Of a stretch of 64,000 nucleotides of DNA, positions 1 through 64,000 are shown piece by piece; positions within the stretch are counted from its first letter, which is position 1, and each line of letters begins with the position of its first letter. A program made the translations under genes and the position numbers. The notes beneath the pieces were generated by a model, which was not told the origin of the DNA, ran no database searches, and worked only from the letters and a program-made list of their open reading frames with translations. Source of the DNA: a phage. Location of the stretch: sequence record PZ583741.1; one strand, written 5' to 3'.

Positions 1-27
1 AAACCCCGCCCAGGCGGGGTTTGTTTT
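1..27. terminator. GC-rich hairpin (aaaccccgcc/ggcggggttt) with flanking T-run; putative bidirectional terminator after ssb
   Basis: Inverted repeat read directly; T-run 20-27; lies 3' of minus-strand SSB. Confidence 0.45.
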
Positions 28-31
28 ATCA

Positions 32-541
32 TCAGAACGGAATGTCGTCGTCGAAGTCAATCGGCGGCTCATTGCCTCCTTGTGGGCTTTGTTGTTTTTG
101 TGGCTGTTGTTGTTGCGGATTTGTCCCCCATCCACCTTGAGGTTGCTGTCCTGATTGCTGGCGTGGTTGTTGCTGATCAGAATCATCACGTCTACCACCA
201 AGCATCTGCATAACACCACCCATCTGCGGAATGACAATCTCAGTGGTGTATTTTTCAACGCCGCTCTGGTCTGTCCATTTGCGAGTGAGTAATTTACCTT
301 CCACGTACACCTGAGAGCCTTTCCGCAGGTATTCACCAGCAACTTCTGCCAGCTTCCCGAAGATAACCACGCGATGCCATTCAGTTTGCTCTTTCTTTTC
401 ACCTGTGGCCTTGTCATTCCACTGTTCTGATGTTGCAACGGAAAGATTGGCAATTGCAGAACCTGATGCTGAATATCTAATTTCCGGGTCATTACCAACT
501 CGACCAAGGATTATGCACTTATTAATACCAATCGAAGACAT
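32..541 (-). CDS. ssb: single-stranded DNA-binding protein (OB-fold, acidic C-terminal tip DDDIPF)
   Basis: 169 aa; N-terminus [19 protein letters not shown] resembles bacterial SSB; Q/G-rich linker; C-terminal DFDDDIPF. Confidence 0.85.
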
Positions 542-1059
542 TACTTGAATCTCCCGTTTTTATCTCTTAATCTGCCATTATGATTCTCTGTGGCGTGTAA
601 TGATGCGTGCTCTGACTTCGTCATAAGCATTAGGTTACTTGGATGGTTGTTTGTTTTATCATGGTCTATATGATGAACGCATTCATTGTGAAACAACCTC
701 CTCCCAATAATGCCTTCCATAACTACAACATGCTCTCCTCTTCCTTTGTTTTCACCCATAGTTATCTCGACATAACCGTTCGGTTTTACAGAGCGCCCCT
801 TGCCAACTCCTTTCTTTGATTTTGATATATTTTGCTTCCATTCTTCAGTAAACTCTCGTTTTTTACCCCTAAGTCCTGAGCCAAGCCTTCCCTCTGCGGC
901 AGCAATTCTTATTGCATCCCCTCTGCTTCTCAATATTCCGGCTTTCTTAAATCTAAACCTCAATGTTGACATGGCTATTCCTGTTTCATTGGAGATTTGA
1001 GGGATGCTCATGCCAGACAAATACATATCAAACTCATTCATATGCACCTCCTTGTGCAA
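541..1059 (-). CDS. HNH endonuclease with N-terminal HTH-like region
   Basis: 172 aa; [15 protein letters not shown]...HASLH matches an HNH motif. Confidence 0.65.
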
Positions 1060-1121
1060 TATAGTAATTTACAACCATCAAGTCAACTTTTAATTACTTT
1101 ATTTACGCCGCGTGCCATTTA

Positions 1122-1781
1122 TTAAAATCCTTCAATTGGAGTTGGTTTATGTTCGGTTTTTTCTTCCTGCGGTTCTGGCTGCTGTGGTTGCTGTTTGGCC
1201 AGTTTTGCAGGGTTAAATGATTCACCTGATACCATGAATTTAGCCTTCATCTCCTGATAAGCGCCAACAATAACGCGAGTTGCTGCATCATCACCACGAA
1301 ACGCCTTGTATTCTTCGCCATAGATTGAAGTTAATTCTTCCATGCTCGCTGCGTTTCGAATTAATGCGACTGCGTCTTTTGGTGATTTGCGAGCGGCATT
1401 ACCGTCATCATCAGCCTGAGCAATACCAAACATTGCCGCGATGGAATATCTGCGTGCGTACGTCATTGCGGAACCATACCCTTGCGCATCCTTCTTGGCT
1501 ACTGGCATTGGCATCACTGATGACATGTACTCGCCAGACTCATGCATTATCGTTGTTTCAAGTTTAAGCACATCCATTGAGTCGCCATCAATGGCATTCT
1601 GGATGATTATAAGACCATTAGCCTCAAGCGCTGGACGTATCGCATCAAGGAATGACTCAAGGTTTGCGTAATTGCTTTTCAGGTGTGGGTTTTTGGCGTT
1701 TTTCTTTGCGCCGCTACTCATCACCTTGCGAGCCTCAACCAGAGCCTTAATCAGATTTGCTTTCTGTTCCGAGAAAATCAT
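1122..1781 (-). CDS. putative single-strand annealing protein (Erf-like, family uncertain)
   Basis: 219 aa; conserved block DAQGYGSAMTYARRYSIAAMFGIAQADDDGN shared with the B paralog 45335..45985; sits next to exonuclease and SSB. Confidence 0.5.
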   Translation of the reverse strand: MIFSEQKANLIKALVEARKVMSSGAKKNAKNPHLKSNYANLESFLDAIRPALEANGLIIIQNAIDGDSMDVLKLETTIMHESGEYMSSVMPMPVAKKDAQGYGSAMTYARRYSIAAMFGIAQADDDGNAARKSPKDAVALIRNAASMEELTSIYGEEYKAFRGDDAATRVIVGAYQEMKAKFMVSGESFNPAKLAKQQPQQPEPQEEKTEHKPTPIEGF

Positions 1782-1798
1782 TTACATCACCTCACTAA

Positions 1799-2749
1799 TT
1801 ATAAATTAAATTGTTTTTTGAACCATTCTGGCGTTTCCATTTCTATTACAGGATTACCCATTGAATAACCCGGCCACGAATTGGCCTTTTTGCACGCCTT
1901 GTAAATTTCCATTGCACCATTTAACTGGATGCGACCGATTCGTAATTGCTCCTCTGTCAATCGAATCAACGCAGGAATAAACGGCGCTTTCTTTTCCTGC
2001 ACGAGAAGATTCACAGAGCGTGGCGCATGACCATATGCCGCAACAAACATGTCGTGCTGCATCGCCATTTTCATAAAGTAGCCAAGTCGCGCAGCATGGC
2101 GGAAAAACTCATCAGGCTTGGCGCTAACTGCCGTCTTGTAGTCAATGATTTCGCCACCTTTTGTCAGGCAGTCAAAGCGAACTTTTGCTTTTTCTCCATT
2201 AAGTTCACCGAGGATTGACACTTCCGCATAAGCACCAGAAAGAAGGCTGCTGTAATAGCTGTTTGCGTGAATTACAGCACGCATTTGCTGAATAGCATCA
2301 TAATAATGCCCTTCTAACAAAATGCGACCATTGGAGTTAATTTCAGCAATAAGACGCTCTTCGTCGTAAATCTTCACTGGCTCGCCAGTTGCACGAATGA
2401 TTTTGATCACATCAGCTTTCGACTTCCCTGAGAGTCCTTTGATGCCTCGCTCTTTCGCCCATGAGTTCATGTCACTGACAGTAACTAGCAGATCATCACC
2501 AAAATCTTCTTTGGTTGGCATGCGAGCATATTCAGCATCGAAACGCTCAGGTTCAAGCAGAGCTGTATGACTTCCGGTTCCGAAGATAAGTGCTTTTGAT
2601 TGCTCATCTTCTTCGTCTTTGTAGCGCCAAGCTGCTGGGCATCTGTCAAGTATATTCCATAACCCAGAACCATTAATATGCTCGGTGTCAGCGTGGTATT
2701 GCTCATTAGTTAATTCATTATTGAAATAGACCTTCATTGTTAACCTCAC
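1799..2749 (-). CDS. PD-(D/E)XK family exonuclease (recombination exonuclease, partner of annealing protein)
   Basis: 316 aa; EIIDYKT motif; homologous to B ORF 44137..45108. Confidence 0.55.
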   Translation of the reverse strand: MRLTMKVYFNNELTNEQYHADTEHINGSGLWNILDRCPAAWRYKDEEDEQSKALIFGTGSHTALLEPERFDAEYARMPTKEDFGDDLLVTVSDMNSWAKERGIKGLSGKSKADVIKIIRATGEPVKIYDEERLIAEINSNGRILLEGHYYDAIQQMRAVIHANSYYSSLLSGAYAEVSILGELNGEKAKVRFDCLTKGGEIIDYKTAVSAKPDEFFRHAARLGYFMKMAMQHDMFVAAYGHAPRSVNLLVQEKKAPFIPALIRLTEEQLRIGRIQLNGAMEIYKACKKANSWPGYSMGNPVIEMETPEWFKKQFNL

Positions 2750-2774
2750 TCATCATCACGTAAATGAATCTACA

Positions 2775-3215
2775 TCAATCCACATCAAAAGGCAAGCCAA
2801 AATAGGTCAACACTGCAATCTTTATCTGGTCGAGTCCACACGCCACCGCAGAGAATGCACCAGCGCTGGCGCTATCGTTGAGAAACGGTATCTGTCCTGG
2901 TTGCCATTTGCTAAGCGTTGAATCATGGCGCTTCAACTCTATCGTCGCTTTATGCCACCCACCCCCGGGCGTCAGGATTATCACATCAGACACCCCTGAC
3001 CTGACACCTTTCCTTGCGCGCGATGCAAGATGCTGCACTGAGTTGCTTTTGGTCTCCTGAGACGGATGGAACCACAGCACATCAGGAAACCGGTAATCCA
3101 TCCACCACTTGAACGCTATCAATTCGGAATCCTCAAGCGGACACTCGCCGCGGTAACCATCATCAAAAATTAATACCTTGTCACTCAGCTCATGCTGCTT
3201 GAATCGCTTTTTCAC
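2775..3215 (-). CDS. VRR-NUC domain nuclease
   Basis: 146 aa; D...IELKR PD-(D/E)XK core; homolog of B 52676..53095; overlaps helicase 3' end. Confidence 0.55.
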   Translation of the reverse strand: MKKRFKQHELSDKVLIFDDGYRGECPLEDSELIAFKWWMDYRFPDVLWFHPSQETKSNSVQHLASRARKGVRSGVSDVIILTPGGGWHKATIELKRHDSTLSKWQPGQIPFLNDSASAGAFSAVACGLDQIKIAVLTYFGLPFDVD

Positions 3216-5124
3216 TATTCTCTCCTGTAAAATCTTTTCTGTGGATTATGTCGCGACCTTTATCATTAATACGATGCGTGATGCGTTTTGGCGCTTTAAT
3301 CAATCCCGCATACATCATGAACTGCTTGGCGTTCTGGCATTTCAGGATTTTTCCAGCCATTGACTTATCATCAAGGTGAGGAAATACTGCCTTTGCCTTG
3401 AACATATTTTTCATGTGAGTTGCGCCGCCATAAGGGTAGAAAACTTCGTTAGCCCAGCCTTCTTTGCCATCACAACGATTAATCCAGTAGCGATATAAAA
3501 TACCATCTCCATCCTTCGTTAACTGGACTTTGAAATCCATAACATCAGCCCACTCATTATCCGTATACGCACGCTCATTCAGTGCCGCATTCGGGTCACG
3601 CAAAACATGATCACAATGCCGGCAATAGCGCGCTGTCGGGTCGTTTTTAGTACCGCATCCATCATCAAAAATACGGATTCCATGCTTATCGAAGCCGCAA
3701 CGGATGTAACTGAAAAACTCCTCGCAGCGACCATCTTGCGACAATGCATCTTTGCCAATGCAGCGGCGCGCAGATGGGCTGTTCATTGTTCCGCATTTCG
3801 GACACGGAACTTGTTCGCCGCTGCGTTTTGAACGTTGCGCTTCAGCCTCTTCCAGAATAGGGTCTTCATACAGCTGACCAAGCTCAAACATCGTTCCTGA
3901 GAAATCAAGAACCAGATGGTCTTCTTTATGATACCCGGCATCAATTTGCTCTTTCTTCAGCAGGCGCATTCCGCGACCAAGCAGCTGAACAAGAAGAGTG
4001 AGTGACATTATTTTTCGTAATATGCAGCTCGTATCCCATAACGGTATATTTACGCCAGTGGTAAGGGCTGCTATCTGGAATGTGAATTTTTTACGCCCGG
4101 TGTATGCATCTTTTAGAGCCTTCCTTCTGGCTTTTGACCCAATATCTTCTGTAACTATTGAATAACTTCCTTCAGGCAAATATTTTGCCGCCTCCTGGCA
4201 ATGCTTTTTACCAGCACATGTAATTAGCACTCCGTTCCTGTTTTTAGTCAACTCCATAACCTTGAGCATGATTTTCTGCGTCAACGTACCTTGCTCAAGA
4301 ATTTCTTTCTGCATCTGCTTGAGCTGCTCGGCGGTAAAGTCCTGAGTGCCATCAACATCTGAACCATGAAAATCCGAAAGGTCATAATGCAGACTATCAA
4401 CATCATGAAGACCAAAAATTGTTGGCACAAGAAAACCGTTTTCAACCATGTACTTGGTGTCTATGTTGATAATCTCTTTCTTCCAGAAAGCGCCTTTTAT
4501 TGATGTAGTTCCGCGAAACGGTGAGCCTGTATAACCTATTATTCTTAACTCATGGCCGTGCTTATCTTTGCACCTTTTCATTAGCTCATTAATTATCACT
4601 GCATACTGCGTATCACCATCATTAACAACGTCAATGTCATTAACCATATGATTTTCATCGATCAGCAGAAATCTTGGGCAAAAGTCAGAAAGCGCGCCTT
4701 TTGCAATAACATTCCCTGACTCATCCTTTTTGTCAAACAAAGCATTTGCAACAGTACCCTCAGAGCCACAGATTATTGGGTACGTAGAACTTTTCCTACC
4801 CAACGAAGCACTGAATAGTGAGTTTCTAACACCAAGCGCCCATAGCTCTTCCGCATCTTGCTCCACTATTTCGCCCTGTCTTGATAAAATCATCCCTGAA
4901 TAGCCCATTTCCTGAAAACGCTTTGCTATCATGGCAATCATTAGTGACTTTCCGCTACCGACGCTTGCTGTTACATAGCTCGGGCCAACATAATGACGAA
5001 TAACATCGCCAGTTAACTTATATATCAACCACTGATAAGGTCTTGGCTCGATATCACCAGTATCCAAGCAGGATTTCAGCAAGTTAATGTCAATCTCTGA
5101 AATCATCTTGTCTATTTTGTGCAT
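3190..5124 (-). CDS. SF2 DNA helicase with C-terminal zinc ribbons
   Basis: 644 aa; Walker A GSGKS, DExH-like LIDENH, motif VI LLGRGMR, CPKCG/CRHC zinc ribbons. Confidence 0.8.
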   Translation of the reverse strand: MHKIDKMISEIDINLLKSCLDTGDIEPRPYQWLIYKLTGDVIRHYVGPSYVTASVGSGKSLMIAMIAKRFQEMGYSGMILSRQGEIVEQDAEELWALGVRNSLFSASLGRKSSTYPIICGSEGTVANALFDKKDESGNVIAKGALSDFCPRFLLIDENHMVNDIDVVNDGDTQYAVIINELMKRCKDKHGHELRIIGYTGSPFRGTTSIKGAFWKKEIINIDTKYMVENGFLVPTIFGLHDVDSLHYDLSDFHGSDVDGTQDFTAEQLKQMQKEILEQGTLTQKIMLKVMELTKNRNGVLITCAGKKHCQEAAKYLPEGSYSIVTEDIGSKARRKALKDAYTGRKKFTFQIAALTTGVNIPLWDTSCILRKIMSLTLLVQLLGRGMRLLKKEQIDAGYHKEDHLVLDFSGTMFELGQLYEDPILEEAEAQRSKRSGEQVPCPKCGTMNSPSARRCIGKDALSQDGRCEEFFSYIRCGFDKHGIRIFDDGCGTKNDPTARYCRHCDHVLRDPNAALNERAYTDNEWADVMDFKVQLTKDGDGILYRYWINRCDGKEGWANEVFYPYGGATHMKNMFKAKAVFPHLDDKSMAGKILKCQNAKQFMMYAGLIKAPKRITHRINDKGRDIIHRKDFTGENSEKAIQAA

Positions 5125-5645
5125 TATTTTACCCTACCAAATTCACCATGATACTTTTTTGATGCTTCCGCATAAACTTTTGCTGCTTCTTCTTTTGTAT
5201 CATATCTGCCGAGCCATATTTTTTTATTATTTACATGTATAGAGCAAGTCCATTTTTTTGTTTGCTTGCAAAAACCAACCCCCTTTACACCGGATGTGTT
5301 ATGGCTTGGAATCCTCATGTTTCTTAAATTTCCATTAAAGTTTGTTTCTCTTAGATTTTCTATCCTGTTATTCAATCTATTACCATCTTTATGGTCTATT
5401 ATTAACTCAGGCCAATAACCATGCACTAAAGCCCAAATTATTCTATGAACCTTTATATCAACACCTAAAAAGCCAACCTGAAGATATCCACTTACAGTCT
5501 TAGAACCTGCAATAGCGCCACGTTTAACCCTGTTTGTTGTTGTTCTTTTCCATATGAGATTTATTCCGTCATATGAAAAATACTCCCGCAACGTGGATAC
5601 TGGTATTGACTTCTCTTTTAACTTCATCAATTCGAAATCATTCAC
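5124..5645 (-). CDS. HNH homing endonuclease with AP2-like DNA-binding domain
   Basis: 173 aa; HRIIWALVHG...IDHKDGNRLNNRIENL HNH motif then GVKGV...W AP2-like segment. Confidence 0.65.
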   Translation of the reverse strand: MNDFELMKLKEKSIPVSTLREYFSYDGINLIWKRTTTNRVKRGAIAGSKTVSGYLQVGFLGVDIKVHRIIWALVHGYWPELIIDHKDGNRLNNRIENLRETNFNGNLRNMRIPSHNTSGVKGVGFCKQTKKWTCSIHVNNKKIWLGRYDTKEEAAKVYAEASKKYHGEFGRVK

Positions 5646-5707
5646 TTTACGTTACCCTCATTCAGTGTTACGCTTAAAGCATACAAACAGTAACAGATGG
5701 AGTCAAC

Positions 5708-6658
5708 ATGTTTTCTTGGGAAGAGATACAACAAAAGATGATTGGAAATTGGGAGGCGGCACTACTGTCAATAGTCAACATAGACAGGAAAATTTTTTCT
5801 GGAAAACATCAACCATGCCCTCATTGCATGGGGGTTGACCGGTTCCGTTGGGATAATCACTTCGAAACAAAAGGCGACGGCGGAGCAATCTGCAATCAGT
5901 GCGGTTCCGGTAGTGGCATGAACTGGCTGATGAAACTCTCCGGCATGAGCTTTCCCGAAGCACTGGAGGCGCTGGGTGGATTCCTGAACATGCACCCGCG
6001 TGAAAAGCTGGAGGCAATCAGGAAGGAGCTGCCGAAGATAAATCACAACGATGACTTCATCACAGAGCAGGAAGTCGCAGCAATCATGGCTAAAACGACG
6101 CGTGTCTCGATGAATGAGTGGACTTTGATAAACGGTATTGGTTGCGACGTTAATGTCGCCAGAGGTAAATCTGGAGAGCTTATTGTGGTTGAGATGGTGC
6201 GTGCTGACACAATGAAGCCGTGCAACGTGGCATTCATTGGCATGGATGGTGATGCATTCAAAACATTTTATAAAGCAGGATACAACAAAGACTCAGCCAT
6301 AAACGGAAAACTCACGCGAGGCTCGATAAGCCCAATCGGAGAAGACAACGGAAAGTTCATTTATCTGGTATCTGATTATGCCGATGCATGGAAATGCCAT
6401 TACTTCACTGGCGCTCATGTCTGGTGTTGCTGGTCGCCGGAAAACATGTGGGAAGTGGTGCGTTCTGTTAGCGATGAGACGAAGGCGAGATTGCGCTGCA
6501 TAGTTAATTATAAATTTGACGAACTTTGCGCTGCGGAAAATTCAGGGCTTCCGGTGATGTTGCCTGATGATGCTGACACTATCAGGATGGCGAAGAGAAT
6601 CAGAAGAAAGATTTATGATGCTGGCGAGTTGATAGAGAAAATGTCAGTCAGCAGATAA
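5708..6658 (+). CDS. DNA primase (zinc-ribbon plus TOPRIM-like domain)
   Basis: 316 aa; CPHCMG...CNQCG zinc ribbon near N-terminus; homolog of B 49122..50045; divergent from helicase. Confidence 0.7.
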   Translation: MFSWEEIQQKMIGNWEAALLSIVNIDRKIFSGKHQPCPHCMGVDRFRWDNHFETKGDGGAICNQCGSGSGMNWLMKLSGMSFPEALEALGGFLNMHPREKLEAIRKELPKINHNDDFITEQEVAAIMAKTTRVSMNEWTLINGIGCDVNVARGKSGELIVVEMVRADTMKPCNVAFIGMDGDAFKTFYKAGYNKDSAINGKLTRGSISPIGEDNGKFIYLVSDYADAWKCHYFTGAHVWCCWSPENMWEVVRSVSDETKARLRCIVNYKFDELCAAENSGLPVMLPDDADTIRMAKRIRRKIYDAGELIEKMSVSR

Positions 6659-6661
6659 AAG

Positions 6662-6688
6662 AAACCCTCCAATCGGAGGGTTTTTGTT
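6662..6688. terminator. rho-independent terminator (ccctcc-aatc-ggaggg plus T-run), between convergent genes
   Basis: Hairpin and TTTTTGTT read directly. Confidence 0.6.
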
Positions 6689-6689
6689 A

Positions 6690-7094
6690 TCAGCGTTTCA
6701 TCTTGTCAATTTCATCGTCAATAATCTTTATTATCTCTCGCTTTGCATTCCTCCATGCATAAATGGCATCAAGCGAAGCTCTGTCTTTTGAATCACCGGT
6801 AGCTGTTGAATACAGGATTATGTCTCCCATCTTACAAAATGTATCTATGTAAACAGCCCTAAAAAGACCATCGCCGCAACTCCAGCACAAGCAATTATTT
6901 ATTTTCTTGCAATCATTACCAATGATTCCGGTGCTAAACAACTGAATCCAGCCAATAGGTTCACCAATGGAAATGTCATACTCATCACTATGACCACTAA
7001 CAGAGCACTCAAGACGGAACGTTCGATATTCATGCAGATTGAGACATAATGATCTGTAAATAAGGAATTTAGATCTTTTCTTAACGCTCATCAC
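6690..7094 (-). CDS. hypothetical Cys-rich protein
   Basis: 134 aa ORF, several Cys pairs; no family recognised. Confidence 0.35.
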   Translation of the reverse strand: MMSVKKRSKFLIYRSLCLNLHEYRTFRLECSVSGHSDEYDISIGEPIGWIQLFSTGIIGNDCKKINNCLCWSCGDGLFRAVYIDTFCKMGDIILYSTATGDSKDRASLDAIYAWRNAKREIIKIIDDEIDKMKR

Positions 7095-8683
7095 AACCCC
7101 CTCATAAATCTCATGCGCTTAACGGCAGCAGAAAGATAATTTCTAACCGTTGAGTTCATCCGCAGACCATCCCATGAACCATCACTGCACATCTTAATTG
7201 CTCTTGGATTATCCCTGTCCAGCATTAGTGGTGAATGTTTGTTCTCCTCAATAGCAAGAAGAACTTCATAAACAAATTTATCAGGCGTTAACGTGATGTT
7301 GTTCGAGTCAGCAGAATTGATTATCTTTTCGACTCTGTCACGGCACAGCTTGTTCTTTATAACAGACAAATAAGGCGTTTTAATGAATGCTTGTGATTCA
7401 CAAATTCGCTTTATTTTTTCAACAATGTTCGACCACTCAGTATTCTCAAGTCCATCAAATGCCTGTTCACCCTCAAGGAATCTTTTCAGCCCCGCGAGGT
7501 GTTCAAGAACAGTGAGATAACCCCACTCGATATGCTCCGTCGTAACTGATGGTGTCATTCCCTGACGACTTGACAGATCGGTATACGCCGCCAGAGTTGC
7601 AAGATCGACAATCATTAGACCCATGCGAGGGATAACATCACCAACAACACCATCGCAATCACCAAGCTCACTTTCCAGTTTCATAGACAGAGATCTGTGC
7701 AGTTTTTTCGCATTATCATCAGCCCATACAACGTGAGTTTTCGCGGTAAGAACCCTACCTTTCCACTCATTGATTATTTTTCTTGAAAGCGTACCACTCA
7801 CTTCCACATCCTTCATCGCTGGCATTTCCTCACCAGCAAGATGTCCAAGCTGGAACAGAACGCGACCCATACCGCCATCTTTCTGCCATGAACGCGCAGC
7901 ATCTATTCCCTGCTCTGGTGTGACAGTAATCAGCGGAACAAATTTTGCGTTTTCAATTCCACCGTCTTTTGTTGCAATTTCGTACTCATTCATTGCCGAC
8001 TTTAGCGCGCGCCCAACGCTGTGATCCATCATCGCAAGTCGCTTATAATCTATAACTCCTTTTCCATCATCGCCACCAGTAAGTGGCACTATCCATCCCT
8101 CAGCGCTTGCTGCCGCCATGATGCGTTTTGGGTTTTGTTCCCAAGTAAGGTTTTCAAGCAACTCCTTGATTATTGGTCTGTTAGGAACCCACACGCCGCC
8201 ATCAGTGAGGCCTCTATACCACGCCATAGTACCGCCAAGATATGCATTACGCGGGTTATTCCAGTCTTCAAGATGTTGCTTGTCATCATTCACAACGTAG
8301 AGCAAAGACCCACCTCCGGCAATCAGGTCTAACTGCATCTGTTTCGTAGATGTTGATTTAGACGCGCAAACTCTGGACCCTATTCCCAGCGCATTGGCAT
8401 ATGCCCTGACGAAACTCACCGGGGCACCCTTACCTGCACCAGAGCGAGCTACCAGAAATATGCCAGTATTGCAGATACTACCTGTTGGACCAATCAAGTA
8501 TCGTCCAGCCATCGCCTGAGCAAGACCCAAAGCGCCAGTTAAACGATATCTTCCACCTCCATCACGGCGCTCAAACCCCCTTGCGATCTCATCCATAAAC
8601 TCACCAAGTGCCCCGGGAGCATCCCGCTTTATGCCCATAGCCAGAGACTCAAAATCAATCGAACTCATCAATACACCATCCAT
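7091..8683 (-). CDS. P-loop NTPase, putative replication protein
   Basis: 530 aa; Walker A ARSGAGKGAP, Walker B-like LLYVVNDD; same relative position as B 58773..60356. Confidence 0.4.
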   Translation of the reverse strand: MDGVLMSSIDFESLAMGIKRDAPGALGEFMDEIARGFERRDGGGRYRLTGALGLAQAMAGRYLIGPTGSICNTGIFLVARSGAGKGAPVSFVRAYANALGIGSRVCASKSTSTKQMQLDLIAGGGSLLYVVNDDKQHLEDWNNPRNAYLGGTMAWYRGLTDGGVWVPNRPIIKELLENLTWEQNPKRIMAAASAEGWIVPLTGGDDGKGVIDYKRLAMMDHSVGRALKSAMNEYEIATKDGGIENAKFVPLITVTPEQGIDAARSWQKDGGMGRVLFQLGHLAGEEMPAMKDVEVSGTLSRKIINEWKGRVLTAKTHVVWADDNAKKLHRSLSMKLESELGDCDGVVGDVIPRMGLMIVDLATLAAYTDLSSRQGMTPSVTTEHIEWGYLTVLEHLAGLKRFLEGEQAFDGLENTEWSNIVEKIKRICESQAFIKTPYLSVIKNKLCRDRVEKIINSADSNNITLTPDKFVYEVLLAIEENKHSPLMLDRDNPRAIKMCSDGSWDGLRMNSTVRNYLSAAVKRMRFMRGL

Positions 8684-8997
8684 ACGCGCAAGAATTTACC
8701 ATGGATAACACCATGTTTCACCGTTAACACAGCACCCACCCTGTCAGCCTCAATTTTTAGCGCCCTCTGAAGTGACGCCATTGTCATCTGAAAACCTCGC
8801 TCTATGTCGTATGCGTAGCACCCATCTCTGCCACCAATCAAAATTGAAGTTGAATACCCGTTCTCAAAGTAAAACTGACACCCATCAGGAGCGGTAAGAT
8901 TATTTATCACGTCGTGAGCAAGCGATGTCGTAACAGGGAATATCGGAGCGCAACTCATACTCACCTCACTCAACTCGCTTAATGTGCAAAACTTCAT
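8668..8997 (-). CDS. hypothetical protein
   Basis: 109 aa ORF in minus-strand operon. Confidence 0.3.
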   Translation of the reverse strand: MKFCTLSELSEVSMSCAPIFPVTTSLAHDVINNLTAPDGCQFYFENGYSTSILIGGRDGCYAYDIERGFQMTMASLQRALKIEADRVGAVLTVKHGVIHGKFLRVWMVY

Positions 8998-9214
8998 CGA
9001 AATATGAGCACGTTCTGAATTTCATCCCAAAATCCTCACCAACCCTTCCGAGACACGCGCGAAATCTTTCAACAGAAAGCCCTTTATCTGCAATATCCTC
9101 ATAAGCAATTGAATTAACCTGGCCAACATCCATATGTTTTGCAACGCGATACACGAATTCCATCTTTGAACCATCACGATACATTTTGTTTCTCATAGTC
9201 ACCTCAATCCGCAT
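8966..9214 (-). CDS. hypothetical protein
   Basis: 82 aa ORF, first gene of minus-strand operon. Confidence 0.3.
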   Translation of the reverse strand: MRIEVTMRNKMYRDGSKMEFVYRVAKHMDVGQVNSIAYEDIADKGLSVERFRACLGRVGEDFGMKFRTCSYFDEVLHIKRVE

Positions 9215-9851
9215 TCCAACAGTAACTATAGATAAAAAATAAAATTAACGCAACGCAAAACAGGTCTAACCAGCAACAACAGCTACCACACTTAACAACT
9301 AGTCTGACCACCATCTCGTATCAGATATATGTGGATGGTGCCCGTCGTTTAATTTGTGCTCGATTTTTACCTAATTTACCGTATATTTATTGGTCAGTTT
9401 TTGCATAACTAATTGATTTATATGATTTACCGGTTTTACCGGAACTCTAAGGAGTATTTTCATCATTGAGAGTAGTAGTATATTAATTGGTCTAATTTTT
9501 AAATAACTCTAATAAAATCAATATATTAATATAAGAAAGTAACTTGCTTACTTATATAGGATTTACCGGGTAAAACCGGTAACTCCTCCGCATCCCGCGT
9601 CATTACTGGATTGATTTTTACCACCTGTAGGTAAATACAGTAGTTTTTAAGTCAGGATTGTTTTTGTAAGATGTTGATTACCGGTACTTTATTTGAAAAA
9701 CCGGGATTTACCGGGTTTTTGTTGTGTGATTAATAATTGCGCAATTGGTCATGTTTCAACAGAACACACTGATGCGACATCTGAAAATCATATTGACGTA
9801 GAATTACAACTGATGTAGATTGAACTCATCGAAACAAACGAGGGTGAAGAG
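9215..9851. promoter_or_regulatory. AT-rich divergent intergenic region with at least five (A/G)TTTACCGG(G)T repeats
   Basis: atttaccggttttaccgg, atttaccgggtaaaaccggtaa (palindromic), gattaccggt, ccgggatttaccgggttttt read directly; 640 bp without ORFs. Confidence 0.5.
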
Positions 9852-10037
9852 ATGAAAGAAGAAAGCACGTACAGCATTGACCAGATGAAGTTATTCAGCG
9901 ATATATGCATGGCATTGTCACAACAGGTTCCAAGCCTGCCTGCTGATATGCGCTCAAATGCCATCATTGATGCGGCAAACATGATTTGCGAGGCATATGC
10001 GATGACTGAAGATGAATATAAGGATTCGAAGAAATGA
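9852..10037 (+). CDS. hypothetical small protein
   Basis: 61 aa ORF starting the plus-strand operon. Confidence 0.35.
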   Translation: MKEESTYSIDQMKLFSDICMALSQQVPSLPADMRSNAIIDAANMICEAYAMTEDEYKDSKK

Positions 10038-10436
10038 CAGGCGCAGCATTCGAGCTTATCGCCAGTCTGGTTATCGCGGCATTCATTATCATCGCAGTGG
10101 CAGTTTATAAATCAGGATATAAGGAGTGACAGAATGAGCAGCTGGCATAATGAACACATCATGCAATGGTATCGTCGCCGCATTAAGACAATCATTAACT
10201 CTCACGAGGTGCAATAAATGGCAAAGACTATCTATCGTCGCGAGAAGCTGGAATAAGAACTCGGTCACGTTGGCGCGCAGAACTTCATGAGCAAGCAGGC
10301 ACGCAATGCAATGGAATCTATCCGCGTAAATCGCGTTGTGCGCGTGTTCAATGGCGAGGGTAAACGAAGAGTAATGGATGAGCTGATTATCGTATTTTGA
10401 CCTCGATTCAGCGCTCTTATTTTTAATGGTGATGAT

Positions 10437-10670
10437 ATGGCAAAAGTAAAAACATATGAGTTCTGGTTTGTGCAGAACAAAATTCATGCAAGCAAGATAA
10501 TCAAGCGAGCGCACTGGTGGAATAAGTGGCTAATCCTGTCAGGATGCATTGTGCTGGCAAAGTGCAAATTCAAAGCGATTGACATCACAGATGAGGATTC
10601 ACTCAAAATCGCAAAGATTGAGTTTGAAGAAGATGGCTATTACGAAGAAATTATGGGGGTTAGGGTATGA
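10437..10670 (+). CDS. hypothetical small protein
   Basis: 77 aa ORF. Confidence 0.35.
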   Translation: MAKVKTYEFWFVQNKIHASKIIKRAHWWNKWLILSGCIVLAKCKFKAIDITDEDSLKIAKIEFEEDGYYEEIMGVRV

Positions 10671-11068
10671 GTGAAGTTAAAACATACGCAGTGAATTGCA
10701 ATGACGCATGGCTAAACACCGAAGGTGATAACATCTCCGGGTCATACGTTAAGTACAAAGACCATCAGGAAGTGGTTGCCGCTATTGAGGCCAAGTGCGC
10801 GGCGCTAGCAGCGGAGAATGCGGCGCTTAAACAGTCGGAGAAGGAATTTAATAACTTCTGTCGTCAGGAGTACTACGGTTGGGAGGACAACTTCACGGAA
10901 ACCCCAGCCACCGATGATTTTCTGGTTGAAATTGAACGCAAAGCAATCCGCAAGTTCATTAACAGTATTGAACACATTCTTCGCGACAAGTTGTCACCGT
11001 ATGACACAGAAGAGATGCTTGAGGATATGCGTATTTTCCTGGAAGAGCAGAGTGGTGAGCAAAAATGA
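10667..11068 (+). CDS. hypothetical protein
   Basis: 133 aa ORF, start overlaps upstream stop (ATGA). Confidence 0.4.
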   Translation: MSEVKTYAVNCNDAWLNTEGDNISGSYVKYKDHQEVVAAIEAKCAALAAENAALKQSEKEFNNFCRQEYYGWEDNFTETPATDDFLVEIERKAIRKFINSIEHILRDKLSPYDTEEMLEDMRIFLEEQSGEQK

Positions 11069-11367
11069 CAATCACAAAACAACGTGTAGAAGAAATAATA
11101 TCGCGCATTGAAATGTATGGGCATGGTGCCGGGTATACCGCAGAAGAGGTTTATGACCTTGCTATACTGGCGCTGAATTTATCAAATATCGCAAACCTGA
11201 AGCGATACGAACTTGATATGGATGGTTGCGACTCGTGCGGTCAGGATTGTGGCGCTGACATGAGCGAAGACCCTGAAGGCGAATTTGTCATGTTCGACGA
11301 TGTTGTCAAGATGGTTCAGTTCGACACTACCAACCTGCAATTCGAAAGCCTGGCTAAAAGTGAATAG
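11065..11367 (+). CDS. hypothetical protein
   Basis: 100 aa ORF, overlapping start. Confidence 0.4.
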   Translation: MTITKQRVEEIISRIEMYGHGAGYTAEEVYDLAILALNLSNIANLKRYELDMDGCDSCGQDCGADMSEDPEGEFVMFDDVVKMVQFDTTNLQFESLAKSE

Positions 11368-11512
11368 CTACCCGTTCATATTAATTATCAGTGCGCTCTA
11401 TGTGTCGCACGCTTTAGTGGAGGCATACCAATGAACAACCACAAACGACGCCGATACACCACTGGCGCTAAAATCTTCCTTGCTGTTTATGTGCTGGCAC
11501 TTGTAGCAGCTG

Positions 11513-11710
11513 TTGCAGGAGTTGTGCATTATGTTTAACGATATCAGTGACGCAATGCAAAACATGTGGGAACGCTACTGGGACGGTATGATGACGTGTC
11601 ATTACATGATGGTGCAGCTCGGCAATCGCATTGAGGTTGTACCTGACAATGGTGTGCATGACATCAAGTACATGTGCTCTACGAGGGATTATGCTAATGC
11701 AAACAACTAA
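11513..11710 (+). CDS. hypothetical small protein
   Basis: 65 aa ORF. Confidence 0.3.
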   Translation: MQELCIMFNDISDAMQNMWERYWDGMMTCHYMMVQLGNRIEVVPDNGVHDIKYMCSTRDYANANN

Positions 11711-11870
11711 AGCCAAGGTTTGGCAACTCGCCAAGCAGCACGAATTGGACGATTTTATAGCGAAGGTTGCCAAAACATTCCCAGATGCGCTTGAAATCGT
11801 TCATGTGCAGACGCAAACAGAAAATGCATGGTGCTATGCTGGCAAGCGTGGTAATGATAGTGTACAATAA
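11691..11870 (+). CDS. hypothetical small protein
   Basis: ATG at 11691 preceded by gaggga; ORF-track start 11631 is probably too far upstream. Confidence 0.3.
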   Translation: MLMQTTKAKVWQLAKQHELDDFIAKVAKTFPDALEIVHVQTQTENAWCYAGKRGNDSVQ

Positions 11871-11914
11871 ACGCATAACCACCATTGCTTTCACTCATAT
11901 CATCACCCAACCTT

Positions 11915-11942
11915 TGACCCGCCTTGTGCGGGTTCTTTTTTG
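11915..11942 (+). terminator. rho-independent terminator (acccgcc-ttgt-gcgggt plus T-run)
   Basis: Read directly. Confidence 0.55.
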
Positions 11943-12018
11943 TCATTAACAGCATGGCGTAGAATCTGTTACAATATCGAATAACGGGAAAAAAGCGGAA
12001 TATTGATAGGGTTTATAT

Positions 12019-12435
12019 ATGGCTAAAAAGCTATTCAGTAAAGAAAATCAACCACAAAATAAACGTGGGAAAGACAAGCGTAAGTTGCTCGTTGAAGCTC
12101 TTGAGAGAAAGGGGTTTAGTGAGGAAAAGCTCTATGACGCCATCGTTGAGATGGCGATGATTGAGCGTGATACTGCAATGATGAAAGAGCTTATCGTTCG
12201 ATTCAGTCCGTTACCTAAGCCTGTCGCCCCTGTTTTTGAAGTTGATTTCCCTGATGACGGAACTCCGGTAGAGAAGATTGATGCTGTTATTCGTGGCATA
12301 GCTGCTGGTGTTATACCTGTGGACATTGGAAAGACATTTGCGGAGGTTATCAGGACTGGGCTTGATATTGCTGAAGTTACCGAACTCGCCGCGCGCCTTG
12401 AGCGACTGGAGAAATTACTGGCGCAGCAACAGTAA
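12019..12435 (+). CDS. putative terminase small subunit
   Basis: 138 aa, basic N-terminus, coiled-coil C-terminus, immediately upstream of large terminase; positional inference. Confidence 0.4.
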   Translation: MAKKLFSKENQPQNKRGKDKRKLLVEALERKGFSEEKLYDAIVEMAMIERDTAMMKELIVRFSPLPKPVAPVFEVDFPDDGTPVEKIDAVIRGIAAGVIPVDIGKTFAEVIRTGLDIAEVTELAARLERLEKLLAQQQ

Positions 12436-12534
12436 CTGATTTATAATAATTAATGCGGCTAGGGGGCACCCGAAAAGCGACTCATCACCGCCTGCCGCAT
12501 TCACTTCAATGATGCCCTGATGAGGAATCTATAT

Positions 12535-15054
12535 ATGGCACGCAAAAGACTGTCAGCACCAGCAATTGAAAAACTCGAAGAGATTATTGGCGATGGCGTG
12601 ATTGATACGCCTGAATCCGCGGTGTTCGGTGTTGTTAATACAGATAAGCAGATTGTTCGCAAACTAAAAATGACGCAAAGCGGAGTTGATGACGTTAGCG
12701 ACTCTGATATTAACGTTGATCACCTGATACCAGAAAAGCTGGAAAAGCTACTTTACCCCAAGCGAAATAAGATTGTGTTTGGCGGGCGCGGATGCTTAGC
12801 CATCGGCACAATGGTTAGGATGTTTGATGGTAGCCTAAAACGCGTAGAGGATATCGCTGTTGGCGATAAGGTTATGGGTCCAGACAGTAAACCACGAAAT
12901 GTTTTAAGCATCTGCCGTGGGTTTGATGACATGTATACGGTTCATCAAAAATATGCTGAGGACTACACTGTCAACTCAAGTCACATACTGTCATTACGAA
13001 AGATTCCATCTGCTATCAGTGACGAGACAAAAACACCGGATGGTAAAAGAATTTATCGTTATTACCCAAATGACCCTGAAATACTTAATATCGGTGTTTC
13101 AGAATATTTGTCGCGCGCAACTTCCACGAAGTTCCGTCATGTCTTTAAAGGGTGGCGAACAGGATGGGATTTTCAGGAACAAAGCGTTCCAATTGACCCG
13201 TACTTTCTTGGTTTATGGTTAGGTGATGGCTCATCTCGTAGTGTTGAAGTATGCACGCCTGATCCAGAGATAGTTGACTACCTTCACGGTGTGGCAAGCC
13301 AATATGGGATGCAGGTAAAGGTTCGCGACGATGATAGATGCCCTGTCTATGCGATAACTAATGGTCGAGCTGCTGGCATGGGGAAAAACACCAACCCTTT
13401 ACTAACTAAAATGCAGCAGCTTGGGGTGATTAATAATAAACACATACCTGACTGCTATATTAAAAACAGCAGACAGGTAAGACTTCAGATTCTGGCTGGG
13501 CTATTGGATACTGATTCGCATTACCACAAAGAAAAGAAAAGCTATTGTTTTACATCAATAAATAAAGATATAGCCTTCTCTTTGATGGATGTGGCAAGAT
13601 CACTTGGCTTCAAGTCAAGCATAATCAAAAAGACCGATGTCACCTTTGAGTATAAAGGTGAGAAAAGAATATACGAAAAGGATGTGTGGGAGGTGTTCGT
13701 TAGTGGTGAACTTCATACAATCCCATGCCGAGTAAAAAGGAAGATAGCAGAGAAAACCAAGTCAACCCGTGGAAAGATGACTGAGGTGTCATTGTCTTAT
13801 GCCGGGCATGGTGTATACGCTGGATTCACTCTTGATGGCGATCATCTTTTCTTGCTTGCTGATGGCACAGTTACACACAACAGCGGAAAAACAAGAACAG
13901 TAACTACAATACTTACGGAGCGTGCACGCTTTAAGCCTGACAGGATAGCTTGTTTCCGTGAGATTCAGCAGTCTATTGAGGATAGTTCGTATCAGGAACT
14001 GAAAGACGAGATTGACAGGAAGGGCGAGACAAAAGAGTTTCGCGTAATCAACAACGAAATAACACACAAGGTAACGAAAGCAAAGTTCCGCTTTAAAGGT
14101 CTGTATCGCAACCAGACGACCGTTAAAGGCTTTGCTGGCATTACAGTCGCTTGGGTTGAGGAGGCTGAAAACGTTAGCCAGACAAGCTGGGAAATCCTCA
14201 CTCCAACTGTTCGCGCTGATGGCTCTGAGATATGGGTGACATTCAACCCAAATAAGGAGCATGACCCCACATGGAAGACGTGGGTTGAGCCGTTTTATAG
14301 CAAACTGCGCTCAAGTGGCGGTATTTACGAAGACGAAGAAAACCTGATTATTGAATGTAACTATTCAGATAATCCGTGGTTTTGGGATACGCCACTACCC
14401 AGCCAAATGCAACGAATGAAAGAGACAGACTTCGACCGCTATCAATGGGTTTGGGGTGGTCGCTTTAACAAGAGGAATGACGAGCAGGTCTTTGGCGGCA
14501 AATGGCGCATTGATAACTTTGAGGTTAAACCTGAATGGCACGGCCCATACTTCGGGATGGACTTCGGGTTTTCCACTGATCCTACCGCAATGATTGAAGT
14601 TTACATCGAAGAACTACCAGGTGCACGGCGCAACATTTATATTAATCGCGAATATGGCAAGGTTGGCCTTGAGATTACCGATACACCAGCTGCGATGGAG
14701 CAATCATTCCCGATGGCTAAGCGCGCGCGATGGTATGCAGACTGCGCTCGACCGGAAACCATCAGCCACATCAAGCGTTCTGGCTTTGATATTCATCCAT
14801 GCACAAAATGGCCGGGAAGCGTTGAGGATGGCGTAACGTGGCTGCGCGGCTGCGACAGTATCATCATCCATGAGCGATGCAAGGAAATGCAGAATGAAGC
14901 GGCAATGTACAGCTATAAGGTTGATAAGCTGACCGGAAATGTACTCACGGATATTGTTGATGCATATAACCATTACTGGGATGCCGTTCGCTATGCGCTT
15001 AATGACCACATCGTCCAGCGCGGTAGCGGAATGCTAATCCGGCGCAGGAGATAA
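12535..15054 (+). CDS. terminase large subunit, intein-containing precursor
   Basis: Exteins give GGRG|SGKT Walker A, WVEEAE, VTFNPN, GMDFGF..DPTA, ADCARPE, NHYWDAVRYAL; ORF track starts at 12520, ATG at 12535 has a better RBS. Confidence 0.85.
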   Translation: MARKRLSAPAIEKLEEIIGDGVIDTPESAVFGVVNTDKQIVRKLKMTQSGVDDVSDSDINVDHLIPEKLEKLLYPKRNKIVFGGRGCLAIGTMVRMFDGSLKRVEDIAVGDKVMGPDSKPRNVLSICRGFDDMYTVHQKYAEDYTVNSSHILSLRKIPSAISDETKTPDGKRIYRYYPNDPEILNIGVSEYLSRATSTKFRHVFKGWRTGWDFQEQSVPIDPYFLGLWLGDGSSRSVEVCTPDPEIVDYLHGVASQYGMQVKVRDDDRCPVYAITNGRAAGMGKNTNPLLTKMQQLGVINNKHIPDCYIKNSRQVRLQILAGLLDTDSHYHKEKKSYCFTSINKDIAFSLMDVARSLGFKSSIIKKTDVTFEYKGEKRIYEKDVWEVFVSGELHTIPCRVKRKIAEKTKSTRGKMTEVSLSYAGHGVYAGFTLDGDHLFLLADGTVTHNSGKTRTVTTILTERARFKPDRIACFREIQQSIEDSSYQELKDEIDRKGETKEFRVINNEITHKVTKAKFRFKGLYRNQTTVKGFAGITVAWVEEAENVSQTSWEILTPTVRADGSEIWVTFNPNKEHDPTWKTWVEPFYSKLRSSGGIYEDEENLIIECNYSDNPWFWDTPLPSQMQRMKETDFDRYQWVWGGRFNKRNDEQVFGGKWRIDNFEVKPEWHGPYFGMDFGFSTDPTAMIEVYIEELPGARRNIYINREYGKVGLEITDTPAAMEQSFPMAKRARWYADCARPETISHIKRSGFDIHPCTKWPGSVEDGVTWLRGCDSIIIHERCKEMQNEAAMYSYKVDKLTGNVLTDIVDAYNHYWDAVRYALNDHIVQRGSGMLIRRRR
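12793..13881 (+). mobile_element. intein (363 aa) with LAGLIDADG homing endonuclease domain inserted in terminase Walker A
   Basis: Starts with Cys (tgc 12793), ends His-Asn (cac aac 13876-13881), +1 residue Ser; LGLWLGDGS and LAGLLDTDS motifs; flanks reconstitute GGRGSGKT. Confidence 0.8.
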
Positions 15055-15060
15055 AAATAA

Positions 15061-15088
15061 AGCCCTCATCTGAGGGCTACTTTCATTT
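15061..15088. terminator. hairpin agccctca-tc-tgagggct after terminase
   Basis: Read directly; weak U-run. Confidence 0.4.
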
Positions 15089-15235
15089 AATCAATGCTCG
15101 TCGACCAAGTTCAGCAATCCATTCCGCCGCATCCTCTATTTTGTTGAACTCATAAAGATGCTTGCCGTCTTCCATGACATAAAACAGAATGCGACCAAAT
15201 TTATTTTTCTTTGCGCTAAATTTAACATCTTTCAT
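15083..15235 (-). CDS. hypothetical small protein (50 aa)
   Basis: Short minus-strand ORF between terminators; not in ORF track. Confidence 0.2.
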   Translation of the reverse strand: MKDVKFSAKKNKFGRILFYVMEDGKHLYEFNKIEDAAEWIAELGRRALIK

Positions 15236-15387
15236 ATTTTCACTCCTTCCGTTTCATGAGTTCAATCTACATCACAAGCATATCCACGTCAACATTTATT
15301 GTTGTTGATAAATCTGCATCACCACACTTGACCAATCTACACCGAGCGCATAGTATAATCTACATCAGGCTTACCGGAGATATCACT

Positions 15388-15594
15388 ATGCGCAGCTATG
15401 CAGGATTTACACAGGAGGAAAAAGAACAGGTTTATTCACTGGCGCGGGCTGGCGTGCCTGATGAGGTGATTTGCTGTCGGTATGATATCGACGAGGACTT
15501 CCTGCTGCGTGTTATTGATGACGTTTTCGTTAACCTGCAAGAGAAGCGAGGATATAAGGGTATCTGCTGCAAGAATGATTTTTTGAGAGGGTGA
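15388..15594 (+). CDS. hypothetical small protein
   Basis: ATG at 15388 after ggaga; track ORF 15256 trimmed. Confidence 0.35.
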   Translation: MRSYAGFTQEEKEQVYSLARAGVPDEVICCRYDIDEDFLLRVIDDVFVNLQEKRGYKGICCKNDFLRG

Positions 15595-15756
15595 TGTGGT
15601 GATTATTGAAAAAACAAATGAATGCCACAGTCTGTATATAAATACAGAACTAGTCATCAATTTAAGGCAATGTGACGACTGGGTTCAGCTTGACAAACAC
15701 CAAGCCGCGCAACTAATCGAAGTCCTGCAACGCTGGGTTAATGGTGAGGAGATTGA

Positions 15757-15966
15757 ATGATGAGCGTTTATTTTTATTGCGGTCACATTGAGCGACAAGG
15801 AAGCGTAGCGAGCGTTGGTAGTTTCTGCGGATTATCAATTGGACCTGATGCTGTTAGCGCATATGAAGATGTCATGAGAGCGCAGGTGAAGGAAATCCAG
15901 TCAATCACTGAGAGCGGCGCTTTTAATCTTTCTGTTATTTTTGATAAATTCGAAAAGGTGGAGTGA
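15757..15966 (+). CDS. hypothetical small protein
   Basis: 69 aa ORF overlapping next start. Confidence 0.35.
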   Translation: MMSVYFYCGHIERQGSVASVGSFCGLSIGPDAVSAYEDVMRAQVKEIQSITESGAFNLSVIFDKFEKVE

Positions 15967-16442
15967 TGATTGATTGGGTATCTTTATTTGATTATGATGG
16001 AGCGTCTTTGGTGTGGAAGCATGGAAGGGGAGGTGTTTCCGTTGGCAGCATTGCGGGAACGGTTAATGCTGGCGGGTACATTCAGCTCAAAGTTAACGGA
16101 AGATTTTATTATGCCCACAGAATTATATGGGAAATGCATAACGGTCCTATACCGGAAGGTATGGAGATTGACCACATAAATCATAACAAGGCGGACAACA
16201 GGATTGAGAATTTGCGTCTTGTTCGACACAAAACTAACACTAAAAACGCGCCTAAATACAAAAATAACACCAGCGGCGTTACTGGTGTGAGTTGGTATAA
16301 GAGAGATAAAAAATGGCTAGCACAAATAATGGTTGATGGCAATTACATACGTCTTGGTCTTTTTGATAATTTCGAAGCAGCAGTCGACGTGAGAAAGGAA
16401 GCAGAACTAAGGTATGGATTTCACAAGAACCACGGCGCTTGA
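15963..16442 (+). CDS. HNH homing endonuclease with AP2-like domain
   Basis: 159 aa; HRIIWEMHNGPIPEGMEIDHINHNKADNRIENLRLV, near-identical block in B ORF 22049..22561. Confidence 0.75.
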   Translation: MMIDWVSLFDYDGASLVWKHGRGGVSVGSIAGTVNAGGYIQLKVNGRFYYAHRIIWEMHNGPIPEGMEIDHINHNKADNRIENLRLVRHKTNTKNAPKYKNNTSGVTGVSWYKRDKKWLAQIMVDGNYIRLGLFDNFEAAVDVRKEAELRYGFHKNHGA

Positions 16443-16470
16443 TGATATAATGACCCTTGCAGAAATGTGA

Positions 16471-17764
<1,294 letters not shown>

Positions 17765-17778
<14 letters not shown>

Positions 17779-17950
17779 GATTCACAAGTCAGAAGTAAAA
17801 ATTGGCGACACGGTAATTCACTGCGGTGAGATGAAGACGGTTGGCATGGAAACATTTGGCAAGGATGAGTTTATGGGACTCCTACTGTGGGGTGATAGCT
17901 ATCGCTGCGGCTACAAGATGGTTGAGGTTGTAACTGAGGTTAAGTTTTGA
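17765..17950 (+). CDS. hypothetical small protein
   Basis: 61 aa ORF; followed directly by cassette motif. Confidence 0.4.
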
Positions 17951-17968
17951 ATAGCACGAATTGCTAAA
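17951..17968 (+). promoter_or_regulatory. B cassette motif ATAGCACGAATTGCTAAA
   Basis: Overlaps upstream stop; TATAGT-like box about 22 nt downstream. Confidence 0.55.
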
Positions 17969-18214
17969 CCTTCCGCAAGGCCGTTTGATATAGTGGTCTT
18001 GTTGAAGCAAAACAATCAATCATGGGGTTACACAAATGCAAGTTTATAAATCACCTGGCGGCGCTCGTTACGTTGTTGTTGATGGCATGGTGTACTGCAA
18101 GCCGCTAACCGGATTCACATTTCGCTCGTCAATGACGGTGGATCGATACCTTTAGTTGATAGGTTGGGGATTTCTTAGGTTTGAAAAGGTAATCAAGCCT
18201 ATAATGACCGTCAA

Positions 18215-18232
18215 ATAGCACGAATTGTTAAA
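18215..18232 (+). promoter_or_regulatory. B cassette motif, variant (atagcacgaattgttaaa)
   Basis: Read directly. Confidence 0.4.
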
Positions 18233-18410
18233 ATGGGATTCATCCTGAATGGTATGATCCACACATCAACCACAAGAATGGAAGTTAAGTGACGATATAC
18301 GAACATAAATTCAGCAGTATGGGTATTGATATGCTCCTGCACTATGTAGACGAAAAATACGCAAATCTCATGCTTAATACGCATGGCGGCACAATAACGA
18401 GGATTGAGAT

Positions 18411-18674
18411 ATGAGTAAGTACAACCGTGAGATTATCGGCCTGGATGGGGAAGTAACCACAGTGGATGTATATCGAGTCCTGGATGCATTCCAGGTAACA
18501 GACCAAGCTATACAGCACGCAATCAAGAAGATGCTGTGCACTGGACTTAGAGGGCATAAGGACTATCTTACTGACATTGAAGACTCCATTGAATCACTGC
18601 AAAAAGCCAAGGAACTTTACGATCAGCGCAAGAGTTACGAGCGGCGATACAATTTATCTTTTACAGATAAATAG
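18411..18674 (+). CDS. hypothetical small protein
   Basis: 87 aa ORF. Confidence 0.4.
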   Translation: MSKYNREIIGLDGEVTTVDVYRVLDAFQVTDQAIQHAIKKMLCTGLRGHKDYLTDIEDSIESLQKAKELYDQRKSYERRYNLSFTDK

Positions 18675-18688
18675 CACGAATTGCTAAA
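18671..18688 (+). promoter_or_regulatory. B cassette motif ATAGCACGAATTGCTAAA
   Basis: Followed by gttatagtta and leader cacaccaaacgagagg. Confidence 0.55.
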
Positions 18689-18743
18689 CCCGCTCAGAAG
18701 GGTTTTGTTATAGTTAGTTCACACCAAACGAGAGGAAATAAAG

Positions 18744-18962
18744 ATGATTACTATTAACCTGTCAGATAAACAAGCAGCAGAACTCAAGTCCATGCTTTCA
18801 ATCTTTGAGAAGCCAAATGACCAGGTAATTGCCAAAGAGGTAGTGGCTCAGATTAACAACCAGCAATTCGACGTAAGTGACTTCGAGTCATCGCGCCAGT
18901 ACGAGGCAATGAGTGTTAATGCTGCATACCTGACTAACTGGGATAATGCGACTAAGAAATGA
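18744..18962 (+). CDS. hypothetical small acidic protein
   Basis: 72 aa ORF. Confidence 0.4.
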   Translation: MITINLSDKQAAELKSMLSIFEKPNDQVIAKEVVAQINNQQFDVSDFESSRQYEAMSVNAAYLTNWDNATKK

Positions 18963-19108
18963 TTTTATACATACATGAGTACTGGACGGGGAAGTTTAAC
19001 ACAGTTCGACATGTCCGTGTTTACGAAGATTATGTAAATGCATTCAATCAGCAGAAGGTTCTTGGTGGCACCATCAAGGTTTGCGATGTTGTGGATGAGA
19101 TTTACTAA

Positions 19109-19126
19109 ATAGCACGAATTGCTAAA
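19109..19126 (+). promoter_or_regulatory. B cassette motif ATAGCACGAATTGCTAAA
   Basis: Followed by gttatagttacc and catcaaaactaacgagg. Confidence 0.55.
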
Positions 19127-19182
19127 GCAGTCTTGGGGTAATTTGTTATAGTTACCACATCAAAACTAACGAGGTTATAAGA

Positions 19183-19287
19183 ATGAGTGAATTAATTAAA
19201 ACTATCGCGGACTATCCATTTGCTTCGCTTTTTCTTGCTATTGCAATATATGAAATTGTAAAGATTATTGTCAAATGTATTAAATAG
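19183..19287 (+). CDS. hypothetical small hydrophobic peptide (34 aa)
   Basis: MSELIKTIADYPFASLFLAIAIYEIVKIIVKCIK; cassette upstream. Confidence 0.3.
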   Translation: MSELIKTIADYPFASLFLAIAIYEIVKIIVKCIK

Positions 19288-19301
19288 CACGAATTTCTAA
19301 A
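19284..19301 (+). promoter_or_regulatory. B cassette motif, variant (atagcacgaatttctaaa)
   Basis: Followed by ctatagttacccc and catcaaaacgaaac. Confidence 0.5.
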
Positions 19302-19357
19302 ACATTATCGGGGTATCTTACTATAGTTACCCCATCAAAACGAAACAGGAAGCAGAA

Positions 19358-19537
19358 ATGAAATTTCAACAAGGCGAGCCAAAGCTACAAGTCAACCACT
19401 TCGATGGTTACGCAACATTCATCATAGCCCAGGCTTGCGGGATGCGAGATGAACCTCACGTTCACACCATTCACTTAACAGAAGAACAGGCACGAGAACT
19501 GGCTTACGAAATTCTTGAGCAATTGAACCGAATTTAA
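19358..19537 (+). CDS. hypothetical small protein
   Basis: 59 aa ORF after cassette. Confidence 0.35.
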   Translation: MKFQQGEPKLQVNHFDGYATFIIAQACGMRDEPHVHTIHLTEEQARELAYEILEQLNRI

Positions 19538-19586
19538 CGCGCATAAAACGCATTCTAACGAACGATAATTTAAGTAAGGCGATTCT

Positions 19587-19745
19587 ATGATTAAGGTTGT
19601 TTTTATTGCTGATGATGGTGTTTATCCATTATTATCTAATGGTGATGTTATTTACGTGCAAGACATGGGTTGCGCATATATCTATACAGATGAGTTTGGT
19701 GACTCTTATTATATTGAGAAATGGGAAGTTGAGGAGATTGCATGA
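19587..19745 (+). CDS. hypothetical small protein (tandem paralog 1)
   Basis: 52 aa, MIKVVFIADDG...; paralog of the next gene. Confidence 0.35.
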   Translation: MIKVVFIADDGVYPLLSNGDVIYVQDMGCAYIYTDEFGDSYYIEKWEVEEIA

Positions 19746-19903
19746 TTAAGCTTGTTTATGTGGGTGAGAGTGATTATGTGGCGCTCATTCAGAGTGGTGA
19801 TGTGTTCTTCGCAGAGATGAGTGATGATGGTAGTTTCTACATCGTAAAGAACAAGAATGGCGAAGATATCTACCTTTCAAAAGATGAGGTCATCATTTAC
19901 TAA
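19742..19903 (+). CDS. hypothetical small protein (tandem paralog 2)
   Basis: 53 aa, MIKLVYVGESD...; ATGA overlap with previous gene. Confidence 0.35.
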   Translation: MIKLVYVGESDYVALIQSGDVFFAEMSDDGSFYIVKNKNGEDIYLSKDEVIIY

Positions 19904-20028
19904 TGGATAACTACGAATCACCAGTAGAGTGGTGTAAGCGAATGCAGGACGAAGCTAAAACTGGTGAAGAGGCGATGGCTTACTACGAACTGGCGCAAAT
20001 TTGGATGGAACGTGAGAAGAAAGAATGA
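19903..20028 (+). CDS. hypothetical small protein (41 aa)
   Basis: TAATG overlap; short. Confidence 0.25.
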   Translation: MDNYESPVEWCKRMQDEAKTGEEAMAYYELAQIWMEREKKE

Positions 20029-20168
20029 GCTTCACTGAATACGTTATCGCATGCGAGAGACTGGTCTTTGACATGAAGACTTTTCACTGGTTCATCATCA
20101 AGGATTTAATTAAGCCTTACAAGCAAGGCGTTACGCCAGAGGCTTTTGTTAAGTCATTCTACAAATAG
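20025..20168 (+). CDS. hypothetical small protein (47 aa)
   Basis: ATGA overlap; ends in cassette motif. Confidence 0.25.
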   Translation: MSFTEYVIACERLVFDMKTFHWFIIKDLIKPYKQGVTPEAFVKSFYK

Positions 20169-20182
20169 CACGAATTGCTAAA
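20165..20182 (+). promoter_or_regulatory. B cassette motif ATAGCACGAATTGCTAAA
   Basis: 22 nt then TATAAT, then catcaacacaacgaag. Confidence 0.55.
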
Positions 20183-20241
20183 CGCAGTCGCCATGGATGG
20201 CATATAATTACCACATCAACACAACGAAGAGAGATATAATA

Positions 20242-20388
20242 ATGAAAAATGTATTTGGCATCAGCTATGAAGAAGAGTTTGTTGATTGCCTTATTTACCT
20301 GAATGAGATCTACGGAGATGAGTTTGAATGTGATGGTGATTCACTTCATGCAAAAATAGAACTTGAAACATTTGGGGAGGTTGTCTAA
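20242..20388 (+). CDS. hypothetical small protein
   Basis: ATG at 20242 after agagatataata; track start 20197 trimmed. Confidence 0.35.
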   Translation: MKNVFGISYEEEFVDCLIYLNEIYGDEFECDGDSLHAKIELETFGEVV

Positions 20389-20630
20389 TGATGTTTGGAT
20401 TATCAGAAGCACACTTCAACGCAGTTAAACGCCAGGCAGCAAAGTTGAACGAAGAGTACAGCAAGTTATCGCCAAAACAGCGCAAGGACGATAAGCAGGT
20501 TGCGGCATTGATTTCAAAGATGTGGGAGCCAGTTTTCACAATCATTAGTCGAGACCGCTTTGTTTGGACCAGTGGGTATCTTAAGGGTAGAGTAGGTCAC
20601 GACGAGAATGGGAATAGTCTTTATGAGTAA
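20388..20630 (+). CDS. hypothetical small protein
   Basis: 80 aa ORF. Confidence 0.35.
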   Translation: MMFGLSEAHFNAVKRQAAKLNEEYSKLSPKQRKDDKQVAALISKMWEPVFTIISRDRFVWTSGYLKGRVGHDENGNSLYE

Positions 20631-20805
20631 TTGCAATAAGCATAGGTATAAGTACGCTTTCAGTTCAAAACTTACAGCCCACGACATAAAACTACTTAAT
20701 CTAGGTTACTTCAAATCCAGCAAAAATGAAAATCATGTCGGGGATTATAGATCATTTTATGAGTGCGTTAATTGCGGCGAGATGATTGCGATGGGGGTAT
20801 TATGA
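20608..20805 (+). CDS. hypothetical small Cys-containing protein
   Basis: 65 aa; CNKH...CVNCGEM could be a zinc ribbon. Confidence 0.3.
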   Translation: MGIVFMSNCNKHRYKYAFSSKLTAHDIKLLNLGYFKSSKNENHVGDYRSFYECVNCGEMIAMGVL

Positions 20806-21086
20806 GTGAGTTAACAATCTGGTTTATCGCAGGTCTGATTACTTGGGCTTACTTTTTAATCGTTTAGATTGAGCTTGTTAAAAAGAGCTTGCATCACTGA
20901 CAGGAATTATCTAATATTAACCACGTAGACAAACGAGGCCACCAGGTGGCAACGGCGCACGGAGCGCACTACACGGCAAGTCCGTAGCTCATTAAGTAGC
21001 GTATGCGGCATTAAGACCTAGCGCAAATAGGCAGATTAATCGGCTGTATCAGGCAGCCCCGGAGCCGTAACCGGGACTCATTCAAA

Positions 21087-21164
21087 GCTCTGCTAGCTCA
21101 ATTGGACAGAAGCAACGACCTTCTAAGTCGCAGGTTACTGGTTCGAATCCAGTGCGGAGCGCCA
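21087..21164 (+). tRNA. tRNA-Arg (anticodon UCU)
   Basis: Hand-folded cloverleaf: acceptor GCTCTGC/GCGGAGC, T-arm ACTGG-TTCGAAT-CCAGT, anticodon loop CTTCTAA, 3' GCCA. Confidence 0.7.
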
Positions 21165-21179
21165 ATAAAGGAGTTCATT

Positions 21180-21362
21180 ATGTGGGATGTGAAGTTGTCA
21201 ATTCGCTTAATGGGCCGCTCGTGCAAGAATTGCACTCAAGAATACATCGCGTCAGTTGCCGCAATCAGCGCTGAGGATGCGGTAGCGAAAGTAAAGGAGA
21301 TGTCAGGCGCTGACCCTGACACCCACAAATTCCTGGTAGCTTACGTTCGTGAGCAAAAGTAA
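21180..21362 (+). CDS. hypothetical small protein
   Basis: ATG 21180 after aaaggag; track ORF 21102 overlaps the tRNA and is trimmed. Confidence 0.4.
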   Translation: MWDVKLSIRLMGRSCKNCTQEYIASVAAISAEDAVAKVKEMSGADPDTHKFLVAYVREQK

Positions 21363-21406
21363 AAAGTGTTATACCCTCGTTAAGTTTCGTTTCTCTCGTT
21401 GTTTTT

Positions 21407-21431
21407 AGCCCTCGCTTGAGGGCTTTTTTTC
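21407..21431 (+). terminator. rho-independent terminator (agccctc-gcttg-agggct plus T7)
   Basis: Read directly. Confidence 0.7.
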
Positions 21432-21473
21432 GTCTGCAATATGCTATAATCTGGAATCAACAAAGGAGGATTT

Positions 21474-21980
21474 ATGAGCAAAGCAGCATTAAAGATGGGT
21501 GAGGGAAATTTCAAGGCGCTCTACAACAAGAAGTATGGCGACATTGCTATGGTGGCAATCAACCGCAAGTACACGCCTGAGGAAGTTTTCGATTTCGCCG
21601 TTAGATACTTCTCCTGGGCTGAGAGCGAGGCAATTAAGGCTATTGAGACGGCTGCTTTCCAGGGTGTGGTTAGCGAGAGCCTCGTACACAAGCCTAGAGT
21701 ATTCACCTTAACTGGGCTGGCGCTCTTTATGGGTGTCAATATCAATAGATTCGCTCGCTGGCGTACTGAGGCTGGATACTCTGATGTGATGGAATTCATT
21801 GATAACGTTATTTACGAGCAGAAGTACCAGCTTGGTGTCGCAGGCATCATCAACTCTACCATCGTTGGTAAAGAGCTAGGAATTGATAAGCCGCAGGAGA
21901 TTAAGATTAGCAACAACTCCACAGCTAACGATGTTGACAGTATGAAGGAAGCACTTGAGTCCGTGATCAGTAAGCTATAG
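21474..21980 (+). CDS. putative terminase small subunit
   Basis: 168 aa; first gene of packaging operon; positional inference. Confidence 0.4.
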   Translation: MSKAALKMGEGNFKALYNKKYGDIAMVAINRKYTPEEVFDFAVRYFSWAESEAIKAIETAAFQGVVSESLVHKPRVFTLTGLALFMGVNINRFARWRTEAGYSDVMEFIDNVIYEQKYQLGVAGIINSTIVGKELGIDKPQEIKISNNSTANDVDSMKEALESVISKL

Positions 21981-22048
21981 CACTTATTGTTAAAAGAATG
22001 GGCCCAATCAATGAGATAATTGGGTCACTAACTTAACGAGGTGATGAT

Positions 22049-22561
22049 ATGAATTGGCATGATTATTTTGAATACAAAGATGGGAAGATTTACTGGAAAG
22101 ATTACGATAGCGAGAAGCTTGGAAGGAGAAGGATACAGCGAAGATTCATAGGGAAAGAGGTTGGCGGCATTGATAAAAGCCTAGGGTATGTTAGGGTAAA
22201 CATGCCTGGTAAAAAATATTGGGTTCATAGAATAATCTGGGAAATGCATAACGGAGCAATACCAGAAGGTATGCAAATTGACCATATAAATCATGTTAGA
22301 AATGATAACAGGATAGAAAACATTAGGTTAGTTACAATTCAGGAAAATAGAAAGAATCAGTCAATAAATTCTAGGAATAAGACCGGGGTTACCGGAGTCT
22401 GCATAGTATCTAGGACTGGCAAGTATGTAGCTCAAATAAAAAAGGATGGAGAGAATATTCACTTGGGATTCTTTGATAATATTCACGACGCATCGATTGT
22501 CAGGGCGAGGGCTGAATTTATTCTTGGGTATCATAAAAACCACGGGAGGAAAGATGAGTGA
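22049..22561 (+). CDS. HNH homing endonuclease with AP2-like domain
   Basis: 170 aa; HRIIWEMHNGAIPEGMQIDHINH; overlaps the large terminase start. Confidence 0.75.
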   Translation: MNWHDYFEYKDGKIYWKDYDSEKLGRRRIQRRFIGKEVGGIDKSLGYVRVNMPGKKYWVHRIIWEMHNGAIPEGMQIDHINHVRNDNRIENIRLVTIQENRKNQSINSRNKTGVTGVCIVSRTGKYVAQIKKDGENIHLGFFDNIHDASIVRARAEFILGYHKNHGRKDE

Positions 22562-24125
22562 TTTGATAGTTTGGGATGAGTTAAATCATGCGCAGAAGAT
22601 GGCTATCAAGGCCATCTCTGAGCATAGTTTCGAGGGGTTCTTGCGGTGTTTCTTCCAGATAACTCAGGGCGAGAGATTCAAAATGAATTGGCATGCGAAG
22701 TACCTTTGCCGCGTCATTGATGAGATTCTTGAGGGTAAGAGAAAGGATACCATCATAAACGTATCTCCGGGATCTGCCAAAACCGAACTGTTTAGCATCC
22801 ACTTCCCTGTATATAGCATGATTAAGATTAAGAAGGTTAGGAATCTTAGTTTGTCGTTCTCTGACTCATTGGTTAAGCGCAACTCCAAGCGCGTAAGGGA
22901 TTTGATAAAATCAAAGGAGTTCCAGGAGCTTTGGCCCTGCACCTTTGGAACGTGCAGGGATGACGAGATTCAGGTTCTTGATGAGAATGGCAAAGTTAGG
23001 TTTGAGTCTATATCTAAGGCGATGGCTGGTCAGGTGACAGGAAGCAGGGGCGGCTACATGACTGACGATTATAGTGGTTGCATAATGCTGGATGACCCAC
23101 TAAAGCCTGATGACGCGTTAAGTAATGTAAGAAGAGAGGCTGTCAATATGCTTCTCAAGAACACAATCCGTTCACGTCGAGCTAGCTCAGTAAAGGGAAA
23201 AGAAACGCCAATACTTTCCGTGCAGCAAAGACTTCATGTTCTGGACACTAGCCACTTCATGGAGTCAGGGCAAATGGGCATAAAGTTCGACGTAGTGAAA
23301 GTTCCAGCCATAGTCACAGAGGATTACGCCGACACGCTTCCTGATTGGATCAAACAACAATTTATTGATGATGTTCTTTCATCACCATTTGTAGAGCGGG
23401 ATGGAGTTAAGTATTACAGCTACTTTCCGGCAAAGGAGTCAATAGAAGACCTGATGGCTATGTGGGATGCTGACCCGTACACGTTCCTTAGTCAGTACCA
23501 GCAGGAACCTGTAGCTCTGGGCGGCAATCTTATTAATGTGGATTGGTTCCAGCGCCTTAGTGATACATTCATACCTCCAGCCAAGTATGATTATCGATTC
23601 ATCACATGCGATACCGCGATGACCACTAAAAGTTACAGCGACTTCTCTGTTCTTCAGTTGTGGGGCTATAAAGATGCTAAGATTTACCTTATTGATCAGC
23701 GCAGGGGTAAATGGGAGGCCCCAGAGTTGGAGGCTGAACTTCTGGACTTTGAGAAGAAATCAAGGGCAACCAGTCAGTCAGATGGTATCCTCAGAAAGAT
23801 TATTATCGAGAAGAAAGCGTCTGGTATCGGCCTGATTCAATCAGCTGGCAGGGTTATGCGAACACCGATAGAGCCATACGTACCGGATAATGACAAGCTA
23901 ACCAGGGTGATGAGTGCACTACCACAGATTAAGGCTGGTAACGTAGTTCTTCCAGAGTCATCGCCGTGGCTAAACGGATTGCTCACTGAGGTTGCGGCTT
24001 TTACGGCAGATGACTCGCATAAGCACGACGACCAAATTGACTGTCTAACAATGGCGGTAAACCTTGTACTTAACATCGCTGATGATCCTAAGGCGAGACT
24101 GATGCGCATAGCGGGAATGAAATAG
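22554..24125 (+). CDS. terminase large subunit (family different from genome A)
   Basis: Walker A-like VSPGSAKT, ...IMLDDPLKPDD, nuclease-domain-like TCDTAMTT...SDFSVLQLWG; start at M37 of track ORF 22446. Confidence 0.75.
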   Translation: MSDLIVWDELNHAQKMAIKAISEHSFEGFLRCFFQITQGERFKMNWHAKYLCRVIDEILEGKRKDTIINVSPGSAKTELFSIHFPVYSMIKIKKVRNLSLSFSDSLVKRNSKRVRDLIKSKEFQELWPCTFGTCRDDEIQVLDENGKVRFESISKAMAGQVTGSRGGYMTDDYSGCIMLDDPLKPDDALSNVRREAVNMLLKNTIRSRRASSVKGKETPILSVQQRLHVLDTSHFMESGQMGIKFDVVKVPAIVTEDYADTLPDWIKQQFIDDVLSSPFVERDGVKYYSYFPAKESIEDLMAMWDADPYTFLSQYQQEPVALGGNLINVDWFQRLSDTFIPPAKYDYRFITCDTAMTTKSYSDFSVLQLWGYKDAKIYLIDQRRGKWEAPELEAELLDFEKKSRATSQSDGILRKIIIEKKASGIGLIQSAGRVMRTPIEPYVPDNDKLTRVMSALPQIKAGNVVLPESSPWLNGLLTEVAAFTADDSHKHDDQIDCLTMAVNLVLNIADDPKARLMRIAGMK

Positions 24126-24139
24126 CACAAATTGCTAAA
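24122..24139 (+). promoter_or_regulatory. B cassette motif (atagcacaaattgctaaa)
   Basis: 22 nt then TATAGT, then cacacaaaagagaggag. Confidence 0.55.
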
Positions 24140-24194
24140 CACTAAAGCCACGGATGGCGTATAGTTACTTCACACAAAAGAGAGGAGAAGAAAG

Positions 24195-24527
24195 ATGAAG
24201 GCAGTATTTAAAGGTTATAAAAAAGCTGGTCGTTTGGAATTTACTATTGGTAAGATTTATGAGTTATCAGAAACACGCGGAGTGGGTGGATATATGGTGG
24301 TGACTGATGACGGTGGCTTTCGGGCAATATTTATCCCAGACAACATCTATGATTTCGAGGTGTTGATCCCAGATGAATTTATCGGTAAAGAAAAGCAATT
24401 CAAATATTACATCAATGGCGAAGCTGTTTCTAAAGTCAAGTTCGATGATACACTGTTATGCGTCAAGGAATTTAAATCTGATGGCATTGATACATCATCA
24501 ATCAAGTTCGAAGTAAAATTCGAGTAA
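24195..24527 (+). CDS. cassette-associated hypothetical protein (paralog of 36172..36531)
   Basis: 110 aa ending FEVKFE; own cassette upstream and terminator downstream. Confidence 0.45.
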   Translation: MKAVFKGYKKAGRLEFTIGKIYELSETRGVGGYMVVTDDGGFRAIFIPDNIYDFEVLIPDEFIGKEKQFKYYINGEAVSKVKFDDTLLCVKEFKSDGIDTSSIKFEVKFE

Positions 24528-24548
24528 CCACAAAAGCTATGATAAACT

Positions 24549-24571
24549 AGCCCCTAAATGGGGCTTTTTTA
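24549..24571 (+). terminator. rho-independent terminator (agcccc-taaat-ggggct plus T6)
   Basis: Read directly. Confidence 0.7.
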
Positions 24572-24583
24572 TTGGAGAAAAAC

Positions 24584-25810
24584 ATGGTCAAGACAGACAG
24601 CTACGCCAATATCTTTCTAGGCGGCAGTGATGGTAGTGAGATTTACGGGAGCTTGCAGAACCAAGCGCCTACAATTCTGGCTTCGCTTTATGCGGATAAT
24701 GCACTGGTGCGTCGAATTATCGACACAATCCCGGAGACGGCATTAGCGGCAGGATTCCACATTGACGGCATTGATGACGAGCCTGCATTCTGGTCTCGCT
24801 GGGACTATCTGGAGTTGACAAGGCACATCAACGAAGCGTGGTCGTGGGCTAGATTGTTCGGTGGAGCGGCAATTGTCGCTATCGTTAAGGACAACAGAGC
24901 TCTAACAAGCCCAGTCAGAGAAGGTTCTGAGCTTGAAACTGTTCGCGTATACGACCGCACACAAGTAAAAGTCCAAACTCGAGAGGAGAATCCGCGCAAC
25001 GCACGTTTTGGTAATCCACTAACCTATCGCATCACCACTAATGAGAGCGATATGTTTTACGATGTGCATTACAGCCGCATTCATATCATCGACGGAGAGC
25101 GAATCCCTAACGTAATGCGTCGGCAAAATGATGGCTGGGGCCGCAGCGTTCTCTCCAGTGATATTCTTGACTCAATCAAGGATTACACCAACTGCGAACG
25201 ACTAGCGACTCAACTGCTCAAGCGTAAACAGCAAGCGGTCTGGAAAGTCAAGGACCTGGCATTGCTTTGTGATGATAGTGAAGGAGTTGGCGCGGCTCGT
25301 TTACGTCTCGCTCAAGTTGATAACAACAGCGGAGTTGGTCAGGCAATTGGCATTGATGCGGAATCGGAAGAATACAGCATTCTGAACTCTGATATTGGTG
25401 GGATTGATGCGTTCCTGGATAAGAAGTTCGACAGAATCGTTGCTCTGAGCGGCATCCATGAAATAATCCTGAAGAACAAGAACGTCGGCGGCTTATCATC
25501 AAGCCAGAATACAGCGCTTGAGACATTCCATAAGCTAGTCGATCGAAAGCGTAACGCTGAACTGCTGCCGATTCTCGGGTTCCTGATTCCGTTCATTTCA
25601 GACGAGCAAGAATGGTCAGTGGAGTTTAATCCTCTGGCTCAGGAATCAAGTAAAGATAAAGCGGAGACCCTTGAGAAGAACGTAAACAGTATAGCAACAC
25701 TAATTGCAGCTGGCGCTATGGATACTAGCGAAGCGCGTGATACACTACGAACTATCGCGCCAGAGATTAAGATTGGCGATGGCAATATCGAACCTAAAGA
25801 ACCAGTCTAG
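24584..25810 (+). CDS. portal protein
   Basis: 408 aa from ATG 24584 (track 24572 is a TTG); follows terminase; homologous blocks with A ORF 16480. Confidence 0.6.
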   Translation: MVKTDSYANIFLGGSDGSEIYGSLQNQAPTILASLYADNALVRRIIDTIPETALAAGFHIDGIDDEPAFWSRWDYLELTRHINEAWSWARLFGGAAIVAIVKDNRALTSPVREGSELETVRVYDRTQVKVQTREENPRNARFGNPLTYRITTNESDMFYDVHYSRIHIIDGERIPNVMRRQNDGWGRSVLSSDILDSIKDYTNCERLATQLLKRKQQAVWKVKDLALLCDDSEGVGAARLRLAQVDNNSGVGQAIGIDAESEEYSILNSDIGGIDAFLDKKFDRIVALSGIHEIILKNKNVGGLSSSQNTALETFHKLVDRKRNAELLPILGFLIPFISDEQEWSVEFNPLAQESSKDKAETLEKNVNSIATLIAAGAMDTSEARDTLRTIAPEIKIGDGNIEPKEPV

Positions 25811-25879
25811 GAAGCAATGGCGACGACAGAGGAACCTAATGAATGATGAATTTGATGGCTTTTAGTGAGGAGAATTGGG

Positions 25880-26965
25880 ATGTCTAAAGCCCGCTATGAC
25901 AGTGTAAAGTTTAAAGCAACAATCGACGAGAATGGATTCTTAGTTGACACTCCGGTAGTCGCTCGTCTCGGCGTGCAAGTCTACTACATGGAAGATGGTC
26001 GAACGGTTCGAGAGTTTCGCCCGGCAGAGGAGGTTTTCAATGATGAATCTCTGGCAAGCTACCAGGGTAAGCCAATGACTCTTGATCATGTTTTCGTTAA
26101 CTCAGAGAACGCTAAAGAGGTAGTAGTCGGCTCAGTTGCTGGAAAGGCAGAGCCATTAGGCAGCTCCGTGGTTGCTCCAATTGTTATTTACGATAATGCC
26201 GCCATTCAGGAAGCTATGTCAGGTAACGCAAAGGAGTTATCCGTTGGATACTCATCAGTCATTGATTACACCCCAGGTTGGGGTGACCCTGTTACTGGTG
26301 AGTACTTCCTTAAGTCTGAAAGTGAGCTATTCGACGTACCAGAAGGATGGCAGGAGTTCGACGCAATTCAGCGTGACATTAAAGTGAACCATCTCGCAAT
26401 GGTATATCGCGGTCGCGCAGGTATTGCCAAATTGAATATGGACGGTGAGCAGGAAAACCCGTATACTACTGACGTTGATATCAATAAAGAGGATAAACAG
26501 GAAATGATTAAGATTAAACTAGACGGCGCGCAGGAATTCGAAGTCGCCCCAGAAATCGCTTCTCACATCGAAGCGCTGAACGCAAAGGCTGACACTGCAA
26601 TCGCAGAGCGCGACTCGCTGAAAGCTAAGGTAGATGCAATTCCAGCTGAAATCGAGAAAGCAGTAGCTAAAGCTAAAGCTGATGCCGATGCCCTAGCCGC
26701 TCTGGTTGCTGTTGCTGCTGAAGCTGGTGTTAAGGCTGACGGCCTGGATGCTAAAGGCATTAAAGTTGCTTACGTTAAAGAAGTCTCCAGTCTTGATGTT
26801 TCCGAGAAGTCTGACGCTTACATCGACGCAGCGTTCGACATTGCCAAAGAATCTGATAAAATGGCTGAAGTACGTAAAGCGACTACCGCTTCCGACAAAT
26901 CTGACAGCGCCGAAGAGCCTAAGAAATTAGACCCGCGTGCTCGTTTAGCTAAAATTAAGAAATAA
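25880..26965 (+). CDS. putative head scaffolding / maturation protein
   Basis: 362 aa; Ala/Lys-rich coiled-coil C-terminal half; position between portal and capsid. Confidence 0.4.
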   Translation: MSKARYDSVKFKATIDENGFLVDTPVVARLGVQVYYMEDGRTVREFRPAEEVFNDESLASYQGKPMTLDHVFVNSENAKEVVVGSVAGKAEPLGSSVVAPIVIYDNAAIQEAMSGNAKELSVGYSSVIDYTPGWGDPVTGEYFLKSESELFDVPEGWQEFDAIQRDIKVNHLAMVYRGRAGIAKLNMDGEQENPYTTDVDINKEDKQEMIKIKLDGAQEFEVAPEIASHIEALNAKADTAIAERDSLKAKVDAIPAEIEKAVAKAKADADALAALVAVAAEAGVKADGLDAKGIKVAYVKEVSSLDVSEKSDAYIDAAFDIAKESDKMAEVRKATTASDKSDSAEEPKKLDPRARLAKIKK

Positions 26966-26977
26966 GGAGTTATAAAC

Positions 26978-27487
26978 ATGGCAATTCGTTCCGTAGCACT
27001 GGCTGGTATGGTTTCTGATACCTCTCTGTATAACATCGACGGCGCTTGCGTAGTTGGCGGCAGCGATGCAATTCCGGTTGGTACTGTTGTTGGTGTAACA
27101 GCCGCTCAGCCTATAGATGGTCACAAAGTTGTTGGCCTTCCAGCTGTAACTGGCACGGCAGTTAAACCTTATGGTGTTGTTGTTAAATCTCATTACGAGA
27201 CTCCAGATGGCACAGCTCGCGTAAATGAAGCAGTTAACGTAATGACTCATGGTCGCATCTGGGTTCGCACCACTTTAGCAGCCGCGCCAGTTTTTGGTAG
27301 CAAGGTTTTCGTAAACGCAAGTGGTGTAGTTGTTGCTGAAGCGGCTACTACTACTTGGGAAACTGGTTTTACATTTGCTGGCGGTTACATCGCAAACACT
27401 GGCACAGACCCACAAAACCTGAGCGTTGATGGTGCCCTAGTTGAGGTTCAGCTTATCCAATCCACGGACTCAACCGTTGCAGCATAA
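26978..27487 (+). CDS. putative head decoration or accessory capsid protein
   Basis: 169 aa Gly/Val/Thr-rich ORF immediately upstream of major capsid. Confidence 0.3.
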   Translation: MAIRSVALAGMVSDTSLYNIDGACVVGGSDAIPVGTVVGVTAAQPIDGHKVVGLPAVTGTAVKPYGVVVKSHYETPDGTARVNEAVNVMTHGRIWVRTTLAAAPVFGSKVFVNASGVVVAEAATTTWETGFTFAGGYIANTGTDPQNLSVDGALVEVQLIQSTDSTVAA

Positions 27488-27504
27488 TAGTTAAGACTAA
27501 ACTA

Positions 27505-27527
27505 ACCCGCTTCGGCGGGTTTTTTAT
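27505..27527 (+). terminator. rho-independent terminator (acccgc-ttcg-gcgggt plus T6)
   Basis: Read directly. Confidence 0.75.
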
Positions 27528-27610
27528 TGCCTATCATCTCATCATTGCGTGGTCTAAAAACTCGTGTATAATGAACACGTAGACACCTAACTGAAAAGGA
27601 ACAATAAAGA

Positions 27611-28552
27611 ATGGCCATTAAATTTGATGCAGAACAAGCAAAAATCACCGCTCATCTCGAGCAAATGGGCGTAGACAAAGCTGATGCCGCTGGTATCTGG
27701 ACCGTTAAGCAACTGACCGCCAATCTGGCACGTGCTTACGAAAAAGAATATCCAGACAACTCCGTTGTTAATATCTTCCCTGTAACCAATGAAATCCCAG
27801 GTCATGCGAAATATTTCGAATATCCAGAATTTGACGGCGTTGGCATTGCTCAGATTATCGCTGATTACTCTGACGACTTGCCGCTGGTTGATGCGTTTAT
27901 GACAGAGAAACAAGGTAAAGTGTTCCGCTTCGGTAACGCGTTCCTGATCTCTACTGATGAAATCAAAGCTGGCGCTGCTACTGGTCAATCGCTGTCATCT
28001 CGTAAGCAGGCGTTGGCATTCGAAGCGCACGATAACCTGTTGGATAAACTGGTATGGTCCGGCTCTACACCGCACGGCATTCCTAGCGTATTCGACCATC
28101 CGAACATCAACAACGTTGTTGCTGGTACGTGGAACTCCGCAGCTGCCGCCATGACTGATATTACCGCACTTATTGATGCAATCGAGACTTCGACTAATGG
28201 CACTCACACCGCAACTGATATTCTGCTGCCTGCTTCCGCTCGCCGCTTGATGCAAGAGCTGGTTCCTAACACCTCTATCAGTTACGCGCAGCTGTTCGCC
28301 ACCAACAACTCGGGTATCAATCTGCGTTACCTTCAGTTCCTGGATAACTACGATGGCGCAGGCGGCAAAGCTGCTCTGGCTTTTGAGAAGGATGCATTAA
28401 ATATGTCTATCGAGATCCCGGAGGCCACTAACGTACTTCCTGGTCAAATGAAGGATTTACATATCAAGTACCCCGTAACCTCTAAGGCTACAGGTTTGAT
28501 TTTATATCGTCCTCTGACGATGGCGGTAATGAAAGGCATTACCTACGAGTAA
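27611..28552 (+). CDS. putative major capsid protein
   Basis: 313 aa; own promoter-like region and strong terminator; position in head module. Confidence 0.5.
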   Translation: MAIKFDAEQAKITAHLEQMGVDKADAAGIWTVKQLTANLARAYEKEYPDNSVVNIFPVTNEIPGHAKYFEYPEFDGVGIAQIIADYSDDLPLVDAFMTEKQGKVFRFGNAFLISTDEIKAGAATGQSLSSRKQALAFEAHDNLLDKLVWSGSTPHGIPSVFDHPNINNVVAGTWNSAAAAMTDITALIDAIETSTNGTHTATDILLPASARRLMQELVPNTSISYAQLFATNNSGINLRYLQFLDNYDGAGGKAALAFEKDALNMSIEIPEATNVLPGQMKDLHIKYPVTSKATGLILYRPLTMAVMKGITYE

Positions 28553-28557
28553 TAAAT

Positions 28558-28582
28558 GGCCCTCTTCGGAGGGCTTTTTTAC
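28558..28582 (+). terminator. rho-independent terminator (ggccctc-ttcg-gagggct plus T6)
   Basis: Read directly. Confidence 0.75.
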
Positions 28583-28644
28583 GTCTGTACCAAATGGAAT
28601 TGTTGGGTTATAATCACTCAATCAGATAAACAAAGGAGACAAAA

Positions 28645-28890
28645 ATGATTCGTTTAGAACACACTGGCGCTTGCCTTATCGTTTACAGTGGCGAGAAATA
28701 TCTACCTGGTGACACTTTCGAGGTTGATGTAATTTGCGACGGACTAAAGCGTTTAATCGCAGAGGGCAAACTCACCATTGATGGTGATGCCAAAGCAACC
28801 AAACAGATTGCGCAGGAAGTTGTTAGCAAGAAAAAGCGCAAGGAACCGAAAACCATCTCCGAAGCTGAGACTGGCAACGAGTACAAATAA
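28645..28890 (+). CDS. hypothetical head-associated protein
   Basis: 81 aa ORF. Confidence 0.35.
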   Translation: MIRLEHTGACLIVYSGEKYLPGDTFEVDVICDGLKRLIAEGKLTIDGDAKATKQIAQEVVSKKKRKEPKTISEAETGNEYK

Positions 28891-28931
28891 CAAACAGGGG
28901 GCTTAGGCCTCCTTTATTGTATGGAGCTAAT

Positions 28932-29333
28932 ATGAATGATGCAATTTTGGCGTTTATGCGCTCACTCGTTCCTGCGCTCAAGGCAGTGGATGACGAATCA
29001 ATTAATGTATGGATTGATTTGGCACGTCTATACGTATGCGAAAGCAAGTTTGGCGCAGACAAAGATAAGGCAGTAGGACTTTACGCATTACACTTGATGC
29101 TTGCTGATGGCGCATTTAAGGGTGAGAATGAAGGATTGGAAACATACAGCCGTAGAATGGCAAGTTATGCACTGAGCGGTGAATTCTCTATCACCTACGA
29201 TAACCAATCAGCAATCCAGGGTGATTTATCATCTTCCTCCTGGGGTCGTATGTACAAAGCACTGCTCCGCAAGAAAGGTGGCGGCTTTGGATTGATTACT
29301 TCCGCTGGTGGCGGTGGGTGCGGTTGCCGATGA
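28932..29333 (+). CDS. putative head-tail connector / head completion protein
   Basis: ATG 28932; positional. Confidence 0.3.
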   Translation: MNDAILAFMRSLVPALKAVDDESINVWIDLARLYVCESKFGADKDKAVGLYALHLMLADGAFKGENEGLETYSRRMASYALSGEFSITYDNQSAIQGDLSSSSWGRMYKALLRKKGGGFGLITSAGGGGCGCR

Positions 29334-29701
29334 ACTACAGCGAAATCGAATCAATCACTCGCTCTGGAATTAACTTCTTTAGTGATGCTAATGGTGTTTA
29401 CGAGATGAGCACTGGCGCTGGATATGTTGAAATCGTTAACGGAGTTGAAGTAGAAGTGCCAGCGCAAACATTCCAGCTAAAAGGCTTAGTGCGAGAAATC
29501 AAGACGCGCGATATTGATGGTGAGTTTATCCAGTTTGGCGATAAGCGCGGAATCTTCACGGCTCAGGTGGAAATTAAGCAGGGTTATCAGATTAAAGTTG
29601 ATGGTGAGACTTTTGTTGTCGTTGACCCGCGCCCAGTTAAACCGACTGGCACAGTTGTTGGGTATAGACCGATTCTTCGTAGGGTGGCTACTTATGGCTA
29701 G
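29330..29701 (+). CDS. putative head-tail joining protein
   Basis: ATG 29330 overlapping upstream stop; positional. Confidence 0.3.
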   Translation: MNYSEIESITRSGINFFSDANGVYEMSTGAGYVEIVNGVEVEVPAQTFQLKGLVREIKTRDIDGEFIQFGDKRGIFTAQVEIKQGYQIKVDGETFVVVDPRPVKPTGTVVGYRPILRRVATYG

Positions 29702-30131
29702 AAATATTGGAAGCGTTGCTACGTTTGAGAAATCTATTGCTGACTGGATTGACAGAGCAGATAATGGATTTGAAATTGTAGTAGCTAATACAGTTACCAA
29801 GACAGCTAATGCAATTGTTGACCTTTCTCCTGTCGACACTGGTAGGTTCAAAGCTAACTGGCAAATCACCGCAAACTCACCAGCTCAGCAATCACTGAAT
29901 GAGTACGATCAGACTGGTGGGCAGACAAAAACATATCTCGCCAGACAGGCTAGAGCTGTCGCCAACTCAAAAGCTACGAGTGTTATTTATATAACCAACC
30001 GACTTGATTACGCTGCTGGGCTTGAGTATGGGGCATCAAATCAGGCTCCAGCTGGCGTTTTGGGTGTTGTGCAAGCAAGGTTGGGCAGGTACTTCCAGGA
30101 AGCGGTAGAGGAGGCTCGTCGTGCAATATGA
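29694..30131 (+). CDS. putative neck / tail completion protein
   Basis: ATG 29694; track ORF 29514 is over-extended. Confidence 0.3.
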   Translation: MARNIGSVATFEKSIADWIDRADNGFEIVVANTVTKTANAIVDLSPVDTGRFKANWQITANSPAQQSLNEYDQTGGQTKTYLARQARAVANSKATSVIYITNRLDYAAGLEYGASNQAPAGVLGVVQARLGRYFQEAVEEARRAI

Positions 30132-30522
30132 ATTATCATTAGCAGCAAGGAAATTCGTCAACGATTTGTTGGTAAATGAATTTCCGGTCAGGTATCCAGT
30201 TGCGTGGGAGAACGCTAAGTTTACTCCTCCTGTCGATGGCTCAATCTGGCTTAAGTACGACTACACGGAAGTTGACACCGTAACTTACGGATTAAGCAGG
30301 AAGTGCAAATACTACGTAGGCATGGTGCAGATTTCAGTATTCTTCAGTCCTGGTACTGGAATTGATAAGCCGAGACGTATTGCTAATCAATTGGCAGAAT
30401 CTATCGTTGATGGTACAATGCTTGACAGCGGGACCATTTATGAGTCTGGAGTTGTTAACCCCGTTATCAAATCCAAGTCTGGGTGGTTTATCCCGGTTCG
30501 TTTTTATGTTCGTCTAGACTAA
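30121..30522 (+). CDS. putative tail terminator protein
   Basis: 133 aa; GTG start overlapping upstream stop; immediately upstream of major tail. Confidence 0.3.
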   Translation: MQYELSLAARKFVNDLLVNEFPVRYPVAWENAKFTPPVDGSIWLKYDYTEVDTVTYGLSRKCKYYVGMVQISVFFSPGTGIDKPRRIANQLAESIVDGTMLDSGTIYESGVVNPVIKSKSGWFIPVRFYVRLD

Positions 30523-30537
30523 CAAAAGGAAAAATAC

Positions 30538-31194
30538 ATGGCTCATTTATCAAACGGCACCCAGGTGTTCGTAGAAGGCTCTCGCGGAACTGCAATTGAC
30601 GTAACAGCAATTTCTAACGCAGTTACACCTGTTTTAACTGTATCTGACGCATCAGGCTTGGTTGTTGGTGATTACCTGCTTTTCACCTCCTCTGCTTCGA
30701 CGCTTCTGGCTGACAAGCAGGTTCGCGTAACTGCAATCTCTGGCACGTCAGTAACTGTTGAAGGTATTGATACATCCAGCACTACCAAGTTCCCAGCTGG
30801 TTTAACTGGTGAAGTTGTTAAGATCACTTCATGGTTCGAAGTTCCTTGTGTTCAGGATGTATCTACTGATGGTGGCGAACAGCAATTCGTTAACTTCCAG
30901 TGTCTTTCTGATGACCGTGAACAGCAGATTCCTACTTATAAGTCTGCGGTAACGAACACCTTCACCTTCGCTCACGAGTACACCAACCCGGTCTATCCGG
31001 TTCTGCGTAACTACGATGAGTCAGGTCAGGTTGTTGCAATTCGCCTGTTCGTACCTCGCGCTCAGGAAATGCGCTTGCAGTCCGGCACTATCGCTTTCAA
31101 CGACACCCCTACCATTGGTGTTAACGAAATCGAAACGGTATCCATCGCAGTATCCATTCGTGGTCGCCTGTCCTCTGTGGCAGCTGAAGTTTAA
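30538..31194 (+). CDS. putative major tail protein
   Basis: 218 aa, RBS aaaggaaaaatacATG, strong terminator downstream, upstream of chaperones and tape measure. Confidence 0.5.
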   Translation: MAHLSNGTQVFVEGSRGTAIDVTAISNAVTPVLTVSDASGLVVGDYLLFTSSASTLLADKQVRVTAISGTSVTVEGIDTSSTTKFPAGLTGEVVKITSWFEVPCVQDVSTDGGEQQFVNFQCLSDDREQQIPTYKSAVTNTFTFAHEYTNPVYPVLRNYDESGQVVAIRLFVPRAQEMRLQSGTIAFNDTPTIGVNEIETVSIAVSIRGRLSSVAAEV

Positions 31195-31200
31195 AGCATA

Positions 31201-31222
31201 AACCCTCTTCGGAGGGTTTTTT
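31201..31222 (+). terminator. rho-independent terminator (aaccctc-ttcg-gagggtt plus T6)
   Basis: Read directly. Confidence 0.75.
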
Positions 31223-31277
31223 ATTGCTACCAACCTGCTATAATGCAATCTCACAAACAATAAGAGGATTAACTAAG

Positions 31278-31592
31278 ATGGCAAAGTTCAAACTTTCACT
31301 GGCGGCACTCCCAGACTTTAAGCTACCAGTAAAATTTAAGCTGGCTAACGACCAGGATGTAGAGGTTATCTTTACAGTCAAGCACAAGAAAACATCAGAG
31401 CTTCAGGTGTTACTACAGAAAGAAGACCTGAGTACTAAAGAATTGATTATGGCAATCGCCTCTGATTGGGACTTGGAAGAGGAATATAACGAGGATAACG
31501 TTAATGAGTTCTCTGACCTGTTCCCAGCTTCAACCGTTGCCCTTACTACCGCTTATATGCAAGCGCTTGCTGGTCAGCGAGTAAAAAACTAA
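31278..31592 (+). CDS. tail assembly chaperone (G-like)
   Basis: 104 aa acidic protein directly upstream of tape measure; ends at slippery site. Confidence 0.55.
   Translation: MAKFKLSLAALPDFKLPVKFKLANDQDVEVIFTVKHKKTSELQVLLQKEDLSTKELIMAIASDWDLEEEYNEDNVNEFSDLFPASTVALTTAYMQALAGQRVKN
31583..31589 (+). other. slippery heptamer A_AAA_AAC for programmed -1 ribosomal frameshift
   Basis: Codons gtA AAA AAC then TAA; the -1 frame is open through 31912. Confidence 0.5.
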
Positions 31593-31912
31593 AACGAGCG
31601 GTGTATCTACAGTACCAGTCAGAGCCAACTGATGCCGAACTGGAAGCTATTGGGATGCGCCGCTCTGATTACGAAGACGAAGAGCCTGAGGTTTTGCACT
31701 TTGACGACAACATGATGAAGGCGTGGGACATTTATTGCTCAATGGCTACGCAGTGGAGAGTCGGAGCTAACGGAGCTACAGGCCTAGATTACAACGTGCT
31801 AAACTTCCTCTTTAGAGTGTATAATGTTTCTGAAGAAGAATTGGTACTCAGCGATTTACGCATCCTTGAAGCTAAGGCTCTTGAGATGATGGATAACCTG
31901 AGAAAAAAATAA
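31589..31912 (+). CDS. -1 frame extension of tail assembly chaperone (GT-like fusion C-terminus)
   Basis: ORF 31601..31912 lies in the -1 frame relative to 31278..31592. Confidence 0.45.
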   Translation, partial: LKRAVYLQYQSEPTDAELEAIGMRRSDYEDEEPEVLHFDDNMMKAWDIYCSMATQWRVGANGATGLDYNVLNFLFRVYNVSEEELVLSDLRILEAKALEMMDNLRKK

Positions 31913-31933
31913 CCCGCTTCGGCGGGTTTTCTA
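31912..31933 (+). terminator. hairpin acccgc-ttcg-gcgggt with short U-run
   Basis: Read directly. Confidence 0.5.
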
Positions 31934-31947
31934 TTATGGAGGCTTAG

Positions 31948-34923
31948 ATGGCAACAAATGAATTAGCCGGAATCACACTAGCCGTAGACGTCTCGCAGGT
32001 AGACAGGGGAACGCAATCCCTACAAAAGTTCAGACAGGCCAACCAACAGGCTGCATCTGGGATTAGTGAGTTCGTCAATGCTGAGCAGGTTGCTAAAAAC
32101 CAGGCTAGAGATACCGCTCGCGCACTTGCTGAGCAACAGGCATCTTTAGCTAAATTGCAAACAGCTATTGACCCAACTGCGGCAAAATTCCGCAAGCTGC
32201 AGGAGGCTGCTGTAGGTCTTGATAAGGCGTTCGCTGCTGGAGTGGTTCCCGATGAGGAGTTTTTCCGCTTAGGCGAGGCACTTGAAACGCAGAATGCAAA
32301 ACTTGCTCGTTCACGTGCGGCGCTAACTGAAGAGGGTAGAGCAGCTGCTCAGGCTGCAAAAGATAAAGCAAAAGCAAAGGCTGAAGCGGATAGATTTATC
32401 GCATCACTTGAGCGTCAGGCTCAGGCGGCAACATTGACGCGTGAGGAGTACCTAAAGTTACAAGCGGCCCAGCTTGGAGTAAGTTCTCAGGCAGCGCCTA
32501 TTATTGACAGAATCGCCGATGCATCACAGAAGGCAAACACCCAGCTAATTGCTCAGAGCAAGGCTTTTCAACGATCTGGCTTAAGCGCTGGTCAATACAA
32601 GAACGCAATTTCTCAGCTGCCAGCGCAGATTACTGATATTGGCACGTCGCTTGCTGGCGGCATTCCTATTTGGCTTATTGCAATTCAGCAAGGTGGGCAG
32701 ATCAAGGATTCATTTGGCGGTATTGGTAACACCTTTAGATTCGCGCTTGCAGCCTTAAACCCATTTAATGTAGCTGTTGGTGTTTTGGGTGGCGCACTTA
32801 TTGCTCTTGGTGTTGGTGCAGCTCAGGCTGAAAGTGAATTCAGAGCATTAAACTCCGCAATTGCTTTCTCCAACAACTCTACAATCGCATCAATCTCACA
32901 GGTTAGAGAGTTGGTTAGCTCTGTTTATGATGCAACAGGTGCTACCAGAGGACTTGTGACTAGCATCGCAACAAGCCTTATTGAGCAAGGGAACCTTACG
33001 CTGACGCAGATTGACAAGATTACTAAATCGACCGCAAGATGGGCGCAGTTGACAGGTAAGGATGCGAAGGAGATTACTGGTTACTATAACCAGATTGCAA
33101 GCGACCCAATCCAGGGTTTAGTTGATTTGGATAAGCGCTTTAACTTCCTCACACAGGGGCAGTTGACGACAATCGAAAACCTGAGAAAGACAAAGGGAGA
33201 AGTTGAGGCCGTTACTGCTGCGATTGATATTTTCAGCAAGTCTCAGGAAGCCAACCTTAACGACATAGCTGCGCAGTTAACTCCGCTTGAGCTAGCCTGG
33301 AATGATTTCAGAAAGTACATCTCTGATATCTGGGATGCAATTAGTCGTAGAACTGTCGGGGCGCTGAACCTATTTGTTGACGTAATCGCCGGAACGATTG
33401 AACAGATCAGGGTATTCATTAACCAGGGTGATGTTCTGATTGGTGAATTCGTAATTAGCGCAACTCAGGCATTGCAGAACATTCCTGGTCTTGATGGCGT
33501 TGGTGATGATGTTATCAAGGGGCAGCAGAAGATTATCGATGCCGCCAAGAAGCAAAACCTTGAGCTAGAGAAGTCTATCAAGGAGCGAGATGCCAGAATC
33601 AGAGAGGGAGAGCTTGGTTACGTTACTCGCAGAGAAAATCAGAATACAAATGAGCAATCAGGGACAGATGAGGAATTTGCAAAAAGGAAGAAGGCGCTTC
33701 AGGATGAGCTTGATGCGATCAAGAAGAACAGGAAAGAAGAAAATAGTAGGGTTAAGGAGCAAAGAGATTTAACAATTGGTTATGAATCTGGCGTTCTGGC
33801 GCTTCAGGCTCAACTCAAGGTGCTTCAGGAAAACAGGGATATTGGCGCAGTAATAAGCAATGAGCGCAAGCAGTATCTTCATGAGGAGGCCAAATTCAGG
33901 ATTCTTGAGCAGAGACAACTTGATGGCTCAATTACCAAAGAGCAAGCAAGACTTCTCATTGAAAAGGATAAAGTTCTTGAGTTAGCCAGACAGAAGGCTG
34001 AGCTAGGTGATCAGATTGCTTTGCAGGAGCGAGCTAATAAGTTAGCTGAAGATAACCGCAAGAAGATTCTTCAGATTAACAATGAGGCAAGTAACATTGA
34101 TTTGGGTGCTGGTTTATCATCTCGCGAGCAGCAGAGAGCCAAAGAGATTCAGGCTCTTCAATCCAATCAGGTTAATGCTGGTGGTTCTGTTGATGATGTT
34201 GATTTTCAGCAACTTCTCGAAGCAAGACGTAACTTTTATGCTCAGGAGGATGCGCTACGTGAAAACTGGCTCGCTGGCGTGAACCAATCCTTTGCTAACT
34301 GGGCTGAGAGCGCGACAGATGCATTCTCAATTGCTGGAAGTTTAACCACGACAGTCTTTGAAGGTATTACAGACCAGATTACAAACCTTGTAACCACTGG
34401 TGAGACGAACTTCAGGGAATTTACTGTTAGCATCCTTAAGCAGATTGCTAAGATTGCAACCCAGCTTCTTATTGTTAAGGCTATTGAGTCTAGCTTAAGT
34501 AGCTTCGGTGGCACCGGTGGCGCTATTGGTTCGATTGCATCTGGTTTTGGGTTCGCTGGTGGCGGATACACTGGTGACGGCGGGAAGTATCAGCCAGCAG
34601 GAACGGTACACCGCGGTGAGTTTGTATTCACAAAAGAAGCAACAAGCCGAATTGGTGTTAAGAACCTATACGCACTAATGAAGGGTTACGCAAACGGCGG
34701 CGCTGTAGGCGGTCCATCTGGTTATGCTAATGGCGGATTGGTTTCTGGTGGAACTGATGTTAATGTTAGCGGCATCACTGTTAACGTGAACTCTGGTGTT
34801 GGAAGTGATCAAGAACAAGCTAAGGCACTGCAAAATGGAGTTAAGGCAATCGTAGCTGAAGAGATTGCTCAGTCCTTCCAGCAGGGTGGCAGGGCGTATG
34901 CTTACCTTCGCGGATTCAACTAA
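31948..34923 (+). CDS. tail tape measure protein
   Basis: 991 aa, long coiled-coil Ala/Gln/Lys-rich regions, Gly-rich C-terminus. Confidence 0.8.
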   Translation: MATNELAGITLAVDVSQVDRGTQSLQKFRQANQQAASGISEFVNAEQVAKNQARDTARALAEQQASLAKLQTAIDPTAAKFRKLQEAAVGLDKAFAAGVVPDEEFFRLGEALETQNAKLARSRAALTEEGRAAAQAAKDKAKAKAEADRFIASLERQAQAATLTREEYLKLQAAQLGVSSQAAPIIDRIADASQKANTQLIAQSKAFQRSGLSAGQYKNAISQLPAQITDIGTSLAGGIPIWLIAIQQGGQIKDSFGGIGNTFRFALAALNPFNVAVGVLGGALIALGVGAAQAESEFRALNSAIAFSNNSTIASISQVRELVSSVYDATGATRGLVTSIATSLIEQGNLTLTQIDKITKSTARWAQLTGKDAKEITGYYNQIASDPIQGLVDLDKRFNFLTQGQLTTIENLRKTKGEVEAVTAAIDIFSKSQEANLNDIAAQLTPLELAWNDFRKYISDIWDAISRRTVGALNLFVDVIAGTIEQIRVFINQGDVLIGEFVISATQALQNIPGLDGVGDDVIKGQQKIIDAAKKQNLELEKSIKERDARIREGELGYVTRRENQNTNEQSGTDEEFAKRKKALQDELDAIKKNRKEENSRVKEQRDLTIGYESGVLALQAQLKVLQENRDIGAVISNERKQYLHEEAKFRILEQRQLDGSITKEQARLLIEKDKVLELARQKAELGDQIALQERANKLAEDNRKKILQINNEASNIDLGAGLSSREQQRAKEIQALQSNQVNAGGSVDDVDFQQLLEARRNFYAQEDALRENWLAGVNQSFANWAESATDAFSIAGSLTTTVFEGITDQITNLVTTGETNFREFTVSILKQIAKIATQLLIVKAIESSLSSFGGTGGAIGSIASGFGFAGGGYTGDGGKYQPAGTVHRGEFVFTKEATSRIGVKNLYALMKGYANGGAVGGPSGYANGGLVSGGTDVNVSGITVNVNSGVGSDQEQAKALQNGVKAIVAEEIAQSFQQGGRAYAYLRGFN

Positions 34924-34953
34924 TTAACGGGGCTTCGGCCCCTAAGGATTTTT

Positions 34954-35304
34954 ATGGCTATTGATACATTTAATTACTGCACTCAAGTCCAAAATGGAGG
35001 CGGCTCATTCTCTAACACAAACAATGTGAGAATTGTTAGTTTTGGCAATGGTTACGAGCAGCGTGGAACGGGTGGCTATCGCAGCAATAAGCGAAGCTAC
35101 CAGATGACATACACCAACAAGGACTGGCGCGAGGTGATGGACTTTTGCTTCAATCACATCATCACACCATTCTTCTGGAAAACACCGCAAGGTGATACTT
35201 CTATGTTTGTTATTCAGCAGGATAGCATTTCAGTTACACCAATTAGTAGCGAAGTTCAGACTGTAAACATGCAATTCGTGGAAGTCTTTAGCTCAATGCG
35301 TTAA
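34954..35304 (+). CDS. minor tail protein (lambda M-like position)
   Basis: 116 aa directly after tape measure. Confidence 0.45.
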   Translation: MAIDTFNYCTQVQNGGGSFSNTNNVRIVSFGNGYEQRGTGGYRSNKRSYQMTYTNKDWREVMDFCFNHIITPFFWKTPQGDTSMFVIQQDSISVTPISSEVQTVNMQFVEVFSSMR

Positions 35305-35342
35305 ACTAAGCCCTATTAGGGGCTTTTTTATTGGAGATATAT

Positions 35343-36098
35343 ATGTTAAGTCCAAAGTTTGAAAATCAGTTGCAAAGCCTTTTCCCGGGTGAGATTGTTA
35401 CTCTAATCCAGGTTGACGGAACCTCATTTGGAAGTCTCGTTTATTCGTTCCATAATGAGAACATTTCATACACACCAGAAGAGATTATGCTAGCCCAAAT
35501 GAATGGCGAGCCACTGCCAGAGAAGACAATTACATTCCGCGGCGAAGAGTATGGCCCAAGACCATTTGGTATCTCTGGTATCAATATGACTTCTGACGGC
35601 AAGGCTAACAAGGTTACGTTAACGGTATCAAACGTGGACCAGCGCATTAGCGCATTGATTCGCACATATAACGGACTTGTTAAGGCAAAGGTTACTATCT
35701 GGATCACCACGCGCGACAATATCAATGAAGACGGAAGTATTGCTGATGGGGACTATCGCAGATTTGTTTACTTCATTGAGAGGCCAAAGCAGGTTGATTA
35801 CAAAACGGCATCATTTGAGCTAAGTAGCCCGATGGATATGGATGGCATTTACATCCCAGCGAGACTTGTTCAGTCAGTTTGCTATTGGGCCTCTAGGGGT
35901 TGGTATCGTAGCGGTAATGGTTGCGACTATGCTGGCAATAGATACTTCAATAAGGATGATGAGCCAGTGGCAGACCCTTCATTAGACTTCTGTGCAGGAA
36001 CAGTTAACAGTTGCAAGCTTAGATTTGGTGAGAATAACCAACTTTCATTTGGTGGCTGCGCGGCGGCAAGCCTTCAGGCAAAGGCGAATCAGAGTTAA
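35343..36098 (+). CDS. minor tail protein (lambda L-like position)
   Basis: ATG 35343 (track 35331 is a TTG); C-terminal Cys cluster. Confidence 0.45.
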   Translation: MLSPKFENQLQSLFPGEIVTLIQVDGTSFGSLVYSFHNENISYTPEEIMLAQMNGEPLPEKTITFRGEEYGPRPFGISGINMTSDGKANKVTLTVSNVDQRISALIRTYNGLVKAKVTIWITTRDNINEDGSIADGDYRRFVYFIERPKQVDYKTASFELSSPMDMDGIYIPARLVQSVCYWASRGWYRSGNGCDYAGNRYFNKDDEPVADPSLDFCAGTVNSCKLRFGENNQLSFGGCAAASLQAKANQS

Positions 36099-36116
36099 AT
36101 AGCACTTTTTGCTAAA
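36099..36116 (+). promoter_or_regulatory. B cassette motif, variant (atagcactttttgctaaa)
   Basis: Then ggatggcgTATAGTtacc and cacacaaacgagagg. Confidence 0.5.
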
Positions 36117-36171
36117 GACGAACAGCAAAGGATGGCGTATAGTTACCTCACACAAACGAGAGGATATAAAA

Positions 36172-36531
36172 ATGTTCTACATTGAATTCAACGGATACAG
36201 AAAAGACAAAGGAGAGTGCGGTGGTTTATTTTCTGTTGGTAAAACTTACGCATGTGATGTTGTTGACTCAGGCTATCAGGTTATGGATGATGAAGGTAAA
36301 GCTGTAAAATTTAGAAGCATGTTTTATGATAATTATTACATCTTTTCACGAGTTGAACATAATGAGGTGGAGGTCAATTTGTTAAGTGATACGAATGATG
36401 GCAAGATGAAATATAGAATGAATGGTATTGATGTTACTAAGTCATTCTTTGATGAAAAACTGATTGAGGCTGAGGGGCTTAAATCCAAGGGTGTTTCAGT
36501 GCTTATAGATTTTGAGGTTTATTTTGAATAA
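36172..36531 (+). CDS. cassette-associated hypothetical protein (paralog of 24195..24527)
   Basis: 119 aa ending FEVYFE; inserted between tail genes. Confidence 0.45.
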   Translation: MFYIEFNGYRKDKGECGGLFSVGKTYACDVVDSGYQVMDDEGKAVKFRSMFYDNYYIFSRVEHNEVEVNLLSDTNDGKMKYRMNGIDVTKSFFDEKLIEAEGLKSKGVSVLIDFEVYFE

Positions 36532-36589
36532 ACTAAATTAGTGTTAAACTAGGTCAATCGAAAGGTTGGCCTTTTTTATTGGAGATAAA

Positions 36590-37348
36590 ATGTTAACACC
36601 AAAAGTTAAGCTGGAAATCTTCCAGCACGCAAAAGAAGTCTTCCCGCATGAGTGCTGCGGGATTGTTACGCAGAAAGGTAGGGCGCAGAAATACCACAGA
36701 ATCAAGAACGCCAGCAAAGACCCTGAAAATGAATTCATCCTTGATTCAAATGAGTATGCAGATGTTCTCTTTGAGTTGGCTCACAATGAATCTATTGTTT
36801 ACGTAGTCCACTCCCATACTGGTGATGGAGCGACAACGAGGCCTAGCCCAGCAGATATCTGTAGCTGCAATGAATGCGAGATTCCGTATGTTATCGTAAG
36901 TATCCCAGAGGGAGATATGCGGATTCTTGAGCCATCAACCATGCCTCTGATTGGTCGCCCATGGGGGCTTGGTAGCTTTGATTGCTGGGGGCTGGTTATG
37001 TCGTTTCACAAGAAATACGGCGTCAAACTGAATGACTACCGAGTTAATTACCAGTGGTGGGAGAAGAAGTACAGCGAAAATATCTATGACGACAACTGGA
37101 TTAAGGAAGGATTTGAACTGGTAAAAACTTCAGATATTCCAATTGGCTCAATGATTATGATGCAGGTGCAAAGCGAGGTTACTAACCACGCAGGAATCTA
37201 CATTGGCAATAACAGATTCATACATCACCTTTATGGTAAAATGAGTTCTATAGATATTTATTCCGATTACTGGCGCGAGCGCACGGTGCGAATCGTTCGC
37301 CACAAGGATTTAACGGAGGATGTGAGTTATGACCAAGAAACTGATTGA
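36590..37348 (+). CDS. tail assembly protein K-like (JAB/MPN plus NlpC/P60-like)
   Basis: HECCGIV...VHSHTGDG JAB-like motif; C...H residues in C-terminal half. Confidence 0.55.
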   Translation: MLTPKVKLEIFQHAKEVFPHECCGIVTQKGRAQKYHRIKNASKDPENEFILDSNEYADVLFELAHNESIVYVVHSHTGDGATTRPSPADICSCNECEIPYVIVSIPEGDMRILEPSTMPLIGRPWGLGSFDCWGLVMSFHKKYGVKLNDYRVNYQWWEKKYSENIYDDNWIKEGFELVKTSDIPIGSMIMMQVQSEVTNHAGIYIGNNRFIHHLYGKMSSIDIYSDYWRERTVRIVRHKDLTEDVSYDQETD

Positions 37349-37901
37349 TATTAAGTTGGGCTTATCGCTTGGTCGAAAGTTTGGCAAGATTCACCAAATG
37401 GCAGTTAGTAGCGTGCCAGAGGCAATGCGAGCGCTTTGCTCTCAGATTCCCGCCTTCAAGGAGTTCATGAATAGCCATGTGGGGCAAAACACAAAGTACG
37501 CCGTTTTCGTTGATGGTAAAAATGTGAATGAGCATCGAATCTCTGATTTTAGTGCCGTTCAGGAGATACGCATCTTACCAATCCCTCAAGGCCGCAAGTC
37601 AGGTGGGTTATTTCAGACAATCCTAGGTGCCGCGCTTATCACGGTTGGTATCTTTACTGGTCAGATTTATCTTGTTGGTGCTGGTGTGTCTTTGGCGGCG
37701 GGTGGTATTGCTCAGCTACTTTCACCACAAGCAACTGGATTAAAGACCCAGAACAACCAAACGAGCAACCGTGCATCATATGCATTTGGCTCAGCAGTAA
37801 ACACGGTAGCAGCTGGTTATCCGGTTTGTCTTCCATATGGCTACAGAACGGTTGGCGGCTCTGTATTTTCGGCCAGCTCATATAGTGAAGACATTGCTTA
37901 A
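37329..37901 (+). CDS. tail assembly protein I-like
   Basis: 190 aa with hydrophobic C-terminal segment; position between K-like and J-like. Confidence 0.45.
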   Translation: MTKKLIDIKLGLSLGRKFGKIHQMAVSSVPEAMRALCSQIPAFKEFMNSHVGQNTKYAVFVDGKNVNEHRISDFSAVQEIRILPIPQGRKSGGLFQTILGAALITVGIFTGQIYLVGAGVSLAAGGIAQLLSPQATGLKTQNNQTSNRASYAFGSAVNTVAAGYPVCLPYGYRTVGGSVFSASSYSEDIA

Positions 37902-37908
37902 GTATCAT

Positions 37909-37932
37909 GCCCGCCTAGTGCGGGTTTTTTAT
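37909..37932 (+). terminator. hairpin cccgc-ctagtg-cggg plus T6
   Basis: Read directly. Confidence 0.6.
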
Positions 37933-37942
37933 TTAGTGTAGA

Positions 37943-40900
37943 ATGGCACAAATGATCAAAACAAACATGAGGCTTTGTGATATGGCTGAAGAGATTAAGA
38001 TTTATGGTGCTAAGGGTGGTAGCCAGAAGCAGCACCAACCAGTGGAACAAGAAGACAACCTGATTTCATTAAACAAGGTTAAGGTATTACTTGCGGTTGC
38101 TGACGGCGAGGTGGATCCAAACTTCTCAATGAAGGATTTATACCTTGCTGACGTTCCGGTGCAAAACCAGGATGGCAGCTACAACTACGATGGTGTTCGC
38201 GCTGAGTTCCGTGCTGGTACGCAGTATCAGGACTATATCGCTGGCCTTGATGGTGCTAACTCAGAGATTCAGGCTTCCAGGGAAATCACAAACGACACCC
38301 CGTACATCATTGCGGTTAACAATAACCAGCTATCGGCAATTAGAGTCAAACTTTTTTGGCCTCGGTTGGTTAAGCAAGAAAGTAACGGCGACCTTGTCGG
38401 AACTACGTGCGAGTATGCGATTGACCTTTCCGTTAATGGTGGTTCTTACCAGGAATACACTCGCGGAGTTGCTAACGGGAAGACCACTACAGGTTACGAC
38501 CGCAGCATTCGCGTGAACCTTCCTGCAGAGTTTGATAGCGCATTGGTTCGCATCCGTAAGATTACAGCAGATTCAACAAGTAGCACGCTGGTTAACGGAA
38601 TGCAGATTACAACCTATCAGGAAGTAATCGACGCTAAATTCCGCTATCCGCTTACGGCACTTGTTTATGTTGAGTTCGGCTCTGACTTGTTCCCTAACGG
38701 AATCCCGACAATCTCAATCAAGAAGCGATGGAAGTTAATTCAGGTCCCAACGAACTATGATCCTGAGACTAGAACCTACAGCGGCACGTGGAATGGCCTG
38801 TTCAAGATGGCATGGTCAAACAACCCGGCGTGGGTTCTCTATGACTTAGTGACAAACCGCCGATATGGTCTTGAACAGCGAGAGCTTGGTGTAGAGATTG
38901 ATAAATGGGGACTGTATGAAGCTGCGCAATTCTGCGACCAGATGGTGCCGAATGGTAAGGGTGGAATGGAACCGCGATATCTATGCGACATGGTTGTACA
39001 GAACAAGGTTGAGGCATACACACTAATTCGTGACATTTGCTCAATCTTTCGTGGACTGACTTTCTATGATGGCGAAAAGATTGGTATCGTGGTTGATAAA
39101 CCTCGCAATCCATCTTACATCTTCACTAATGATAACGTTGTAAACGGATTATTCAGCCGCACTTTTGCCAGCGATAAAAGCCTTTACACTACGGCAAACG
39201 TTCAGTTTGATGATGTGGAGAACAACTATCAGCAGGATGTTGAGCCAGTATTTGAGCTCGAGGCTACTCGCCGATTTGGTTTTAACCCGGTCGACCTAAC
39301 GGCAATTGGATGTACGCGAAGAAGTGAAGCAAACAGACGCGGAAGATGGCTACTGAAAACCAACCTGAGAAGCGAAACCATAAGCTTCACTACCGGGCTG
39401 GAAGGCATGATTCCGATGATTGGTGAGGTGATTGCGGTCAATGACGCGGCATGGTCAAGCAACTATCAGTTAAACCTTTCTGGTCGCATTGAATCAGTTC
39501 AGGGATTGCAGGTTTTCACCCCGTTTAAAGTTGACGCAGCGCCGGGTGACAGAATTCTTCTGAACAAGCCTGACGGAAGTCCAGAAGCAAGAACTATTGC
39601 CAGCGTTTCGGAAGATGGTAGGACAATCAACCTTAACACTGCTTTTAGCTTTGTTGCTCAGCCAGACACGGTATTTGCAATCGACAAGGATAACCTTGCT
39701 CTTCAGCAGTACGTTGTGACAGGGATTCAAAAGGCAGATACTGACGGCTCGGATTCATTCCAGTATACGATTACCGCTGTAGAGTATGACCAGAACAAGT
39801 ATGACGAGATTGACTACGGCGTTAACATCGTTGACCGTCCAACTTCAATTGTTGAGCCTGACAGATTGTCGCCGCCTGAGAACTTAACAGTGTCAAGCTA
39901 CAGTAAGGTTGTTCAGGGCTTGTCAGTTGAGACAATGGTTATCGGATGGGATAAGGCGCCATACGCTAAAACCTACAATGTTCAGTGGAGAAAAGAGAAT
40001 GGTAACTGGATTAACGTACCAAGAACAGCAAGTACAGAGGTTGATATCGAAGGTATTTACGCAGGAATCTATGACGTTAGGGTTCGCAGCGTATCAGATA
40101 CTGAAAACGTGTCCGCCTGGTCTGACATTGTAACGGTATCGCTAACTGGCAAGATTGGTCGTCCCTCTGCACCTACGGTTATCACGGCCTCAAATGATGA
40201 AGTATTTGGTATCCGTGTTAAGTGGGGTTTCCCTGATGGCTCTGGCGATACTGCTTACACTGAACTTCAGCAGGTTGCTGATAATGGTGATGGTACATAC
40301 AATCCTGATAACGCAAGTTTGCTGACGTTGCTTCCATACCCAGCCTATGAATACTGGCATACGCCAATTCAGCCAGGTAAGGTGATTTGGTATCGCGCAA
40401 GATTGATTGACAGAATCGGCAATACCTCTGATTGGTCTGATTTCGCTAGAGGCATGAGTACTGACGACGCCAACATTATCAATGATTACATCAAGGTTGA
40501 TATTGAGGGTTCTGAAGGATTCAAATACCTAGAGCAGAATGCGATTCAAAAGAATCAGGACATTCAGAATCAGGCAGAGTCAATTCTTGAGAACGCATTA
40601 GCTAATGACACTGATGTGCGTCGTATGACTAAGGAGAACGGCAAACGTAAGGCCGAATATGTTCAGGCAGTGAATCTTATAGCTGATGAAACTCAGGCGC
40701 GTGTAGAAGCTCTTACGCAGCTTAAAGCGCAGATAGATGATGAAGTTGTAGCATCGATTACAGAAGTTCAGACAGCGCTAGCCACCGAGACAGAAGCAAG
40801 GACTACTGCAGACACGGCTCTATCAGCAAGATTGGGTGATAACGAGGCGGCTATAAGCCAGAAGTTAGACGCATTCTCCAATGCGACATCTACTGGCGTG

Positions 40901-41368
40901 CAATACGGAATTAGTTTGGGTCTTAAATATAACGGCCAGACTTATTCATCTGGCATGAGCATGGAGCTTGTCGGCACTGGTGGAAATGTTCGTAGTCAAT
41001 TCATTTTTGATGCAAACAGATTCGCAATCAGTAATGGAATTGGTTCTGGTTCTGGTCAGTGGCAACTCCCCTTCGTTGTCGAGAACGGAAACGTAATCAT
41101 CCAAAGTGCAGTAATTGGTGATGGTTCAATCAGTAACGCGAAGATTGGTAACTTCATTCAGTCCAATAACTACGTAGCAGGAACCACAGGTTGGAGGATT
41201 GATAAGTCTGGAAGTGCAGAGCTAAGCAACGCCACTGTAAGAGGTAATCTTTACGCTAACAATGGTAACTTCGCATTCAACGGAACCAATAACACTGTTC
41301 AGATTAACAACAATGGAATTACGGTAAACTTACCGAACGGAGGTAGAGTTGTAGTTGGAGTGTGGTAA
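37943..41368 (+). CDS. central tail fibre / host specificity protein (J-like)
   Basis: 1141 aa, last gene of tail operon; true start may be a downstream Met. Confidence 0.75.
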   Translation: MAQMIKTNMRLCDMAEEIKIYGAKGGSQKQHQPVEQEDNLISLNKVKVLLAVADGEVDPNFSMKDLYLADVPVQNQDGSYNYDGVRAEFRAGTQYQDYIAGLDGANSEIQASREITNDTPYIIAVNNNQLSAIRVKLFWPRLVKQESNGDLVGTTCEYAIDLSVNGGSYQEYTRGVANGKTTTGYDRSIRVNLPAEFDSALVRIRKITADSTSSTLVNGMQITTYQEVIDAKFRYPLTALVYVEFGSDLFPNGIPTISIKKRWKLIQVPTNYDPETRTYSGTWNGLFKMAWSNNPAWVLYDLVTNRRYGLEQRELGVEIDKWGLYEAAQFCDQMVPNGKGGMEPRYLCDMVVQNKVEAYTLIRDICSIFRGLTFYDGEKIGIVVDKPRNPSYIFTNDNVVNGLFSRTFASDKSLYTTANVQFDDVENNYQQDVEPVFELEATRRFGFNPVDLTAIGCTRRSEANRRGRWLLKTNLRSETISFTTGLEGMIPMIGEVIAVNDAAWSSNYQLNLSGRIESVQGLQVFTPFKVDAAPGDRILLNKPDGSPEARTIASVSEDGRTINLNTAFSFVAQPDTVFAIDKDNLALQQYVVTGIQKADTDGSDSFQYTITAVEYDQNKYDEIDYGVNIVDRPTSIVEPDRLSPPENLTVSSYSKVVQGLSVETMVIGWDKAPYAKTYNVQWRKENGNWINVPRTASTEVDIEGIYAGIYDVRVRSVSDTENVSAWSDIVTVSLTGKIGRPSAPTVITASNDEVFGIRVKWGFPDGSGDTAYTELQQVADNGDGTYNPDNASLLTLLPYPAYEYWHTPIQPGKVIWYRARLIDRIGNTSDWSDFARGMSTDDANIINDYIKVDIEGSEGFKYLEQNAIQKNQDIQNQAESILENALANDTDVRRMTKENGKRKAEYVQAVNLIADETQARVEALTQLKAQIDDEVVASITEVQTALATETEARTTADTALSARLGDNEAAISQKLDAFSNATSTGVQYGISLGLKYNGQTYSSGMSMELVGTGGNVRSQFIFDANRFAISNGIGSGSGQWQLPFVVENGNVIIQSAVIGDGSISNAKIGNFIQSNNYVAGTTGWRIDKSGSAELSNATVRGNLYANNGNFAFNGTNNTVQINNNGITVNLPNGGRVVVGVW

Positions 41369-41374
41369 ATGATT

Positions 41375-41396
41375 AGGCCCCTGGTGGGGCCTTTTC
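41375..41396. terminator. hairpin aggcccc-tggt-ggggcct between convergent genes
   Basis: Read directly. Confidence 0.6.
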
Positions 41397-41398
41397 TT

Positions 41399-42370
41399 TT
41401 AGTAGAAGTTTGGAATGAATGGAAGTGCCATTGATATATTTGTGTCGAAAGGGAACTGAGCGCCTGATTGCGTCGAGTAGTTACCAATTACAGTACCTGG
41501 CACTGCTCTAACGTTACCACCAGACATGCAAATGCCCTTGTATCGCAAGTTGTTATACCCTCCAGTAACTCTAGTCGTAGCGCCACATCTAAGAAGCGGG
41601 AAGAATCCACCATTTATTGACTGATATACATTGCTTATTTGTATAAATCCACTAAGTACAAATGGTCGCCTAACGCTGGAGAAAACAATCTGACCAGAGC
41701 TATTTGACATTGTAAGACCAGGTCCAGCTACTGGAGGTTCATTCCTGAATATCACCAACTGAACGTAAGTGCTTGCCGCCACATCATCTATACCACCATA
41801 GTTTACATCACGGCACCATATCGTACTCCCATCACTCTCCAGAGACACGTTTGGATTATCCCACTTACCGAATGGTATTCCACTGACTGGCAGTGCTGAT
41901 GATCCGTTAACCTGAATACCACCAACCCATGCCGCTGACATTAGCCGTGAGTTGCTTGATATTGCCAAGAAGTCAGTTGAGTTTTCAACTAGTATTCCTG
42001 GGCTTGATGAAGATGAGGCTGGTAGAATTTCAAAACAATTACCCGCAAAGTCAATTATTCGACCATTGGCTCCGTTAAAGTTACTAAGTGTTATCCTGCC
42101 AGTGCCGTCATTTACCTTTTGGAATCCGTTCATGTAATAAACTTCTGGTATAACATCGTAAGCGTCAACGTGGACCGCCTTCGTTGGTAGGCAGAAAGCC
42201 GTAGAGCCAGGAGACATTGTCAATCTAAAATCCCACGAACTTGCTGGGGTTGAAAGTCCATTGGTATTTATTGATCCAGTCACAGCAGGTGCCCTTAACC
42301 CTGCCGTAATTTCCATCGCTGGCCTTCCGTCATTAAGGTCAATCAATATACCATGAGGCATTATTTCCAC
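41399..42370 (-). CDS. hypothetical Gly/Ser/Asn-rich protein (possible fibre-like or exclusion-associated)
   Basis: 323 aa; second gene of a minus-strand two-gene cassette. Confidence 0.4.
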
Positions 42371-42606
42371 TCCTTGCTGCCATGATCTGCAACAGAGCCG
42401 CCGTAACCGCCGCCGACCTTGCTTTCAATCCCAGCGTAACGAACATCAACCTCGCCAGCCGGAACAACTACGCCACCCTTCCATTTAGCTACGCATACGC
42501 CGTTAGCTTGAGTTGCACACCAGCCATCCGGTCGAGGACCTGAAGAACAACCTACCATCATGACTGCTGCTGCGGCGATGATTGAAAGTTTGATTAAGTT
42601 AGTCAT
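42361..42606 (-). CDS. small lipoprotein (possible superinfection-exclusion protein)
   Basis: [22 protein letters not shown] signal peptide with lipobox VGC; minus-strand cassette upstream. Confidence 0.5.
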
Positions 42607-42672
42607 TTCTAATTCCTTAGTAAGTTGTTTCGTTTCGATGTGGTAATAGTATCGCATCCATGAGATCAGTAT

Positions 42673-42690
42673 TTAGCAATTAGTGCTATT
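42673..42690 (-). promoter_or_regulatory. B cassette motif on minus strand (aatagcactaattgctaa)
   Basis: Reverse complement read directly; TACTAT box and catcgaaacgaaac leader follow. Confidence 0.5.
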
Positions 42691-43339
42691 TCTTTTCGAG
42701 TAACATCTTGATGTCAATGCCGAGATTATTTTCAATCAATCCAGTCAGTGCATCCGTCTTTTCTTTAAGGGCAAAACACTGAGCTTCATACTTAAATCTT
42801 TCCTCCATCTCGTCAGAGCGACTAACCCAGCACTGGCGAGCCTCGCAAGCCAGCATGTCGAGTTTTTCATCGGTATTCTTATCCATGAGTAAGATCTCAT
42901 TTATTCTTTGCTCTGCAACAATGCGCTGACTAAGGTGTGCATTTTGCGCATTAGCCACACCAAGCATCATGCGCGCTTCTTTTAACTCATCAATGCTTAC
43001 CATCTGACTGATTACTTCTGCTTGTTTTTTAACTAACGACTCAAGCTCATGAAGTCTTTTAACTACCGCGTATCGAAGTGCGGGGCTGTAACCCATAACC
43101 AATGTTTCAGTTAAATCGCGGTTAAGAAGAACTTCAGAAACAAAGCCGCGATAGTCTATAAGTGCTTGATAATCCTCATGACCCAAATTTGGGTTATGCC
43201 CCGACGCTAGGATGTCGATTATCATATCCTCACAGTCACGAATAACGTGACCATGTCTTTTCCCAGTTAATTCCGCAATTTCTTTCGTGCTCATCATGGT
43301 TTTCGGCTGTTCTTTGTACAATTTAATCTTCATTTTCAT
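42686..43339 (-). CDS. Rha-family-like phage regulatory protein (putative)
   Basis: N-terminal MSTKEIAELTGKRHGHVIRDCE resembles Rha regulators; start at M34 of track ORF. Confidence 0.45.
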   Translation of the reverse strand: MKMKIKLYKEQPKTMMSTKEIAELTGKRHGHVIRDCEDMIIDILASGHNPNLGHEDYQALIDYRGFVSEVLLNRDLTETLVMGYSPALRYAVVKRLHELESLVKKQAEVISQMVSIDELKEARMMLGVANAQNAHLSQRIVAEQRINEILLMDKNTDEKLDMLACEARQCWVSRSDEMEERFKYEAQCFALKEKTDALTGLIENNLGIDIKMLLEKK

Positions 43340-43431
43340 CTCTCTTTGGTTTTGTGATACGAAATTTTCGTAGCGCAAGCGGCACCATTTCCGCCATGCG
43401 CACAAATATACCCAAATATTGCGTCTTGTCT

Positions 43432-43449
43432 TTAGCAAGACGTGCTATT
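43432..43449 (-). promoter_or_regulatory. B cassette motif on minus strand (aatagcacgtcttgctaa)
   Basis: TATATT box downstream on minus strand. Confidence 0.45.
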
Positions 43450-43938
43450 TATCGCAAATTTACCCATAAATCATGGTTACGCGTAACCGATGTAACTCGA
43501 TGTATACCATAGCCACCCGCGAGAAATGATATACGCACTGTTACGCCAATTTACGCAATGGTTACATTAAAATATCTATATATATCAACCTTTTACTCTT
43601 ATTATTATTATTATATATATTACCGTGTATATCATGTAACTACTGTTCTGGAGTGTTCCGGTTATAATTTTTATATTATGTGGATTTATACAGTATTGCG
43701 CGGCACCTATACATATGCACCATCCGTTAAAATAGGTATACACGATATACGCACCATTTACATTGAGCTATAGCTGGGCTTAAGTGGTGAAAAACGTAAC
43801 AAATGGCGATGTCTACACGTAGTTACAAAATTATACGCGTAAACTTGAATCAACGATTGGCAAAACCAATTGGACTACGCGTCGTGCGTAAGGCATCATT
43901 AACTCATCGAAAGCAAACAACAATAGAGAGATAAAGAA
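43440..43938. promoter_or_regulatory. AT-rich divergent control region (copy 1) with (TA)n, (ATT)n and 20-bp element cattgagctatagctgggct
   Basis: About 500 bp without ORFs; element at 43761..43780 contains perfect palindrome agctatagct; paralogous to 61940..62662. Confidence 0.5.
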
Positions 43939-44133
43939 ATGCCATACTTCATCATTAAAGAGAAAAACAACGCACTGTTCGGGGATTGCTACTTTGGAGG
44001 TGAGGCTGGATATACAGTTCACAAATCTGAAGCCGACCGATTCGAGACAAAGGAAGAAGCCAAGTCTGTTCTGACCGGATATTTCACTGAGGAAGATTTG
44101 AAAGCTGTTAAGATTGTCAAAATTAAGGATTGA
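43939..44133 (+). CDS. hypothetical small protein
   Basis: 64 aa ORF. Confidence 0.35.
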   Translation: MPYFIIKEKNNALFGDCYFGGEAGYTVHKSEADRFETKEEAKSVLTGYFTEEDLKAVKIVKIKD

Positions 44134-44136
44134 ACC

Positions 44137-45108
44137 ATGACATTTACCGTATACACAAATGATGAGCTAACCAATGAAGCCTATCACGAAGAGCAAGACC
44201 ATATCTCTGGCTCTTCACTTGCTGAGATTCTTGCCACCTCTCCAGCTAAATGGAAGTTTAAGCAGCGCAATAACTCTAGCGCAGCACTTAAGTTTGGCAC
44301 ACTCAGTCACTGCATGATGCTCGAGCGTGAAGTGTTCGATTCAACCTACATGCGAGCAACTGACTTTGACGAAGTGGAAGGATTGATTACAAGCCAAACA
44401 GCCTTATCAGCAGCGCTTAAGAAAGTTGGAGTTTCTGGCACGTCAGGAAAGGGCTATAGCGAGCTCTTAGAGATGATGTACAAGTCTGGTGAGGATTGGC
44501 CTGTTAAATGGTTAATTGATCAGCAGGAGAGCGCTGAGGCGTTAATTAGTGGCAAGGAGCTAGTTACTGCTAAAGATTACGATAAGGTAATCTCAATGCG
44601 TGAGGTTCTGACTAATGTACCGGCATATGATGCGGTGATTAATTCACCTACAGCGCAGAAAGAGCTATCAATCTTTGGTGATATTCTTGGGTGTGGTGTT
44701 AAGGTTCGGCTTGATCACGTGGATGTTGTTGATGGCGTTGTCTATATCCATGACTATAAGACGACCGCAGACGCAAGCCCTCGAGGATTTGGTAAGTCGG
44801 CTTATGACCATGGTTACCTGTGCAAGATGAGCCTTCAGCGTGATTTGTTTGTGAAGGCATTTAGCGAGAAGCGCAAGGTTGTGGTTCGACTCCTGGCGCA
44901 GGAGAAAACTGAACCATACTTACCTATGTGCTACACGCTTACAGATGAGCAACTTCGCATTGGGCGCATTCAGTATCTTGAAGCACTGGCTACATACAAA
45001 CAGTGCAAGGAACTTGATGTGTGGCCTGGTTACAGTAATGGGATTACAGAGCAAGAACTGATGATCCCTGAGTGGGTAAGTAAGCAGTATCAGGAGCTGC
45101 TAAAATAG
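44137..45108 (+). CDS. PD-(D/E)XK family exonuclease
   Basis: 323 aa; N-terminal block matches A ORF 1799..2749; IHDYKT motif. Confidence 0.55.
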   Translation: MTFTVYTNDELTNEAYHEEQDHISGSSLAEILATSPAKWKFKQRNNSSAALKFGTLSHCMMLEREVFDSTYMRATDFDEVEGLITSQTALSAALKKVGVSGTSGKGYSELLEMMYKSGEDWPVKWLIDQQESAEALISGKELVTAKDYDKVISMREVLTNVPAYDAVINSPTAQKELSIFGDILGCGVKVRLDHVDVVDGVVYIHDYKTTADASPRGFGKSAYDHGYLCKMSLQRDLFVKAFSEKRKVVVRLLAQEKTEPYLPMCYTLTDEQLRIGRIQYLEALATYKQCKELDVWPGYSNGITEQELMIPEWVSKQYQELLK

Positions 45109-45122
45109 CACGAATTGCTAAA
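45105..45122 (+). promoter_or_regulatory. B cassette motif ATAGCACGAATTGCTAAA
   Basis: Then ggggtattatcacccc and catcgaaactaaaaac. Confidence 0.5.
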
Positions 45123-45185
45123 GACAAAATTAACTGGTGGGGTATTATCACCCCATCGAAACTAAAAACAGAAGTGAGAGATTAA

Positions 45186-45335
45186 ATGAAAGTATACATC
45201 GTAACCAGTCAAGAAATGTATGATTATGATACGAATGTTGAAGCCGTGTTTTTTGATGAAGAGCTTGCTAATGGATTTGTTTATAAATCAGAACTTGAAG
45301 GATTGCAGATTTTAGAGATGGAGGTAACCGAGTAA
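45186..45335 (+). CDS. hypothetical small protein (49 aa)
   Basis: After cassette; TAATG overlap with next gene. Confidence 0.3.
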   Translation: MKVYIVTSQEMYDYDTNVEAVFFDEELANGFVYKSELEGLQILEMEVTE

Positions 45336-45985
45336 TGAAAACTTCAGAACAAAACAAGCAAGTATTGAAGTCGTTATTTGAAGCTAAATCAAAGTTTGCA
45401 AAGGCTGAAAAGTCAAAGCAGAACTCACACCTGAAGAACAAATACGCAACTCTGGAAGACGTACTAGCGGCTGTAGAACCCGGCCTTGCAGATAGTGGTC
45501 TGGTTTTATTCCAGGGAATGCTTGATGATGAAGCCACGACTCGGATTAAAGTTGAGACAACTATCTATCATGCAGAGTCTGGAGAGTGGGTTAGCTTCCT
45601 GACAATCGTCCCAATCAGCAAGCAAGATGCCCAAGGTTATGGTTCTTCTCTGACTTATGCTCGACGTTACGCAATTACAGCAGCATTGGGGCTGAGCCAG
45701 ACGGATGATGATGGTCAGCTGGCAGTTAAAGGAATTAACTCATTTAAGAAGGACTTGGCTAAGTGCAATACCCTTGATGACCTGCGTGATGTTTACAAGG
45801 AAGCAAAACAGTCTCTTGACTCTGCTGGGTGGTTAGTGCTTGAGCCTCATATCATTGAGCGAAAAGCTGAGATTCAGGCTAATGCAACTAACGGATTCAA
45901 TCCAGCAAAACCTAAGCAGGTTGCACAAAAAACTGTTCAAGAAGAAAGAATTGAAGTACAATCTCAAGAAATCGATACGTTCTAA
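45335..45985 (+). CDS. putative single-strand annealing protein (Erf-like, family uncertain)
   Basis: 216 aa; DAQGYGSSLTYARRYAITAALGLSQTDDDGQ shared with A paralog. Confidence 0.5.
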   Translation: MKTSEQNKQVLKSLFEAKSKFAKAEKSKQNSHLKNKYATLEDVLAAVEPGLADSGLVLFQGMLDDEATTRIKVETTIYHAESGEWVSFLTIVPISKQDAQGYGSSLTYARRYAITAALGLSQTDDDGQLAVKGINSFKKDLAKCNTLDDLRDVYKEAKQSLDSAGWLVLEPHIIERKAEIQANATNGFNPAKPKQVAQKTVQEERIEVQSQEIDTF

Positions 45986-46025
45986 TTTAACGGGGCTTCG
46001 GCCCCAACATTAAGAGAGAAATGAA

Positions 46026-46454
46026 ATGAGTCATGTAATCACTGGTGTTATCCGTCGCGCTCCGTTTACCAAAGAAGGTCAGAATGCCAATGGCACCTGG
46101 AAGATGTACGCAGTTGATTTGAGTGAGCGATATAAGGATAAAGATGGTCAGGCACATTATTCGAATTACCGCGCAGTCTTCTTCGCGAAGGAGTCAATGC
46201 TAGATTGGTACAACGAGGCATTTCAAGAGGGTAAAGTTGTTAGCGTTAGCGCTGAAAGTTTATCTGTAGATGTTCGTGACAAAGATGGTAAAACATACGT
46301 AACCATTAACATGAATAACCCTCGACTAGAGTTTAGTCAGCGTGGCGATGCAGTTAGCAATCCACAACAACATCAACATCAGCCAAAACAGCAGCAGCAG
46401 CAGCAACGACAACCGCAGCAGCAACAGAACCTCGAGGACGACATTCCATTCTGA
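46026..46454 (+). CDS. ssb: single-stranded DNA-binding protein with Q-rich linker
   Basis: 142 aa; C-terminal LEDDIPF; (CAG/CAA)n tract 46370..46430. Confidence 0.7.
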   Translation: MSHVITGVIRRAPFTKEGQNANGTWKMYAVDLSERYKDKDGQAHYSNYRAVFFAKESMLDWYNEAFQEGKVVSVSAESLSVDVRDKDGKTYVTINMNNPRLEFSQRGDAVSNPQQHQHQPKQQQQQQRQPQQQQNLEDDIPF

Positions 46455-46463
46455 TAAAAGAAA

Positions 46464-46486
46464 AGGCCCCTTTCGGGGCCTTTTTT
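46464..46486. terminator. bidirectional terminator (A-run, aggcccc-tttc-ggggcct, T-run)
   Basis: Read directly; between convergent ssb and tailspike. Confidence 0.8.
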
Positions 46487-49034
46487 ACGAAGCTGTATTT
46501 ACCTGAAGATATGCACCATTAGTGGCACCAAACCATGCGTAAGCAGATCCGTAAGTTGTTGGGTTATCATTTAAGATGAAGTCACCCGCTCTAATTACAC
46601 ACTTTGCTCCATATCTATCAGTTGGCCTTGCACTAAAACCATAATCAACATATCTAAAACCAACCTTCGTTACGTTATCGTTAAGAGGAAAAATATCCGA
46701 GAAGCTAGAAGACCTAAAGTCATTGTTCCTGAAAACGCCTCCAGTAAAGTTATCCATGTCAAACATAGTGTTCAAGCTAGCTCCAACAGTATTCCTGAAC
46801 TTGTTACCTTCGTATGTTGGAGAGATTACTTCATAGCCAACCCTCAACTGAATAAATCCTCCATCAAGAATATTGTCCTTAATTGTTGGGTACTGACCGC
46901 CGATTGATAATGCCCCGAAGCCAGGTGTAAATTTGCAACTATTATTACTAAATATAGCACCAATCCATGACTGATTAGTAAGGTATGGTGCTTTCGTGTC
47001 GGTCATCGTGTTTCCGGTGATAATTAATCCATTCTTAATCTGTGTGCCCTCCTGGTAGCCCTGAATCGCCACGCCACCACCAATCATAATGTTGTTGGAT
47101 ATAATAATGTTGCTCAACCCCTCATTAACACCCCAATCACTTTCTGCATCATTTGTTATCAGTAAGTAGTGAGAAGAAGCCCTACCAGTAGCGTCCGTAG
47201 TTATAATGCTTGTATTGCCTTTGCATATAACATTGTTTGCCGCAAAAACCTCAACAAATATACCAGCACCTTCGTAGTAGTTATCCGTAACCGTTACGTT
47301 ATTGCCAGCCGGGGTTATCCTTGACTGGATAGATATTGGATAATAGAACTTGTTGGCGTGAGCATAAGACCTTTTGCTTTTTTCGGATATTGCATAATCC
47401 TCCGCGAAAGTGTGCCATGCCCTTCCTGACTGTTTTGTTGTGTTTCCGATAAACTCTGAGTAGTCACAGTTTCTTGTGAGTAAGCAGTAGTTAGTGTTGT
47501 ATCTGAAGTTTGAATCTCTAAGAGATACTAATGCATTAGATAAACCATTAAGAGCATCGGCATTAACAAAGGCCCTCGAGGCATTAACCTCCATACGCTC
47601 AATCAAAACTGATGCGCACCCTTCAACCATAAAGCCAAACCAGTCTTCTCTTGGTTTATGCGTTGTATCTAATGGTTGGATTGAGTAATCTGAAAAGTCA
47701 CTATTCCAGTTGAGGCCGCTAGCTTTAAGTGTGCAATTCTTTGCGCCGAAAACAACCCTCTCAGGTGATGAACTTCCAGATATATCGATCTCAACATCAT
47801 TATTGGCAAAAATATCAACATTAAGGCCATTAAGGAAGAATGCCGTCTTCCTTAATACGTTGTACTTATCATTGTACTGAATATCAGTGGAGAATGAGAC
47901 CTTCAGTCTTCCTGCGCTAATCCTTACCTTTCTGTTTGTGTTGTGACCAAGATTTATACACGCCATCACTGATGCGTTTGATTCATTAACTCCAGAAACA
48001 TCATGACCAGCCCATTCAGTATGGATATCATCGATCCCTCCTGTAAACCTAACCCAGCAACCATTCCCCCCTGGTGATGGCTCACCAACTCCTCCAAGGA
48101 AGTCTGAAAGCGTGGAATAAGTACCATCAAATGGAACCGTTGGGCTAAAAACAGTAATCCCGTTATGTTCGCCCTTACTTACTGATGGACTCCAGTAGAA
48201 CAGACCGCCACCAGAGTTTGATCCAGAAATGTAAGACCTTACATTTGCTAAAGTTTTATTCTCAGTTGGTTGTTGGATTAACTCGTAAATAGAATCAAAA
48301 CCAGCATCACCACTGGAAGCCAAAGGAATCCAACCTTGAGGGCCGATGCCACCAGTGTCTTCCGGGGTAGAGCCAGCTGGAACAACTTTAGGAAGTTCAC
48401 CGCCCCACAGGTAGGATGATGCGTAACCATTTGATATATTTATTACCTGCTGGCTTTTTGATTCTACTGTTACTCCATCCTGAAATGTGCCAATTAGAGC
48501 CCCAGAAACAGAAGCGGCACTTGCTGCAGCATGTTGTGCAGATACAGAAGCTGATGATGCGCTCAATTCTGATGATTGCTTGTCCTGGGACACCTGAGCG
48601 GCATCACTAGAAACTTGAGCGCCAATAGAAACAACCTCACCATGCTGTGTGTTTACCTGGGTTACCTTTGATTCAAAATCCGCAAAGTCAAAGTTGTTAA
48701 AAGCATCGACTGCATCGGCGACTTCTGTTTCTCGCGACTGATAGTATCGAAGAGTCTCGGCAACATCCTGAGCTAAACCCTGAACACTAATACCATCATG
48801 TGCAAGGATTGCATAACCAGTGCCATCGGGAACGGTTTCACCATTAGGGTTGTATACAGCCATTGATGTGTCGCTGGTGATTTCAGAGATAGTGTAAATC
48901 TGTACTGGCTCCGTTTTAAACACTAAAGTAGCACCAACGCGAATAAGTGTTAGTGGCATGGTCCATTGAGTGCCAACTCCAGTAACCTGACCGTTCGCTG
49001 CTAAACTGGCAGTGCCAGTATCATAAATTGCCAT
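46485..49034 (-). CDS. tailspike / receptor-binding protein with beta-helix-like repeats
   Basis: 849 aa from ATG (track start 49064 is a GTG); repetitive N/G/T-rich C-terminal region. Confidence 0.6.
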   Translation of the reverse strand: MAIYDTGTASLAANGQVTGVGTQWTMPLTLIRVGATLVFKTEPVQIYTISEITSDTSMAVYNPNGETVPDGTGYAILAHDGISVQGLAQDVAETLRYYQSRETEVADAVDAFNNFDFADFESKVTQVNTQHGEVVSIGAQVSSDAAQVSQDKQSSELSASSASVSAQHAAASAASVSGALIGTFQDGVTVESKSQQVINISNGYASSYLWGGELPKVVPAGSTPEDTGGIGPQGWIPLASSGDAGFDSIYELIQQPTENKTLANVRSYISGSNSGGGLFYWSPSVSKGEHNGITVFSPTVPFDGTYSTLSDFLGGVGEPSPGGNGCWVRFTGGIDDIHTEWAGHDVSGVNESNASVMACINLGHNTNRKVRISAGRLKVSFSTDIQYNDKYNVLRKTAFFLNGLNVDIFANNDVEIDISGSSSPERVVFGAKNCTLKASGLNWNSDFSDYSIQPLDTTHKPREDWFGFMVEGCASVLIERMEVNASRAFVNADALNGLSNALVSLRDSNFRYNTNYCLLTRNCDYSEFIGNTTKQSGRAWHTFAEDYAISEKSKRSYAHANKFYYPISIQSRITPAGNNVTVTDNYYEGAGIFVEVFAANNVICKGNTSIITTDATGRASSHYLLITNDAESDWGVNEGLSNIIISNNIMIGGGVAIQGYQEGTQIKNGLIITGNTMTDTKAPYLTNQSWIGAIFSNNSCKFTPGFGALSIGGQYPTIKDNILDGGFIQLRVGYEVISPTYEGNKFRNTVGASLNTMFDMDNFTGGVFRNNDFRSSSFSDIFPLNDNVTKVGFRYVDYGFSARPTDRYGAKCVIRAGDFILNDNPTTYGSAYAWFGATNGAYLQVNTAS

Positions 49035-49057
49035 TGTGTAAAGTCTCCATTTGTAAA

Positions 49058-49075
49058 GTAGCACTAATTGCTAAG
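49058..49075. promoter_or_regulatory. cassette-like palindrome gtagcactaattgctaag upstream of tailspike
   Basis: Matches consensus on the plus strand but lies 5' of a minus-strand gene; orientation ambiguous. Confidence 0.35.
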
Positions 49076-49106
49076 TTGGATTGTATCATCTTTCAGGCAT
49101 AAAAAA

Positions 49107-49123
49107 ACCTCCCGAAGGAGGTT
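49107..49123 (-). terminator. terminator for minus strand (aacctcc-ttcg-ggaggtt plus T-run)
   Basis: Plus strand shows aaaaaa + aacctcccgaaggaggtt. Confidence 0.65.
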
Positions 49124-50045
49124 AGTCTAGTAATTCGCTTGCTTTGTATATTCGCTTTCTTATGCCTGACTTGAAAAAATTATCATCATTTGGCATTACC
49201 ACATCAAGATTGCGATCGTCAGCAACAGCGAGTAAATCAAAATCGTGGCGAGTACAAGCGACGCGTAACTTGTAGTTTCTAAGCGCATAAGCAACCATTT
49301 CCATGTTGTAACTGGAGTAGCAAACAAGCACGCAGCGGTTGCCAGTAGCAAGATGAACGCGAATACCATCAATCCAATTATCGACCATATAAGCGTACTC
49401 ATCATTCTTAAAGGTACCAATAACAGCAATAGACTGGCGAGTATAATCTTTTGCAGCATAACTAACATCTCCCTCTTCATTGATAAACATTACATTGCAC
49501 ATCTCATCGGACAACCCATCACTATATGCCATAAAACACGGTATTGCGTGTATTAGTTCGCCTGACTTCGTCCTGCCAACATCAAAACCAAACTCGCTGT
49601 AAATACCCTCGTATATACTGAGAGGAGTTGATTCTACTCTTTCCGTCCTTTCCATTATCTCTAAGCATCTTTCGTGGTCAATCTGCGCGCCCATTTTGTA
49701 TGGTGATGTTCTTGAAGCTCTTTTGTTTGCTTTTGATATAACATCTACTGGAACTAGATTCAGCCAATCACCAAGCGTATCTATTGTTTCGCTATAACTC
49801 ATTCCCGAGCATTTCATAACCCAGCCAACACCAGAATCGTTGCCGCACTGGTTACATATTGCTGCGCCATTTCCCTTTTCCTGACCTAACTCATCAGTGA
49901 AGCGAAACCTATCCTTGCCAAAGCAGTGGGGGCACGGACCATGCTTCTTGCTGAGATTCTCCTTTGTCCATCCAAGGTGCGATGAGTAGAATTCGCCCCA
50001 CATTCCACTCATTTTTGCTATCACTTCATTTTTATCATGGTGCAT
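49122..50045 (-). CDS. DNA primase (zinc-ribbon plus TOPRIM-like)
   Basis: 307 aa; CPHCFG...CNQCG; homolog of A 5708..6658. Confidence 0.65.
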   Translation of the reverse strand: MHHDKNEVIAKMSGMWGEFYSSHLGWTKENLSKKHGPCPHCFGKDRFRFTDELGQEKGNGAAICNQCGNDSGVGWVMKCSGMSYSETIDTLGDWLNLVPVDVISKANKRASRTSPYKMGAQIDHERCLEIMERTERVESTPLSIYEGIYSEFGFDVGRTKSGELIHAIPCFMAYSDGLSDEMCNVMFINEEGDVSYAAKDYTRQSIAVIGTFKNDEYAYMVDNWIDGIRVHLATGNRCVLVCYSSYNMEMVAYALRNYKLRVACTRHDFDLLAVADDRNLDVVMPNDDNFFKSGIRKRIYKASELLD

Positions 50046-50104
50046 ATCAATCTATCTCTTAGTAAATAAAAAAAGGATGTACCGATTATGGCACATCCAA
50101 TTAT

Positions 50105-50578
50105 TTACTCTTTAGCTTTTCGTGCTGCTTCGTTGGCTGCCTTAATTTTGCGCCATGAGCGACACTCTGGTTTAGTTGCTAGCTCAGCCTCAGTAACAAC
50201 ACGCAGCATATGACGCTTCTTGCAACGTAGAGTTAGCGGTTTCCCGTTACCGTCGAATTGCAGATCTGGTCGGCAGAATGTAGCGCGAAAACCTTCTCCA
50301 TTTCGCTTATAGTAGTTGTGCGACAACTGAGCGCCGCGCGCAGAAATCATCCCACGCTTAAACCATTCTTCTACAGCCTGAGGTGTCACCTTTAACTGCT
50401 TTGCGATATTTGCCTTTGTGCCGAAGAAATCAAGAACAATCTCCAGTCGCGCACGTAAACCCGCCCTTACCTCATCTTTCAAAACGTAGTAACCTGAAGG
50501 TCGTTTACGTTGCTTCTTATCTTGTGTGCGGACGGTCCCGTTATTGCCGTTAATTGTTCGCTTGTCAACTGCATTCAT
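50105..50578 (-). CDS. putative HTH DNA-binding protein
   Basis: Basic protein with HTH-like segment NIAKQLKVTPQAVEEWFKRG; start at M13 (gagg RBS). Confidence 0.3.
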   Translation of the reverse strand: MNAVDKRTINGNNGTVRTQDKKQRKRPSGYYVLKDEVRAGLRARLEIVLDFFGTKANIAKQLKVTPQAVEEWFKRGMISARGAQLSHNYYKRNGEGFRATFCRPDLQFDGNGKPLTLRCKKRHMLRVVTEAELATKPECRSWRKIKAANEAARKAKE

Positions 50579-50679
50579 TTCATTACCTCGATAGCATTTT
50601 TTGTTAAAAGTCATTCTGATTTGATGGTATTATTGTACTCAATTAAACGCTACAAGACAATTTTTATAGGAATTTAGAT

Positions 50680-52674
50680 ATGTTGCCTATCGAAAAGCTG
50701 GTTGCAAACTTCGATAAAGAAAGAATCAAGCAGATTCAGAAAGACTATCAGTTTGGTGAGATAACCCCTTACGAGTTTCAGTGCGTGACATTTGATGCAA
50801 TCGGAAAGGCTATTGGGAAGTACGAAGCACCATTTATCGCAGACCTTTCCGTATCGGCTGGTAAGACAATCATCCTGGCTATGATTGGAAAGCGTATGGA
50901 TCAGCTTGGTCTTCCTTATATGGTTCTATCTCGACAGTCAGAGATAATCAGCCAGAACTCAGAAGAGCTTCGTAATTTCGGCATCCGTAACAGCGTCTAT
51001 TGCGCTGGCCTTAACGTTAAATCGGTTTACTATCCAACCATAGTTGCCAGCGAGGGTACGGCTGCTAACGGATTGTTTAAGGGGCTTGGTGACTATGTTC
51101 CGGCAGTTATCGCTATCGATGAATGCCACATGCTTGATGCTATGGATATCGTTGAAGCCGAGGAGAACGAGGAAACTTTTGAGCAAATGAGCACAAAGAA
51201 GGGCGAGATGGTTCTCAAGGATGGCGTTAACACTGGATTAATTGGTACAGGTCGCGCGCAGTACACGCTAATCATCACTGAGATGAAGCGTCGTTGTCGC
51301 GAAAAGTATGGGCGGGAGCTTCGTATATTCGGTCTTACTGGCAGCCCATATCGCAACAACGACCACATAGTCGTTAGTAATCCTAATATCCGTGGTTTCT
51401 GGCGCAAAACAGTTATTCAGGTACCGACCAATTACCTGGTTGATTTGGGGTTCGTTGTACCAACAGTTTACGGTGAAGTTGGTGATTTGGGCTATGACCT
51501 TGCTGAGTTTACGCCAGATGGCTCTGACGGGATTAAAGACTTCACGAAGAAAGACTTAAACGCAATGGAGGAGAAGATTCACCAAAACCAATCTATGACA
51601 CAAAAGATTATGCAATTTGCAGCCAAGTTCATGGAGACAAGGAACGCGGCACTTGTTACCTGTTCTGGTAAGCGTCATTGCGAGGAAGCAGCAGCAGCGC
51701 TTCCTGAGGGTGTGACCTGGGCTATAGTAACTGACTCTACTGGTGAGAAAAAGCGTCGTGAGATTCTTTCTGACGCAGCTGAAGGTAAGTATAAATTCAT
51801 CTTTCAGATTGGTTGCCTCACAACCGGCGTGAACGTCCCGCCATGGGACACGTCAATAATTCTTCGCAAGGTTGGTAGCATCACGTTATTGATTCAGCTT
51901 TTGGGTCGAGGCATGCGAATTCTTAAGAAGAAGCATAAGGAAATGGGAATGGTTAAGGATGATCACGTGGTGCTGGACTTCGCTGGTACTCTTGATGACA
52001 TGGCAGAATTGTACTTTGACCCAATCATAGAGGAAGTGCAGGACCAGAAATTTAAGTCTTCACGCAAAGGCGGCGATGAGCCAAGAGTGTGCCCCGCATG
52101 CTCTTATGAGAATTCTCCTTTTGCCCGTCGTTGCAATAACGTAATTGATGGAAAGCGTTGTGAGCATTTTTTTACATTTCGCTTGTGTGAAGATATAGAG
52201 GACCCGCAGACAAAATCTATTATTAAGAAAGGTTGTGGTGAGAAGAATGATATTGCCGCTAAAAACTGTAGGTGCTGTGGCGAGATGCTAATAGACCCGA
52301 ACGCAAAGTTATCTGGGAAAATGTATCGTAAAGGCGACTGGTTGAGAGTCTACGACTTTAAGATTGGATTAACAAAGAATCAATCAGGGATTGTTGCCTC
52401 ATACGAGGTCATGGCTCATAGTGGGGATAGGTTCCGGGCCTATGAGACGTTTTTTCCAGAGTCAGACCATCGCGTTTGCTCTGTAAAATGGAAAGCATTT
52501 TGCTCGAGTCACATAGAGAACAGGACTGAGGCTTTTAGAATTGGCAGATTGCGTAATGCTAAGATGATTATGACTAATGCTCACCTTTTCCGTGCGCCAT
52601 TAAGGATTACACACCGTAAGAACCAGAAGTCTCAAGATATTATCGCAAACAAATCATTTACTATGGAAGACTGA
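50680..52674 (+). CDS. SF2 DNA helicase with C-terminal zinc ribbons
   Basis: 664 aa; Walker A SAGKT, DExH-like IDECH, LLGRGMR, CPACS/CRCCG; homolog of A 3190..5124. Confidence 0.8.
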   Translation: MLPIEKLVANFDKERIKQIQKDYQFGEITPYEFQCVTFDAIGKAIGKYEAPFIADLSVSAGKTIILAMIGKRMDQLGLPYMVLSRQSEIISQNSEELRNFGIRNSVYCAGLNVKSVYYPTIVASEGTAANGLFKGLGDYVPAVIAIDECHMLDAMDIVEAEENEETFEQMSTKKGEMVLKDGVNTGLIGTGRAQYTLIITEMKRRCREKYGRELRIFGLTGSPYRNNDHIVVSNPNIRGFWRKTVIQVPTNYLVDLGFVVPTVYGEVGDLGYDLAEFTPDGSDGIKDFTKKDLNAMEEKIHQNQSMTQKIMQFAAKFMETRNAALVTCSGKRHCEEAAAALPEGVTWAIVTDSTGEKKRREILSDAAEGKYKFIFQIGCLTTGVNVPPWDTSIILRKVGSITLLIQLLGRGMRILKKKHKEMGMVKDDHVVLDFAGTLDDMAELYFDPIIEEVQDQKFKSSRKGGDEPRVCPACSYENSPFARRCNNVIDGKRCEHFFTFRLCEDIEDPQTKSIIKKGCGEKNDIAAKNCRCCGEMLIDPNAKLSGKMYRKGDWLRVYDFKIGLTKNQSGIVASYEVMAHSGDRFRAYETFFPESDHRVCSVKWKAFCSSHIENRTEAFRIGRLRNAKMIMTNAHLFRAPLRITHRKNQKSQDIIANKSFTMED

Positions 52675-52675
52675 C

Positions 52676-53095
52676 ATGCAAATTACAGACAAAGAAGATT
52701 ACATTGAGTTTTACCCAGGCCCGGTTAAGTCATGCCCGAAAGAGGATGACGAACAAATCTTTTGCTCTGATTGGGTTAAGTATAACTACCAGGAGATGGT
52801 ATTTTTCCACTGCGTAAATGAGGGGAAGAAAACCATTGGACAGGCAAGAAAGGACCAGGCTAAAGGGCTCCTTAAAGGCGTGTCAGACTGCATGTTTCTT
52901 ATTCCAGAGTCTCTGCGAGGCAAATACCCTTTCGGAGCTATAGAGCTGAAGAGGGCTGGCAAAACTCAGGCTAGCCCAGTCAGTGACGAGCAGAAGTCTT
53001 TCCTTAAAAGCGTGAGAGAATCAGGGGGTTTCGCTGGGGTTGCCTACGGTAGAGATGGTTTTCTGGCAGCGTTTAGAGAAATGATTTCAAAATAG
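52676..53095 (+). CDS. VRR-NUC domain nuclease
   Basis: 139 aa; D...IELKR core; homolog of A 2775..3215. Confidence 0.55.
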   Translation: MQITDKEDYIEFYPGPVKSCPKEDDEQIFCSDWVKYNYQEMVFFHCVNEGKKTIGQARKDQAKGLLKGVSDCMFLIPESLRGKYPFGAIELKRAGKTQASPVSDEQKSFLKSVRESGGFAGVAYGRDGFLAAFREMISK

Positions 53096-53109
53096 CACTA
53101 ATTGCTAAA
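53092..53109 (+). promoter_or_regulatory. B cassette motif (atagcactaattgctaaa)
   Basis: 22 nt then TATAGT, then catcgaaacgaaacgc. Confidence 0.55.
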
Positions 53110-53173
53110 CACTTATCGCATGGATGCGATATAGTTACTCCATCGAAACGAAACGCACGAAGAGAGAAAGAAA

Positions 53174-53374
53174 ATGGCTACTATCTTTACTGGTAAATTC
53201 TACGAATCACGCAAGACTGGTTACATTTACGAACTGCAAGTAACTGAAGATGGTTATGTTCTGGTTGATATCGAAGACTGTACATACGCATTCGAAGTTA
53301 GTCCAACCTACAAAGATGATTTAGAAACTGTTAAAAACGCATTTGGCGAAAAATTTGATGAGGTGTCAGAATGA
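53174..53374 (+). CDS. hypothetical small protein
   Basis: 66 aa after cassette. Confidence 0.35.
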   Translation: MATIFTGKFYESRKTGYIYELQVTEDGYVLVDIEDCTYAFEVSPTYKDDLETVKNAFGEKFDEVSE

Positions 53375-53529
53375 GAGAGGCAATCGTAAACTGGAAAACT
53401 GGAGAGGATTCAAAATTCCTCTTCAATACATTCACGCAATACATTGACAAGTTTGTTTTCGTAATTGATGGTGGATGTGAGGTTGTTGTGCCTATTAAGC
53501 TAATTGATGGATTTGGGGTTACGGAGTAA
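53371..53529 (+). CDS. hypothetical small protein (52 aa)
   Basis: ATGA overlap with previous gene. Confidence 0.25.
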   Translation: MREAIVNWKTGEDSKFLFNTFTQYIDKFVFVIDGGCEVVVPIKLIDGFGVTE

Positions 53530-53750
53530 TGAAAAAATTAACTTTTGATAAGCAATGGGAGCTATTTCAGGCAATGGCAGCTCAGGAGTTGACTAAGGCT
53601 GGATATAAACATGATGCTTGGGGTTTGGCGTGGTGCCTTGATTATAGTTTTGAAGAAGACTACCTGAACACTGATATTGAAACATGGCGCGACCGCATGG
53701 TTGCTGATATCGAAGAAATGAAGAAAGATTGCCAGGAGGATTTCTTATGA
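53529..53750 (+). CDS. hypothetical small protein
   Basis: 73 aa ORF. Confidence 0.35.
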   Translation: MKKLTFDKQWELFQAMAAQELTKAGYKHDAWGLAWCLDYSFEEDYLNTDIETWRDRMVADIEEMKKDCQEDFL

Positions 53751-53947
53751 TTAACAATATACCGTTCGTTGTTACGTTTAAGCCAAGAAACAACACCCCA
53801 CGGATGGATATTGATGAGTACCTTCTGAAACGAGGAAATAGCTATTTTGTTCTTGAAATTTCCGCAGACTCAGATAGGTATATAGTCAAAAACGATGCGG
53901 GTATTGTTGTCTCAGTTTCAAAATTAGATGTGGAGATTGTTAGATGA
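53747..53947 (+). CDS. hypothetical small protein
   Basis: ATG 53747 overlapping previous stop. Confidence 0.3.
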   Translation: MINNIPFVVTFKPRNNTPRMDIDEYLLKRGNSYFVLEISADSDRYIVKNDAGIVVSVSKLDVEIVR

Positions 53948-54065
53948 AAATCGTAGACAAAGAGATGTTTGAAATTGCGCAGGTTTACGCGATTGATGCC
54001 GTCAAGAATAAATCAGAATGGTCATGGATGTGTGCTAAAGAATACCTAAAAATGGCTTGCGGATT

Positions 54066-54314
54066 ATGATAGTTGAAACAGGACGCGCCGCTGTTTGGGC
54101 GCATTGTGGAGAGGCTGGGCTGCAAGATGACATTAAGCAGATATCCAGATTCTTTGACATAAAAGATATCAGCGTTGTGTTCAATGGTAAATTCTCTTAC
54201 ATGGATGAGCGACCAAGAAAATACGTAAGAGTTAAGCCAGGTGTCAGGATTGATGTTAACGAGTTCCTTAAATCTGAGGGATTCAAGTTTAAGATAACGA
54301 AGCCTAAGGATTAA
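54066..54314 (+). CDS. hypothetical small protein
   Basis: ATG 54066 (track 54057 is a TTG). Confidence 0.3.
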   Translation: MIVETGRAAVWAHCGEAGLQDDIKQISRFFDIKDISVVFNGKFSYMDERPRKYVRVKPGVRIDVNEFLKSEGFKFKITKPKD

Positions 54315-54316
54315 GT

Positions 54317-54568
54317 ATGTTGGGTTTAGATTTTCAGCCAGGGCATTACGATTTAGTGCATGGGCAAAGTGGAACCAAGTTTAGAGCGATACCTATTGCT
54401 GATTGGTTCCCTCCTGATTATATGGATGTGAACGCAAAAACTAAAGAAGGTAAGTGGGTGCAGGTTTACTACTCCCCAGCTTGCGGAAACCTTTGCATGA
54501 CTGACCTTGATCAGAAATTAGCAATTAGTGCGGAAGTTATCGACTACTGGTTGAAAGAAGTTGAATGA
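54317..54568 (+). CDS. hypothetical small protein
   Basis: 83 aa ORF. Confidence 0.35.
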   Translation: MLGLDFQPGHYDLVHGQSGTKFRAIPIADWFPPDYMDVNAKTKEGKWVQVYYSPACGNLCMTDLDQKLAISAEVIDYWLKEVE

Positions 54569-54651
54569 CTAGCCTAATACTAGTAGGATCGTCACCACTG
54601 TTTAGCTTTACTATCTTATACTTTATCTCAATGAATTAAGGAACTTATATA

Positions 54652-55782
54652 ATGGCAACTGCAAAAATCACCAACGAGCAACTGCGCGAAGAGCTGGAAA
54701 ATGGCATGACCAACAAGGCAATCGCAGAGAAGTATGGAATGAACATTCGCAACGTTGAATTGCGTCGCAGTAAGCTGGCAAAATCAGGCGAGCTTCATGG
54801 AAACCCTGGTATCAAGAAGTTAGTCCCTGACGGTTATATGGTCAAAGGAACCTCAACAATGATTGACGCGGCGGGTAATGAAAAGCTTCGCTGGGTTAAA
54901 ACCTCTGTAGATAATGAGCGCCTTGAGGTTTTAATGGAGCAAGCTAGAGAGGCATTTTGTTCTGAGTTGCCAAAAGCAGATGCGGTCAGCCACTCAGGCA
55001 ACGAAGTTAACTCTGAATTAATGACTCTTTACCCTATTTTCGATATCCATATCGGCATGATGGCGCATCGCCATGAATCTGGTGAGAATTATGACACTAA
55101 CACGGCAGAGAAATTAATGGAATCATATTTCGACCATGCAATTTCTGTATCACCTGCGTCAGAGAAAGCCGTTGTTTTAGTTGGCGGCGACTTCCTTCAC
55201 TCTGACGGACTGGAGGCAGTAACTCCAGCAAGTGGTCACTGCCTTGATCAAGATAGTCGATATGCTAAGTTAGTTTATGTTGCAATTCGCTCAATTCGTG
55301 GTGCCATAGAGAAGATGCTTAAGAAGCATAAGAATGTCGAGATTCAGATTATAGAGGGAAATCATGACCAAAGCGGCATGATCTGGCTTCGCGCTGCAAT
55401 GGCTGCATTTTATGAAAACGAGAATCGCGTGTTTGTTGATACCAGTCCAGCAATCATGCACAAGACGCGATTTGGCTCAACGTTACTTGGTTACACACAC
55501 GGTCACACGATGAAGAAAGCCGAGGGTCGACTTGCGGCAATGGCGACTGACTACCGTAAAGACTTTGGTGAATGTGAATTTGTTTACTGCCACTCAGGAC
55601 ATTTCCATCATGCAACTGTTACAGAGTGCACACTTGGTATTGACGAGGTTCACCCAGCACTGGCCAGTAAGGACGCATATGCCGCACGTGGAGGTTGGCG
55701 CTCATACCGTCAAGCGGCTGCGATAGTTTACCACAAGAATTTTGGCGAGGTTGGTCGCCATATTTACCGCCCAGGCATGTAA
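54652..55782 (+). CDS. calcineurin-like metallophosphoesterase with N-terminal HTH-like domain
   Basis: 376 aa; DIHIG, GGDFLHSD, EGNHD motifs; N-terminal MTNKAIAEKYGMNIRNV. Confidence 0.5.
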   Translation: MATAKITNEQLREELENGMTNKAIAEKYGMNIRNVELRRSKLAKSGELHGNPGIKKLVPDGYMVKGTSTMIDAAGNEKLRWVKTSVDNERLEVLMEQAREAFCSELPKADAVSHSGNEVNSELMTLYPIFDIHIGMMAHRHESGENYDTNTAEKLMESYFDHAISVSPASEKAVVLVGGDFLHSDGLEAVTPASGHCLDQDSRYAKLVYVAIRSIRGAIEKMLKKHKNVEIQIIEGNHDQSGMIWLRAAMAAFYENENRVFVDTSPAIMHKTRFGSTLLGYTHGHTMKKAEGRLAAMATDYRKDFGECEFVYCHSGHFHHATVTECTLGIDEVHPALASKDAYAARGGWRSYRQAAAIVYHKNFGEVGRHIYRPGM

Positions 55783-55800
55783 ATAGCACATTTTGTTAAT
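55783..55800 (+). promoter_or_regulatory. degenerate B cassette motif (atagcacattttgttaat)
   Basis: Read directly; weaker match. Confidence 0.3.
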
Positions 55801-55856
55801 AAAGCCTCAAAGGATTGAGGCAAAATGAATAAACGATAACGAGATTAGGAGTTATA

Positions 55857-56330
55857 ATGATTTACGTATTTGATATTGACGGAACTATAGCTAATAATGA
55901 GCATAGAAATCACCTTTTACCATCCAGTGACCTTCACTTGACTTCAAGTTGGAAGTATTACAATAAAGCCTGTTCTGGAGACTCACCAATAATTCCAATG
56001 ATAAACATGATGAATGCGTTAGCGGAGTTATCGCAAGTTTGCATCATGACCTCCAGAAGCGATGAAGTTGAATGGAGAACACTTGAGTGGCTTCAGGATA
56101 ATGAGGTTGAGTATGATTCGATATACATGAGAAATCGACATGACAACCGAAAAGATTACAAAATAAAAGAGGAATGGCTTAATAAAATCAGTGGTGGCGA
56201 CAAAAGCAATGTGGTTATTTTTGAAGATAACCCACAAGTAATTAAGCACCTAAGAAGTTGCGGATACACCGTTATGGCTGTATGTGAATATGAAGACCTA
56301 CCTAAAGACTGCGAATCTCACGGAGAATGA
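55857..56330 (+). CDS. HAD-superfamily phosphatase-like protein
   Basis: 157 aa; N-terminal FDIDGT motif. Confidence 0.45.
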   Translation: MIYVFDIDGTIANNEHRNHLLPSSDLHLTSSWKYYNKACSGDSPIIPMINMMNALAELSQVCIMTSRSDEVEWRTLEWLQDNEVEYDSIYMRNRHDNRKDYKIKEEWLNKISGGDKSNVVIFEDNPQVIKHLRSCGYTVMAVCEYEDLPKDCESHGE

Positions 56331-56887
56331 AAATGACTAAATTATTTATCCTTAATGGCCCAGCTGGAGTAGGCAAGGACACTATAGCGGATATCATGGT
56401 TGAGACTGGTGTCGCCAAAGAAAAGGTATCATTCAAGTCACCAATGTTTAACGTTGCAAAAGGAATGCTATCAAGCGATGAATTTGATGGATTCATCAAG
56501 AATTACGACAATAGAGGCTATAAGGAATCACCTCATGGATTTATTGGCGGTATGACAGTTCGTGAATTTATGATTTGGATTAGCGAGTCTGTAATGAAGC
56601 CAGTCTTTGGTGATGATGTTTTCGGTAAAAGGCTAGCCCAGTCACTTGGTGATGGTTGCTACATTTGCGCTGACGGTGGATTTGCTAGCGAGATTGAGCC
56701 ACTGATCGACGCTGGTGTTAATGTAACGTTAATCAGATTGCATAGGGCAGGGTACACATTTGATGGCGATAGTCGCTCATACATTCACGGGGTGTGCGCA
56801 AGAGAAATTGATGTTCGTGTTGTTGATTGTGATATTGATGGAACATCAGCATTGGTAAGGCACGTAATAAATAGCACGAATTGCTAA
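56327..56887 (+). CDS. P-loop kinase (dNMP kinase-like)
   Basis: 186 aa; LFILNGPAGVGKDTIAD P-loop near N-terminus. Confidence 0.45.
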   Translation: MKMTKLFILNGPAGVGKDTIADIMVETGVAKEKVSFKSPMFNVAKGMLSSDEFDGFIKNYDNRGYKESPHGFIGGMTVREFMIWISESVMKPVFGDDVFGKRLAQSLGDGCYICADGGFASEIEPLIDAGVNVTLIRLHRAGYTFDGDSRSYIHGVCAREIDVRVVDCDIDGTSALVRHVINSTNC

Positions 56888-56889
56888 AG
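56872..56889 (+). promoter_or_regulatory. B cassette motif ATAGCACGAATTGCTAAA
   Basis: Then catcgaaacgagatg leader. Confidence 0.5.
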
Positions 56890-56955
56890 ATAATAATAAA
56901 AACTTAGTTATCATTAACACATCGAAACGAGATGAAACAAAAGAGGAAGAACAAA

Positions 56956-57132
56956 ATGACTAAAATGATTTATTGCACCAAAAACAACTCCAAGACGCTG
57001 CCATTTACAGTTAACCAGCCGTACAATGCAGAGTATCAAGGTGACGGATACTACAAGATTTATGGCGACGATATGACGTGGATTTTAGCGCCGATTGATG
57101 GTTCGCTGGTTGAATTTATTATCGCAGACTAG
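56956..57132 (+). CDS. hypothetical small protein
   Basis: ATG 56956 after aagaggaag. Confidence 0.35.
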   Translation: MTKMIYCTKNNSKTLPFTVNQPYNAEYQGDGYYKIYGDDMTWILAPIDGSLVEFIIAD

Positions 57133-57156
57133 CGCATCTAAAACATAGCTTTACAA

Positions 57157-57186
57157 GTGGGGGGCCTTTTGGCTCCCCTTTTTTAT
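57157..57186 (+). terminator. rho-independent terminator (ggggggcc-tttt-ggctcccc plus T-run)
   Basis: Read directly. Confidence 0.6.
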
Positions 57187-57263
57187 GCTTCTTTTCCGAG
57201 CGGTGCTAATGTATCATTCTTTTACTAACTTAAACATTGACAAATACACAAATGGAGGATCAC

Positions 57264-57479
57264 ATGAGGGAAGTAATCAACGCTGCTACGGCGTCAACTG
57301 GAGGGGCTGCGGTAACTGGCGCGGCAACTGGTCAAATGACTATAGCAATAATCAGCCTTATCGCTCTAATCATTTTTGGTGCGTGGGGAGCTTACTGGAA
57401 GTTTAAAGATAGCCAGGCTATTCGGCGAGCGCTTGAGTCTGGCGACCTAAAAACAGCAATCAATATAAGGAGCAAATAA
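57264..57479 (+). CDS. holin (probable pinholin)
   Basis: 71 aa from ATG 57264 (ggagga RBS); TM segment MTIAIISLIALIIFGAWGAYW; directly upstream of SAR endolysin. Confidence 0.45.
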   Translation: MREVINAATASTGGAAVTGAATGQMTIAIISLIALIIFGAWGAYWKFKDSQAIRRALESGDLKTAINIRSK

Positions 57480-57965
57480 ATGAAGCAAAAGATGCTAATT
57501 AGCGCGGCTACGGCTGCGGCAATATACATCGCAGCGCCGCTTATTGAGCTCGTTGAGGGCGTGGAGAACAAGCCTTACATGGACATTGCCGGAATCCCTA
57601 CAGTTTGTTCCGGTATTACTGGTCCTGACGTTGTTTGGGGTAAGACTTACAGCAACAGGGAGTGCCGTAACCTGCTGGAGAAGCACATCCAGATTCATGC
57701 TAAGTATGTTCAGGATGCAGTTACCTACCCAATCGCACCGCAGACAAGGGCGGCGTTAATCAGCTTTAGCTATAATGTTGGCGGCTCAGCGATGAGGAAG
57801 TCTACGGCTGTAAGGTTAATCAACCAGGGTAAAGTGGAGCAAGGTTGTAAGGCTTTGAGCCTTTGGAATAAAGCTACCGTTAATGGCAAGAAGGTTGTGG
57901 TTAAGGGCTTGGTAAACCGCAGGAATGAGGAGATTAAGTTATGCTTAAGCGGATTGCAGCGTTAG
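57480..57965 (+). CDS. endolysin, lysozyme-like with N-terminal SAR signal-anchor
   Basis: 161 aa; hydrophobic N-terminus MLISAATAAAIYIAAPLI then E-x8-D-x5-T catalytic spacing. Confidence 0.6.
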   Translation: MKQKMLISAATAAAIYIAAPLIELVEGVENKPYMDIAGIPTVCSGITGPDVVWGKTYSNRECRNLLEKHIQIHAKYVQDAVTYPIAPQTRAALISFSYNVGGSAMRKSTAVRLINQGKVEQGCKALSLWNKATVNGKKVVVKGLVNRRNEEIKLCLSGLQR

Positions 57966-58330
57966 TAATGTGCGTAGCTTTATATGGATGTTCAGCAACA
58001 TCTGCTCTGACCGGATTAATTGGAAGTAAGCCTGAAGTTACGGCTCAGGCTGGTGCCGAGAACAATAAGGTTGGTGTTGGGTTAACGAACAAGGTTGACT
58101 CCAGTAACTCCAGCGATGCCACAGTTAAGGATTCCAGCGTGGGCTCACTTGATAGTTCTAGCGGGAAAAAGACTGCTGATAATTCGATTAAGGCCTCTAC
58201 AATCACTGCCGAAAAGATTGAGATTACCAATAACGACTCATCAGCGCTTCCGTGGATTGGAACAGGAGCGATGGGTTTGCTGGTTCTGATTCTCCTTTCC
58301 TTAATCTTAAGACGTAAAAAAGCCTCCTAA
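57941..58330 (+). CDS. unimolecular spanin (N-terminal lipoprotein signal, C-terminal TM)
   Basis: 129 aa; lipobox LYGC|S; C-terminal WIGTGAMGLLVLILLSLILRRKK; overlaps endolysin 3' end. Confidence 0.55.
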   Translation: MLKRIAALVMCVALYGCSATSALTGLIGSKPEVTAQAGAENNKVGVGLTNKVDSSNSSDATVKDSSVGSLDSSSGKKTADNSIKASTITAEKIEITNNDSSALPWIGTGAMGLLVLILLSLILRRKKAS

Positions 58331-58340
58331 TGGAGGCTAT
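58321..58340. terminator. bidirectional terminator (agcctcc-taat-ggaggct with A-run and T-run)
   Basis: Read directly; between convergent spanin and 58345 ORF. Confidence 0.65.
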
Positions 58341-58344
58341 ATTT

Positions 58345-58680
58345 TTAGCTAAATAACTCTTCGTCAGTCATTGTCCCTATGTTCATCATCTCTTTTATGT
58401 ACTGGCTTTCATACCCGTTAAGCGCCTCAAAGTTGAAACAAAATGGCCTCTTCAAGCTACCCTTACTAACAAACTCACCGCACTTGCCATCAATGTATCC
58501 GGCACTCAACATCTTCGCGCAGAACTCCTTTGAGGCAGCGCTGCAAAACTCTCTATGTGACAATCCTGCCGCCTTACTGAATCTCTGAGAGTCCTTATGT
58601 TGGTAGATGAATCGCGCCAAATGCTGGCGCGTAAAGTATGAATACGACTCACAGAACTTAAATATATCGAGTATGAACAT
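58345..58680 (-). CDS. hypothetical protein
   Basis: 111 aa ORF. Confidence 0.35.
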   Translation of the reverse strand: MFILDIFKFCESYSYFTRQHLARFIYQHKDSQRFSKAAGLSHREFCSAASKEFCAKMLSAGYIDGKCGEFVSKGSLKRPFCFNFEALNGYESQYIKEMMNIGTMTDEELFS

Positions 58681-58772
58681 ATTCAGCTCCAGATTATGTC
58701 TAATACAAATATAAGCAGTGAGATTAAAATAAGGAACCCCAAAATTACAAGAAGTATTGTTTCAAGCATAAA

Positions 58773-60356
58773 TCACCCCAGCAGTCGCGGATTAATGTAA
58801 ACTTTATCACCAATCAGGCACGTATAGTTTTTCTCATCAAGCATTGGCAGTAAGTGATCTTTAATCTTCGTCATCACTCCAGCCTGAGCCTCGAACGGCT
58901 TAACATTGCGAGCAGCTTCATACAATGAGCGAATACCAACTACGCCCTTACCGTTTTTGCCTTGCTTGATCAGAATATCAATCAGCTTATTCATCTCGGC
59001 ATTGTCGCCAGCGTGACCAGCTGCGTTAGCAGATGACAAATAAGTCTTGCTCAGTTCCTGAAACATAATAACAGCTTCTTGCATCGTATCTAGCTCGATC
59101 TCTCTAGACTTACGCGGACTCCCGCCATTTGGGTTAAACCAGTTACGCACGGTATGAAGAACCGCCGCAATTCGGATAGCCTGCTTGTCGAATTTACCCA
59201 GGGCGCCGCGCAACATTGTGTGTGAATACTTACCGCCGTCAGCAAGGTGAGGTTCCATTTCCTGACGCGCGCGGTTGAGATACTTCATTGCTGAGTTGCT
59301 CACTGTCAACTTAACATCCTGCTCATTCATTATTTCGTGAACAAGTCGGAAGTAATCAGCCTTCAATGCGCCATCAATTGGCTCGTAAGTTGAATCTCCA
59401 TTTTCATCAACGAATACACGTTCGCCAAGGAATGACTTCTCGCGGACCAAAAGGAAGCGCTCAGATACACCGATACCACGCGCACCAGCGTTCATAATAG
59501 CGTTGATTGTCTCATCCTGCGCAATTACGGAGATACAGCCCATGGCAACGAAGCTCATGTTGTTCTCTGCGTTCGCACGTGCGATAGATACGTTACCAGC
59601 ATCCCATGCTTTAAGCACAAGCTCGCTGTTCGTTTTCTTTGAGCCGTCACCATAGGTCATACCAAGCAGTGAGTTTACACTAGTCGCCTCATCAGAGATG
59701 ACAGCAAAGTTGCCCTGACGGTTGTTTATTCTGGCAAGGCCCTCAGGCGTGGTATCGGACACGGGGAAAACGATATCGCATAGCTTCTCGAGCTTTTCCT
59801 CGAGTTCCTCCTTCTCTTCAAATAGAGAAGCCATCTCTGAAGGAGATTTCTCCTGCTTCATCTCTTTGGATAATGCAGAAAGTTTTGCCATTATTTTCTT
59901 GCGCTCACGCTTACGCACCTCATTCAGTCGCTCAGTCTCAGCAATCATTGGAGCAATTGAAAGTGAGTTGATGGCTGATTTACCAGTCGATGGGGGCTGG
60001 CTTGTTACGACGTACAGCGAGGTTGGTTGCTGAGTCCCGTGATATTCAACAGTAAATCGTCCAAGCATGGCAGCAGAAATACACCCCAGAAAGTGCATGT
60101 ATGCGGAAGACTCTGGAAACTGAACAGAACGGGCAATATTGGCTGACAGCTTACCAACAATATCAACATCATTTCCGAGTGAGATTACAGGATACTTGTC
60201 ATTAGCGGCATCAATCTCGACCGGAGACTTCCAGAATGATTGAGACTGGCGATAGCCATTGGCATTAATGGCGACTCGCAGTGGTGGGAGGTTGTCTGCG
60301 GATGCAATTGCCATAACCTGTTCAACAGATAGTTTATCTTCGTTGAAATCAAACAT
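58773..60356 (-). CDS. P-loop NTPase, putative replication protein
   Basis: 527 aa; Walker A SQPPSTGKSA, Walker B-like FAVISDEA; minus-strand cassette upstream; N- and C-termini shared with 63142..63666. Confidence 0.45.
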   Translation of the reverse strand: MFDFNEDKLSVEQVMAIASADNLPPLRVAINANGYRQSQSFWKSPVEIDAANDKYPVISLGNDVDIVGKLSANIARSVQFPESSAYMHFLGCISAAMLGRFTVEYHGTQQPTSLYVVTSQPPSTGKSAINSLSIAPMIAETERLNEVRKRERKKIMAKLSALSKEMKQEKSPSEMASLFEEKEELEEKLEKLCDIVFPVSDTTPEGLARINNRQGNFAVISDEATSVNSLLGMTYGDGSKKTNSELVLKAWDAGNVSIARANAENNMSFVAMGCISVIAQDETINAIMNAGARGIGVSERFLLVREKSFLGERVFVDENGDSTYEPIDGALKADYFRLVHEIMNEQDVKLTVSNSAMKYLNRARQEMEPHLADGGKYSHTMLRGALGKFDKQAIRIAAVLHTVRNWFNPNGGSPRKSREIELDTMQEAVIMFQELSKTYLSSANAAGHAGDNAEMNKLIDILIKQGKNGKGVVGIRSLYEAARNVKPFEAQAGVMTKIKDHLLPMLDEKNYTCLIGDKVYINPRLLG

Positions 60357-60413
60357 TACTTCTCTCCGTGTTGTTTCTGAGCGGCCATTATATCAACGAC
60401 CGCTTATAATTCA

Positions 60414-60431
60414 TTATCAATTTGTGCTATT
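60414..60431 (-). promoter_or_regulatory. B cassette motif on minus strand, variant (aatagcacaaattgataa)
   Basis: TATAAT box, ggagag RBS and P-loop gene ATG follow on minus strand. Confidence 0.45.
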
Positions 60432-60781
60432 TACAGGTACTGGGCCTCAAAATGGTACGTCTGGCAAAGAGTGTAAAATCCAACATCCTCGCTACGGTAG
60501 AGCTGCCAGGCATTACCATCCTCATCGTAAATGTAACCAGCCGATTGACCTAGTCCAGCGTGAAGGTTCACCTGGTAACGTTTCTCTTCTTTAAAGTCTT
60601 TTTTAACTCCTGATTTATGGTTAACCTTCGTGCAGTAAATAGTTTTGGTCTTAATGTATTTGCCGCGCTCTTCCAGGTTAATCCATTTGCCATCTTTCTT
60701 GATTTGTTCTACACCATCTTTAACTCGAGCTTTGTATAATACGTTATCGTTGCTAATGAAGTTTTTAGTAATCGTTGTCAT
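60431..60781 (-). CDS. hypothetical protein
   Basis: 116 aa after minus-strand cassette. Confidence 0.4.
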   Translation of the reverse strand: MTTITKNFISNDNVLYKARVKDGVEQIKKDGKWINLEERGKYIKTKTIYCTKVNHKSGVKKDFKEEKRYQVNLHAGLGQSAGYIYDEDGNAWQLYRSEDVGFYTLCQTYHFEAQYL

Positions 60782-60844
60782 TTTGTTTGCCTTTTTGTGT
60801 TTCGTTTCGATGAGATGAATATACAGGAAAAGCCCCGAAGGGCT

Positions 60845-60862
60845 TTAGCAATTCGTGCTATT
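60845..60862 (-). promoter_or_regulatory. B cassette motif on minus strand (aatagcacgaattgctaa) followed by hairpin
   Basis: Downstream on minus: gcccttcggggctttt hairpin, then catcgaaacgaaac. Confidence 0.5.
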
Positions 60863-61005
60863 TCGTGCTTTTTCTATCGCCTTGAGCATAATTTCATGAC
60901 TCTCTAGCAAGTCCTCGCGAAACCAGTCTCCGCAGGGCCAGCCCTTTCCGCTGTAAGCACTTATGACCTCAAGGTCGAAATAATTTATCTCAGATGGTAA
61001 TAGCA

Positions 61006-61266
61006 TCACTTCACCTCATCAAAAGTTGCAATTCCAGGGATTACTAGCTTTCGCACCCAGCCATTAATGTCAATACAGCTATTAATTGCAATCCATCCAG
61101 AATCGTGCTTGTGCGGTCGCTCAGCGCCATTAATAACCCATTCGTTCGGGATTGTCTTGCCGTTAATTATTAGCGGCTCTGCGTCGTATACAGAGCCTTT
61201 AACGAAAGGCGTTAAGACTTTCTTGTCGGTACTATTGATAACGTTAGTGCAGATTATTTTAGTCAT
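61006..61266 (-). CDS. hypothetical protein
   Basis: 86 aa ORF. Confidence 0.35.
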   Translation of the reverse strand: MTKIICTNVINSTDKKVLTPFVKGSVYDAEPLIINGKTIPNEWVINGAERPHKHDSGWIAINSCIDINGWVRKLVIPGIATFDEVK

Positions 61267-61450
61267 TTACAACCTCGTACTCACCTTTATAAACAGCGAC
61301 CTCTTCATTCACATTGTTGACAATCACTGCTAAACAAAGAGCACCCAAATACTTTACCACTTCGTACTCGCAGCCCAACGTCAGACAATAGTCCTCACAT
61401 GAACGTCCACTGCAATCTAAATCTTCGAATTTAACTAACTTAATTTTCAT
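61259..61450 (-). CDS. hypothetical protein
   Basis: 63 aa ORF. Confidence 0.3.
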   Translation of the reverse strand: MKIKLVKFEDLDCSGRSCEDYCLTLGCEYEVVKYLGALCLAVIVNNVNEEVAVYKGEYEVVND

Positions 61451-61460
61451 ATCTCAATCC

Positions 61461-61640
61461 TCAAATAAATGGTAAGCATTCAGTGCAGCCGAGGCCGTCA
61501 CAACAGAAAAATTCATCCTCTGACTGGAACTGCTTTGCCAGATCAATATCCAACTTTCCGCGCAACACAAGGTCGGTGTAATCCTCGTTAAGCCCAATCA
61601 GTGCGCATTCGTGACGTAACTCATCTTTATTCTTTTTCAT
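61461..61640 (-). CDS. hypothetical small Cys-containing protein (59 aa)
   Basis: ORF read on minus strand, ends FFCCDGLGCTECLPFI; not in track. Confidence 0.25.
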   Translation of the reverse strand: MKKNKDELRHECALIGLNEDYTDLVLRGKLDIDLAKQFQSEDEFFCCDGLGCTECLPFI

Positions 61641-61939
61641 TTCTCATGGCCCTTTAAATTATGGCGCTTATTCAGAACTTCAACCCATTCTTGCGCGTCT
61701 TTCTCTCTCATGAAGAAGCTTAACTTTGGGTGCTTGTGAAAACCTTTAAGTTCAACAATCCAATGACCACCTTCGTAACTATAACTAACTTTCTTCTCTG
61801 TCATTTCGTTACCTTTTGAGTTTTTTATTATCGACATCTCTTCAACGTACTCGCTACAACTCGGGATTTTACTCCCGGCCCGGCATTCTAACAAAAGGAC
61901 CCGCTCGGCGCTTTGGTGGGTGAGGTAACGCTTCCTCAC
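61637..61939 (-). CDS. hypothetical protein (start uncertain)
   Basis: 100 aa track ORF; 5' part overlaps a GC-rich structured stretch, so an internal Met may be the real start. Confidence 0.3.
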   Translation of the reverse strand: MRKRYLTHQSAERVLLLECRAGSKIPSCSEYVEEMSIIKNSKGNEMTEKKVSYSYEGGHWIVELKGFHKHPKLSFFMREKDAQEWVEVLNKRHNLKGHEK

Positions 61940-62662
61940 ATTGCGCGGTAGTATTTACCCTTTTTAGTCTCTTTCGAGAGTGACTCAGAGTCTGCTACCG
62001 TGTCGATGAGATTAAGTATACGCATAGTTAGCCACACTGTCTTTAGCAAAAAGTGCTATTCGTTAGATTTATGGATTGTTGCAGATATTGCAATGATTCA
62101 CATGACTATTGCACATACAGCAATATTGCTTCAGATGCAATGATGTTTTTGATTGTTGCGAAAATTGAAATGAAGTGGAGATTGAGTGAATGAAAGATGG
62201 ATGGACTACCATACAAGTTGATTTTGATCTTGACTGAGCCATTTTCACGCTTACACGTAACCGCTGTAGCGCGATGTAAGCCAACGCCTATCGTTACGCG
62301 AGTTACGCGAAGCTACGCCATGACTTACACTATAAGTGCTTAATATATATATATATCTTCTTTCTATTATTATTATTATTATTAATATTATTGTATGTAA
62401 GTCATGTAACCGGGTGTTCGGCGGTATCTATATGTTTTTTCCTATCAGAATACATTATTTCCATTTTATGCGAGATTTAGCCATTATGGGGCCACCTAGC
62501 TAATTTACCTCGTTACACGCACGACACGAAACTACATTGAGCTATAGCTGGGCTGGTGTGCCATTTCGCGTAACGACCCCCAAAAGTTACCAAAAATTAC
62601 ACTTGACTACATGTGTAAGTCGGGATATGATGGATTCAACTTAAACGAGAGGAGTAATAGAA
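61940..62662. promoter_or_regulatory. AT-rich divergent control region (copy 2) with (TA)n, (ATT)n and 20-bp element cattgagctatagctgggct
   Basis: Element at 62535..62554; (tatt)/(att) run 62361..62390; paralogous to 43440..43938. Confidence 0.5.
62043..62060 (-). promoter_or_regulatory. B cassette motif on minus strand, variant (aatagcactttttgctaa)
   Basis: Reverse complement read directly. Confidence 0.45.
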
Positions 62663-63142
62663 ATGAACGAGAAAGTAACATTGGGACAAGTGATTCGTGA
62701 GATGGTAAAGGCAGCGCTTAAGTCTGAGGACAAGCAGATCAGCGTGACACTTAACAAGATTGAGAGCCTTATTGGTGCTGAGGAGGGTGGCCTACACAAG
62801 CTTAAGAGCTCATATATCTACAATACAACGGCTCGCATGCCAGAGTTGAGGGATGCAGGACTGAAGGCAACTCACCACTATGATGACGATGAGGGTGGCA
62901 GTGAATTTGGAGAAACAACTTTAGCGGGAGAAAGGAAGTTAGTTATCAAGCTAATACCAGGCACGGCAAACATTGGAATCAGGAAAAAGACCAACGACGC
63001 GGTCAAGGATGAGGCAATCACTGAGTTCAAGGCGAAGATTTCTAAGGTGATGCCAGATCTCTCTGAGTATGAGGGTGAAGCGCTTGCAGCCGCCATGAAG
63101 GCCATTAAGGATTACCGTTTAATTATTGAGGAGATTAAGTAA
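62663..63142 (+). CDS. hypothetical protein
   Basis: 159 aa, RBS gagaggag upstream. Confidence 0.4.
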   Translation: MNEKVTLGQVIREMVKAALKSEDKQISVTLNKIESLIGAEEGGLHKLKSSYIYNTTARMPELRDAGLKATHHYDDDEGGSEFGETTLAGERKLVIKLIPGTANIGIRKKTNDAVKDEAITEFKAKISKVMPDLSEYEGEALAAAMKAIKDYRLIIEEIK

Positions 63143-63666
63143 TGTTTGACTTTAACGATGATAAACTGACAGAAGAGCAGGTAATTGAGATATCCAAGCA
63201 AGATGGACTGCCTCCGCTGCGAATTGCAATCAATGCTAACGGTTATCGACAGTCAACTGCGTTTTGGGGCTCGATTGATACATCAGAGGTGTATAGTGGT
63301 GATGAGCTTGGTGTACTGATTAAAATCATCAGGAAAATGGGAGTCAACGGCAAAGGAGTTGTCGGCATCAGGTCTCTATATGAAGGTGCTCGCAAGCTGA
63401 AACCATTTACGGGTCGCGATGGAATGATGCTACTGATTAAGGATAAGCTAATTCCAGAACTCGACAAGATGAATGTTACCTGTCTAATTGGAGATAAGGT
63501 TTACGTCAACCCTTCCTTGACGGATTTAAGCTGGCAGCCTAACTTCAAAACTTACGAAGGTGAGCACCATAGCAGACTACCATACCACTTGCGGTACAGT
63601 GAGGAGGAGGTTGAGAAGGCGATTGAGTTCTACCGGAAAGCTAAATCACTCCTGAATGGTAAATAG
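63142..63666 (+). CDS. truncated paralog of P-loop protein 58773..60356 (lacks the NTPase core)
   Basis: 174 aa; MFDFNDDKLTEEQV...LPPLRIAINANGYRQS and GKGVVGIRSLYE...CLIGDKVYVNP match the N- and C-termini of the 527-aa protein. Confidence 0.45.
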   Translation: MFDFNDDKLTEEQVIEISKQDGLPPLRIAINANGYRQSTAFWGSIDTSEVYSGDELGVLIKIIRKMGVNGKGVVGIRSLYEGARKLKPFTGRDGMMLLIKDKLIPELDKMNVTCLIGDKVYVNPSLTDLSWQPNFKTYEGEHHSRLPYHLRYSEEEVEKAIEFYRKAKSLLNGK

Positions 63667-63680
63667 CACTTTTTGCCTAA
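63663..63680 (+). promoter_or_regulatory. B cassette motif, variant (atagcactttttgcctaa)
   Basis: Then ggatggcataatagcc and catcgaaacgagag. Confidence 0.45.
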
Positions 63681-63742
63681 CGCGGTAATGCCAAGGATGG
63701 CATAATAGCCTCATCGAAACGAGAGATACCAAGGAAAACAAA

Positions 63743-63931
63743 ATGTCTAAGCGCATCACTAAAGAACTTAAAGTGCTGAACAAAGAAAACGTAATCACCA
63801 TCCTGACAATGTTTGGCTACAACGAAGAATCTGCCATTGCAAAGGTTGAATCTGGTTACGATGTTGCGGTACGAAGCATGCCGGAAGCAACCTCAAAAGG
63901 TATCGCCGACTTCCTGGCTACATGTTACTAA
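63743..63931 (+). CDS. hypothetical small protein
   Basis: 62 aa; its last 58 nt are the start of the 127-bp repeat shared with 17652.. Confidence 0.4.
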   Translation: MSKRITKELKVLNKENVITILTMFGYNEESAIAKVESGYDVAVRSMPEATSKGIADFLATCY

Positions 63932-64000
63932 GTTATCTTACAAGGCATCTCGTGGGGTGCCTCAGTAAGACAACCGGAGATAGAGCATGAAAACCAAAAT
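63874..64000. repeat. 127-bp exact copy of 17652..17778 (terminal overlap of circular genome B)
   Basis: Base-by-base identity; period 46,222 bp; repeat ends exactly at the window end. Confidence 0.85.

Follow-up and report, generated by a model that had tools for sequence, protein, structure and literature searches.

The lateral fibre locus of the T1-like phages has been met several times in the literature. In the BASEL paper, the recombination and primase flanks are shown to be syntenic around a fibre gene that is conserved at its 5′ end only (S1C Fig), and an O-antigen is proposed as the family's primary receptor (PMC8594841). The authors of the SU57 paper described a bottom-strand tail spike gene lying past the recombination block and preceded by a terminator, its 5′ end common, its middle unique and its 3′ part rare, and they doubted that this gene is transcribed (PMC7718038). 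In phage TLS, the product of the same locus, Gp55, was assigned to a 78-kDa virion protein, and the same article describes the 21-nt direct repeat of T1-like phages, aaATAGCACnnnTTGnTAAAA, whose published copies point along transcription (PMC11447400). The locus, its mosaicism and its terminators are thus already described in these three papers, and the biology is known. What, then, does one more copy of the locus add? Only two points were not found described: a conserved extended −10 element before the fibre gene, and a copy of the repeat that is consistently inverted there.

The window analysed here is a 64,000-nt stretch of phage DNA (PZ583741.1), in which positions 17652..63873 are a T1-like, Braunvirinae-like genome of the Drexlerviridae; the closest genome overall is vB_EcoD_SU57, with ~90% identity across 90% of 24 kb. 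Its fibre gene lies in a minus-strand open reading frame (ORF) that spans 46485..49064 and gives 859 aa from a GTG, or 849 aa (849 codons and a TAA stop) from the ATG at 49034. The latter is taken as the real start because it aligns M1 to M1 with Depo32, agrees with the annotated starts of relatives, and has a GGAG 10 nt upstream. This Shine-Dalgarno sequence (49045..49048, minus strand), read directly from the DNA, is kept in relatives. On the strength of the ORF, the Depo32 alignment, the homologues' starts and a match to PHROG 24092 (“tail fiber protein”), the lateral tail fibre or tailspike gene is placed at 46485..49034 on the minus strand; an NCBIfam search with the protein gave no match.

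On one side the gene converges with an ssb-like gene (46026..46454, plus strand; PHROG 44, E=3e-27), which is the same neighbour in all relatives, and beyond it lie Erf (45335..45985, plus strand) and an ExoVIII-like gene (44137..45108, plus strand). On the other side are the DNA primase (49122..50045, minus strand), with a Pfam Zn_Ribbon_Prim domain and annotated as primase in all relatives, and a regulator gene (50105..50614, minus strand). The sequence-only reading had described a beta-helix-like tailspike of 849 aa on the minus strand between ssb and primase, and a tail operon at 30538..41368. Both descriptions hold, the operon running from the major tail protein to a J-like tip protein, with the fibre gene about 5 kb downstream. 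Its picture of a gene antisense within the replication module is right for the recombination and structural genes but not for primase and regulator, with which the fibre gene is co-directional. That reading also stressed how far from the tail operon the gene is embedded, but the placement is not unusual: in each of the relatives looked at, which range from T1 itself to phages of Klebsiella and Cronobacter, a fibre gene sits at the same locus, in the same orientation and between collinear flanks, the order being that of T1 (primase, terminator, fibre, two-way terminator, ssb, erf, exo). No locus empty of the fibre gene was found among these relatives. Since a related-locus search with the primase gave only 8 close relatives, the wider comparison was taken from GenBank loci. 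Lying on the same strand as primase, with ssb at its other end and with syntenic flanks, the gene has the position of the lateral fibre in the Drexlerviridae, in agreement with the BASEL description. This is an ordinary T1-like lateral tailspike gene and no unusual insertion. We give a probability of roughly 85% to the whole explanation, that of a lateral tailspike at the Drexlerviridae fibre locus, modular, exchanged distally and expressed as a short transcription unit of its own.

The fibre protein is a three-part mosaic. Module A (aa 1–100; 48735..49034, minus strand) is the family-wide N-terminal virion anchor: it is homologous to T1 ST26 and the other family fibres, with 53–98% identity in all 10 Drexlerviridae fibres compared, and matches the N-terminus of Depo32 (PDB 7VYV, 7LZJ) with E=1.6e-34. 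DNA similarity reaches a depth of 10–13 among 17 loci here, and these first ~100 residues match 901 phage records; lambdoid side-tail-fibre N-termini match at about 40%. Module B (aa 101–245; 48300..48734, minus strand) joins a helical, probably coiled-coil linker to a Tail_spike_N domain (PF18668; aa 182–238, E=4.5e-14; score 52.7 bits, cut-off 25) that precedes the beta-helix. The helices at residues 87–175 have low pLDDT in the monomer model, as would be expected for a coiled coil modelled singly. This module is common to RobRod40 (65%) and AHP42 (50%) and missing from G8 and ACG-M12; its depth of DNA similarity is 0–1 of 17 loci across most of its length (48300..48599), climbing toward module A.

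Module C (aa 246–849; 46488..48299, minus strand) has the fold of a right-handed parallel beta-helix followed by a C-terminal beta-sandwich, and is the predicted receptor-binding, probably glycan-cleaving part. These last ~600 residues are a beta-helix of the tailspike or polysaccharide-depolymerase type that is common to unrelated phage families. The C-terminal 599 aa match only 34 phage records, other phage families included, and are 89–93% identical to the fibres of CEB_EC3a, G8 and ACG-M12; the domain recurs in Kagunavirus-like, podovirus and P22-like tailspikes, joined to anchors of other kinds and encoded elsewhere in the genome. A PDB sequence search with the fibre matched the anchor and Tail_spike_N segments but not the beta-helix. 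The domain search that had been proposed for this gene returned Tail_spike_N and PHROG 24092. As for base composition, GC is 39–43% in the beta-helix part against 43–47% in the flanks, a gap too small for foreign origin to be argued from it, and that idea was rejected.

Two intrinsic terminators flank the gene. The first (46461..46484) is predicted to act on both strands, is common to the convergent ssb and fibre genes and begins 1 nt past the fibre stop. Read from 46484 to 46461 it has 10 pairs, 6 of them GC; with GGCCCC/GGGGCC as the stem, each strand has a T-run. A hairpin with other stem sequences stands at the same place in 8 relatives, and a terminator pair is annotated in T1 and AHP42. 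The second (49106..49123, minus strand) would end the regulator-primase unit, overlaps the primase stop codon, and consists of 7 pairs (49123 to 49106) and then T7, 72 nt upstream of the fibre ATG; its counterpart in TLS is T56. Across relatives its stem changes in compensatory fashion (AACCTCC/GGAGGTT, CCCTC/GAGGG, CCCCGC/GCGGGG, ACCCGCC/GGCGGGT, ACCGCC/GGCGGT). Both hairpins are considered real because each keeps its place even in distant relatives whose stems differ in sequence, and judged by sequence, with a GC-rich hairpin, a T-run and compensatory changes at each site, both would qualify as intrinsic terminators. Such signals are not enriched around the gene, with 9 terminator-like matches in a 10-kb stretch against 7.8 ± 3.4 expected. 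The structural operon has 28 against 17.7 ± 4.3 expected, and at least 9 intergenic terminators. A 14-nt inverted repeat (49093–49106/49156–49169) encloses the primase terminator. Roles in antitermination, in transcript processing or as a cassette boundary were considered for it and rejected, its downstream arm varying without compensation in the coding arm (ACG-M12, RobRod40, 12210I and others); comparable pairings in Bas11 and the Klebsiella phage could be due to chance.

Could gene, terminators and 5′ palindrome together form a self-contained mobile cassette that is inserted or exchanged as one unit? The terminators do bound the gene, its body does vary between relatives, and the palindrome is present at 49059..49073. 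The breakpoints, however, tell another story. Similarity at the DNA level drops on the 5′ side at codon ~100 (48736), ~116 (48688) or ~146–149 (48589–48601), and on the 3′ side exactly at the fibre stop codon (46485/6), so that its depth is 11–13 of 17 loci in the flanks versus 4 of 17 in the gene body. The conserved, collinear flanks take in both terminators, the promoter region and 300–450 nt at the start of the gene. Breaks within the gene and exactly at its end mean that what is exchanged is its distal portion, and not a terminator-bounded cassette. No cassette-specific boundary repeat marks the breakpoints at codons ~100–150 and the stop, neither a recombinase nor a target-site duplication is present, and a fibre gene stands at this locus in every relative examined. 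Nor is the palindrome cassette-like or specific to this gene: it is a copy of the 21-nt repeat of the T1-like phages and one of 24 matches in the window against 2.4 expected, and ~20 copies are spread over the genome, most of them before other genes. Terminators likewise flank many genes, this being the norm in this genome. A cassette moving as one unit is accordingly very improbable. The sequence-only reading was right about the bidirectional and minus-strand terminators, whose positions are conserved, and wrong to see them as insulation of a cassette, terminators being usual beside genes of this genome and the breakpoints lying elsewhere. Its proposal of a horizontally swapped module survives in part, in that the specificity region is exchanged (34 records versus 901 for the anchor) while the self-contained unit is not borne out. 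Comparison of the locus across relatives, which it had suggested as a check for alternative inserts, revealed distal gene parts that differ between syntenic flanks; the same gene at one locus with collinear flanks throughout, which it would have taken as contrary evidence, is true of locus and flanks but not of the gene body. Under the preferred reading of a distally exchanged tailspike, homologous recombination through the conserved 5′ 300–450 nt and the conserved terminator/ssb flank would replace the distal part and thereby change host range.

How is a gene enclosed in this manner expressed? A candidate extended −10 promoter, TGATACAAT (49080..49088, minus strand), matches the consensus just past the primase terminator. 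The pattern TGnTAnnnT recurs between the T-run and the ribosome-binding site in all 16 upstream regions that are distinct from one another, those of T1, Bas11, the Klebsiella phage, CS01, AHP42 and phiEB49 included, in spacers that are otherwise unalignable; the chance of such conservation across six lineages is ~2e-7. No canonical −35/−10 promoter was called in the upstream region, and the candidate is without a good −35. The fibre gene would thus probably have its own short transcript, from TGATACAAT at 49088..49080 to the two-way terminator, a single-gene layout that fits the general “transcripton” organization of T1-like genomes. That the gene might instead be silent or decaying, blocked by the strong terminator directly before it, would agree with the missing canonical promoter and with the doubts voiced for SU57. 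There is, however, hardly any probability in this: the ORF of 849 codons is intact, module A is conserved family-wide, the extended −10 and ribosome-binding site are kept in all 16 upstream regions, and homologues at the same locus are a virion protein (TLS Gp55) or an active depolymerase (Depo32). The conserved extended −10 hence offers an answer to the published doubt on transcription of the fibre gene.

Immediately downstream of this promoter lies a copy of the T1-family 21-nt repeat, GTAGCACTAATTGCTAA (49058..49074, plus strand), with one mismatch to the 17-nt core of the family sequence. It is inverted with respect to the fibre gene and would cover about +1 to +15 of the putative fibre transcript. 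The usual arrangement, a repeat running along transcription ~76 nt before the start codon with a −10-like box ~21 nt downstream, is not that of the fibre copy, which lies on the strand opposite the gene, has no TAnnnT at offset 20–23 and is followed by no gene in its own direction. Among the other copies in the genome, 17 of 19 have the TAnnnT hexamer, the remaining two having weaker −10-like sequences. The same inverted, −10-less copy stands beside the fibre ATG in ACG-M12, RobRod40, Bas11, the Klebsiella phage, T1 and phiEB49, whereas the repeat listing of TLS has no copy at the fibre site. A plus-strand promoter making RNA antisense to primase was rejected as a role for it, there being no TAnnnT here or in these six relatives and no downstream gene. 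A literature search with the repeat as a string gave no match, and the repeat was traced via the TLS paper; searching the PDB with the 169-aa regulator, a candidate repeat binder, returned nothing informative. It is conceivable, though on balance rather unlikely, that the inverted repeat is a dedicated control element that sets the tailspike's expression programme apart from the ~19 units in which the repeat lies ~42 nt before a −10-like box. A factor acting upstream at the other promoters might here become a roadblock or repressor; the inverted repeat, which reads TGCTAyTTT, might be a sigma70-type promoter-proximal pause site; or it might insulate the gene from antisense read-through. If true, this would provide a testable handle on the function of the repeat, an open question for the TLS authors.

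Regarding function, the fibre protein would trimerise through its helical segment, the trimer being assumed as the structure was modelled as a monomer, and it would attach to the tail tip through module A. Module C would then bind, and probably cleave, a surface glycan, allowing passage through the O-antigen layer to the outer-membrane receptor that the central J-type fibre recognises. The fold neighbours of module C include both hydrolases and lyases, and its best Foldseek matches are the CBA120 tailspikes TSP2–4, which we take to be O-antigen-specific. Might module C bind its glycan without any enzymatic activity? Identity to any characterised enzyme is at most 16% and no catalytic residues were identified, yet many acidic positions are nearly invariant among homologues of 30–97% identity (D345, D389, D413, E425, D456, E463, E471, D493, E545 and E595), and the fold neighbours are overwhelmingly enzymes, so pure binding is improbable. 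Plaques of SU57 are haloed (PMC7718038), which also argues against it, although the distal module of SU57 differs, as judged from its absence from the 34 records that match module C.

The target glycan is most likely an O-antigen, and tentatively O6. ATCC 25922 and CFT073 were the isolation hosts of other phages with this module C, and the name of one carrier, 536P11, presumably refers to strain 536. We take all three strains to be of serogroup O6, and CFT073 and 536 to be of K types K2 and K15. ACG-M12, whose module C is 89% identical to the one described here, lyses 4 of 4 O6:H1 isolates and CFT073, and also O14, O18ac, O25:H1, O135 and rough strains (PMC3347319); with a host range broader than O6, this specificity is no more than suggested. 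A capsule (K antigen) or other exopolysaccharide, as for the depolymerases of Klebsiella Drexlerviridae, seems a less probable target: the hosts of the carriers are alike in O6 but presumably unlike in K type, the sensitivity to ACG-M12 follows O6:H1, and both the Foldseek matches and the BASEL proposal point to O-antigen. The locus is where T1-like phages set their host range through the primary glycan receptor. The module junctions at codons ~100 and ~245 and at the stop codon could serve tailspike swaps in Drexlerviridae therapy candidates, a use of small practical value.

Among known systems, ST26 of T1 has the same position and orientation and a homologous N-terminal ~100 aa (53%), but its distal 750 aa are unrelated. 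The Braunvirinae fibres of CEB_EC3a, vB_Ec-G8 and ACG-M12 occupy the same locus, with module C 89–93% and module A 82–95% identical; they are ~90 aa longer (936–943 aa), and their middle segment is unrelated and without a Pfam Tail_spike_N match. An HNH endonuclease is found in the fibre region of ACG-M12, phiEB49 and CEB_EC3a. Depo32/DpK2, a K2 capsule depolymerase of one Klebsiella phage of the Drexlerviridae (PDB 7VYV, 7VZ3, 7LZJ), has a homologous anchor and helical stalk (aa 1–167, E=1.6e-34) and likewise consists of anchor, stalk, beta-helix and C-terminal domain, but its beta-helix is only ~12–14% identical and its substrate different. Finally, the tailspikes of CBA120 (TSP1–4), HK620, Det7 and the P22 type similarly place Tail_spike_N before a right-handed beta-helix, on other virion attachment modules and in other phage morphotypes, and P22-like prophage tailspikes carry a module C of 39–65% identity behind a head-binding domain.

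The lateral tailspike (fibre) gene lies on the minus strand in an open frame (46485..49064) whose ATG at 49034 gives a protein of 849 aa. This ATG is the true start: in a residue-by-residue alignment it coincides with M1 of Depo32, a depolymerase of solved structure, it agrees with the annotated starts in relatives, and it has a GGAG 10 nt upstream. One neighbour is an ssb-like gene (46026..46454, plus strand, PHROG 44) and the other is the primase gene (49122..50045, minus), with a regulator gene (50105..50614, minus) pointing in the same direction as both fibre and primase. The sequence-only reading had placed an 849-aa tailspike between ssb and primase, and size, strand and neighbours are as it claimed; the tail operon that it set at 30538..41368 does begin with the major tail protein, include the tape measure and end with a J-like tip protein. 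Its word “antisense” applies only relative to the recombination and structural genes, since primase and regulator are co-directional with the fibre gene. Directly after the J-like tip gene, on the opposite strand (41399..42657, minus), come two genes. One encodes a 323-aa membrane protein with DUF6453; the other is small, has a repeat-type promoter unit of its own at 42673, and corresponds to a gene that in relatives bears the annotation Cor superinfection-exclusion lipoprotein.

The window is composite. Positions 1..17651 match siphophages of the Jersey-like type from Salmonella and E. coli, e.g., Segz_1 (~91%), while 17652..63873 (46,222 bp) is a single T1-like genome; an ORF that crosses the junction (16480..17709) is probably an artefact. 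The final 127 bases (63874..64000) repeat the sequence that begins at 17652, a sign of wrap-around, a terminal repeat or a second copy. The T1-like part is ~90% identical over 82–90% of a 24-kb query to vB_EcoD_SU57, CEB_EC3a, ACG-M12 and others; where the records of these phages give a taxonomy, it is Drexlerviridae, subfamily Braunvirinae. “Pseudomonas phage PsgS01F” (PP134917.1) has the same 44,679 bp and near-equal match statistics as Escherichia phage UALMA_PCEc3, and the fibre anchor of Drexlerviridae occurs in about 20 “Campylobacter phage” records. For all these records the stated host looks doubtful.

A fibre locus between ssb and primase is what this family normally has. The same arrangement (regulator, primase, terminator, fibre, two-way terminator, ssb, erf, exo), again with fibre and primase on one strand, is present in G8, ACG-M12 and 12210I, in RobRod40, in AHP42 (Rogunavirinae), in JohannLBurckhardt (Tempevirinae), in a Klebsiella phage, Cronobacter phage CS01 and phiEB49, and in T1, whose terminators are annotated. 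Locus, orientation and gene order being the same in all relatives compared, the tailspike is not the unusual insert in a replication module for which it had been taken. Fibre length ranges from 622 to 1314 aa, and the only alternative inserts in these relatives are small. An HNH endonuclease gene sits between ssb and fibre in ACG-M12 (4652..4993 of its locus) and phiEB49 (5328..5681), and between regulator and primase in RobRod40 (4514..4993); unlike these three, the window has no HNH homing-endonuclease gene at its fibre locus. One is likewise listed in the fibre-locus region of CEB_EC3a, and tiny ORFs precede the fibre gene in T1 and the Klebsiella phage. In G8, a DNA methyltransferase gene lies between exo and erf (2797..3261 of its locus).

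The fibre itself is a mosaic of three modules. The anchor (aa 1–100) is 53–98% identical in 10 of the 10 Drexlerviridae fibres compared; with aa 1–180 as query, 901 phage records were matched, nearly all via residues 1–103, lambdoid side-tail-fibre N-termini among them (~40% identity). The second module (aa 101–245) is common to RobRod40 (65%) and AHP42 (50%) but absent from G8 and ACG-M12. The third (aa 246–849) is common to G8, ACG-M12 and phiEB49 (72–92%), to a Kagunavirus-like phage (40%) and to a podovirus (33%), but segment by segment not to RobRod40, AHP42 or T1; the last 599 residues retrieved only 34 phage records. This beta-helix belongs to a tailspike located in the tail operon after J in the Kagunavirus-like phage, and after the lysis genes in the podovirus. 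A wider protein search found it behind the head-binding domain PF09008 in P22-like prophage tailspikes (39–65%), and also found 849-aa proteins 90–97% identical to the whole fibre, so that its exact architecture is already in public assemblies. At the DNA level, similarity to 17 loci ends at 48736, 48688 or 48589–48601 and restarts exactly at the stop codon (46485/46486), with a depth of 11–13 loci in the flanks vs. 4 in the fibre body. Given these breakpoints, what is exchanged is the gene's distal portion. Its first 300–450 nt lie, like the promoter region and the two terminators, in the conserved flanks, which can act as homology arms. The idea of a self-contained, swappable receptor module thus survives for the distal part only, the rest staying with the flanks.

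In the proposed search for a depolymerase or lyase fold, Pfam places Tail_spike_N at aa 182–238, and an AlphaFold monomer model (42 sequences, pLDDT 78, pTM 0.70) predicts a small beta domain (aa 1–77), helices (aa 87–175) whose low confidence fits a coiled coil modelled as a single chain, then Tail_spike_N, a long, confidently modelled beta-helix and a C-terminal beta-sandwich. The top Foldseek matches are the CBA120 tailspikes TSP3, TSP4 and TSP2, Depo32, and the HK620 and Det7 tailspikes; the modelled fold is thus of the pectin-lyase-like beta-helix type found in tailspikes and depolymerases, compatible with hydrolase or lyase chemistry. Among the homologues, ten acidic positions hardly vary. 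The beta-helix module of ACG-M12 is 89% identical to the window's, and that phage lysed 4 of 4 O6:H1 isolates and CFT073, as well as O14, O18ac, O25:H1, O135 and rough strains (PMC3347319). Other phages with this module have ATCC 25922 and CFT073 as isolation hosts, and one carrier is named 536P11, presumably after strain 536. ATCC 25922, CFT073 and 536 are all O6 strains. Given this host pattern and the lysis by ACG-M12, the O6 O-antigen is a reasonable but unproven prediction for the module's target.

Both hairpins said to flank the fibre gene are present where they had been placed, the downstream one with T-runs on both strands. They hold position in distant relatives while their stem sequences change, which argues that they are functional. 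Insulation is no mark of this gene: at least nine intergenic hairpin and T-run sites lie inside the structural operon, where terminator-like matches number 28 vs. 17.7 ± 4.3 expected, and the 10-kb stretch around the fibre is not enriched (9 vs. 7.8 ± 3.4). In the TLS paper, the late region of T1 is described as made of terminator-bounded “transcriptons” (PMC11447400). A 14-nt inverted repeat (49093..49106/49156..49169, 93% complementary) encloses the primase terminator hairpin; it is probably non-functional, because close relatives show no compensatory changes. Between this terminator and the fibre RBS lies an extended -10 box, TGATACAAT (49088..49080, minus). Its form TGnTAnnnT occurs there in 16 of 16 distinct fibre upstream regions, including those of T1, Bas11, the Klebsiella phage, CS01, AHP42 and phiEB49, between which the spacers cannot otherwise be aligned; the chance probability for six lineages is ~2e-7. 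It is plausibly the fibre gene's own candidate promoter, and would answer the doubt, raised for SU57 given the terminator in front, that the gene is transcribed at all (PMC7718038).

The 5′ palindrome, earlier called cassette-like, is one copy of a genome-wide repeat and does not mark the edge of a cassette. TAGCA-N5-TGCTA occurs 24 times in the window vs. 2.4 expected, in the T1-like part only, as the core of a 21-nt repeat, aaATAGCACnnnTTGnTAAAA, known from TLS, T1, Rtp and Rogue1 and whose function has been called an open question (PMC11447400). The T1-like genome has 20 copies with at most one mismatch (17951..62059; e.g., at 17951, 18671, 19109, 24122, 36099, 42673(-), 45105, 53092 and 60845(-)). 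In 17 of them a TAnnnT hexamer, usually TATAGT, follows at a fixed offset of 20–22 nt; most continue into a CACATCGAAACGA-like stretch, and many reach a start codon ~56 nt past the repeat; in two other copies the -10-like sequence is weaker. The repeat belongs to a longer fixed-length unit of repeat, 20–22 nt, TATAGT-like hexamer and CACATCGAAACGA-like stretch, its centre ~42 nt upstream of the -10-like box. In several units an inverted repeat brackets that box, e.g., GGGGTA...TACCCC at 19284 and 45105. The fibre's copy (49058..49074) is the exception among the 20: it points away from the fibre gene, with no -10-like box and no gene downstream on its own strand, and follows the extended -10 by 6–7 nt, at about +1 to +15 of the putative transcript. 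Such an inverted orphan also adjoins the start of the fibre gene in ACG-M12, RobRod40, Bas11, the Klebsiella phage, T1 and phiEB49; AHP42 and CS01 lack it, and none is listed for TLS. In the divergent regulator/helicase region, the helicase's copy (50591..50607) falls inside the regulator gene's first codons. It is likewise inverted and follows the sigma70-like promoter of the regulator, TTGTCT-17-TACAAT (50632..50660), so that its layout equals that at the fibre gene. Should the regulator bind the repeat, this copy might indicate autoregulation.

The sole loose end of note is at the 5′ end of the fibre gene, where both the inverted repeat and the extended -10 are conserved. The locus is a real but ordinary, already described family trait, and the protein at most a new allele combination. 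The BASEL study described the Drexlerviridae lateral fibre locus as flanked by conserved, syntenic recombination and primase/helicase genes, with the fibre gene conserved only at its far 5′ end, and proposed O-antigen as primary receptor (PMC8594841). The SU57 paper described a bottom-strand tail spike made up of common, unique and rare segments, with a terminator in front and a presumed site of recombination (PMC7718038). Both the observation and the sound part of its interpretation are therefore already published for these relatives.

Follow-up and report, generated by a model that had tools for sequence, protein, structure and literature searches.

Three neighbouring genes at positions 54652 to 56887 of a phage DNA of 64,000 nucleotides (sequence record PZ583741.1; this whole stretch is called the window) raise the question of which task could be shared by a metallophosphoesterase (MPE) with a helix-turn-helix (HTH), a phosphatase of the HAD type and a P-loop kinase-like protein. 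A preliminary description had suggested a module for nucleotide or nucleic-acid end processing, or a phosphatase directed against host signalling or defence nucleotides. The open reading frames proposed there were all recovered in place, and the three domain assignments (HTH plus calcineurin-like phosphoesterase, HAD phosphatase, P-loop kinase) proved correct by motifs, Pfam, PHROG and predicted fold. The genes are genuine, are conserved and belong to a T1-like (Drexlerviridae) coliphage, and their DNA is 97% identical to that of published phages. They are also ordinary: all three come from large families already present in public genomes, with GenBank copies at 97-99.5% identity and relatives in thousands of phages.

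Transcription unit and genomic context

Gene 1 (54652..55782, + strand) is preceded by a ribosome-binding site, AAGGA, which was read from the sequence at 54638..54642 (+ strand), 9 nt before the ATG at 54652. It is not a chance open reading frame, since it has 742 close database relatives and belongs to a family that spans 4,687 clusters at 50% identity, many proteobacterial prophages included. Between gene 1 and gene 2 a stem-loop, GCCTCAAAGGATTGAGGC, was read at 55804..55821. The corresponding position in T1 carries an annotated terminator; here the stem-loop lacks a T-run on the + strand, and read-through from gene 1 into gene 2 (55857..56330, + strand) is therefore likely. Gene 3 (56333..56887, + strand) more probably starts at its second ATG, 56333, rather than at 56327, because a GGAG lies 7 nt upstream, homologues have 184 amino acids and phage SU57 is annotated likewise; the alternative start would give 186 amino acids and overlap the gene 2 stop. 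A small conserved open reading frame follows (phrog_4788, 56932..57132, + strand), which is kept in related loci and is the last gene ahead of a strong intrinsic terminator-like hairpin with a T-run (57159..57188, + strand; 8-bp stem with seven G-C pairs, then TTTTTT). Transcription of the unit with the three genes probably stops at this hairpin, before the lysis cassette is reached. Genes 1, 2 and 3 are thus adjacent and probably co-transcribed in this phage.

Related loci were searched with a 10-sequence alignment of the gene 1 family. Of 65 related viral loci, 21 had the order MPE-HAD-kinase, some of them in lineages in which the identity of the MPE falls to 41-46%. In 7 of 43 distant prophage loci of alpha-, beta- and gammaproteobacteria, a kinase homologue lay no more than five genes away from the MPE. 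Genes 2 and 3 are a fixed pair. The module of the preliminary description has partial support from this recurrence in several lineages, but its parts are separated elsewhere: in T1, HAD and kinase genes lie about 36 kb away from the MPE gene, and in Jerseyvirus SE2 and the temperate mEp021-like phages the MPE is present and the other two are not nearby. In T1-like phages gene 1 is located downstream of primase, helicase and VRR-NUC genes and just upstream of the lysis cassette; in temperate mEp021-like coliphages its homologue, which the paper on the mEp021 group does not mention, is located between an O-like replication initiator and a DnaB-like helicase. The context of gene 1 is always DNA metabolism, that is, replication, recombination or nucleotide metabolism.

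Pfam models matched little among the recurrent prophage neighbours of gene 1 homologues, namely DUF7768, an HD domain and a trypsin-like peptidase. An association of the MPE with a DNA methyltransferase was considered and dropped as a general rule; the two are neighbours in T1, SE2, RcRios and Webervirus-like loci, and in this phage the interval from the VRR-NUC gene to the MPE gene contains no methyltransferase gene.

The metallophosphoesterase and its predicted helix-turn-helix

Gene 1 encodes a protein of 376 amino acids, assigned by its open reading frame, PHROG and AlphaFold. Its MPE catalytic domain comprises residues of about 120-376 (55009..55779, + strand), as delimited by invariant motifs and Foldseek. 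Five MPE motifs were found, namely D131-x-H133, G179-D180-x-x-H183, G236-N237-H238-D239, H283/H285 and G316-H317-x-H319. They were unchanged across close and distant homologues of 32-98% identity (alignments A1 and A2), and residues D131, H133, D180, N237, H238, H283 and H319 were invariant in alignment A2, which contains 36 sequences of 32-58% identity. Since the full motif set is invariant, the protein is predicted to be an active enzyme and not a degenerate scaffold. The motifs DxH and GNHD named in the preliminary description were present, whereas its GDxxD has to be corrected: motif II reads GDxxH (GDFLH, within GGDFLHSDG). Furthermore, the family has a specific conserved insert, TPxSGHxLDxDxR, at residues 191-203.

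An AlphaFold model built from diverse homologues reached a pLDDT of 86 and a pTM of 0.74; it superseded a first model, built from 28 close homologues, which had a pLDDT of 69.5 and gave weak fold matches. Foldseek returned 114 PDB matches at E ≤ 0.001, and the 50 best of these 114 were MPE-fold proteins with E-values of 1e-7 to 1e-5. The best matches were of the Mre11 type (E 2e-7, TM 0.40-0.47, identity 10-13%); the cNMP phosphodiesterase Rv0805, GpdQ, LpxH, Vps29 and PolD-DP1 scored almost level with them. Viral matches in BFVD were uncharacterised proteins or bore automatically assigned names, for example "DNA polymerase II small subunit". Comparison of the predicted structure with PDB and BFVD, a search that the preliminary description had recommended, confirmed the MPE fold at a level that permits no choice of subfamily. 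Structure and literature searches revealed no solved structure or characterised enzyme close to gene 1.

The Pfam model Metallophos (PF00149) stayed below its cut-off on gene 1 (E 0.04, 14.8 bits versus 21.5) and matched 6 of 36 family members at E ≤ 0.01; judged from these sequences, the family is too divergent for the model. Because the Pfam threshold was missed, the protein was assigned to the MPEs by its motifs, its predicted fold and its match to the PHROG family. Searches of solved structures, with the single sequence and with a 36-sequence profile, gave marginal matches only, to PdeM/"Nuclease MPE" and to HTH proteins. PdeM, a small MPE nuclease without a Rad50 partner that belongs to a bacterial Lhr-MPE-ligase repair cluster (PDB 6nvo), was the only MPE sequence match in PDB and NCBIfam. 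It was located around the GNHD motif and was marginal in both (E of about 1 in PDB; 18.9 bits versus a cut-off of 150 for TIGR04123); unlike gene 1, PdeM has about 215 amino acids and no HTH.

Mre11/SbcD enzymes, represented by T4 gp47 and T5 D12, have a role in phage recombination, and T4 gp46/47 also act in the breakdown of host DNA. Gene 1 shares with them the MPE fold and the motif forms GDxxH and GNHD, but its model ends at the MPE core without the C-terminal capping domain, and it carries a predicted N-terminal HTH instead. A comparison of the alignment A2 profile with T5 D12 (SbcD) by hhalign gave a probability of 0.1%, with a sensitivity limited by the single-sequence template. A Rad50/SbcC-type ATPase was not present among the genes checked in the window or in the T1 annotation. 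The preliminary description had named clear homology to an SbcD/Mre11-type nuclease as the finding that would speak against it; what Foldseek and hhalign revealed is a resemblance at the level of the superfamily only.

The putative N-terminal HTH was assigned to residues of about 8-44 (54673..54783, + strand) from AlphaFold helices and from Pfam matches of homologues, and is probably of the LuxR/sigma-70 region 4 type. Three helices were predicted at residues 8-16, 21-28 and 32-44 with a pLDDT of 84-92. Gene 1 itself gave only weak HTH matches (FixJ/TtrR, E 0.06; profile versus GerE, E 0.08), and its homologues are matched by the HTH families Sigma70_r4_2, GerE, HTH_23 and others; PF08281 is present on homologue P0109, and several HTH families occur among the members of alignment A2. 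Of the 150 top cluster representatives, nearly all keep an N-terminal extension of matching length, and some members, for example proteins of 311-320 amino acids, lack this region. Conservation in alignment A2 is much stronger at the catalytic residues than in the HTH.

The combination of HTH and MPE had been regarded as an unusual fusion. It appears instead, from family comparisons, to be the standard architecture of phrog_704, a family with members in 2,018 of 50,697 phage records. It occurs in about 4% of sequenced phages, among which T1-like, Klebsiella and Salmonella phages are numerous. This family, annotated "DNA repair exonuclease" and including T1 ST16, matches gene 1 over its full length (E 2.6e-152). 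The ST16 protein has the same family, architecture and genome place, after helicase and VRR-NUC-like genes and before lysis genes, and shows no difference of substance from gene 1; T1-type phages have 58-59% identity across the whole protein, and a "DNA repair exonuclease" of phage UALMA_PCEc3 is 99.5% identical. Other members are labelled "phosphoesterase", often "hypothetical protein", and in some cases MarR-family or winged-helix; NCBI PGAP calls the copies in E. coli prophages "hypothetical protein". The name "DNA repair exonuclease" is a remote-homology prediction that stands as an unsupported label in thousands of records. Literature searches found no experimental work characterising the family and no nuclease activity for any member.

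The HAD phosphatase and the kinase-like protein

Gene 2 encodes a predicted stand-alone HAD 3'-phosphatase of the PseT/Pnkp type with 157 amino acids. Its FDIDGT sequence (F-D6-I-D8-G-T) is the HAD nucleophile motif, and PF25109 (HAD_PNKP) matched with an E-value of 6e-18 and 65.8 bits, compared with a curated cut-off of 27.6. The family profile searched against PDB found Pnkp1 (E 2e-17) and the phosphatase domain of T4 PNKP (3e-11 and 9e-10), and the phosphatase half of a T4-like PseT was matched by hhalign with a probability of 99.4%. The alignment of gene 2 with T4 PseT/Pnkp and Capnocytophaga Pnkp1 spans their entire phosphatase domain, and gene 2 keeps DxDGT, SGR, RKD..KEE and DD; it stands alone, without a fused 5'-kinase domain. 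T5 Dmp was rejected as the nearest relative, being only distantly similar (probability 75%, N-terminal 66 columns) in comparison with PseT.

Gene 3, of 184 amino acids from its probable start, contains the Walker A motif GPAGVGKDT and is matched by phrog_139, "dNMP kinase" (E 9e-42); no Pfam or NCBIfam model reached threshold on it. Comparison with the T5 dNMP kinase Dnk by hhalign gave a probability of 96% and an E-value of 3.6e-9 over 70 residues. The two proteins share the GxxGxGKDT P-loop and a following segment SF-x-P-x-F...R..KE. Homology covers only the N-terminal 70 residues, with the P-loop and an adjoining putative NMP-binding segment, and leaves the C-terminal half unaligned; Dnk has 250 amino acids. 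A split polynucleotide kinase-phosphatase formed by genes 2 and 3 was considered and rejected, as gene 3 matched the PseT kinase domain over a P-loop of 24 residues only, with a probability of 71%. By these alignments gene 3 is a homologue of the N-terminal part of the characterised T5 dNMP kinase and not a polynucleotide kinase domain.

A possible role in phage DNA metabolism

The predicted metal-dependent phosphodiesterase encoded by gene 1 most likely acts as a nuclease. We tentatively propose, with confidence close to even but short of it, that this nuclease is tethered to DNA and works, with genes 2 and 3 alongside, in replication, recombination and the salvage of dNMPs. This proposal builds on the domain identities, the intact catalytic centre, the conservation of the family and the genomic contexts. 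The enzyme would be held on DNA, its presumed substrate, through its own N-terminal HTH and would cut or trim DNA during phage replication and recombination, the targets being intermediates, the host chromosome, or both. Its products may then feed the gene 3 kinase, which would turn the released dNMPs into dNDPs for phage DNA synthesis, and gene 2 would cooperate by removing 3'-phosphates that stand in the way of exonucleases, polymerases or ligase. The trio would thus be the T1-group counterpart of gp46/47, gp1 and PseT in T4, and of A1 (with A2), Dnk and Dmp in T5.

Degradation of host DNA in T5 requires the predicted metallophosphatase A1, which is also sufficient for it (bioRxiv 10.64898/2026.04.02.716235). 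T5 likewise combines a phage MPE enzyme with a DNA-binding function, which resides in the separate protein A2 and would be fused into one polypeptide in gene 1; with the HAD dNMP phosphatase Dmp and the dNMP kinase Dnk it encodes the same three enzyme classes. Unlike the genes described here, those for A1, Dmp and Dnk do not form a contiguous trio, and sequence similarity was not significant either: hhalign of gene 1 and T5 A1 gave a probability of 11% over 20 columns around NHD, BLASTP an E-value of 0.26, and T5 A2 likewise showed no significant similarity. The fate of the nucleosides also differs, as T5 discards them (bioRxiv 10.64898/2026.04.02.716235), whereas T1-type phages re-use them (PMC11447400). 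T1 and TLS degrade host DNA and re-use its nucleotides, and the 2024 re-annotation of TLS names no gene responsible (PMC11447400). T1 mutants with impaired breakdown of host DNA show improved transduction. A further-reaching form of the proposal, which we consider unlikely, is that the HTH-MPE protein is the T1-type enzyme that destroys the host chromosome, a single-polypeptide counterpart of T5 A1 and A2, which would form with genes 2 and 3 a compact cassette from host DNA to precursors, the temperate copies being tamer and serving replication or recombination. The occurrence of homologues in temperate phages speaks against wholesale destruction of the host chromosome as a general role of gene 1.

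Several observations count against the nuclease-salvage reading. Fold matches do not discriminate between Mre11 and other MPE enzymes, profiles show no similarity to T5 A1, D12 or the NinI-like phosphatase, and a Rad50/SbcC-type partner and a capping domain were not found. The triad is separable in T1, Jerseyvirus SE2 and mEp021-like phages. Moreover, MPE nucleases leave 3'-OH ends, so that such an enzyme would create no need for a 3'-phosphatase.

The end-processing role suggested earlier can be spelled out as follows: the MPE would open 2',3'-cyclic phosphates or trim damaged ends, the HAD enzyme would remove 3'-phosphates and the P-loop protein would phosphorylate 5'-OH ends, so that host ligase or RtcB could seal breaks made by anticodon or defence nucleases. 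The HAD part of this suggestion fits, as gene 2 falls into the PseT/Pnkp clade; Clostridium thermocellum Pnkp employs an MPE domain in end healing, and in this phage the trio is contiguous and probably transcribed together. The kinase part does not fit, since the resemblance of gene 3 is to the T5 dNMP kinase and only the P-loop is common to polynucleotide kinase. Furthermore, no ligase is listed in the T1 annotation, the MPE is distributed independently of the HAD protein, and an RNA-repair enzyme would not be expected to carry an HTH, all of which makes end healing distinctly improbable. The other early suggestion, extended to an MPE that hydrolyses cyclic (oligo)nucleotide immune signals or alarm nucleotides, for example from host DNA breakdown, while HAD and kinase reshape the pools, could draw on the class III cNMP phosphodiesterase Rv0805 and GpdQ among the top fold matches of gene 1. 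Also, one defence system of bacteria couples a calcineurin-type enzyme to a nucleotide-acting HAD protein (bioRxiv 10.64898/2026.01.15.699771), so the two classes do act jointly on nucleotides. A role of this kind nevertheless found no support and has a slim chance: PADLOC models gave zero matches to all three genes at E ≤ 0.1, known enzymes that counter CBASS, Pycsar or Thoeris did not turn up as similar proteins in the searches run, and the family occurs in more than 2,000 phages whatever the defence repertoire of the host. The contexts are those of replication, recombination and nucleotide metabolism, with a homologue in the replication module of temperate phages, and the conserved, predicted DNA-binding HTH would be left without explanation.

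Could this HTH instead mark gene 1 as primarily a transcription factor, which regulates phage (e.g. lysis or late) or host promoters and has an MPE domain that detects a ligand or turns it over? Such a role would agree with the probable assignment of the HTH to the LuxR/sigma-70 region 4 type, with the position just upstream of the lysis cassette in T1-like phages and with the MarR-family or winged-helix labels of some homologue records; it is very unlikely, however, given that the catalytic residues are much better conserved than the HTH, that the members of 311-320 amino acids lack the N-terminal region and that the position relative to the lysis genes is not kept outside Drexlerviridae. Some GenBank records of homologues read "serine/threonine protein phosphatase", and lambda-PP belongs to the same superfamily as the gene 1 MPE, which would suit a protein phosphatase that, like NinI of lambda (lambda-PP), acts on Ser, Thr or Tyr, here of host proteins. 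Yet gene 1 does not carry the PPP signature GDxHG, GDxVDRG, GNHE, and its motif II lacks the arginine of GDxVDRG; hhalign against the NinI-like phosphatase of T5 gave a probability of 1%, and no PPP-family structure was among the top Foldseek matches. An identity as protein phosphatase is therefore extremely improbable.

Among phage proteins whose catalytic centre is intact, the gene 1 family is one of the more widespread. With T5 A1 as a precedent, gene 1 is a reasonable candidate for the degradation of host DNA by T1 and TLS. If it is a nuclease of replication or recombination, this assignment would replace the label "DNA repair exonuclease" in thousands of records.

Genomic setting of the three genes

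Three open reading frames, each with a good ribosome-binding site, are located on one strand between 54652 and 56887: gene 1 (54652..55782, + strand), encoding a helix-turn-helix (HTH)-metallophosphoesterase (MPE) protein, gene 2 (55857..56330, + strand), encoding a HAD phosphatase of 157 aa, and gene 3 (56333..56887, + strand, from the probable start), encoding a dNMP-kinase-like P-loop protein. They belong to a T1-like siphovirus (Drexlerviridae); in the surrounding 3.5 kb, identity is 97% with Escherichia phage vB_EcoS_UALMA_PCEc3, 95.6% with SU57, and 91% with ACG-M12. The three genes are real and were read correctly in the preliminary description; public phage genomes already contain the trio, with annotations. 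The local gene order starts with a primase and a transcriptional regulator on the − strand, followed by a helicase, a VRR-NUC nuclease, and seven small ORFs, then by genes 1 to 3 and a further small ORF; a strong terminator (57159-57188) lies 3' of the latter, with holin, endolysin, and spanin beyond it. Genes 1 to 3 are probably co-transcribed, because the hairpin in the gap between genes 1 and 2 has no + strand T-run and gene 3 starts only a few bases from the gene 2 stop.

The window is composite. Positions 1-17651 match another Drexlerviridae-type phage (Salmonella phage Segz_1, 91%), and the trio-bearing phage begins exactly at 17652; the join resembles a chimeric assembly or a concatenation of separate records. 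A direct repeat of 127 bp, its two copies 100% identical, occupies 17652-17778 and 63874-64000, the window end, and thereby sets the unit length of the second phage genome at 46,222 bp, with a restart at 63874 by terminal redundancy, circular-assembly overlap, or as a concatemer. A repeat search with a 200-bp minimum did not pick it up. The first phage fragment within the window (1-17651) contains no MPE, HAD, or kinase homologue; a second helicase and VRR-NUC pair is found there at 2829-5124 (− strand), with 41% and 36% identity to the pair at 50680-53095. Additionally, 41399-43438 (− strand), flanked by tail genes and by the recombination genes recE/erf/ssb, encodes a membrane protein of 323 aa (phrog_1265, 'moron/host takeover') and an anti-repressor resembling Ant (phrog_8235, E 2e-79), in a kind of phage generally considered virulent.

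The HTH-metallophosphoesterase protein

The gene 1 product (376 aa) contains all five MPE motifs, which were invariant in an alignment of 28 close homologues; the metal-binding residues were invariant across 36 diverse homologues with 32-58% identity. A family-specific insert following motif II (TPxSGHxLDxDxR) is strongly conserved, and close to the C-terminus lies a conserved DAYA..GG(W/Y)R segment. The structure model built from the diverse alignment was confident (pLDDT 86, pTM 0.74) and comprises a three-helix HTH (residues 8-44), a β-hairpin with a helix (residues 62-104), and, beginning near residue 120, the MPE sandwich. The HTH is predicted to be of the LuxR/sigma-70 region 4 type; PF08281 was found on a 65%-identical homologue, many HTH families matched distant family members, and the gene 1 query and profile gave weak matches to FixJ/TtrR/GerE. 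The Pfam Metallophos model remained below threshold on gene 1, and PHROGs assigned the full protein to phrog_704 'DNA repair exonuclease' (E 2.6e-152).

An exhaustive HMMER search revealed 4,687 clusters at 50% identity; protein length was 360-480 aa in almost all of the best 150 of these. By tblastn, the family was detected in 2,018 of 50,697 phage records, with hosts including Escherichia, Klebsiella, Salmonella, Vibrio, Campylobacter, and Rhodobacter. It also occurs in prophages of many Proteobacteria, in 35 of 5,426 complete E. coli genomes (PGAP label 'hypothetical protein'), and in phage T1 as ST16. Because so many clusters, phage records, prophages, and T1 itself carry it, the HTH-MPE fusion is a standard phage protein and not the unusual fusion it had been taken for. 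The host labels of PP134917.1, MG065688.1, and MG065681.1 look doubtful; 'Pseudomonas phage PsgS01F' shows 44,679 bp and match statistics the same as E. coli phage UALMA_PCEc3, and the genomes recorded as 'Campylobacter phages' A110b and A139 are those of T1-like coliphages.

Genes 2 and 3 and their linkage to gene 1

Gene 2 consists of a complete HAD phosphatase domain of the PseT/Pnkp type and lacks a fused kinase. It matched PF25109 (E 6e-18), Pnkp1 (2e-17), and the T4 PNKP phosphatase domain (3e-11), and reached an hhalign probability of 99.4% with T4-like PseT; Dmp, the T5 HAD dNMP phosphatase, was a more distant relative. Gene 3 falls in phrog_139 and gave generic P-loop kinase matches only (Pfam, NCBIfam, PDB). 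With the dNMP kinase of T5, a characterised enzyme, its profile aligned across the P-loop plus the 60 residues that follow (probability 96%), whereas with a PseT kinase domain only the P-loop aligned.

Genes 2 and 3 travel together. Their T1 counterparts, ST64 and ST62 (41% and 43% identity), are split only by an inserted HNH endonuclease, ST63, and lie about 36 kb from ST16. Of 65 related viral loci whose flanking sequence was long enough, 21 showed the order MPE-HAD-kinase, and among 43 prophage loci from diverse bacteria seven had a kinase homologue ≤5 genes from the MPE and none a HAD near it, these counts being descriptive because the loci share phylogeny and are not independent. The 21 loci with this gene order cover Webervirus-like phages, whose MPE is 65% identical, as well as a 44-kb group in which MPE identity is only 45-46%. 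In three other settings the MPE occurs without the pair: Jerseyvirus SE2 has it among tail genes with an adjoining methylase, Rhodobacter phage RcRios has it behind the lysis genes, and temperate mEp021-like coliphages have it between an O-like initiator and a DnaB-like helicase, cI being located upstream and NinB downstream. The linkage is recurrent, stronger for the kinase than for HAD, and not obligatory.

HNH homing endonucleases repeatedly enter or adjoin the HAD-kinase pair, as seen in T1 (ST63 between ST64 and ST62, locus L005 4948-6534), in ACG-M12-type phages, where the region holds an additional HNH gene, and in ECH1 records. One is often inserted just upstream of the HTH-MPE gene in mEp021-like phages (mEp021, mEp010, mEp013, mEp044, mEp515, mEp554, and the IMG/VR prophage L046, 2404-10856). 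Here, the HTH-MPE slot resembles the position of P in lambda; the genome paper of the group does not mention the gene. MPE neighbourhoods were also compared in the Rhizobiales prophages L094 (7951-8607), L108 (7371-8246), L120, and L123 (7644-8978). The alphaproteobacterial neighbourhood, on which Pfam yielded little, contains another type of P-loop protein (GRRNTGKST), HD-type-motif proteins (one sub-threshold Pfam HD_4 match), and a DUF7768 protein, which hints at a nucleotide-metabolism cluster.

Proposed function of gene 1

Sequence and profile searches of solved structures found none close in sequence to gene 1. Foldseek ranked archaeal and Thermotoga Mre11 first (E ~2e-7, TM 0.40-0.47, 10-13% identity), followed within one order of magnitude by Rv0805, GpdQ, PolD-DP1, Vps29, and LpxH. 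Comparison of the gene 1 profile with T5 A1, A2, D12 (SbcD), and the NinI-like phosphatase gave insignificant results throughout. Assignment to the Mre11/SbcD family fails on profile similarity, the absent partner ATPase, and the absent capping domain.

Every context of gene 1 is one of DNA replication, recombination, or nucleotide metabolism, and its commonest conserved partner is a dNMP kinase; the protein itself retains an intact catalytic centre together with a putative DNA-binding module. The simplest interpretation is that a nuclease acting on DNA is encoded, a reading to which we give slightly less than an even chance; the narrower claim that this is the enzyme degrading the host chromosome is unlikely. 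By its motif forms (GDxxH, GNHD, no GDxVDRG arginine), the protein sits more readily in the phosphodiesterase/nuclease branch than among the protein phosphatases. The initial proposal of an end-processing module, or of a phosphatase aimed at host signalling or defence nucleotides, was reasonable but only partly supported: gene 2 is of the PseT type as end-healing would suggest, but gene 3 is dNMP-kinase-like and shares only the P-loop with PNK. Four rival readings, namely end healing by the trio, a phosphodiesterase for signalling nucleotides, a transcription factor using the HTH, and a protein phosphatase, are less probable, each agreeing less well with the motifs, the genomic contexts, the HTH, or the identity of the kinase.

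As a nuclease, the gene 1 product would be tethered to DNA via its HTH module, and its mononucleotide products or processed ends would feed phage DNA synthesis. Two well-studied phages have an MPE nuclease serving this purpose, the first being T4, with gp46/47 and gp1. T5 A1 with the dNMP kinase Dnk is used in the same way (bioRxiv 10.64898/2026.04.02.716235), and in T1 and TLS host DNA is degraded and then re-used (PMC11447400). Gene 1 is of modest interest, as a very widespread enzyme with a cheaply testable link to an old question of T1 biology.

Follow-up and report, generated by a model that had tools for sequence, protein, structure and literature searches.

The segment 57264-58330 of the window, that is, of the whole 64,000-nt stretch of phage DNA analysed here, is very probably the late lysis cassette of a T1-like coliphage of the Drexlerviridae (Braunvirinae), which, judging from the sequence, would act by the mechanism proposed below. 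It consists of three genes on the plus strand, all preceded by strong Shine-Dalgarno sites: a holin gene of the T1 gp13 family (57264..57479, 71 aa, GGAGGA), an endolysin gene encoding a GH24, or T4-lysozyme-type, muramidase (57480..57965, 161 aa, AAGGAG), and a gene for a unimolecular spanin (u-spanin) of the T1 gp11 family (57941..58330, 129 aa, GAGGAG). All three open reading frames were found at the coordinates given in the initial annotation, which had described the genes as overlapping. This is true of the endolysin and spanin genes, which share 25 nt in different frames, but not of the holin and endolysin genes, as the TAA stop codon of the former directly abuts the ATG of the latter (gap 0, same frame).

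BLASTP comparison with T1 gp13, gp12 and gp11 yields identities of 56, 46 and 38% (E 5e-31, 7e-45 and 9e-25, respectively), the holin alignment being gap-free. The PHROG matches are holin (phrog_2877, E 5e-37, full length, residues 1-71/71), endolysin (E 1e-49) and Rz-like spanin (phrog_1804, E 7e-49), and the endolysin matches the Pfam Phage_lysozyme family (PF00959, E 2e-35). A DNA comparison gives 98.2% identity with the holin/endolysin/spanin cassette annotated in Escherichia phage vB_EcoS_CEB_EC3a (Braunvirinae, family Drexlerviridae) and 89% with phage Rtp; 91 phage records match the DNA, 84 of them across 80% or more of the region. The ratios of synonymous to non-synonymous codon differences relative to Rtp are 20:2 for the holin, 36:13 for the endolysin and 26:10 for the spanin; all three genes are under purifying selection. 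Given the PHROG and Pfam E values, the 91 DNA matches and the synonymous excess relative to Rtp, the match is not due to chance. Hence the assignment of the three genes as holin, SAR-type endolysin and unimolecular spanin stands, based on homology to the T1 proteins, near-identical cassettes in the Drexlerviridae and the literature on the family, where T1-like cassettes are described as a pinholin, a SAR endolysin and a u-spanin (PMC6139136, PMC4559738, PMC11447400, PMC13164509). As a near-identical module is annotated in published phage genomes, the cassette is already known, and the assignment is correct but ordinary.

The cassettes of EC3a (NC_047812, gp27-gp25) and Rtp (rtp63-rtp65) have the same three genes with the same order, spacing and flanking terminators, and differ from the window by a handful of substitutions. 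The EC3a holin is 100% identical both in nucleotide and in protein sequence, whereas the endolysin and the spanin are 98% and 96% identical in protein; the Rtp cassette proteins are 92-97% identical. Unlike the window, EC3a has neither the PNKP-type phosphatase nor the dNMP kinase, both of which are situated here between the exonuclease gene and a small DUF7244 gene. In T1 itself, the order of genes is the same and the protein lengths are nearly equal (71/71, 161/162 and 129/133 aa, here and in T1, respectively); the cassette is likewise located between the exonuclease/gp14 and the convergent gp10/helicase genes and has a terminator after the spanin. However, the T1 genes abut with 1-nt overlaps, shorter than the endolysin/spanin overlap observed here. 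The genome containing the cassette, the second one in the window, had been proposed to be T1-like, which is supported at the level of the family, although its nearest relatives are the Braunvirinae (Guelphvirus, Rtpvirus) and not Tunavirus.

The DUF7244 gene, whose product belongs to the SH3 clan, lies just upstream of the cassette on the plus strand (56956..57132; PF23896, E 2e-29; phrog_4788). The open reading frame opens at 56932, and the likely start is Met9 at 56956; the Pfam match covers residues 11-66 of the ORF product, and a 58-aa homologue is annotated in EC3a. The SH3 gene was proposed to be an auxiliary component of the lysis module, with the syntenic order exonuclease-SH3-holin-endolysin-spanin (PMC13164509). 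Between this gene and the holin gene, there is a hairpin resembling an intrinsic terminator, followed by a T-run, on the plus strand (57159..57188), with an 8-bp stem containing seven GC pairs and then TTTTTT (MFE -17.9 kcal/mol, z -3.3); EC3a has an annotated terminator at the equivalent position. A scan for sigma-70 promoters from this terminator to the holin gene yielded no convincing candidate. On the other side, a bidirectional terminator hairpin (58321..58338, both strands; MFE -14.1 and -14.2 kcal/mol, z -3.3 and -3.7 by strand) overlaps the spanin stop codon and separates the cassette from the convergent minus-strand gene 58345-58680. Terminators are annotated at the equivalent site after the spanin gene in EC3a, T1, KP36 and Rogue1.

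The endolysin is a true homologue of its counterparts in phage 21 and DLP12, being 43% identical to RrrD. Its best solved relatives are the SAR endolysins RrrD (4zpu) and R21 (3hde), with E about 1e-27, and the alignment reaches into the N-terminal segment. The E-x8-D-x5-T spacing of the catalytic residues, suggested earlier, is confirmed as E26 (57555-57557), D35 (57582-57584) and T41 (57600-57602), and the triad is invariant in nine aligned homologues, including RrrD. The N-terminus features K2 and K4 followed by an uncharged segment of 18 residues, 5-22 (57492-57545), MLISAATAAAIYIAAPLI. With 50% Gly/Ala/Ser/Thr and a mean Kyte-Doolittle (KD) hydropathy of 1.98, it is comparable to the SAR segment of RrrD (62% and 1.39), in agreement with its initial description as an Ala/Gly-rich, weakly hydrophobic segment of the SAR type. 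Equivalent uncharged hydrophobic segments are present in the endolysins of T1, Rtp, KP36 and Rogue1. The SAR segment has no cysteine (the first one being C43), as expected for the R21 type (class II) and in contrast to P1 Lyz with its disulfide isomerisation; the Gly/Ala-rich N-terminal anchor of R21 and RrrD also lacks cysteines. On the other hand, RrrD has a seven-residue linker, TGPSGND, joining its SAR segment to the catalytic Glu, and the endolysin of the window lacks this linker. The single-sequence AF2 model of the endolysin (pLDDT 45.1) was too poor for use.

Another relative is 57_3Lys from phage vB-EcoS_57-3 (Veterinaerplatzvirus). Its first 20 residues are the same except for one position (MKQKLLISAATAAAIYIAAP vs MKQKMLISAATAAAIYIAAP), and the numbering E26/D35/T41 is the same; the two proteins are called near-identical here with reference to these 20 residues and the triad. 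57_3Lys was described as a class II SAR endolysin causing azide-sensitive, that is, SecA-dependent lysis (bioRxiv 10.64898/2026.09.09.750462). For the endolysin of the window, we infer that the SAR segment is not cleaved and is released from the membrane.

The spanin combines an N-terminal lipoprotein signal with a C-terminal transmembrane helix, and thus has the u-spanin topology ascribed to it in the initial annotation. The signal (residues 1-16, 57941-57988) is formed by MLKR, a hydrophobic stretch and L-Y-G preceding Cys17 (57989-57991). The lipobox had been written as LYGC|S; the lipoprotein signal with Cys17 is retained, but the cut is shifted to LYG|C, as signal peptidase II cuts before the cysteine. 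The sequence MLKRIAALVMCVALYG-C17 passes a PROSITE PS00013-type pattern requiring the cysteine at position 15-35, Lys or Arg among the first seven residues and no charge at positions -10 to -5. At the same time, Tyr at position -2 deviates from the strict consensus [LVI][ASTVI][GAS]C; the lipobox is LSGC in Rtp, T1 and Rao1, and LYGC does not occur among the lipoboxes in the part of the SpaninDB supplements that was searched. G16, C17 and S18 are invariant in eight aligned homologues. The +2 residue of the mature protein is Ser18 and not Asp, which, by the Asp at +2 rule of Lol sorting, is consistent with the outer-membrane location.

The C-terminal transmembrane segment of the spanin, residues 105-123 (58253-58309), WIGTGAMGLLVLILLSLIL, has KD 2.34 and a summed Hessa scale of -2.07 and is followed by RRKKAS; the single-sequence AF2 model has a helix at 105-127. 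This model, like that of the endolysin too poor for use, has a mean pLDDT of 57.6, and residues 28-104 form a low-confidence coil. The periplasmic domain is rich in Ser, Thr and Asn and contains no cysteine, the only two cysteines being C11 in the signal peptide and the lipidated C17; in T1 gp11, in contrast, a cysteine is located inside the C-terminal transmembrane segment. Another trait of the T1 gp11 family is a periplasmic domain made mostly of beta strands and not of coiled coil; for the RTP spanin, 86 periplasmic residues, five helical and 26 in strands, are listed (SpaninDB supplement). To belong to the T1 gp11 family, a protein should share 40% identity or more with a member across no less than 40% of the length (Kongari et al. 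2018, PMC6139136). The spanin of the window shares 38% identity with T1 gp11 itself (126 residues compared), but 92%, from end to end, with the 129-aa spanin of Rtp, which is a listed member of this family (Table 5 in PMC6139136), and it reaches the cut-off through the latter. Phage 21 and DLP12 differ in having two-component Rz/Rz1 spanins. A search for an embedded Rz1-like o-spanin yielded a single ORF in an alternative frame (58095-58289, TTG start), which was rejected, having no lipobox.

The holin has one strong transmembrane segment, residues 25-43 (57336-57392, KD 2.28), and an N-terminal Gly/Ala/Thr-rich segment, residues 4-22 (57273-57329), which is weakly hydrophobic (KD 0.91, summed Hessa scale +6.7); only about 2-5 residues lie between them. 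The protein ends in a basic, cytoplasmic tail. Alignment of five holin sequences shows 21 invariant columns. The protein is recognised by PHROGs only: no significant match, and no holin family, was found in Pfam or NCBIfam. A weak match to the gp49 holin of Drulisvirus F19 (E 5e-4) comes from a single pairwise comparison. The S21-type pinholin EssD, the DLP12 homologue of S21, is similar in its length of 71 residues and in that the hydrophobicity of its first segment is weak and that of the second strong, but it has no detectable homology to the holin considered here (BLASTP E 0.76).

Two alternative readings, concerning the endolysin and the spanin, have little probability. The endolysin N-terminus could be an ordinary cleavable Sec signal, yielding a soluble periplasmic enzyme controlled in some other way. 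This is improbable, although the segment does have an n-region/h-region layout, and an N-terminal signal of 20 aa is reported to be predicted for 57_3Lys by both SignalP 6.0 and DeepTMHMM (bioRxiv 10.64898/2026.09.09.750462). In the initial annotation, a formal prediction of a cleavable signal was named as an argument against the SAR segment, and in a sense such a prediction exists through this near-identical protein; it does not refute the interpretation, since predictors of this kind do not distinguish a SAR domain from a signal that is cleaved. Moreover, the sole small-x-small site at the hydrophobic end, I17-A18-A19, is followed by Pro20, and proline at +1 blocks cleavage by signal peptidase I, a heuristic argument; the remaining Ala-x-Ala sites are in the middle of the hydrophobic core. 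The segment aligns with the SAR region of R21 and RrrD and, among the Braunvirinae, shows the same degree of conservation as the remainder of the protein. Finally, if an active muramidase were secreted freely, lysis would set in while assembly was still under way. Even less credible is a different role of the third gene, for instance, as a lipoprotein of the Cor/Llp type involved in superinfection exclusion. Its product is indeed a small phage lipoprotein with no significant match in Pfam or NCBIfam, being recognised by PHROGs only. However, it is homologous over the full length to T1 gp11, which complements the lysis defect of lambda Rz/Rz1 mutants (PMC6139136), the C-terminal transmembrane segment is retained in all eight aligned homologues, and the gene is always the last one in the lysis cassette of the compared phages.

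The case of the holin is less clear. It had been called a pinholin, which agrees with the customary label in the field and with the position next to a SAR endolysin gene, adjacency to such a gene being one of the criteria for pinholins; what does not fit is the absence of similarity to EssD and the marginal first transmembrane segment. The label would rest on the association with the SAR endolysin. Pinholins make nanometre-scale holes, which depolarise the membrane without letting a folded endolysin through, and such a hole size is presumed here from this association; the literature searched contained no experimental report of hole size for a T1-type holin. It is possible, if somewhat doubtful, that the 71-aa protein is a holin other than a pinholin, either of a single-pass class of its own (N-out, C-in) or forming large holes. 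With such a holin, too, the collapse of the membrane potential would be enough to trigger the SAR endolysin, and in phage N4 a SAR endolysin is reported to work with a holin in a recent preprint. In favour of this possibility, there is no similarity to EssD/S21, and residues 25-43 form the single robust transmembrane segment: the N-terminal segment falls below the KD threshold of 0.9 in the KP36 and Rogue1 homologues, and in the latter it consists of 16 uncharged residues bounded by two Asp. The GenBank notes on T1 and KP36 also say "single transmembrane domain". Against it, the hydrophobicity of the N-terminal segment is no lower than that of the first segment of EssD by KD (0.91 vs 0.70), and the summed Hessa values are similar (+6.7 vs +7.7), while the first transmembrane segment of S21 was reportedly shown to be releasable. 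In the annotations of lysis specialists, too, the T1-type holin is a pinholin of class II, with the N-in, C-in topology (PMC4559738, PMC11447400, PMC6139136). Should the T1-type holins form a separate single-pass N-out/C-in class, which we consider tentatively, the Gly/Ala/Thr-rich N-terminus would be periplasmic, and the invariant FGxxGA motif together with the conserved cytoplasmic tail would control hole formation.

With the cassette read as holin, SAR endolysin and u-spanin, it would act on the three layers of the Gram-negative envelope one after another. The 161-aa muramidase would be exported by the host Sec system and kept inactive, tethered to the inner membrane by the SAR segment 5-22, while the 71-aa holin would accumulate in the inner membrane and, at the programmed time, permeabilise and depolarise it. 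Upon the loss of the proton-motive force, the SAR segment would leave the bilayer, and the released endolysin would refold in the R21 manner, given that the SAR segment has no cysteine, and cut the peptidoglycan. The 129-aa u-spanin would be anchored by the lipid on Cys17 in the outer membrane and by the C-terminal helix in the inner membrane; when the wall is gone, it would disrupt the outer membrane, presumably through fusion with the inner one.

The cassette is of little importance beyond annotation. It confirms the second genome in the window as that of a Drexlerviridae phage, similar to Rtp and Guelphvirus, and establishes where the spanin gene, truncated in some public records, correctly starts. 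Whether the T1-type holins are pinholins is not specific to this window, but is a question for the whole Drexlerviridae family.

The lysis cassette of the second phage genome of the window consists of three genes on the plus strand, encoding a holin (57264–57479, 71 aa, Shine-Dalgarno GGAGGA, stop TAA), an endolysin (57480–57965, 161 aa, AAGGAG, TAG) and a spanin (57941–58330, 129 aa, GAGGAG, TAA). The initial annotation described all three as overlapping. This holds for the endolysin and spanin genes, which share 25 nt in different frames, but the holin and endolysin genes merely abut: the endolysin ATG directly follows the holin stop codon in the same frame, with zero overlap. Hairpin terminators are situated on both sides, at 57159–57188 upstream (−17.9 kcal/mol, z −3.3) and at 58321–58338 downstream, the latter being bidirectional and covering the spanin stop codon. 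A promoter scan identified no promoter for the cassette.

The PHROG profiles for holin, endolysin and Rz-like spanin match essentially full length (E 5e-37, 1e-49 and 7e-49, respectively), and the endolysin matches Pfam Phage_lysozyme (E 2e-35). At the nucleotide level, 91 phage records match the region 57150–58400. The top one, Escherichia phage vB_EcoS_CEB_EC3a (98.2% identity, query coverage 100%), has these genes annotated as holin, endolysin and Rz-like spanin. Phage Rtp matches at 89%, with synonymous to non-synonymous codon differences of 20:2 (holin), 36:13 (endolysin) and 26:10 (spanin); this synonymous excess in all three genes reflects purifying selection on the reading frames. Given the concordance of profiles, DNA matches and codon differences, we consider the three genes real. 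By sequence the cassette is not new, being 98% identical to the annotated one, and its family is explicitly covered in PMC6139136, PMC4559738, PMC11447400 and PMC13164509.

In phage T1 the holin, endolysin and unimolecular spanin (u-spanin) genes gp13, gp12 and gp11 stand in the same order, and BLASTP identities to their products are 56%, 46% and 38% (E 5e-31, 7e-45 and 9e-25). The neighbourhood is also shared: a gene for a DNA repair exonuclease precedes the cassette, a terminator follows the spanin, and further downstream lie a small convergent gene and a helicase gene, represented in the window by minus-strand genes for an uncharacterised 111-aa protein and a DUF3987 helicase. The T1-like identity proposed for this genome is correct at the family level, as the region from about 17,650 to 64,000 is a Braunvirinae-type genome of the Drexlerviridae; by genus it is closest to Guelphvirus and Rtpvirus, not to Tunavirus. 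Phages G8, EC3a, SU57 and PCEc3 show about 88–94% identity to it at 75–86% coverage, as estimated from two searched stretches of 22–25 kb. Coverage by any single public phage reaches at most about 86% in either stretch, so by sequence the genome may represent an as yet undescribed species within a known genus. The first 17.6 kb of the window belong to another siphophage, one of the Segz_1/ASO78B type. Two unrelated phage genomes are joined in the window: positions 1–17650, matching Salmonella phage Segz_1 and E. coli ASO78B-type siphophages at about 91–93%, and 17652–64000, a nearly complete Drexlerviridae (Braunvirinae) genome.

The endolysin has the noted E-x8-D-x5-T spacing as E26/D35/T41, invariant in all nine aligned sequences, including RrrD (the DLP12 homologue of phage 21 R21) and a Drulisvirus endolysin. 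Among solved structures, RrrD (4zpu) and R21 (3hde) come closest, with E about 1e-27; these alignments start at residue 12, so the N-terminal hydrophobic segment is partly covered. This segment, residues 5–22 (MLISAATAAAIYIAAPLI), is uncharged, 50% Gly/Ala/Ser/Thr and free of Cys, is preceded by K2 and K4, and appears to match the R21 class of signal-anchor-release (SAR) endolysins rather than the P1 Lyz class. The TGPSGND linker that joins anchor and catalytic helix in RrrD is missing from the window endolysin. The sole small-x-small site at the end of the segment is I17-A18-A19, followed by Pro20; Pro at +1 blocks cleavage by signal peptidase I.

A 2026 preprint characterised 57_3Lys, the endolysin of a Veterinaerplatzvirus phage: azide, a SecA inhibitor, suppressed lysis on its induction, and its authors obtained a 20-aa N-terminal signal with SignalP 6.0 and DeepTMHMM (10.64898/2026.09.09.750462). 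The first 20 residues of 57_3Lys differ from the window endolysin at one position, and the E26/D35/T41 numbering is the same. A signal-peptide call is what the initial annotation had set against a SAR anchor, but as these predictors do not separate SAR anchors from cleaved signals, the call does not refute the SAR interpretation, and a releasable anchor is still more probable than a cleaved signal.

The spanin segment MLKRIAALVMCVALYG-C17-S contains the lipobox LYGC (57983–57991, plus strand) and passes a PROSITE-type lipoprotein pattern, but not the strict consensus [LVI][ASTVI][GAS]C, because of Tyr at −2. The lipoprotein signal of the initial annotation is retained, with the cut moved from LYGC|S to LYG|C. 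LYGC is common to the window, EC3a and G8, whereas Rtp, 12397II, Rao1 and T1 have LSGC; it is absent among the spanin lipoboxes in the SpaninDB supplements searched. G16, C17 and S18 are invariant in all eight homologues, and Ser at +2 indicates that the protein is sorted to the outer membrane. The predicted C-terminal transmembrane helix, residues 105–123, is strongly hydrophobic (KD 2.34) and precedes RRKK. There is no periplasmic Cys, as in all 58 u-spanins surveyed by Kongari et al.; the same study notes that unusual lipoboxes such as AWAC work, places RTP in the T1 gp11 family and reports complementation of a lambda RzRz1 defect by T1 gp11 (PMC6139136).

The window spanin is 92% identical to a 129-aa Rtp protein. 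The Rtp and G8 spanins, rtp65 (3282–3671 of the Rtp locus) and EcG8_027 (1201–1590 of the G8 locus), are annotated from an internal Met (MCVAL...) as 120 aa, which deprives the lipoprotein signal of its basic n-region; the 129-aa start exists in both and agrees with the window gene. A T1-type u-spanin, 52% identical to that of the window, is also seen in Klebsiella phage F19, a Drulisvirus podophage of the Autographiviridae (1801–2205 of its locus), where it lies upstream of the holin and endolysin (order spanin–holin–endolysin). Its presence in another family suggests that the u-spanin gene has moved between phage families.

The holin has one robust transmembrane domain (TMD), residues 25–43 (KD 2.28), and its C-terminal tail is basic, which places the C-terminus in the cytoplasm. 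The N-terminal residues 4–22 (VINAATASTGGAAVTGAAT) have very low hydrophobicity (KD 0.91, summed Hessa scale +6.7), comparable to that of the first segment (0.70 and +7.7) of EssD, the DLP12 homologue of S21. The counterpart in the KP36 holin is weaker; in Rogue1 two Asp flank a stretch of just 16 uncharged residues. The T1 and KP36 database records give a "single transmembrane domain", while the Sushi and TLS papers describe the T1-type holin as a two-TMD pinholin of class II. No sequence similarity between the window holin and EssD was found, and a literature search yielded no experiment on hole size in T1-type holins. Hence, of the pinholin assignment, a holin abutting a SAR-type endolysin gene is retained, but the label, though accepted, is inferred from the association with a SAR endolysin.

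In five phages whose holins are only 39–58% identical overall, the T1-type family shows an invariant motif, F38-G39-x-x-G42-A43, where the TMD meets the cytoplasm, and a cytoplasmic tail that is unusually conserved, at D49, S50, A52, A56, L57, G60, D61, A65, I68 and R69 (residues 38–69, plus strand, 57375–57470). This suggests a specific interaction, not merely a charged tail.

Directly upstream of the holin, beyond the terminator, lies a gene for a small DUF7244 protein of the SH3 clan (ORF 56932–57132). As the profile match begins at residue 11, translation probably begins at Met9 (56956), to which the start of the 58-aa EC3a homologue corresponds. Such genes are frequent companions of the lysis module, and a 2026 paper proposed the protein as its putative auxiliary component in Drexlerviridae (PMC13164509). 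Between the exonuclease and the DUF7244 gene are a PNKP-type HAD phosphatase (55857–56330) and a dNMP kinase (56327–56887). KP36 has the same pair, an HNH endonuclease occupies the slot in T1 and G8, and in EC3a it is empty; this slot ahead of the lysis module looks like a gene-exchange hot spot.

Single-sequence AlphaFold models of the spanin and endolysin were too poor to use. Homology, motifs and gene order in the window best support a pathway of a holin or pinholin, SAR endolysin and u-spanin, as described for phages 21 and T1. Spanin function and Sec dependence were demonstrated only on relatives and would apply here by analogy; we infer the size of the hole, that the anchor stays uncleaved and that the membranes fuse. 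The muramidase would be exported via Sec and stay tethered to the membrane until depolarisation triggered by the holin. Once released, it would refold and degrade the wall, and the spanin would link the two membranes, leading to disruption of the outer membrane.

Follow-up and report, generated by a model that had tools for sequence, protein, structure and literature searches.

A motor-less paralog of the replicative helicase is conserved in a T1-like (Rtp-type) E. coli phage

Short forms of replication proteins are known from animal viruses. HSV-1 OBPC (UL8.5) competes with the origin-binding helicase UL9, and papillomavirus E2-TR and E8^E2 compete with E2, in each case for the same sites. 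These short forms are made from the parent gene by internal starts or splicing, and both their binding and their inhibitory effect are proven. The P-element KP repressor and the Tn5 inhibitor protein are dominant-negative regulators in which an internal or terminal deletion leaves the binding module but no catalysis. Phage lambda O and P are adjacent early genes for an initiator and a helicase loader, with an origin composed of iterons and an AT-rich region. T1-like phages (Drexlerviridae) are common laboratory and fermentation contaminants as well as candidates for phage therapy. To our knowledge, which includes the literature searched here, neither the mechanism by which they start replication nor the route of DUF3987/superfamily 6 (SF6) helicases to DNA has been established.

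The DUF3987 family, found in phages and mobile elements, is assigned to SF6 and carries a C-terminal winged helix (Kazlauskas, Krupovic and Venclovas 2016, PMC4889955), and a distant member, AgaPH, has been demonstrated to be a 5'-3' helicase (PMC11724360). The DUF3987 passages of these two papers contain no mention of a stand-alone copy of the N-terminal module plus winged helix. Here, we describe such a copy in a 64,000-nucleotide stretch of phage DNA (PZ583741.1, hereafter the window). The source is a T1-like (Rtp-type) E. coli phage in which a helicase plus a motor-less paralog are conserved. The locus contains the following features:

58773..60356, minus strand: helicase, 527 aa, DUF3987/superfamily 6 (MCM-like AAA+), from Pfam, motifs and fold
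60222..60356, minus strand: helicase N-terminal module (N module), aa 1-45, from BLASTP, alignment and AlphaFold model
59067..60116, minus strand: DUF3987 ATPase core, aa 81-430, missing from the short paralog, from Pfam and alignment
58776..59015, minus strand: helicase C-terminal winged-helix module, aa 448-527
60431..61939, minus strand: six small leftward ORFs of 116, 54, 86, 63, 59 and 100 aa
61940..62662, no strand: non-coding region between divergent operons, 723 bp, 38.3% GC
62036..62200, no strand: conserved non-coding repeat block
62330..62400, no strand: (TA)n/(TTA)n tract, 71 nt, 13% GC
62603..62631, plus strand: predicted sigma-70-like promoter, by consensus match only
62663..63142, plus strand: DUF7174 protein, 159 aa, first gene of the rightward operon (Pfam E 5e-48)
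63142..63666, plus strand: short paralog, 174 aa, phrog_7327
63142..63276, plus strand: short paralog N module, aa 1-45, homologous to helicase aa 1-45
63292..63519, plus strand: short paralog winged helix, aa 51-126, homologous to helicase aa 448-525
63520..63663, plus strand: tail found only in the short paralog, aa 127-174

The DUF7174-short paralog pair and the helicase operon diverge from the 723-bp non-coding region. A sequence-only reading had placed the helicase and short paralog genes at the flanks of an AT-rich control region. Conserved origin- or control-like anatomy is indeed present, but neither gene abuts it: the six leftward ORFs (60431-61939) intervene on the helicase side and the DUF7174 gene (62663-63142) on the other. 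The leftward ORFs and the helicase gene presumably constitute one early operon. Four of the six ORFs have counterparts in all eight relatives compared, the 59-aa ORF in seven of the eight, and the 63-aa and 100-aa ORFs only in vB_Ec-G8 (G8). Their matches are to phrog_2684 and phrog_4448, both families of no assigned function. A primase fused to the helicase or encoded immediately upstream would be expected for a DUF3987 system; here a DnaG-type primase with a zinc ribbon (49122-50045) is a separate gene 9 kb from that of the helicase, neither fused nor adjacent.

The 527-aa protein is a phage replicative helicase of the DUF3987/SF6 family. Residues 81-430 match Pfam PF13148 with 144.2 bits (gathering cut-off 27), as had been guessed for the long protein, and like other family members it combines Walker A and B motifs with an MCM-like AAA+ fold and a C-terminal winged helix. 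Walker A (PPSTGKS, residues 121-127) is preceded by Gln120, and Asp222-Glu223 form Walker B; the Q120-P-P-S-x-G-K-S127 stretch and the acidic pair are invariant across 59 homologs. The AlphaFold model shows the N module as a disordered MFDF peptide followed by short helices at 11-21, 25-33, and 36-41. The helicase is present in about 800 records and evolves with dN/dS of 0.01-0.03. Its end modules are nearly invariant (0.006-0.06, with 0.06 for the N module). ATP-dependent 5'-3' unwinding as an oligomer would be a predicted activity here, demonstrated only for the distant member AgaPH (PMC11724360). The sequence-only reading also named a 530-aa protein of genome A (7091..8683) as an analog. 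This parallel is weak, for the protein has no BLASTP similarity to the 527-aa helicase, no canonical Walker A and only a sub-threshold DUF3987 match (E 0.023). No short copy is found in the portion of genome A within the window.

Both predicted proteins are encoded as first read from the DNA, and their common termini correspond to two collinear BLASTP matches. Helicase residues 1-73 align with residues 1-69 of the short paralog (53% identity, E 4e-21) and residues 448-525 with 51-126 (62% identity, E 1e-28), with no match between the two end segments. The corresponding DNA segments are 71% and 66% identical. Spliced alignment accounts for the difference by one internal deletion of helicase residues ~46-445, a part that contains the Walker A and Walker B residues, and 77 of the 117 consensus residues of the helicase modules are identical in the short paralog. 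Among those retained are the best-conserved positions of the helicase modules, namely Ala29, Ile30, Asn33, Gly34, Tyr35, Trp42, and Lys71, as well as Gly72, Arg84, Lys85, Lys87, Pro88, Phe89, and Gly91. These results bear out the proposal of a domain-deleted copy without the Walker A/B core. The secondary-structure elements of both common modules are identical in the AlphaFold models of the two proteins, which agrees with the kinship proposed for the termini. The idea of common C-termini requires one amendment: the 62% match stands, but the short paralog continues with a 48-residue tail that has no equivalent in the helicase and is modeled as a disordered linker (134-148) and an amphipathic helix (154-171).

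When 1.84 billion representative proteins are searched with a profile of the two common modules, 48 match, nearly all of them members of the short family, its fragments or helicases from the clade described here; three long, multi-stretch matches (e.g., P0271) look unrelated. A BFVD search likewise finds the modules only in the same family. With so few matches, the common termini are not a widespread domain, and the similarity is not that of a short domain common to unrelated proteins. Judged from the alignments, the short protein is related to the 527-aa P-loop replication protein as a domain-deleted paralog: an old copy that lost the motor (~46-445) and kept the N module and the winged helix, with a short linker joining them. 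Relative to DUF3987 helicases, it has the homologous winged helix and N module but no AAA+ domain, and is therefore not a helicase. Its classification as a DUF3987/SF6 helicase was rejected on the absent AAA+ core and the lack of any match in a Pfam search.

The short paralog matches phrog_7327 end to end (E 2.8e-80, residues 1-174 to profile positions 1-179), so the gene family is already catalogued. The entry assigns no function and makes no connection with the helicase family, and our literature search found no paper that mentions the gene. The family comprises more than 120 clusters at 90% identity, with lengths of 170-187 aa. dN/dS is about 0.2 (0.19-0.28) in every module, and the value of 0.22-0.28 for the tail indicates that this part, too, is under purifying selection. 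The short paralog is a real functional gene. That a helicase gene was duplicated and the copy is now merely decaying, without any function of its own, is highly improbable. Several relatives do contain in-frame stops, frameshifts or deletions, and constraint is much weaker than for the helicase. On the other hand, dN/dS stays at about 0.2 over all modules at dS 0.5-1 and beyond, length is maintained throughout the clusters, and the DNA identity between the paralogs of only 66-71% marks the copy as old yet still intact. The start context and the coupling to DUF7174 are also kept in distant lineages.

The DUF7174 gene lies directly upstream of the short paralog gene in all loci, distant ones included. 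Its stop overlaps the start of the short paralog (TAATG) and GAGGAG is located 8 nt upstream of that start; the short paralog is translationally coupled to DUF7174. The DUF7174 protein is unrelated to either the helicase or the short paralog by hhalign. It occurs in 144 records, the repeat block in 130 and the full-length short paralog gene in 113, all from the same Rtp/Jk06-like groups. Three plaque-forming phages have lost the short paralog while retaining DUF7174: the gene is deleted in G8, stopped at codon 37 in CEB_EC3a, and frameshifted in IME542. In two lineages, in-frame stops remove the tail. Because several cultured relatives carry the gene disrupted, it is dispensable, and its function is not required for laboratory growth.

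The non-coding region is only modestly AT-rich overall (38.3% GC compared with 44.0% for the genome), but the 71-nt tract has 13% GC. Besides TTGCA boxes at 62079, 62088, 62109, 62126, 62135, and 62156, the repeat block contains (A)TTGCAATGAT-like units and a pair of GATTGTTGC units. Among 130 phage records its identity is 80-96%, above the conservation of neighboring early genes, and the block abuts a predicted leftward promoter. In nine of nine compared genomes, the start of the block is 289-302 bp away from a tract of 8-15% GC and variable sequence. The (TA)n/(TTA)n tract is a candidate for a DNA-unwinding element or for bent DNA. A predicted sigma-70-like promoter (TTGACT-17-TATGAT, 10 of 12 consensus matches) precedes the DUF7174/short paralog operon. 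Rfam gives no match in the region, and the repeat motif is not enriched over the whole window. The segment 61940-62662 has the anatomy of an iteron-type origin, a repeat cluster beside an AT-rich tract that is conserved in relatives. From this we infer a putative origin, though the segment may be a promoter/operator region alone. GC skew is uninformative on the origin because it follows the direction of transcription.

This layout resembles lambda O-P: in both, a pair of neighboring early genes adjoins or overlaps a repeat plus AT-rich region, and a helicase must be brought to that site, although O and P are unrelated in sequence and fold to the proteins encoded here. DUF7174 could then be an origin-binding initiator and the short paralog the partner that brings the helicase to the adjacent origin, its helicase-like end modules docking onto or opening the helicase ring in the lambda manner. 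The constant, translationally coupled gene pair is in keeping with such a loader or adaptor, as are its position beside the repeat block and AT tract and the similar record numbers and identical phage groups of all three elements; the conserved tail helix of the short paralog could bind a partner. Yet G8, CEB_EC3a, and IME542 still plaque with DUF7174 intact, and family searches find no recognizable DNA-binding family match for DUF7174. Moreover, most Drexlerviridae have the same helicase without the DUF7174-short paralog cassette, so the helicase can be loaded in its absence. Given these losses, the short paralog is not an essential helicase loader of the kind represented by lambda P or DnaC. 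Unlike lambda P, which its phage needs and which binds the DnaB of the host, it can be dispensed with and is similar to the helicase that the phage itself encodes. We consider a positive loading role somewhat unlikely.

The winged-helix fold also raises the possibility of a transcription factor, which would use the fold and the N module on the operator-like repeats to set the timing of both divergent early operons and would not act in replication directly. The repeat block abutting the leftward promoter and the predicted promoter of the short paralog's own operon in the same region are consistent with this. However, helix 3 and the wing contain few basic residues, so canonical DNA recognition is not evident from the sequence. 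The retained N module and near-identical conserved motifs argue for a ligand shared with the helicase, not a new DNA specificity, and a Cro-like regulator is already encoded at 50105-50614 of the same genome. Overall, this role seems quite unlikely.

Our preferred reading, held tentatively and with less than even confidence, is that the short paralog is a dispensable modulator of helicase recruitment that acts through the ligand(s) common to the helicase end modules. The sequence-only reading had suggested a regulator, competitor or origin-binding module of the full-length protein, and all three stay putative activities. Like OBPC and E2-TR, the short paralog retains a peripheral or binding module homologous to that of its full-length counterpart, but not the part responsible for catalysis or activation. 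It differs from them in having its own gene, diverged and encoded on the other strand, in which both ends were kept and the middle was lost. The KP repressor and Tn5 inhibitor are transposase derivatives with no fixed partner gene, whereas the short paralog derives from a helicase and is linked to DUF7174. Having lost the motor, it is incapable of binding ATP, of entering a ring through AAA+ contacts and of unwinding DNA. Made early with DUF7174 from the predicted sigma-70-type promoter, it would engage the same ligand(s) as the two helicase end modules, with the repeat block DNA, DUF7174 or another replisome partner as candidates. The likeliest mode would be that of a dominant-negative competitor and the alternative that of a bridging adaptor. 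As an OBPC-type competitor, it would bind the same site or partner and lower helicase activity; we infer both the sharing of ligands and the direction of the effect. Its adjacency to the origin-like region makes it a plausible accessory modulator of replication initiation. We note that dN/dS of ~0.2 in the short-copy modules, compared with 0.006-0.06 in the helicase end modules, is unexpected if exactly the same ligand holds both.

The rapid evolution of the short paralog is in line with a decoy or sponge. An abundant early mimic would titrate a host factor or immune sensor that recognizes the helicase end modules, either protecting the real helicase or taking over a host protein. The gene lies in a variable early region, and its non-synonymous rate is ~10-20 times that of the helicase at equal dS. 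Sporadic loss or replacement in close relatives is typical of accessory host-interaction genes, and the invariant disordered N-terminal MFDF peptide resembles a short linear binding motif. Against this, dN/dS is close to 0.2 throughout, pairwise comparisons give no sign of positive selection, and neither PADLOC nor any other library searched gives a match. We know of no defense system reported to sense DUF3987 helicases, and a decoy does not explain why the gene is so strictly linked to DUF7174 and the origin-like region. We regard such a function as improbable. It is also unlikely, in our view, that the short paralog represents a novel class of factor that handles the helicase with peripheral modules derived from the helicase itself, whether as ring-docking adaptor or decoy. 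As an adaptor, the short paralog would mark the adjacent origin together with DUF7174 and recruit or gate the MCM-like helicase; as a decoy, it would shield the helicase end modules from a host sensor. If true, either version would have no described precedent among phage replicative helicases.

The origin-like region, the cassette of DUF7174 and motor-less paralog, and the helicase make up a compact, testable set of 5 kb, and genetics is feasible, given the natural knock-outs in which loss of the paralog is tolerated. If the short paralog has no effect on replication, it would be an ordinary accessory early gene. If it competes or bridges, it would reveal what the almost invariant end modules of the helicase bind, and a bacterial virus would join the herpes- and papillomaviruses as an example of regulation by a replication protein minus its engine.

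The window joins two contigs at 17652/17653. Bases 1-17652 (genome A) belong to one siphophage, kin to Segz_1 and ASO78B, and bases 17653-64000 are genome B, complete at about 46.2 kb and assembled as a circle, to which the helicase and its short copy are confined. Genome B begins partway through a small ORF, and its final ~126 bases (63875-64000) duplicate the initial ones, as in circular assembly with k-mer overlap. The phage is an Rtp-like member of the Drexlerviridae, with vB_Ec-G8, UALMA_PCEc3, DTL, and Veterinaerplatzvirus as the nearest records. Other genome B genes encode a DnaG-type primase, a Cro-like protein, an SNF2-type helicase, VRR-NUC, Erf, and a RecE-like exonuclease; no DNA polymerase was found among the ORFs scanned or in the annotation of the close relative G8.

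Principal features of the locus in genome B
58773-60356, minus strand: helicase of 527 residues (ORF verified), next-to-last gene in a leftward run of small ORFs
62036-62200: repeat block (TTGCA and TTGCAATGAT-like units), with 80-96% identity among 130 records
62663-63142, plus strand: DUF7174 protein, 159 residues
63142-63666, plus strand: short protein of 174 residues (ORF verified), second gene of the rightward early string

BLASTP comparison of the long and short proteins yields two collinear matches. The first ~45-70 residues share 53% identity (E = 4e-21), and helicase residues 448-525 align with short-protein residues 51-126 at 62% (E = 1e-28); the stretch lying between these segments gave no match. 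Spliced alignment with relatives agrees, describing the short protein as the long one minus residues ~46-445, with a C-terminal tail of 48 residues added. Walker A (PPSTGKS, 121-127) and Walker B (DE, 222-223), both invariant, fall in the missing part, as the sequence-only reading had proposed for a domain-deleted copy. The short protein cannot be a motor, and without the ATPase core that defines the DUF3987 helicase family it falls outside that family. It retains precisely those two peripheral modules that hardly vary in the helicase, together with their most conserved residues. Consensus residues are identical at 77 of the 117 shared positions, including the helicase family's best-conserved motifs, LRVAINANGYRQS..FW and GKGVVG.RSLYE.ARK.KPF.G.

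The shared parts are only 66-71% identical in DNA, so the duplication is old. In a neighbor-joining tree (132 columns, no bootstrap) the short proteins cluster in a deep group of their own, and none pairs with the helicase of the same genome, leaving recent gene conversion between the copies unsupported. The phiEB49-type short copy is the only one to have lineage-specific residues (two) in common with its own helicase. In phage DTL, a short-to-helicase match running past the helicase stop is a chance alignment to a downstream 111-residue ORF. The 7 bases preceding the ATG are identical for the helicase (60357-60363) and the short gene (63135-63141), reading AAGTAAT, then the G of ATG, then TTTGA, so the start context may have been included in the duplication. 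The TAA before the helicase ATG no longer terminates an ORF.

Within a known helicase family, the 527-residue protein is an ordinary representative. It matches Pfam DUF3987, the type of profile suggested from sequence, with 144 bits against a cut-off of 27, and also phrog_2373 ('DNA helicase'). Its AlphaFold model is confident (pLDDT 90, pTM 0.87). Family match and model agree with PMC4889955, which places DUF3987 in superfamily 6 and gives it a C-terminal winged helix; PMC11724360 describes one DUF3987 protein demonstrated to be a 5'-3' helicase. PDB sequence searches with the helicase gave no matches. Directly after Walker A, residues 126-191 (window 59784-59981) form an insertion of two long Glu/Lys-rich helices (126-166 and 172-191). 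The 530-residue protein of genome A (7091-8683, minus strand), previously put forward as an analog, lies on a different contig and fares poorly in this role. Its match to phrog_3022 ('DNA primase') has E = 2e-11 and that to DUF3987 only E = 0.023; a canonical Walker A is missing, BLASTP shows no resemblance to the genome B helicase, and the protein would be at most a remote relative.

The short-protein model (pLDDT 77, pTM 0.64) features a disordered MFDF peptide and three short helices (11-21, 25-33, and 36-41) in the N module, followed by a winged helix (helix 54-69, strand 73-75, helices 76-83 and 95-109, hairpin 113-122), a disordered linker (134-148), and a final helix (154-171). Over the N module and winged helix, the element boundaries equal those of the helicase model. 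The protein matches phrog_7327, of unknown function, over its whole length; Pfam, NCBIfam, PADLOC, and PDB returned no sequence match, and all 60 family members searched against Pfam at E up to 5 gave noise only, for example PgpA. A short domain common to many unrelated proteins, the alternative named in the sequence-only reading, is ruled out as the source of the shared ends: the short-family profile finds 48 matches among 1.84 billion representative proteins, nearly all of them short-family members, their fragments, or helicases of this clade. Three long, multi-stretch matches among the 48 look unrelated. The viral structure library gives the same picture, with the shared modules restricted to this family. 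One of the three long matches, the 633-residue eukaryote-like protein P0271, is matched weakly and repeatedly by short-protein residues 9-38 (window 63166-63255; E = 1.4e-7 over five stretches) at the motif MTAEEALAAAEAEGLPLIRSA..SGYKHV ahead of each AP2-like repeat; the resemblance may be fortuitous or reflect a small helix-loop motif common to both.

The short family comprises >120 clusters at 90% identity, with lengths of 170-187 residues. Across five genomes of comparable synonymous divergence (dS 0.5-1), short-gene dN/dS is 0.19-0.28 in the N module, linker with helix 1, winged-helix core, and tail, compared with 0.006-0.06 in the same modules of the helicase and 0.016 in its core. The short gene is thus under purifying selection, yet 10-20 times less constrained than the helicase. 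This pattern speaks against a functionless remnant, which we regard as very improbable. Both genes were sought in related genomes, as had been suggested.

Phage records containing each element
Helicase: about 800
Full-length short copy: 113
DUF7174: 144
Conserved non-coding block: 130

The last three elements occur in similar numbers and in the same Rtp/Jk06-like groups. The short-gene start overlaps the DUF7174 stop (TAATG, with GAGGAG upstream), and this gene order is kept even in very distant members. DUF7174 is not a further helicase fragment (hhalign probability below 1% against both the helicase and short families), and a sequence search of the PDB returned no matches to it. That the short protein serves as a positive adaptor acting with DUF7174 is possible, if on the unlikely side. 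Less likely still is a role as a sponge or decoy that captures some host factor or sensor; the uniform dN/dS and fixed DUF7174 linkage fit it poorly.

The short gene can be lost. In vB_Ec-G8 (7603-8263; window 62258-63570), a divergent allele of DUF7174 (35% identity) stands in place of DUF7174 and short codons 1-143, and the last 31 codons remain, 100% identical and out of frame. This phage is a naturally occurring knock-out, and a recombination end falls within the gene. CEB_EC3a carries a stop at codon 37 and IME542 several frameshifts. Such dispensability speaks against an essential loader. Independent in-frame stops at adjacent codons, 141 in DTL (GAG to TAG) and 140 in 43 near-identical DSM 12242 isolates (GGT to TGA), lie within the disordered linker (window equivalent ~63559-63564) and remove only the tail; the codons beyond them are still in frame and conserved. 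Such stops could be recent losses, could have been selected because they yield a tail-less product, or could be read through so that two isoforms arise.

Between the two gene strings lie 723 bp without ORF support, with a GC content of 38.3% versus 44.0% for the genome. Within this interval, the repeat block shows higher conservation than the early genes on either side. A (TA)n/(TTA)n tract with a GC content of 8-15% is found 289-302 bp from the block start in 9/9 genomes compared, its sequence differing, and a good sigma-70-like promoter is predicted in front of DUF7174. The AT-rich character claimed earlier for this region is modest overall. Its anatomy is that of an iteron-plus-unwinding-element origin and could equally be that of a promoter and operator region. 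ATTGCAATGAT-like sites are as numerous in the window as expected by chance, so the case for the block rests on conservation rather than motif enrichment. An Rfam scan of 58000-64000 found no RNA family. A transcription factor is a further, rather improbable, role for the short protein.

A motif of ~20 nt, CTTTAGCAA-N4-GTGCTATT, has five copies in genome B, four located by a pattern search in which chance would give 0, and one more read directly from the sequence.

Copies of CTTTAGCAA-N4-GTGCTATT in genome B
36098-36120, minus strand
43427-43449, plus strand
45104-45126, minus strand
~60841-60863, plus strand
62038-62060, plus strand; abuts a predicted leftward promoter

Distant relatives also carry repeats of the motif, which may serve as an operator or be associated with a promoter or terminator. 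Three independent linear GenBank records, KY619305 (ESCO41), NC_019718 (Rogue1), and MF630922 (IMM-001), start or end inside the block within about 45 nt (window 62079-62124). The ESCO41 end is a plain cut (..GGATTG / TTGCAG..) without terminal repeat. These ends could be a matter of authors' convention, result from assembly breaks at the repeats, or correspond to a genuine DNA end.

The family already has a PHROG entry, phrog_7327, with no function assigned, and its relationship to the helicase is noted in no paper found; the literature retrieved on DUF3987, DUF7174, Drexlerviridae early genes, and phage Rtp does not mention the paralog. The short protein is similar in logic to HSV-1 OBPC with respect to UL9, papillomavirus E2-TR or E8^E2, and internally deleted transposase repressors, differing from them as a separate diverged gene that keeps both parental ends. 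The paralogous ends are confirmed, and their regulatory interpretation is plausible but unproven. In the simplest reading, the short protein would bind whatever the end modules of the helicase bind, be it block DNA, DUF7174, or a replisome partner, and would then modulate helicase recruitment at the neighboring non-coding region. We tentatively favor such a modulator, most likely acting as a competitor.
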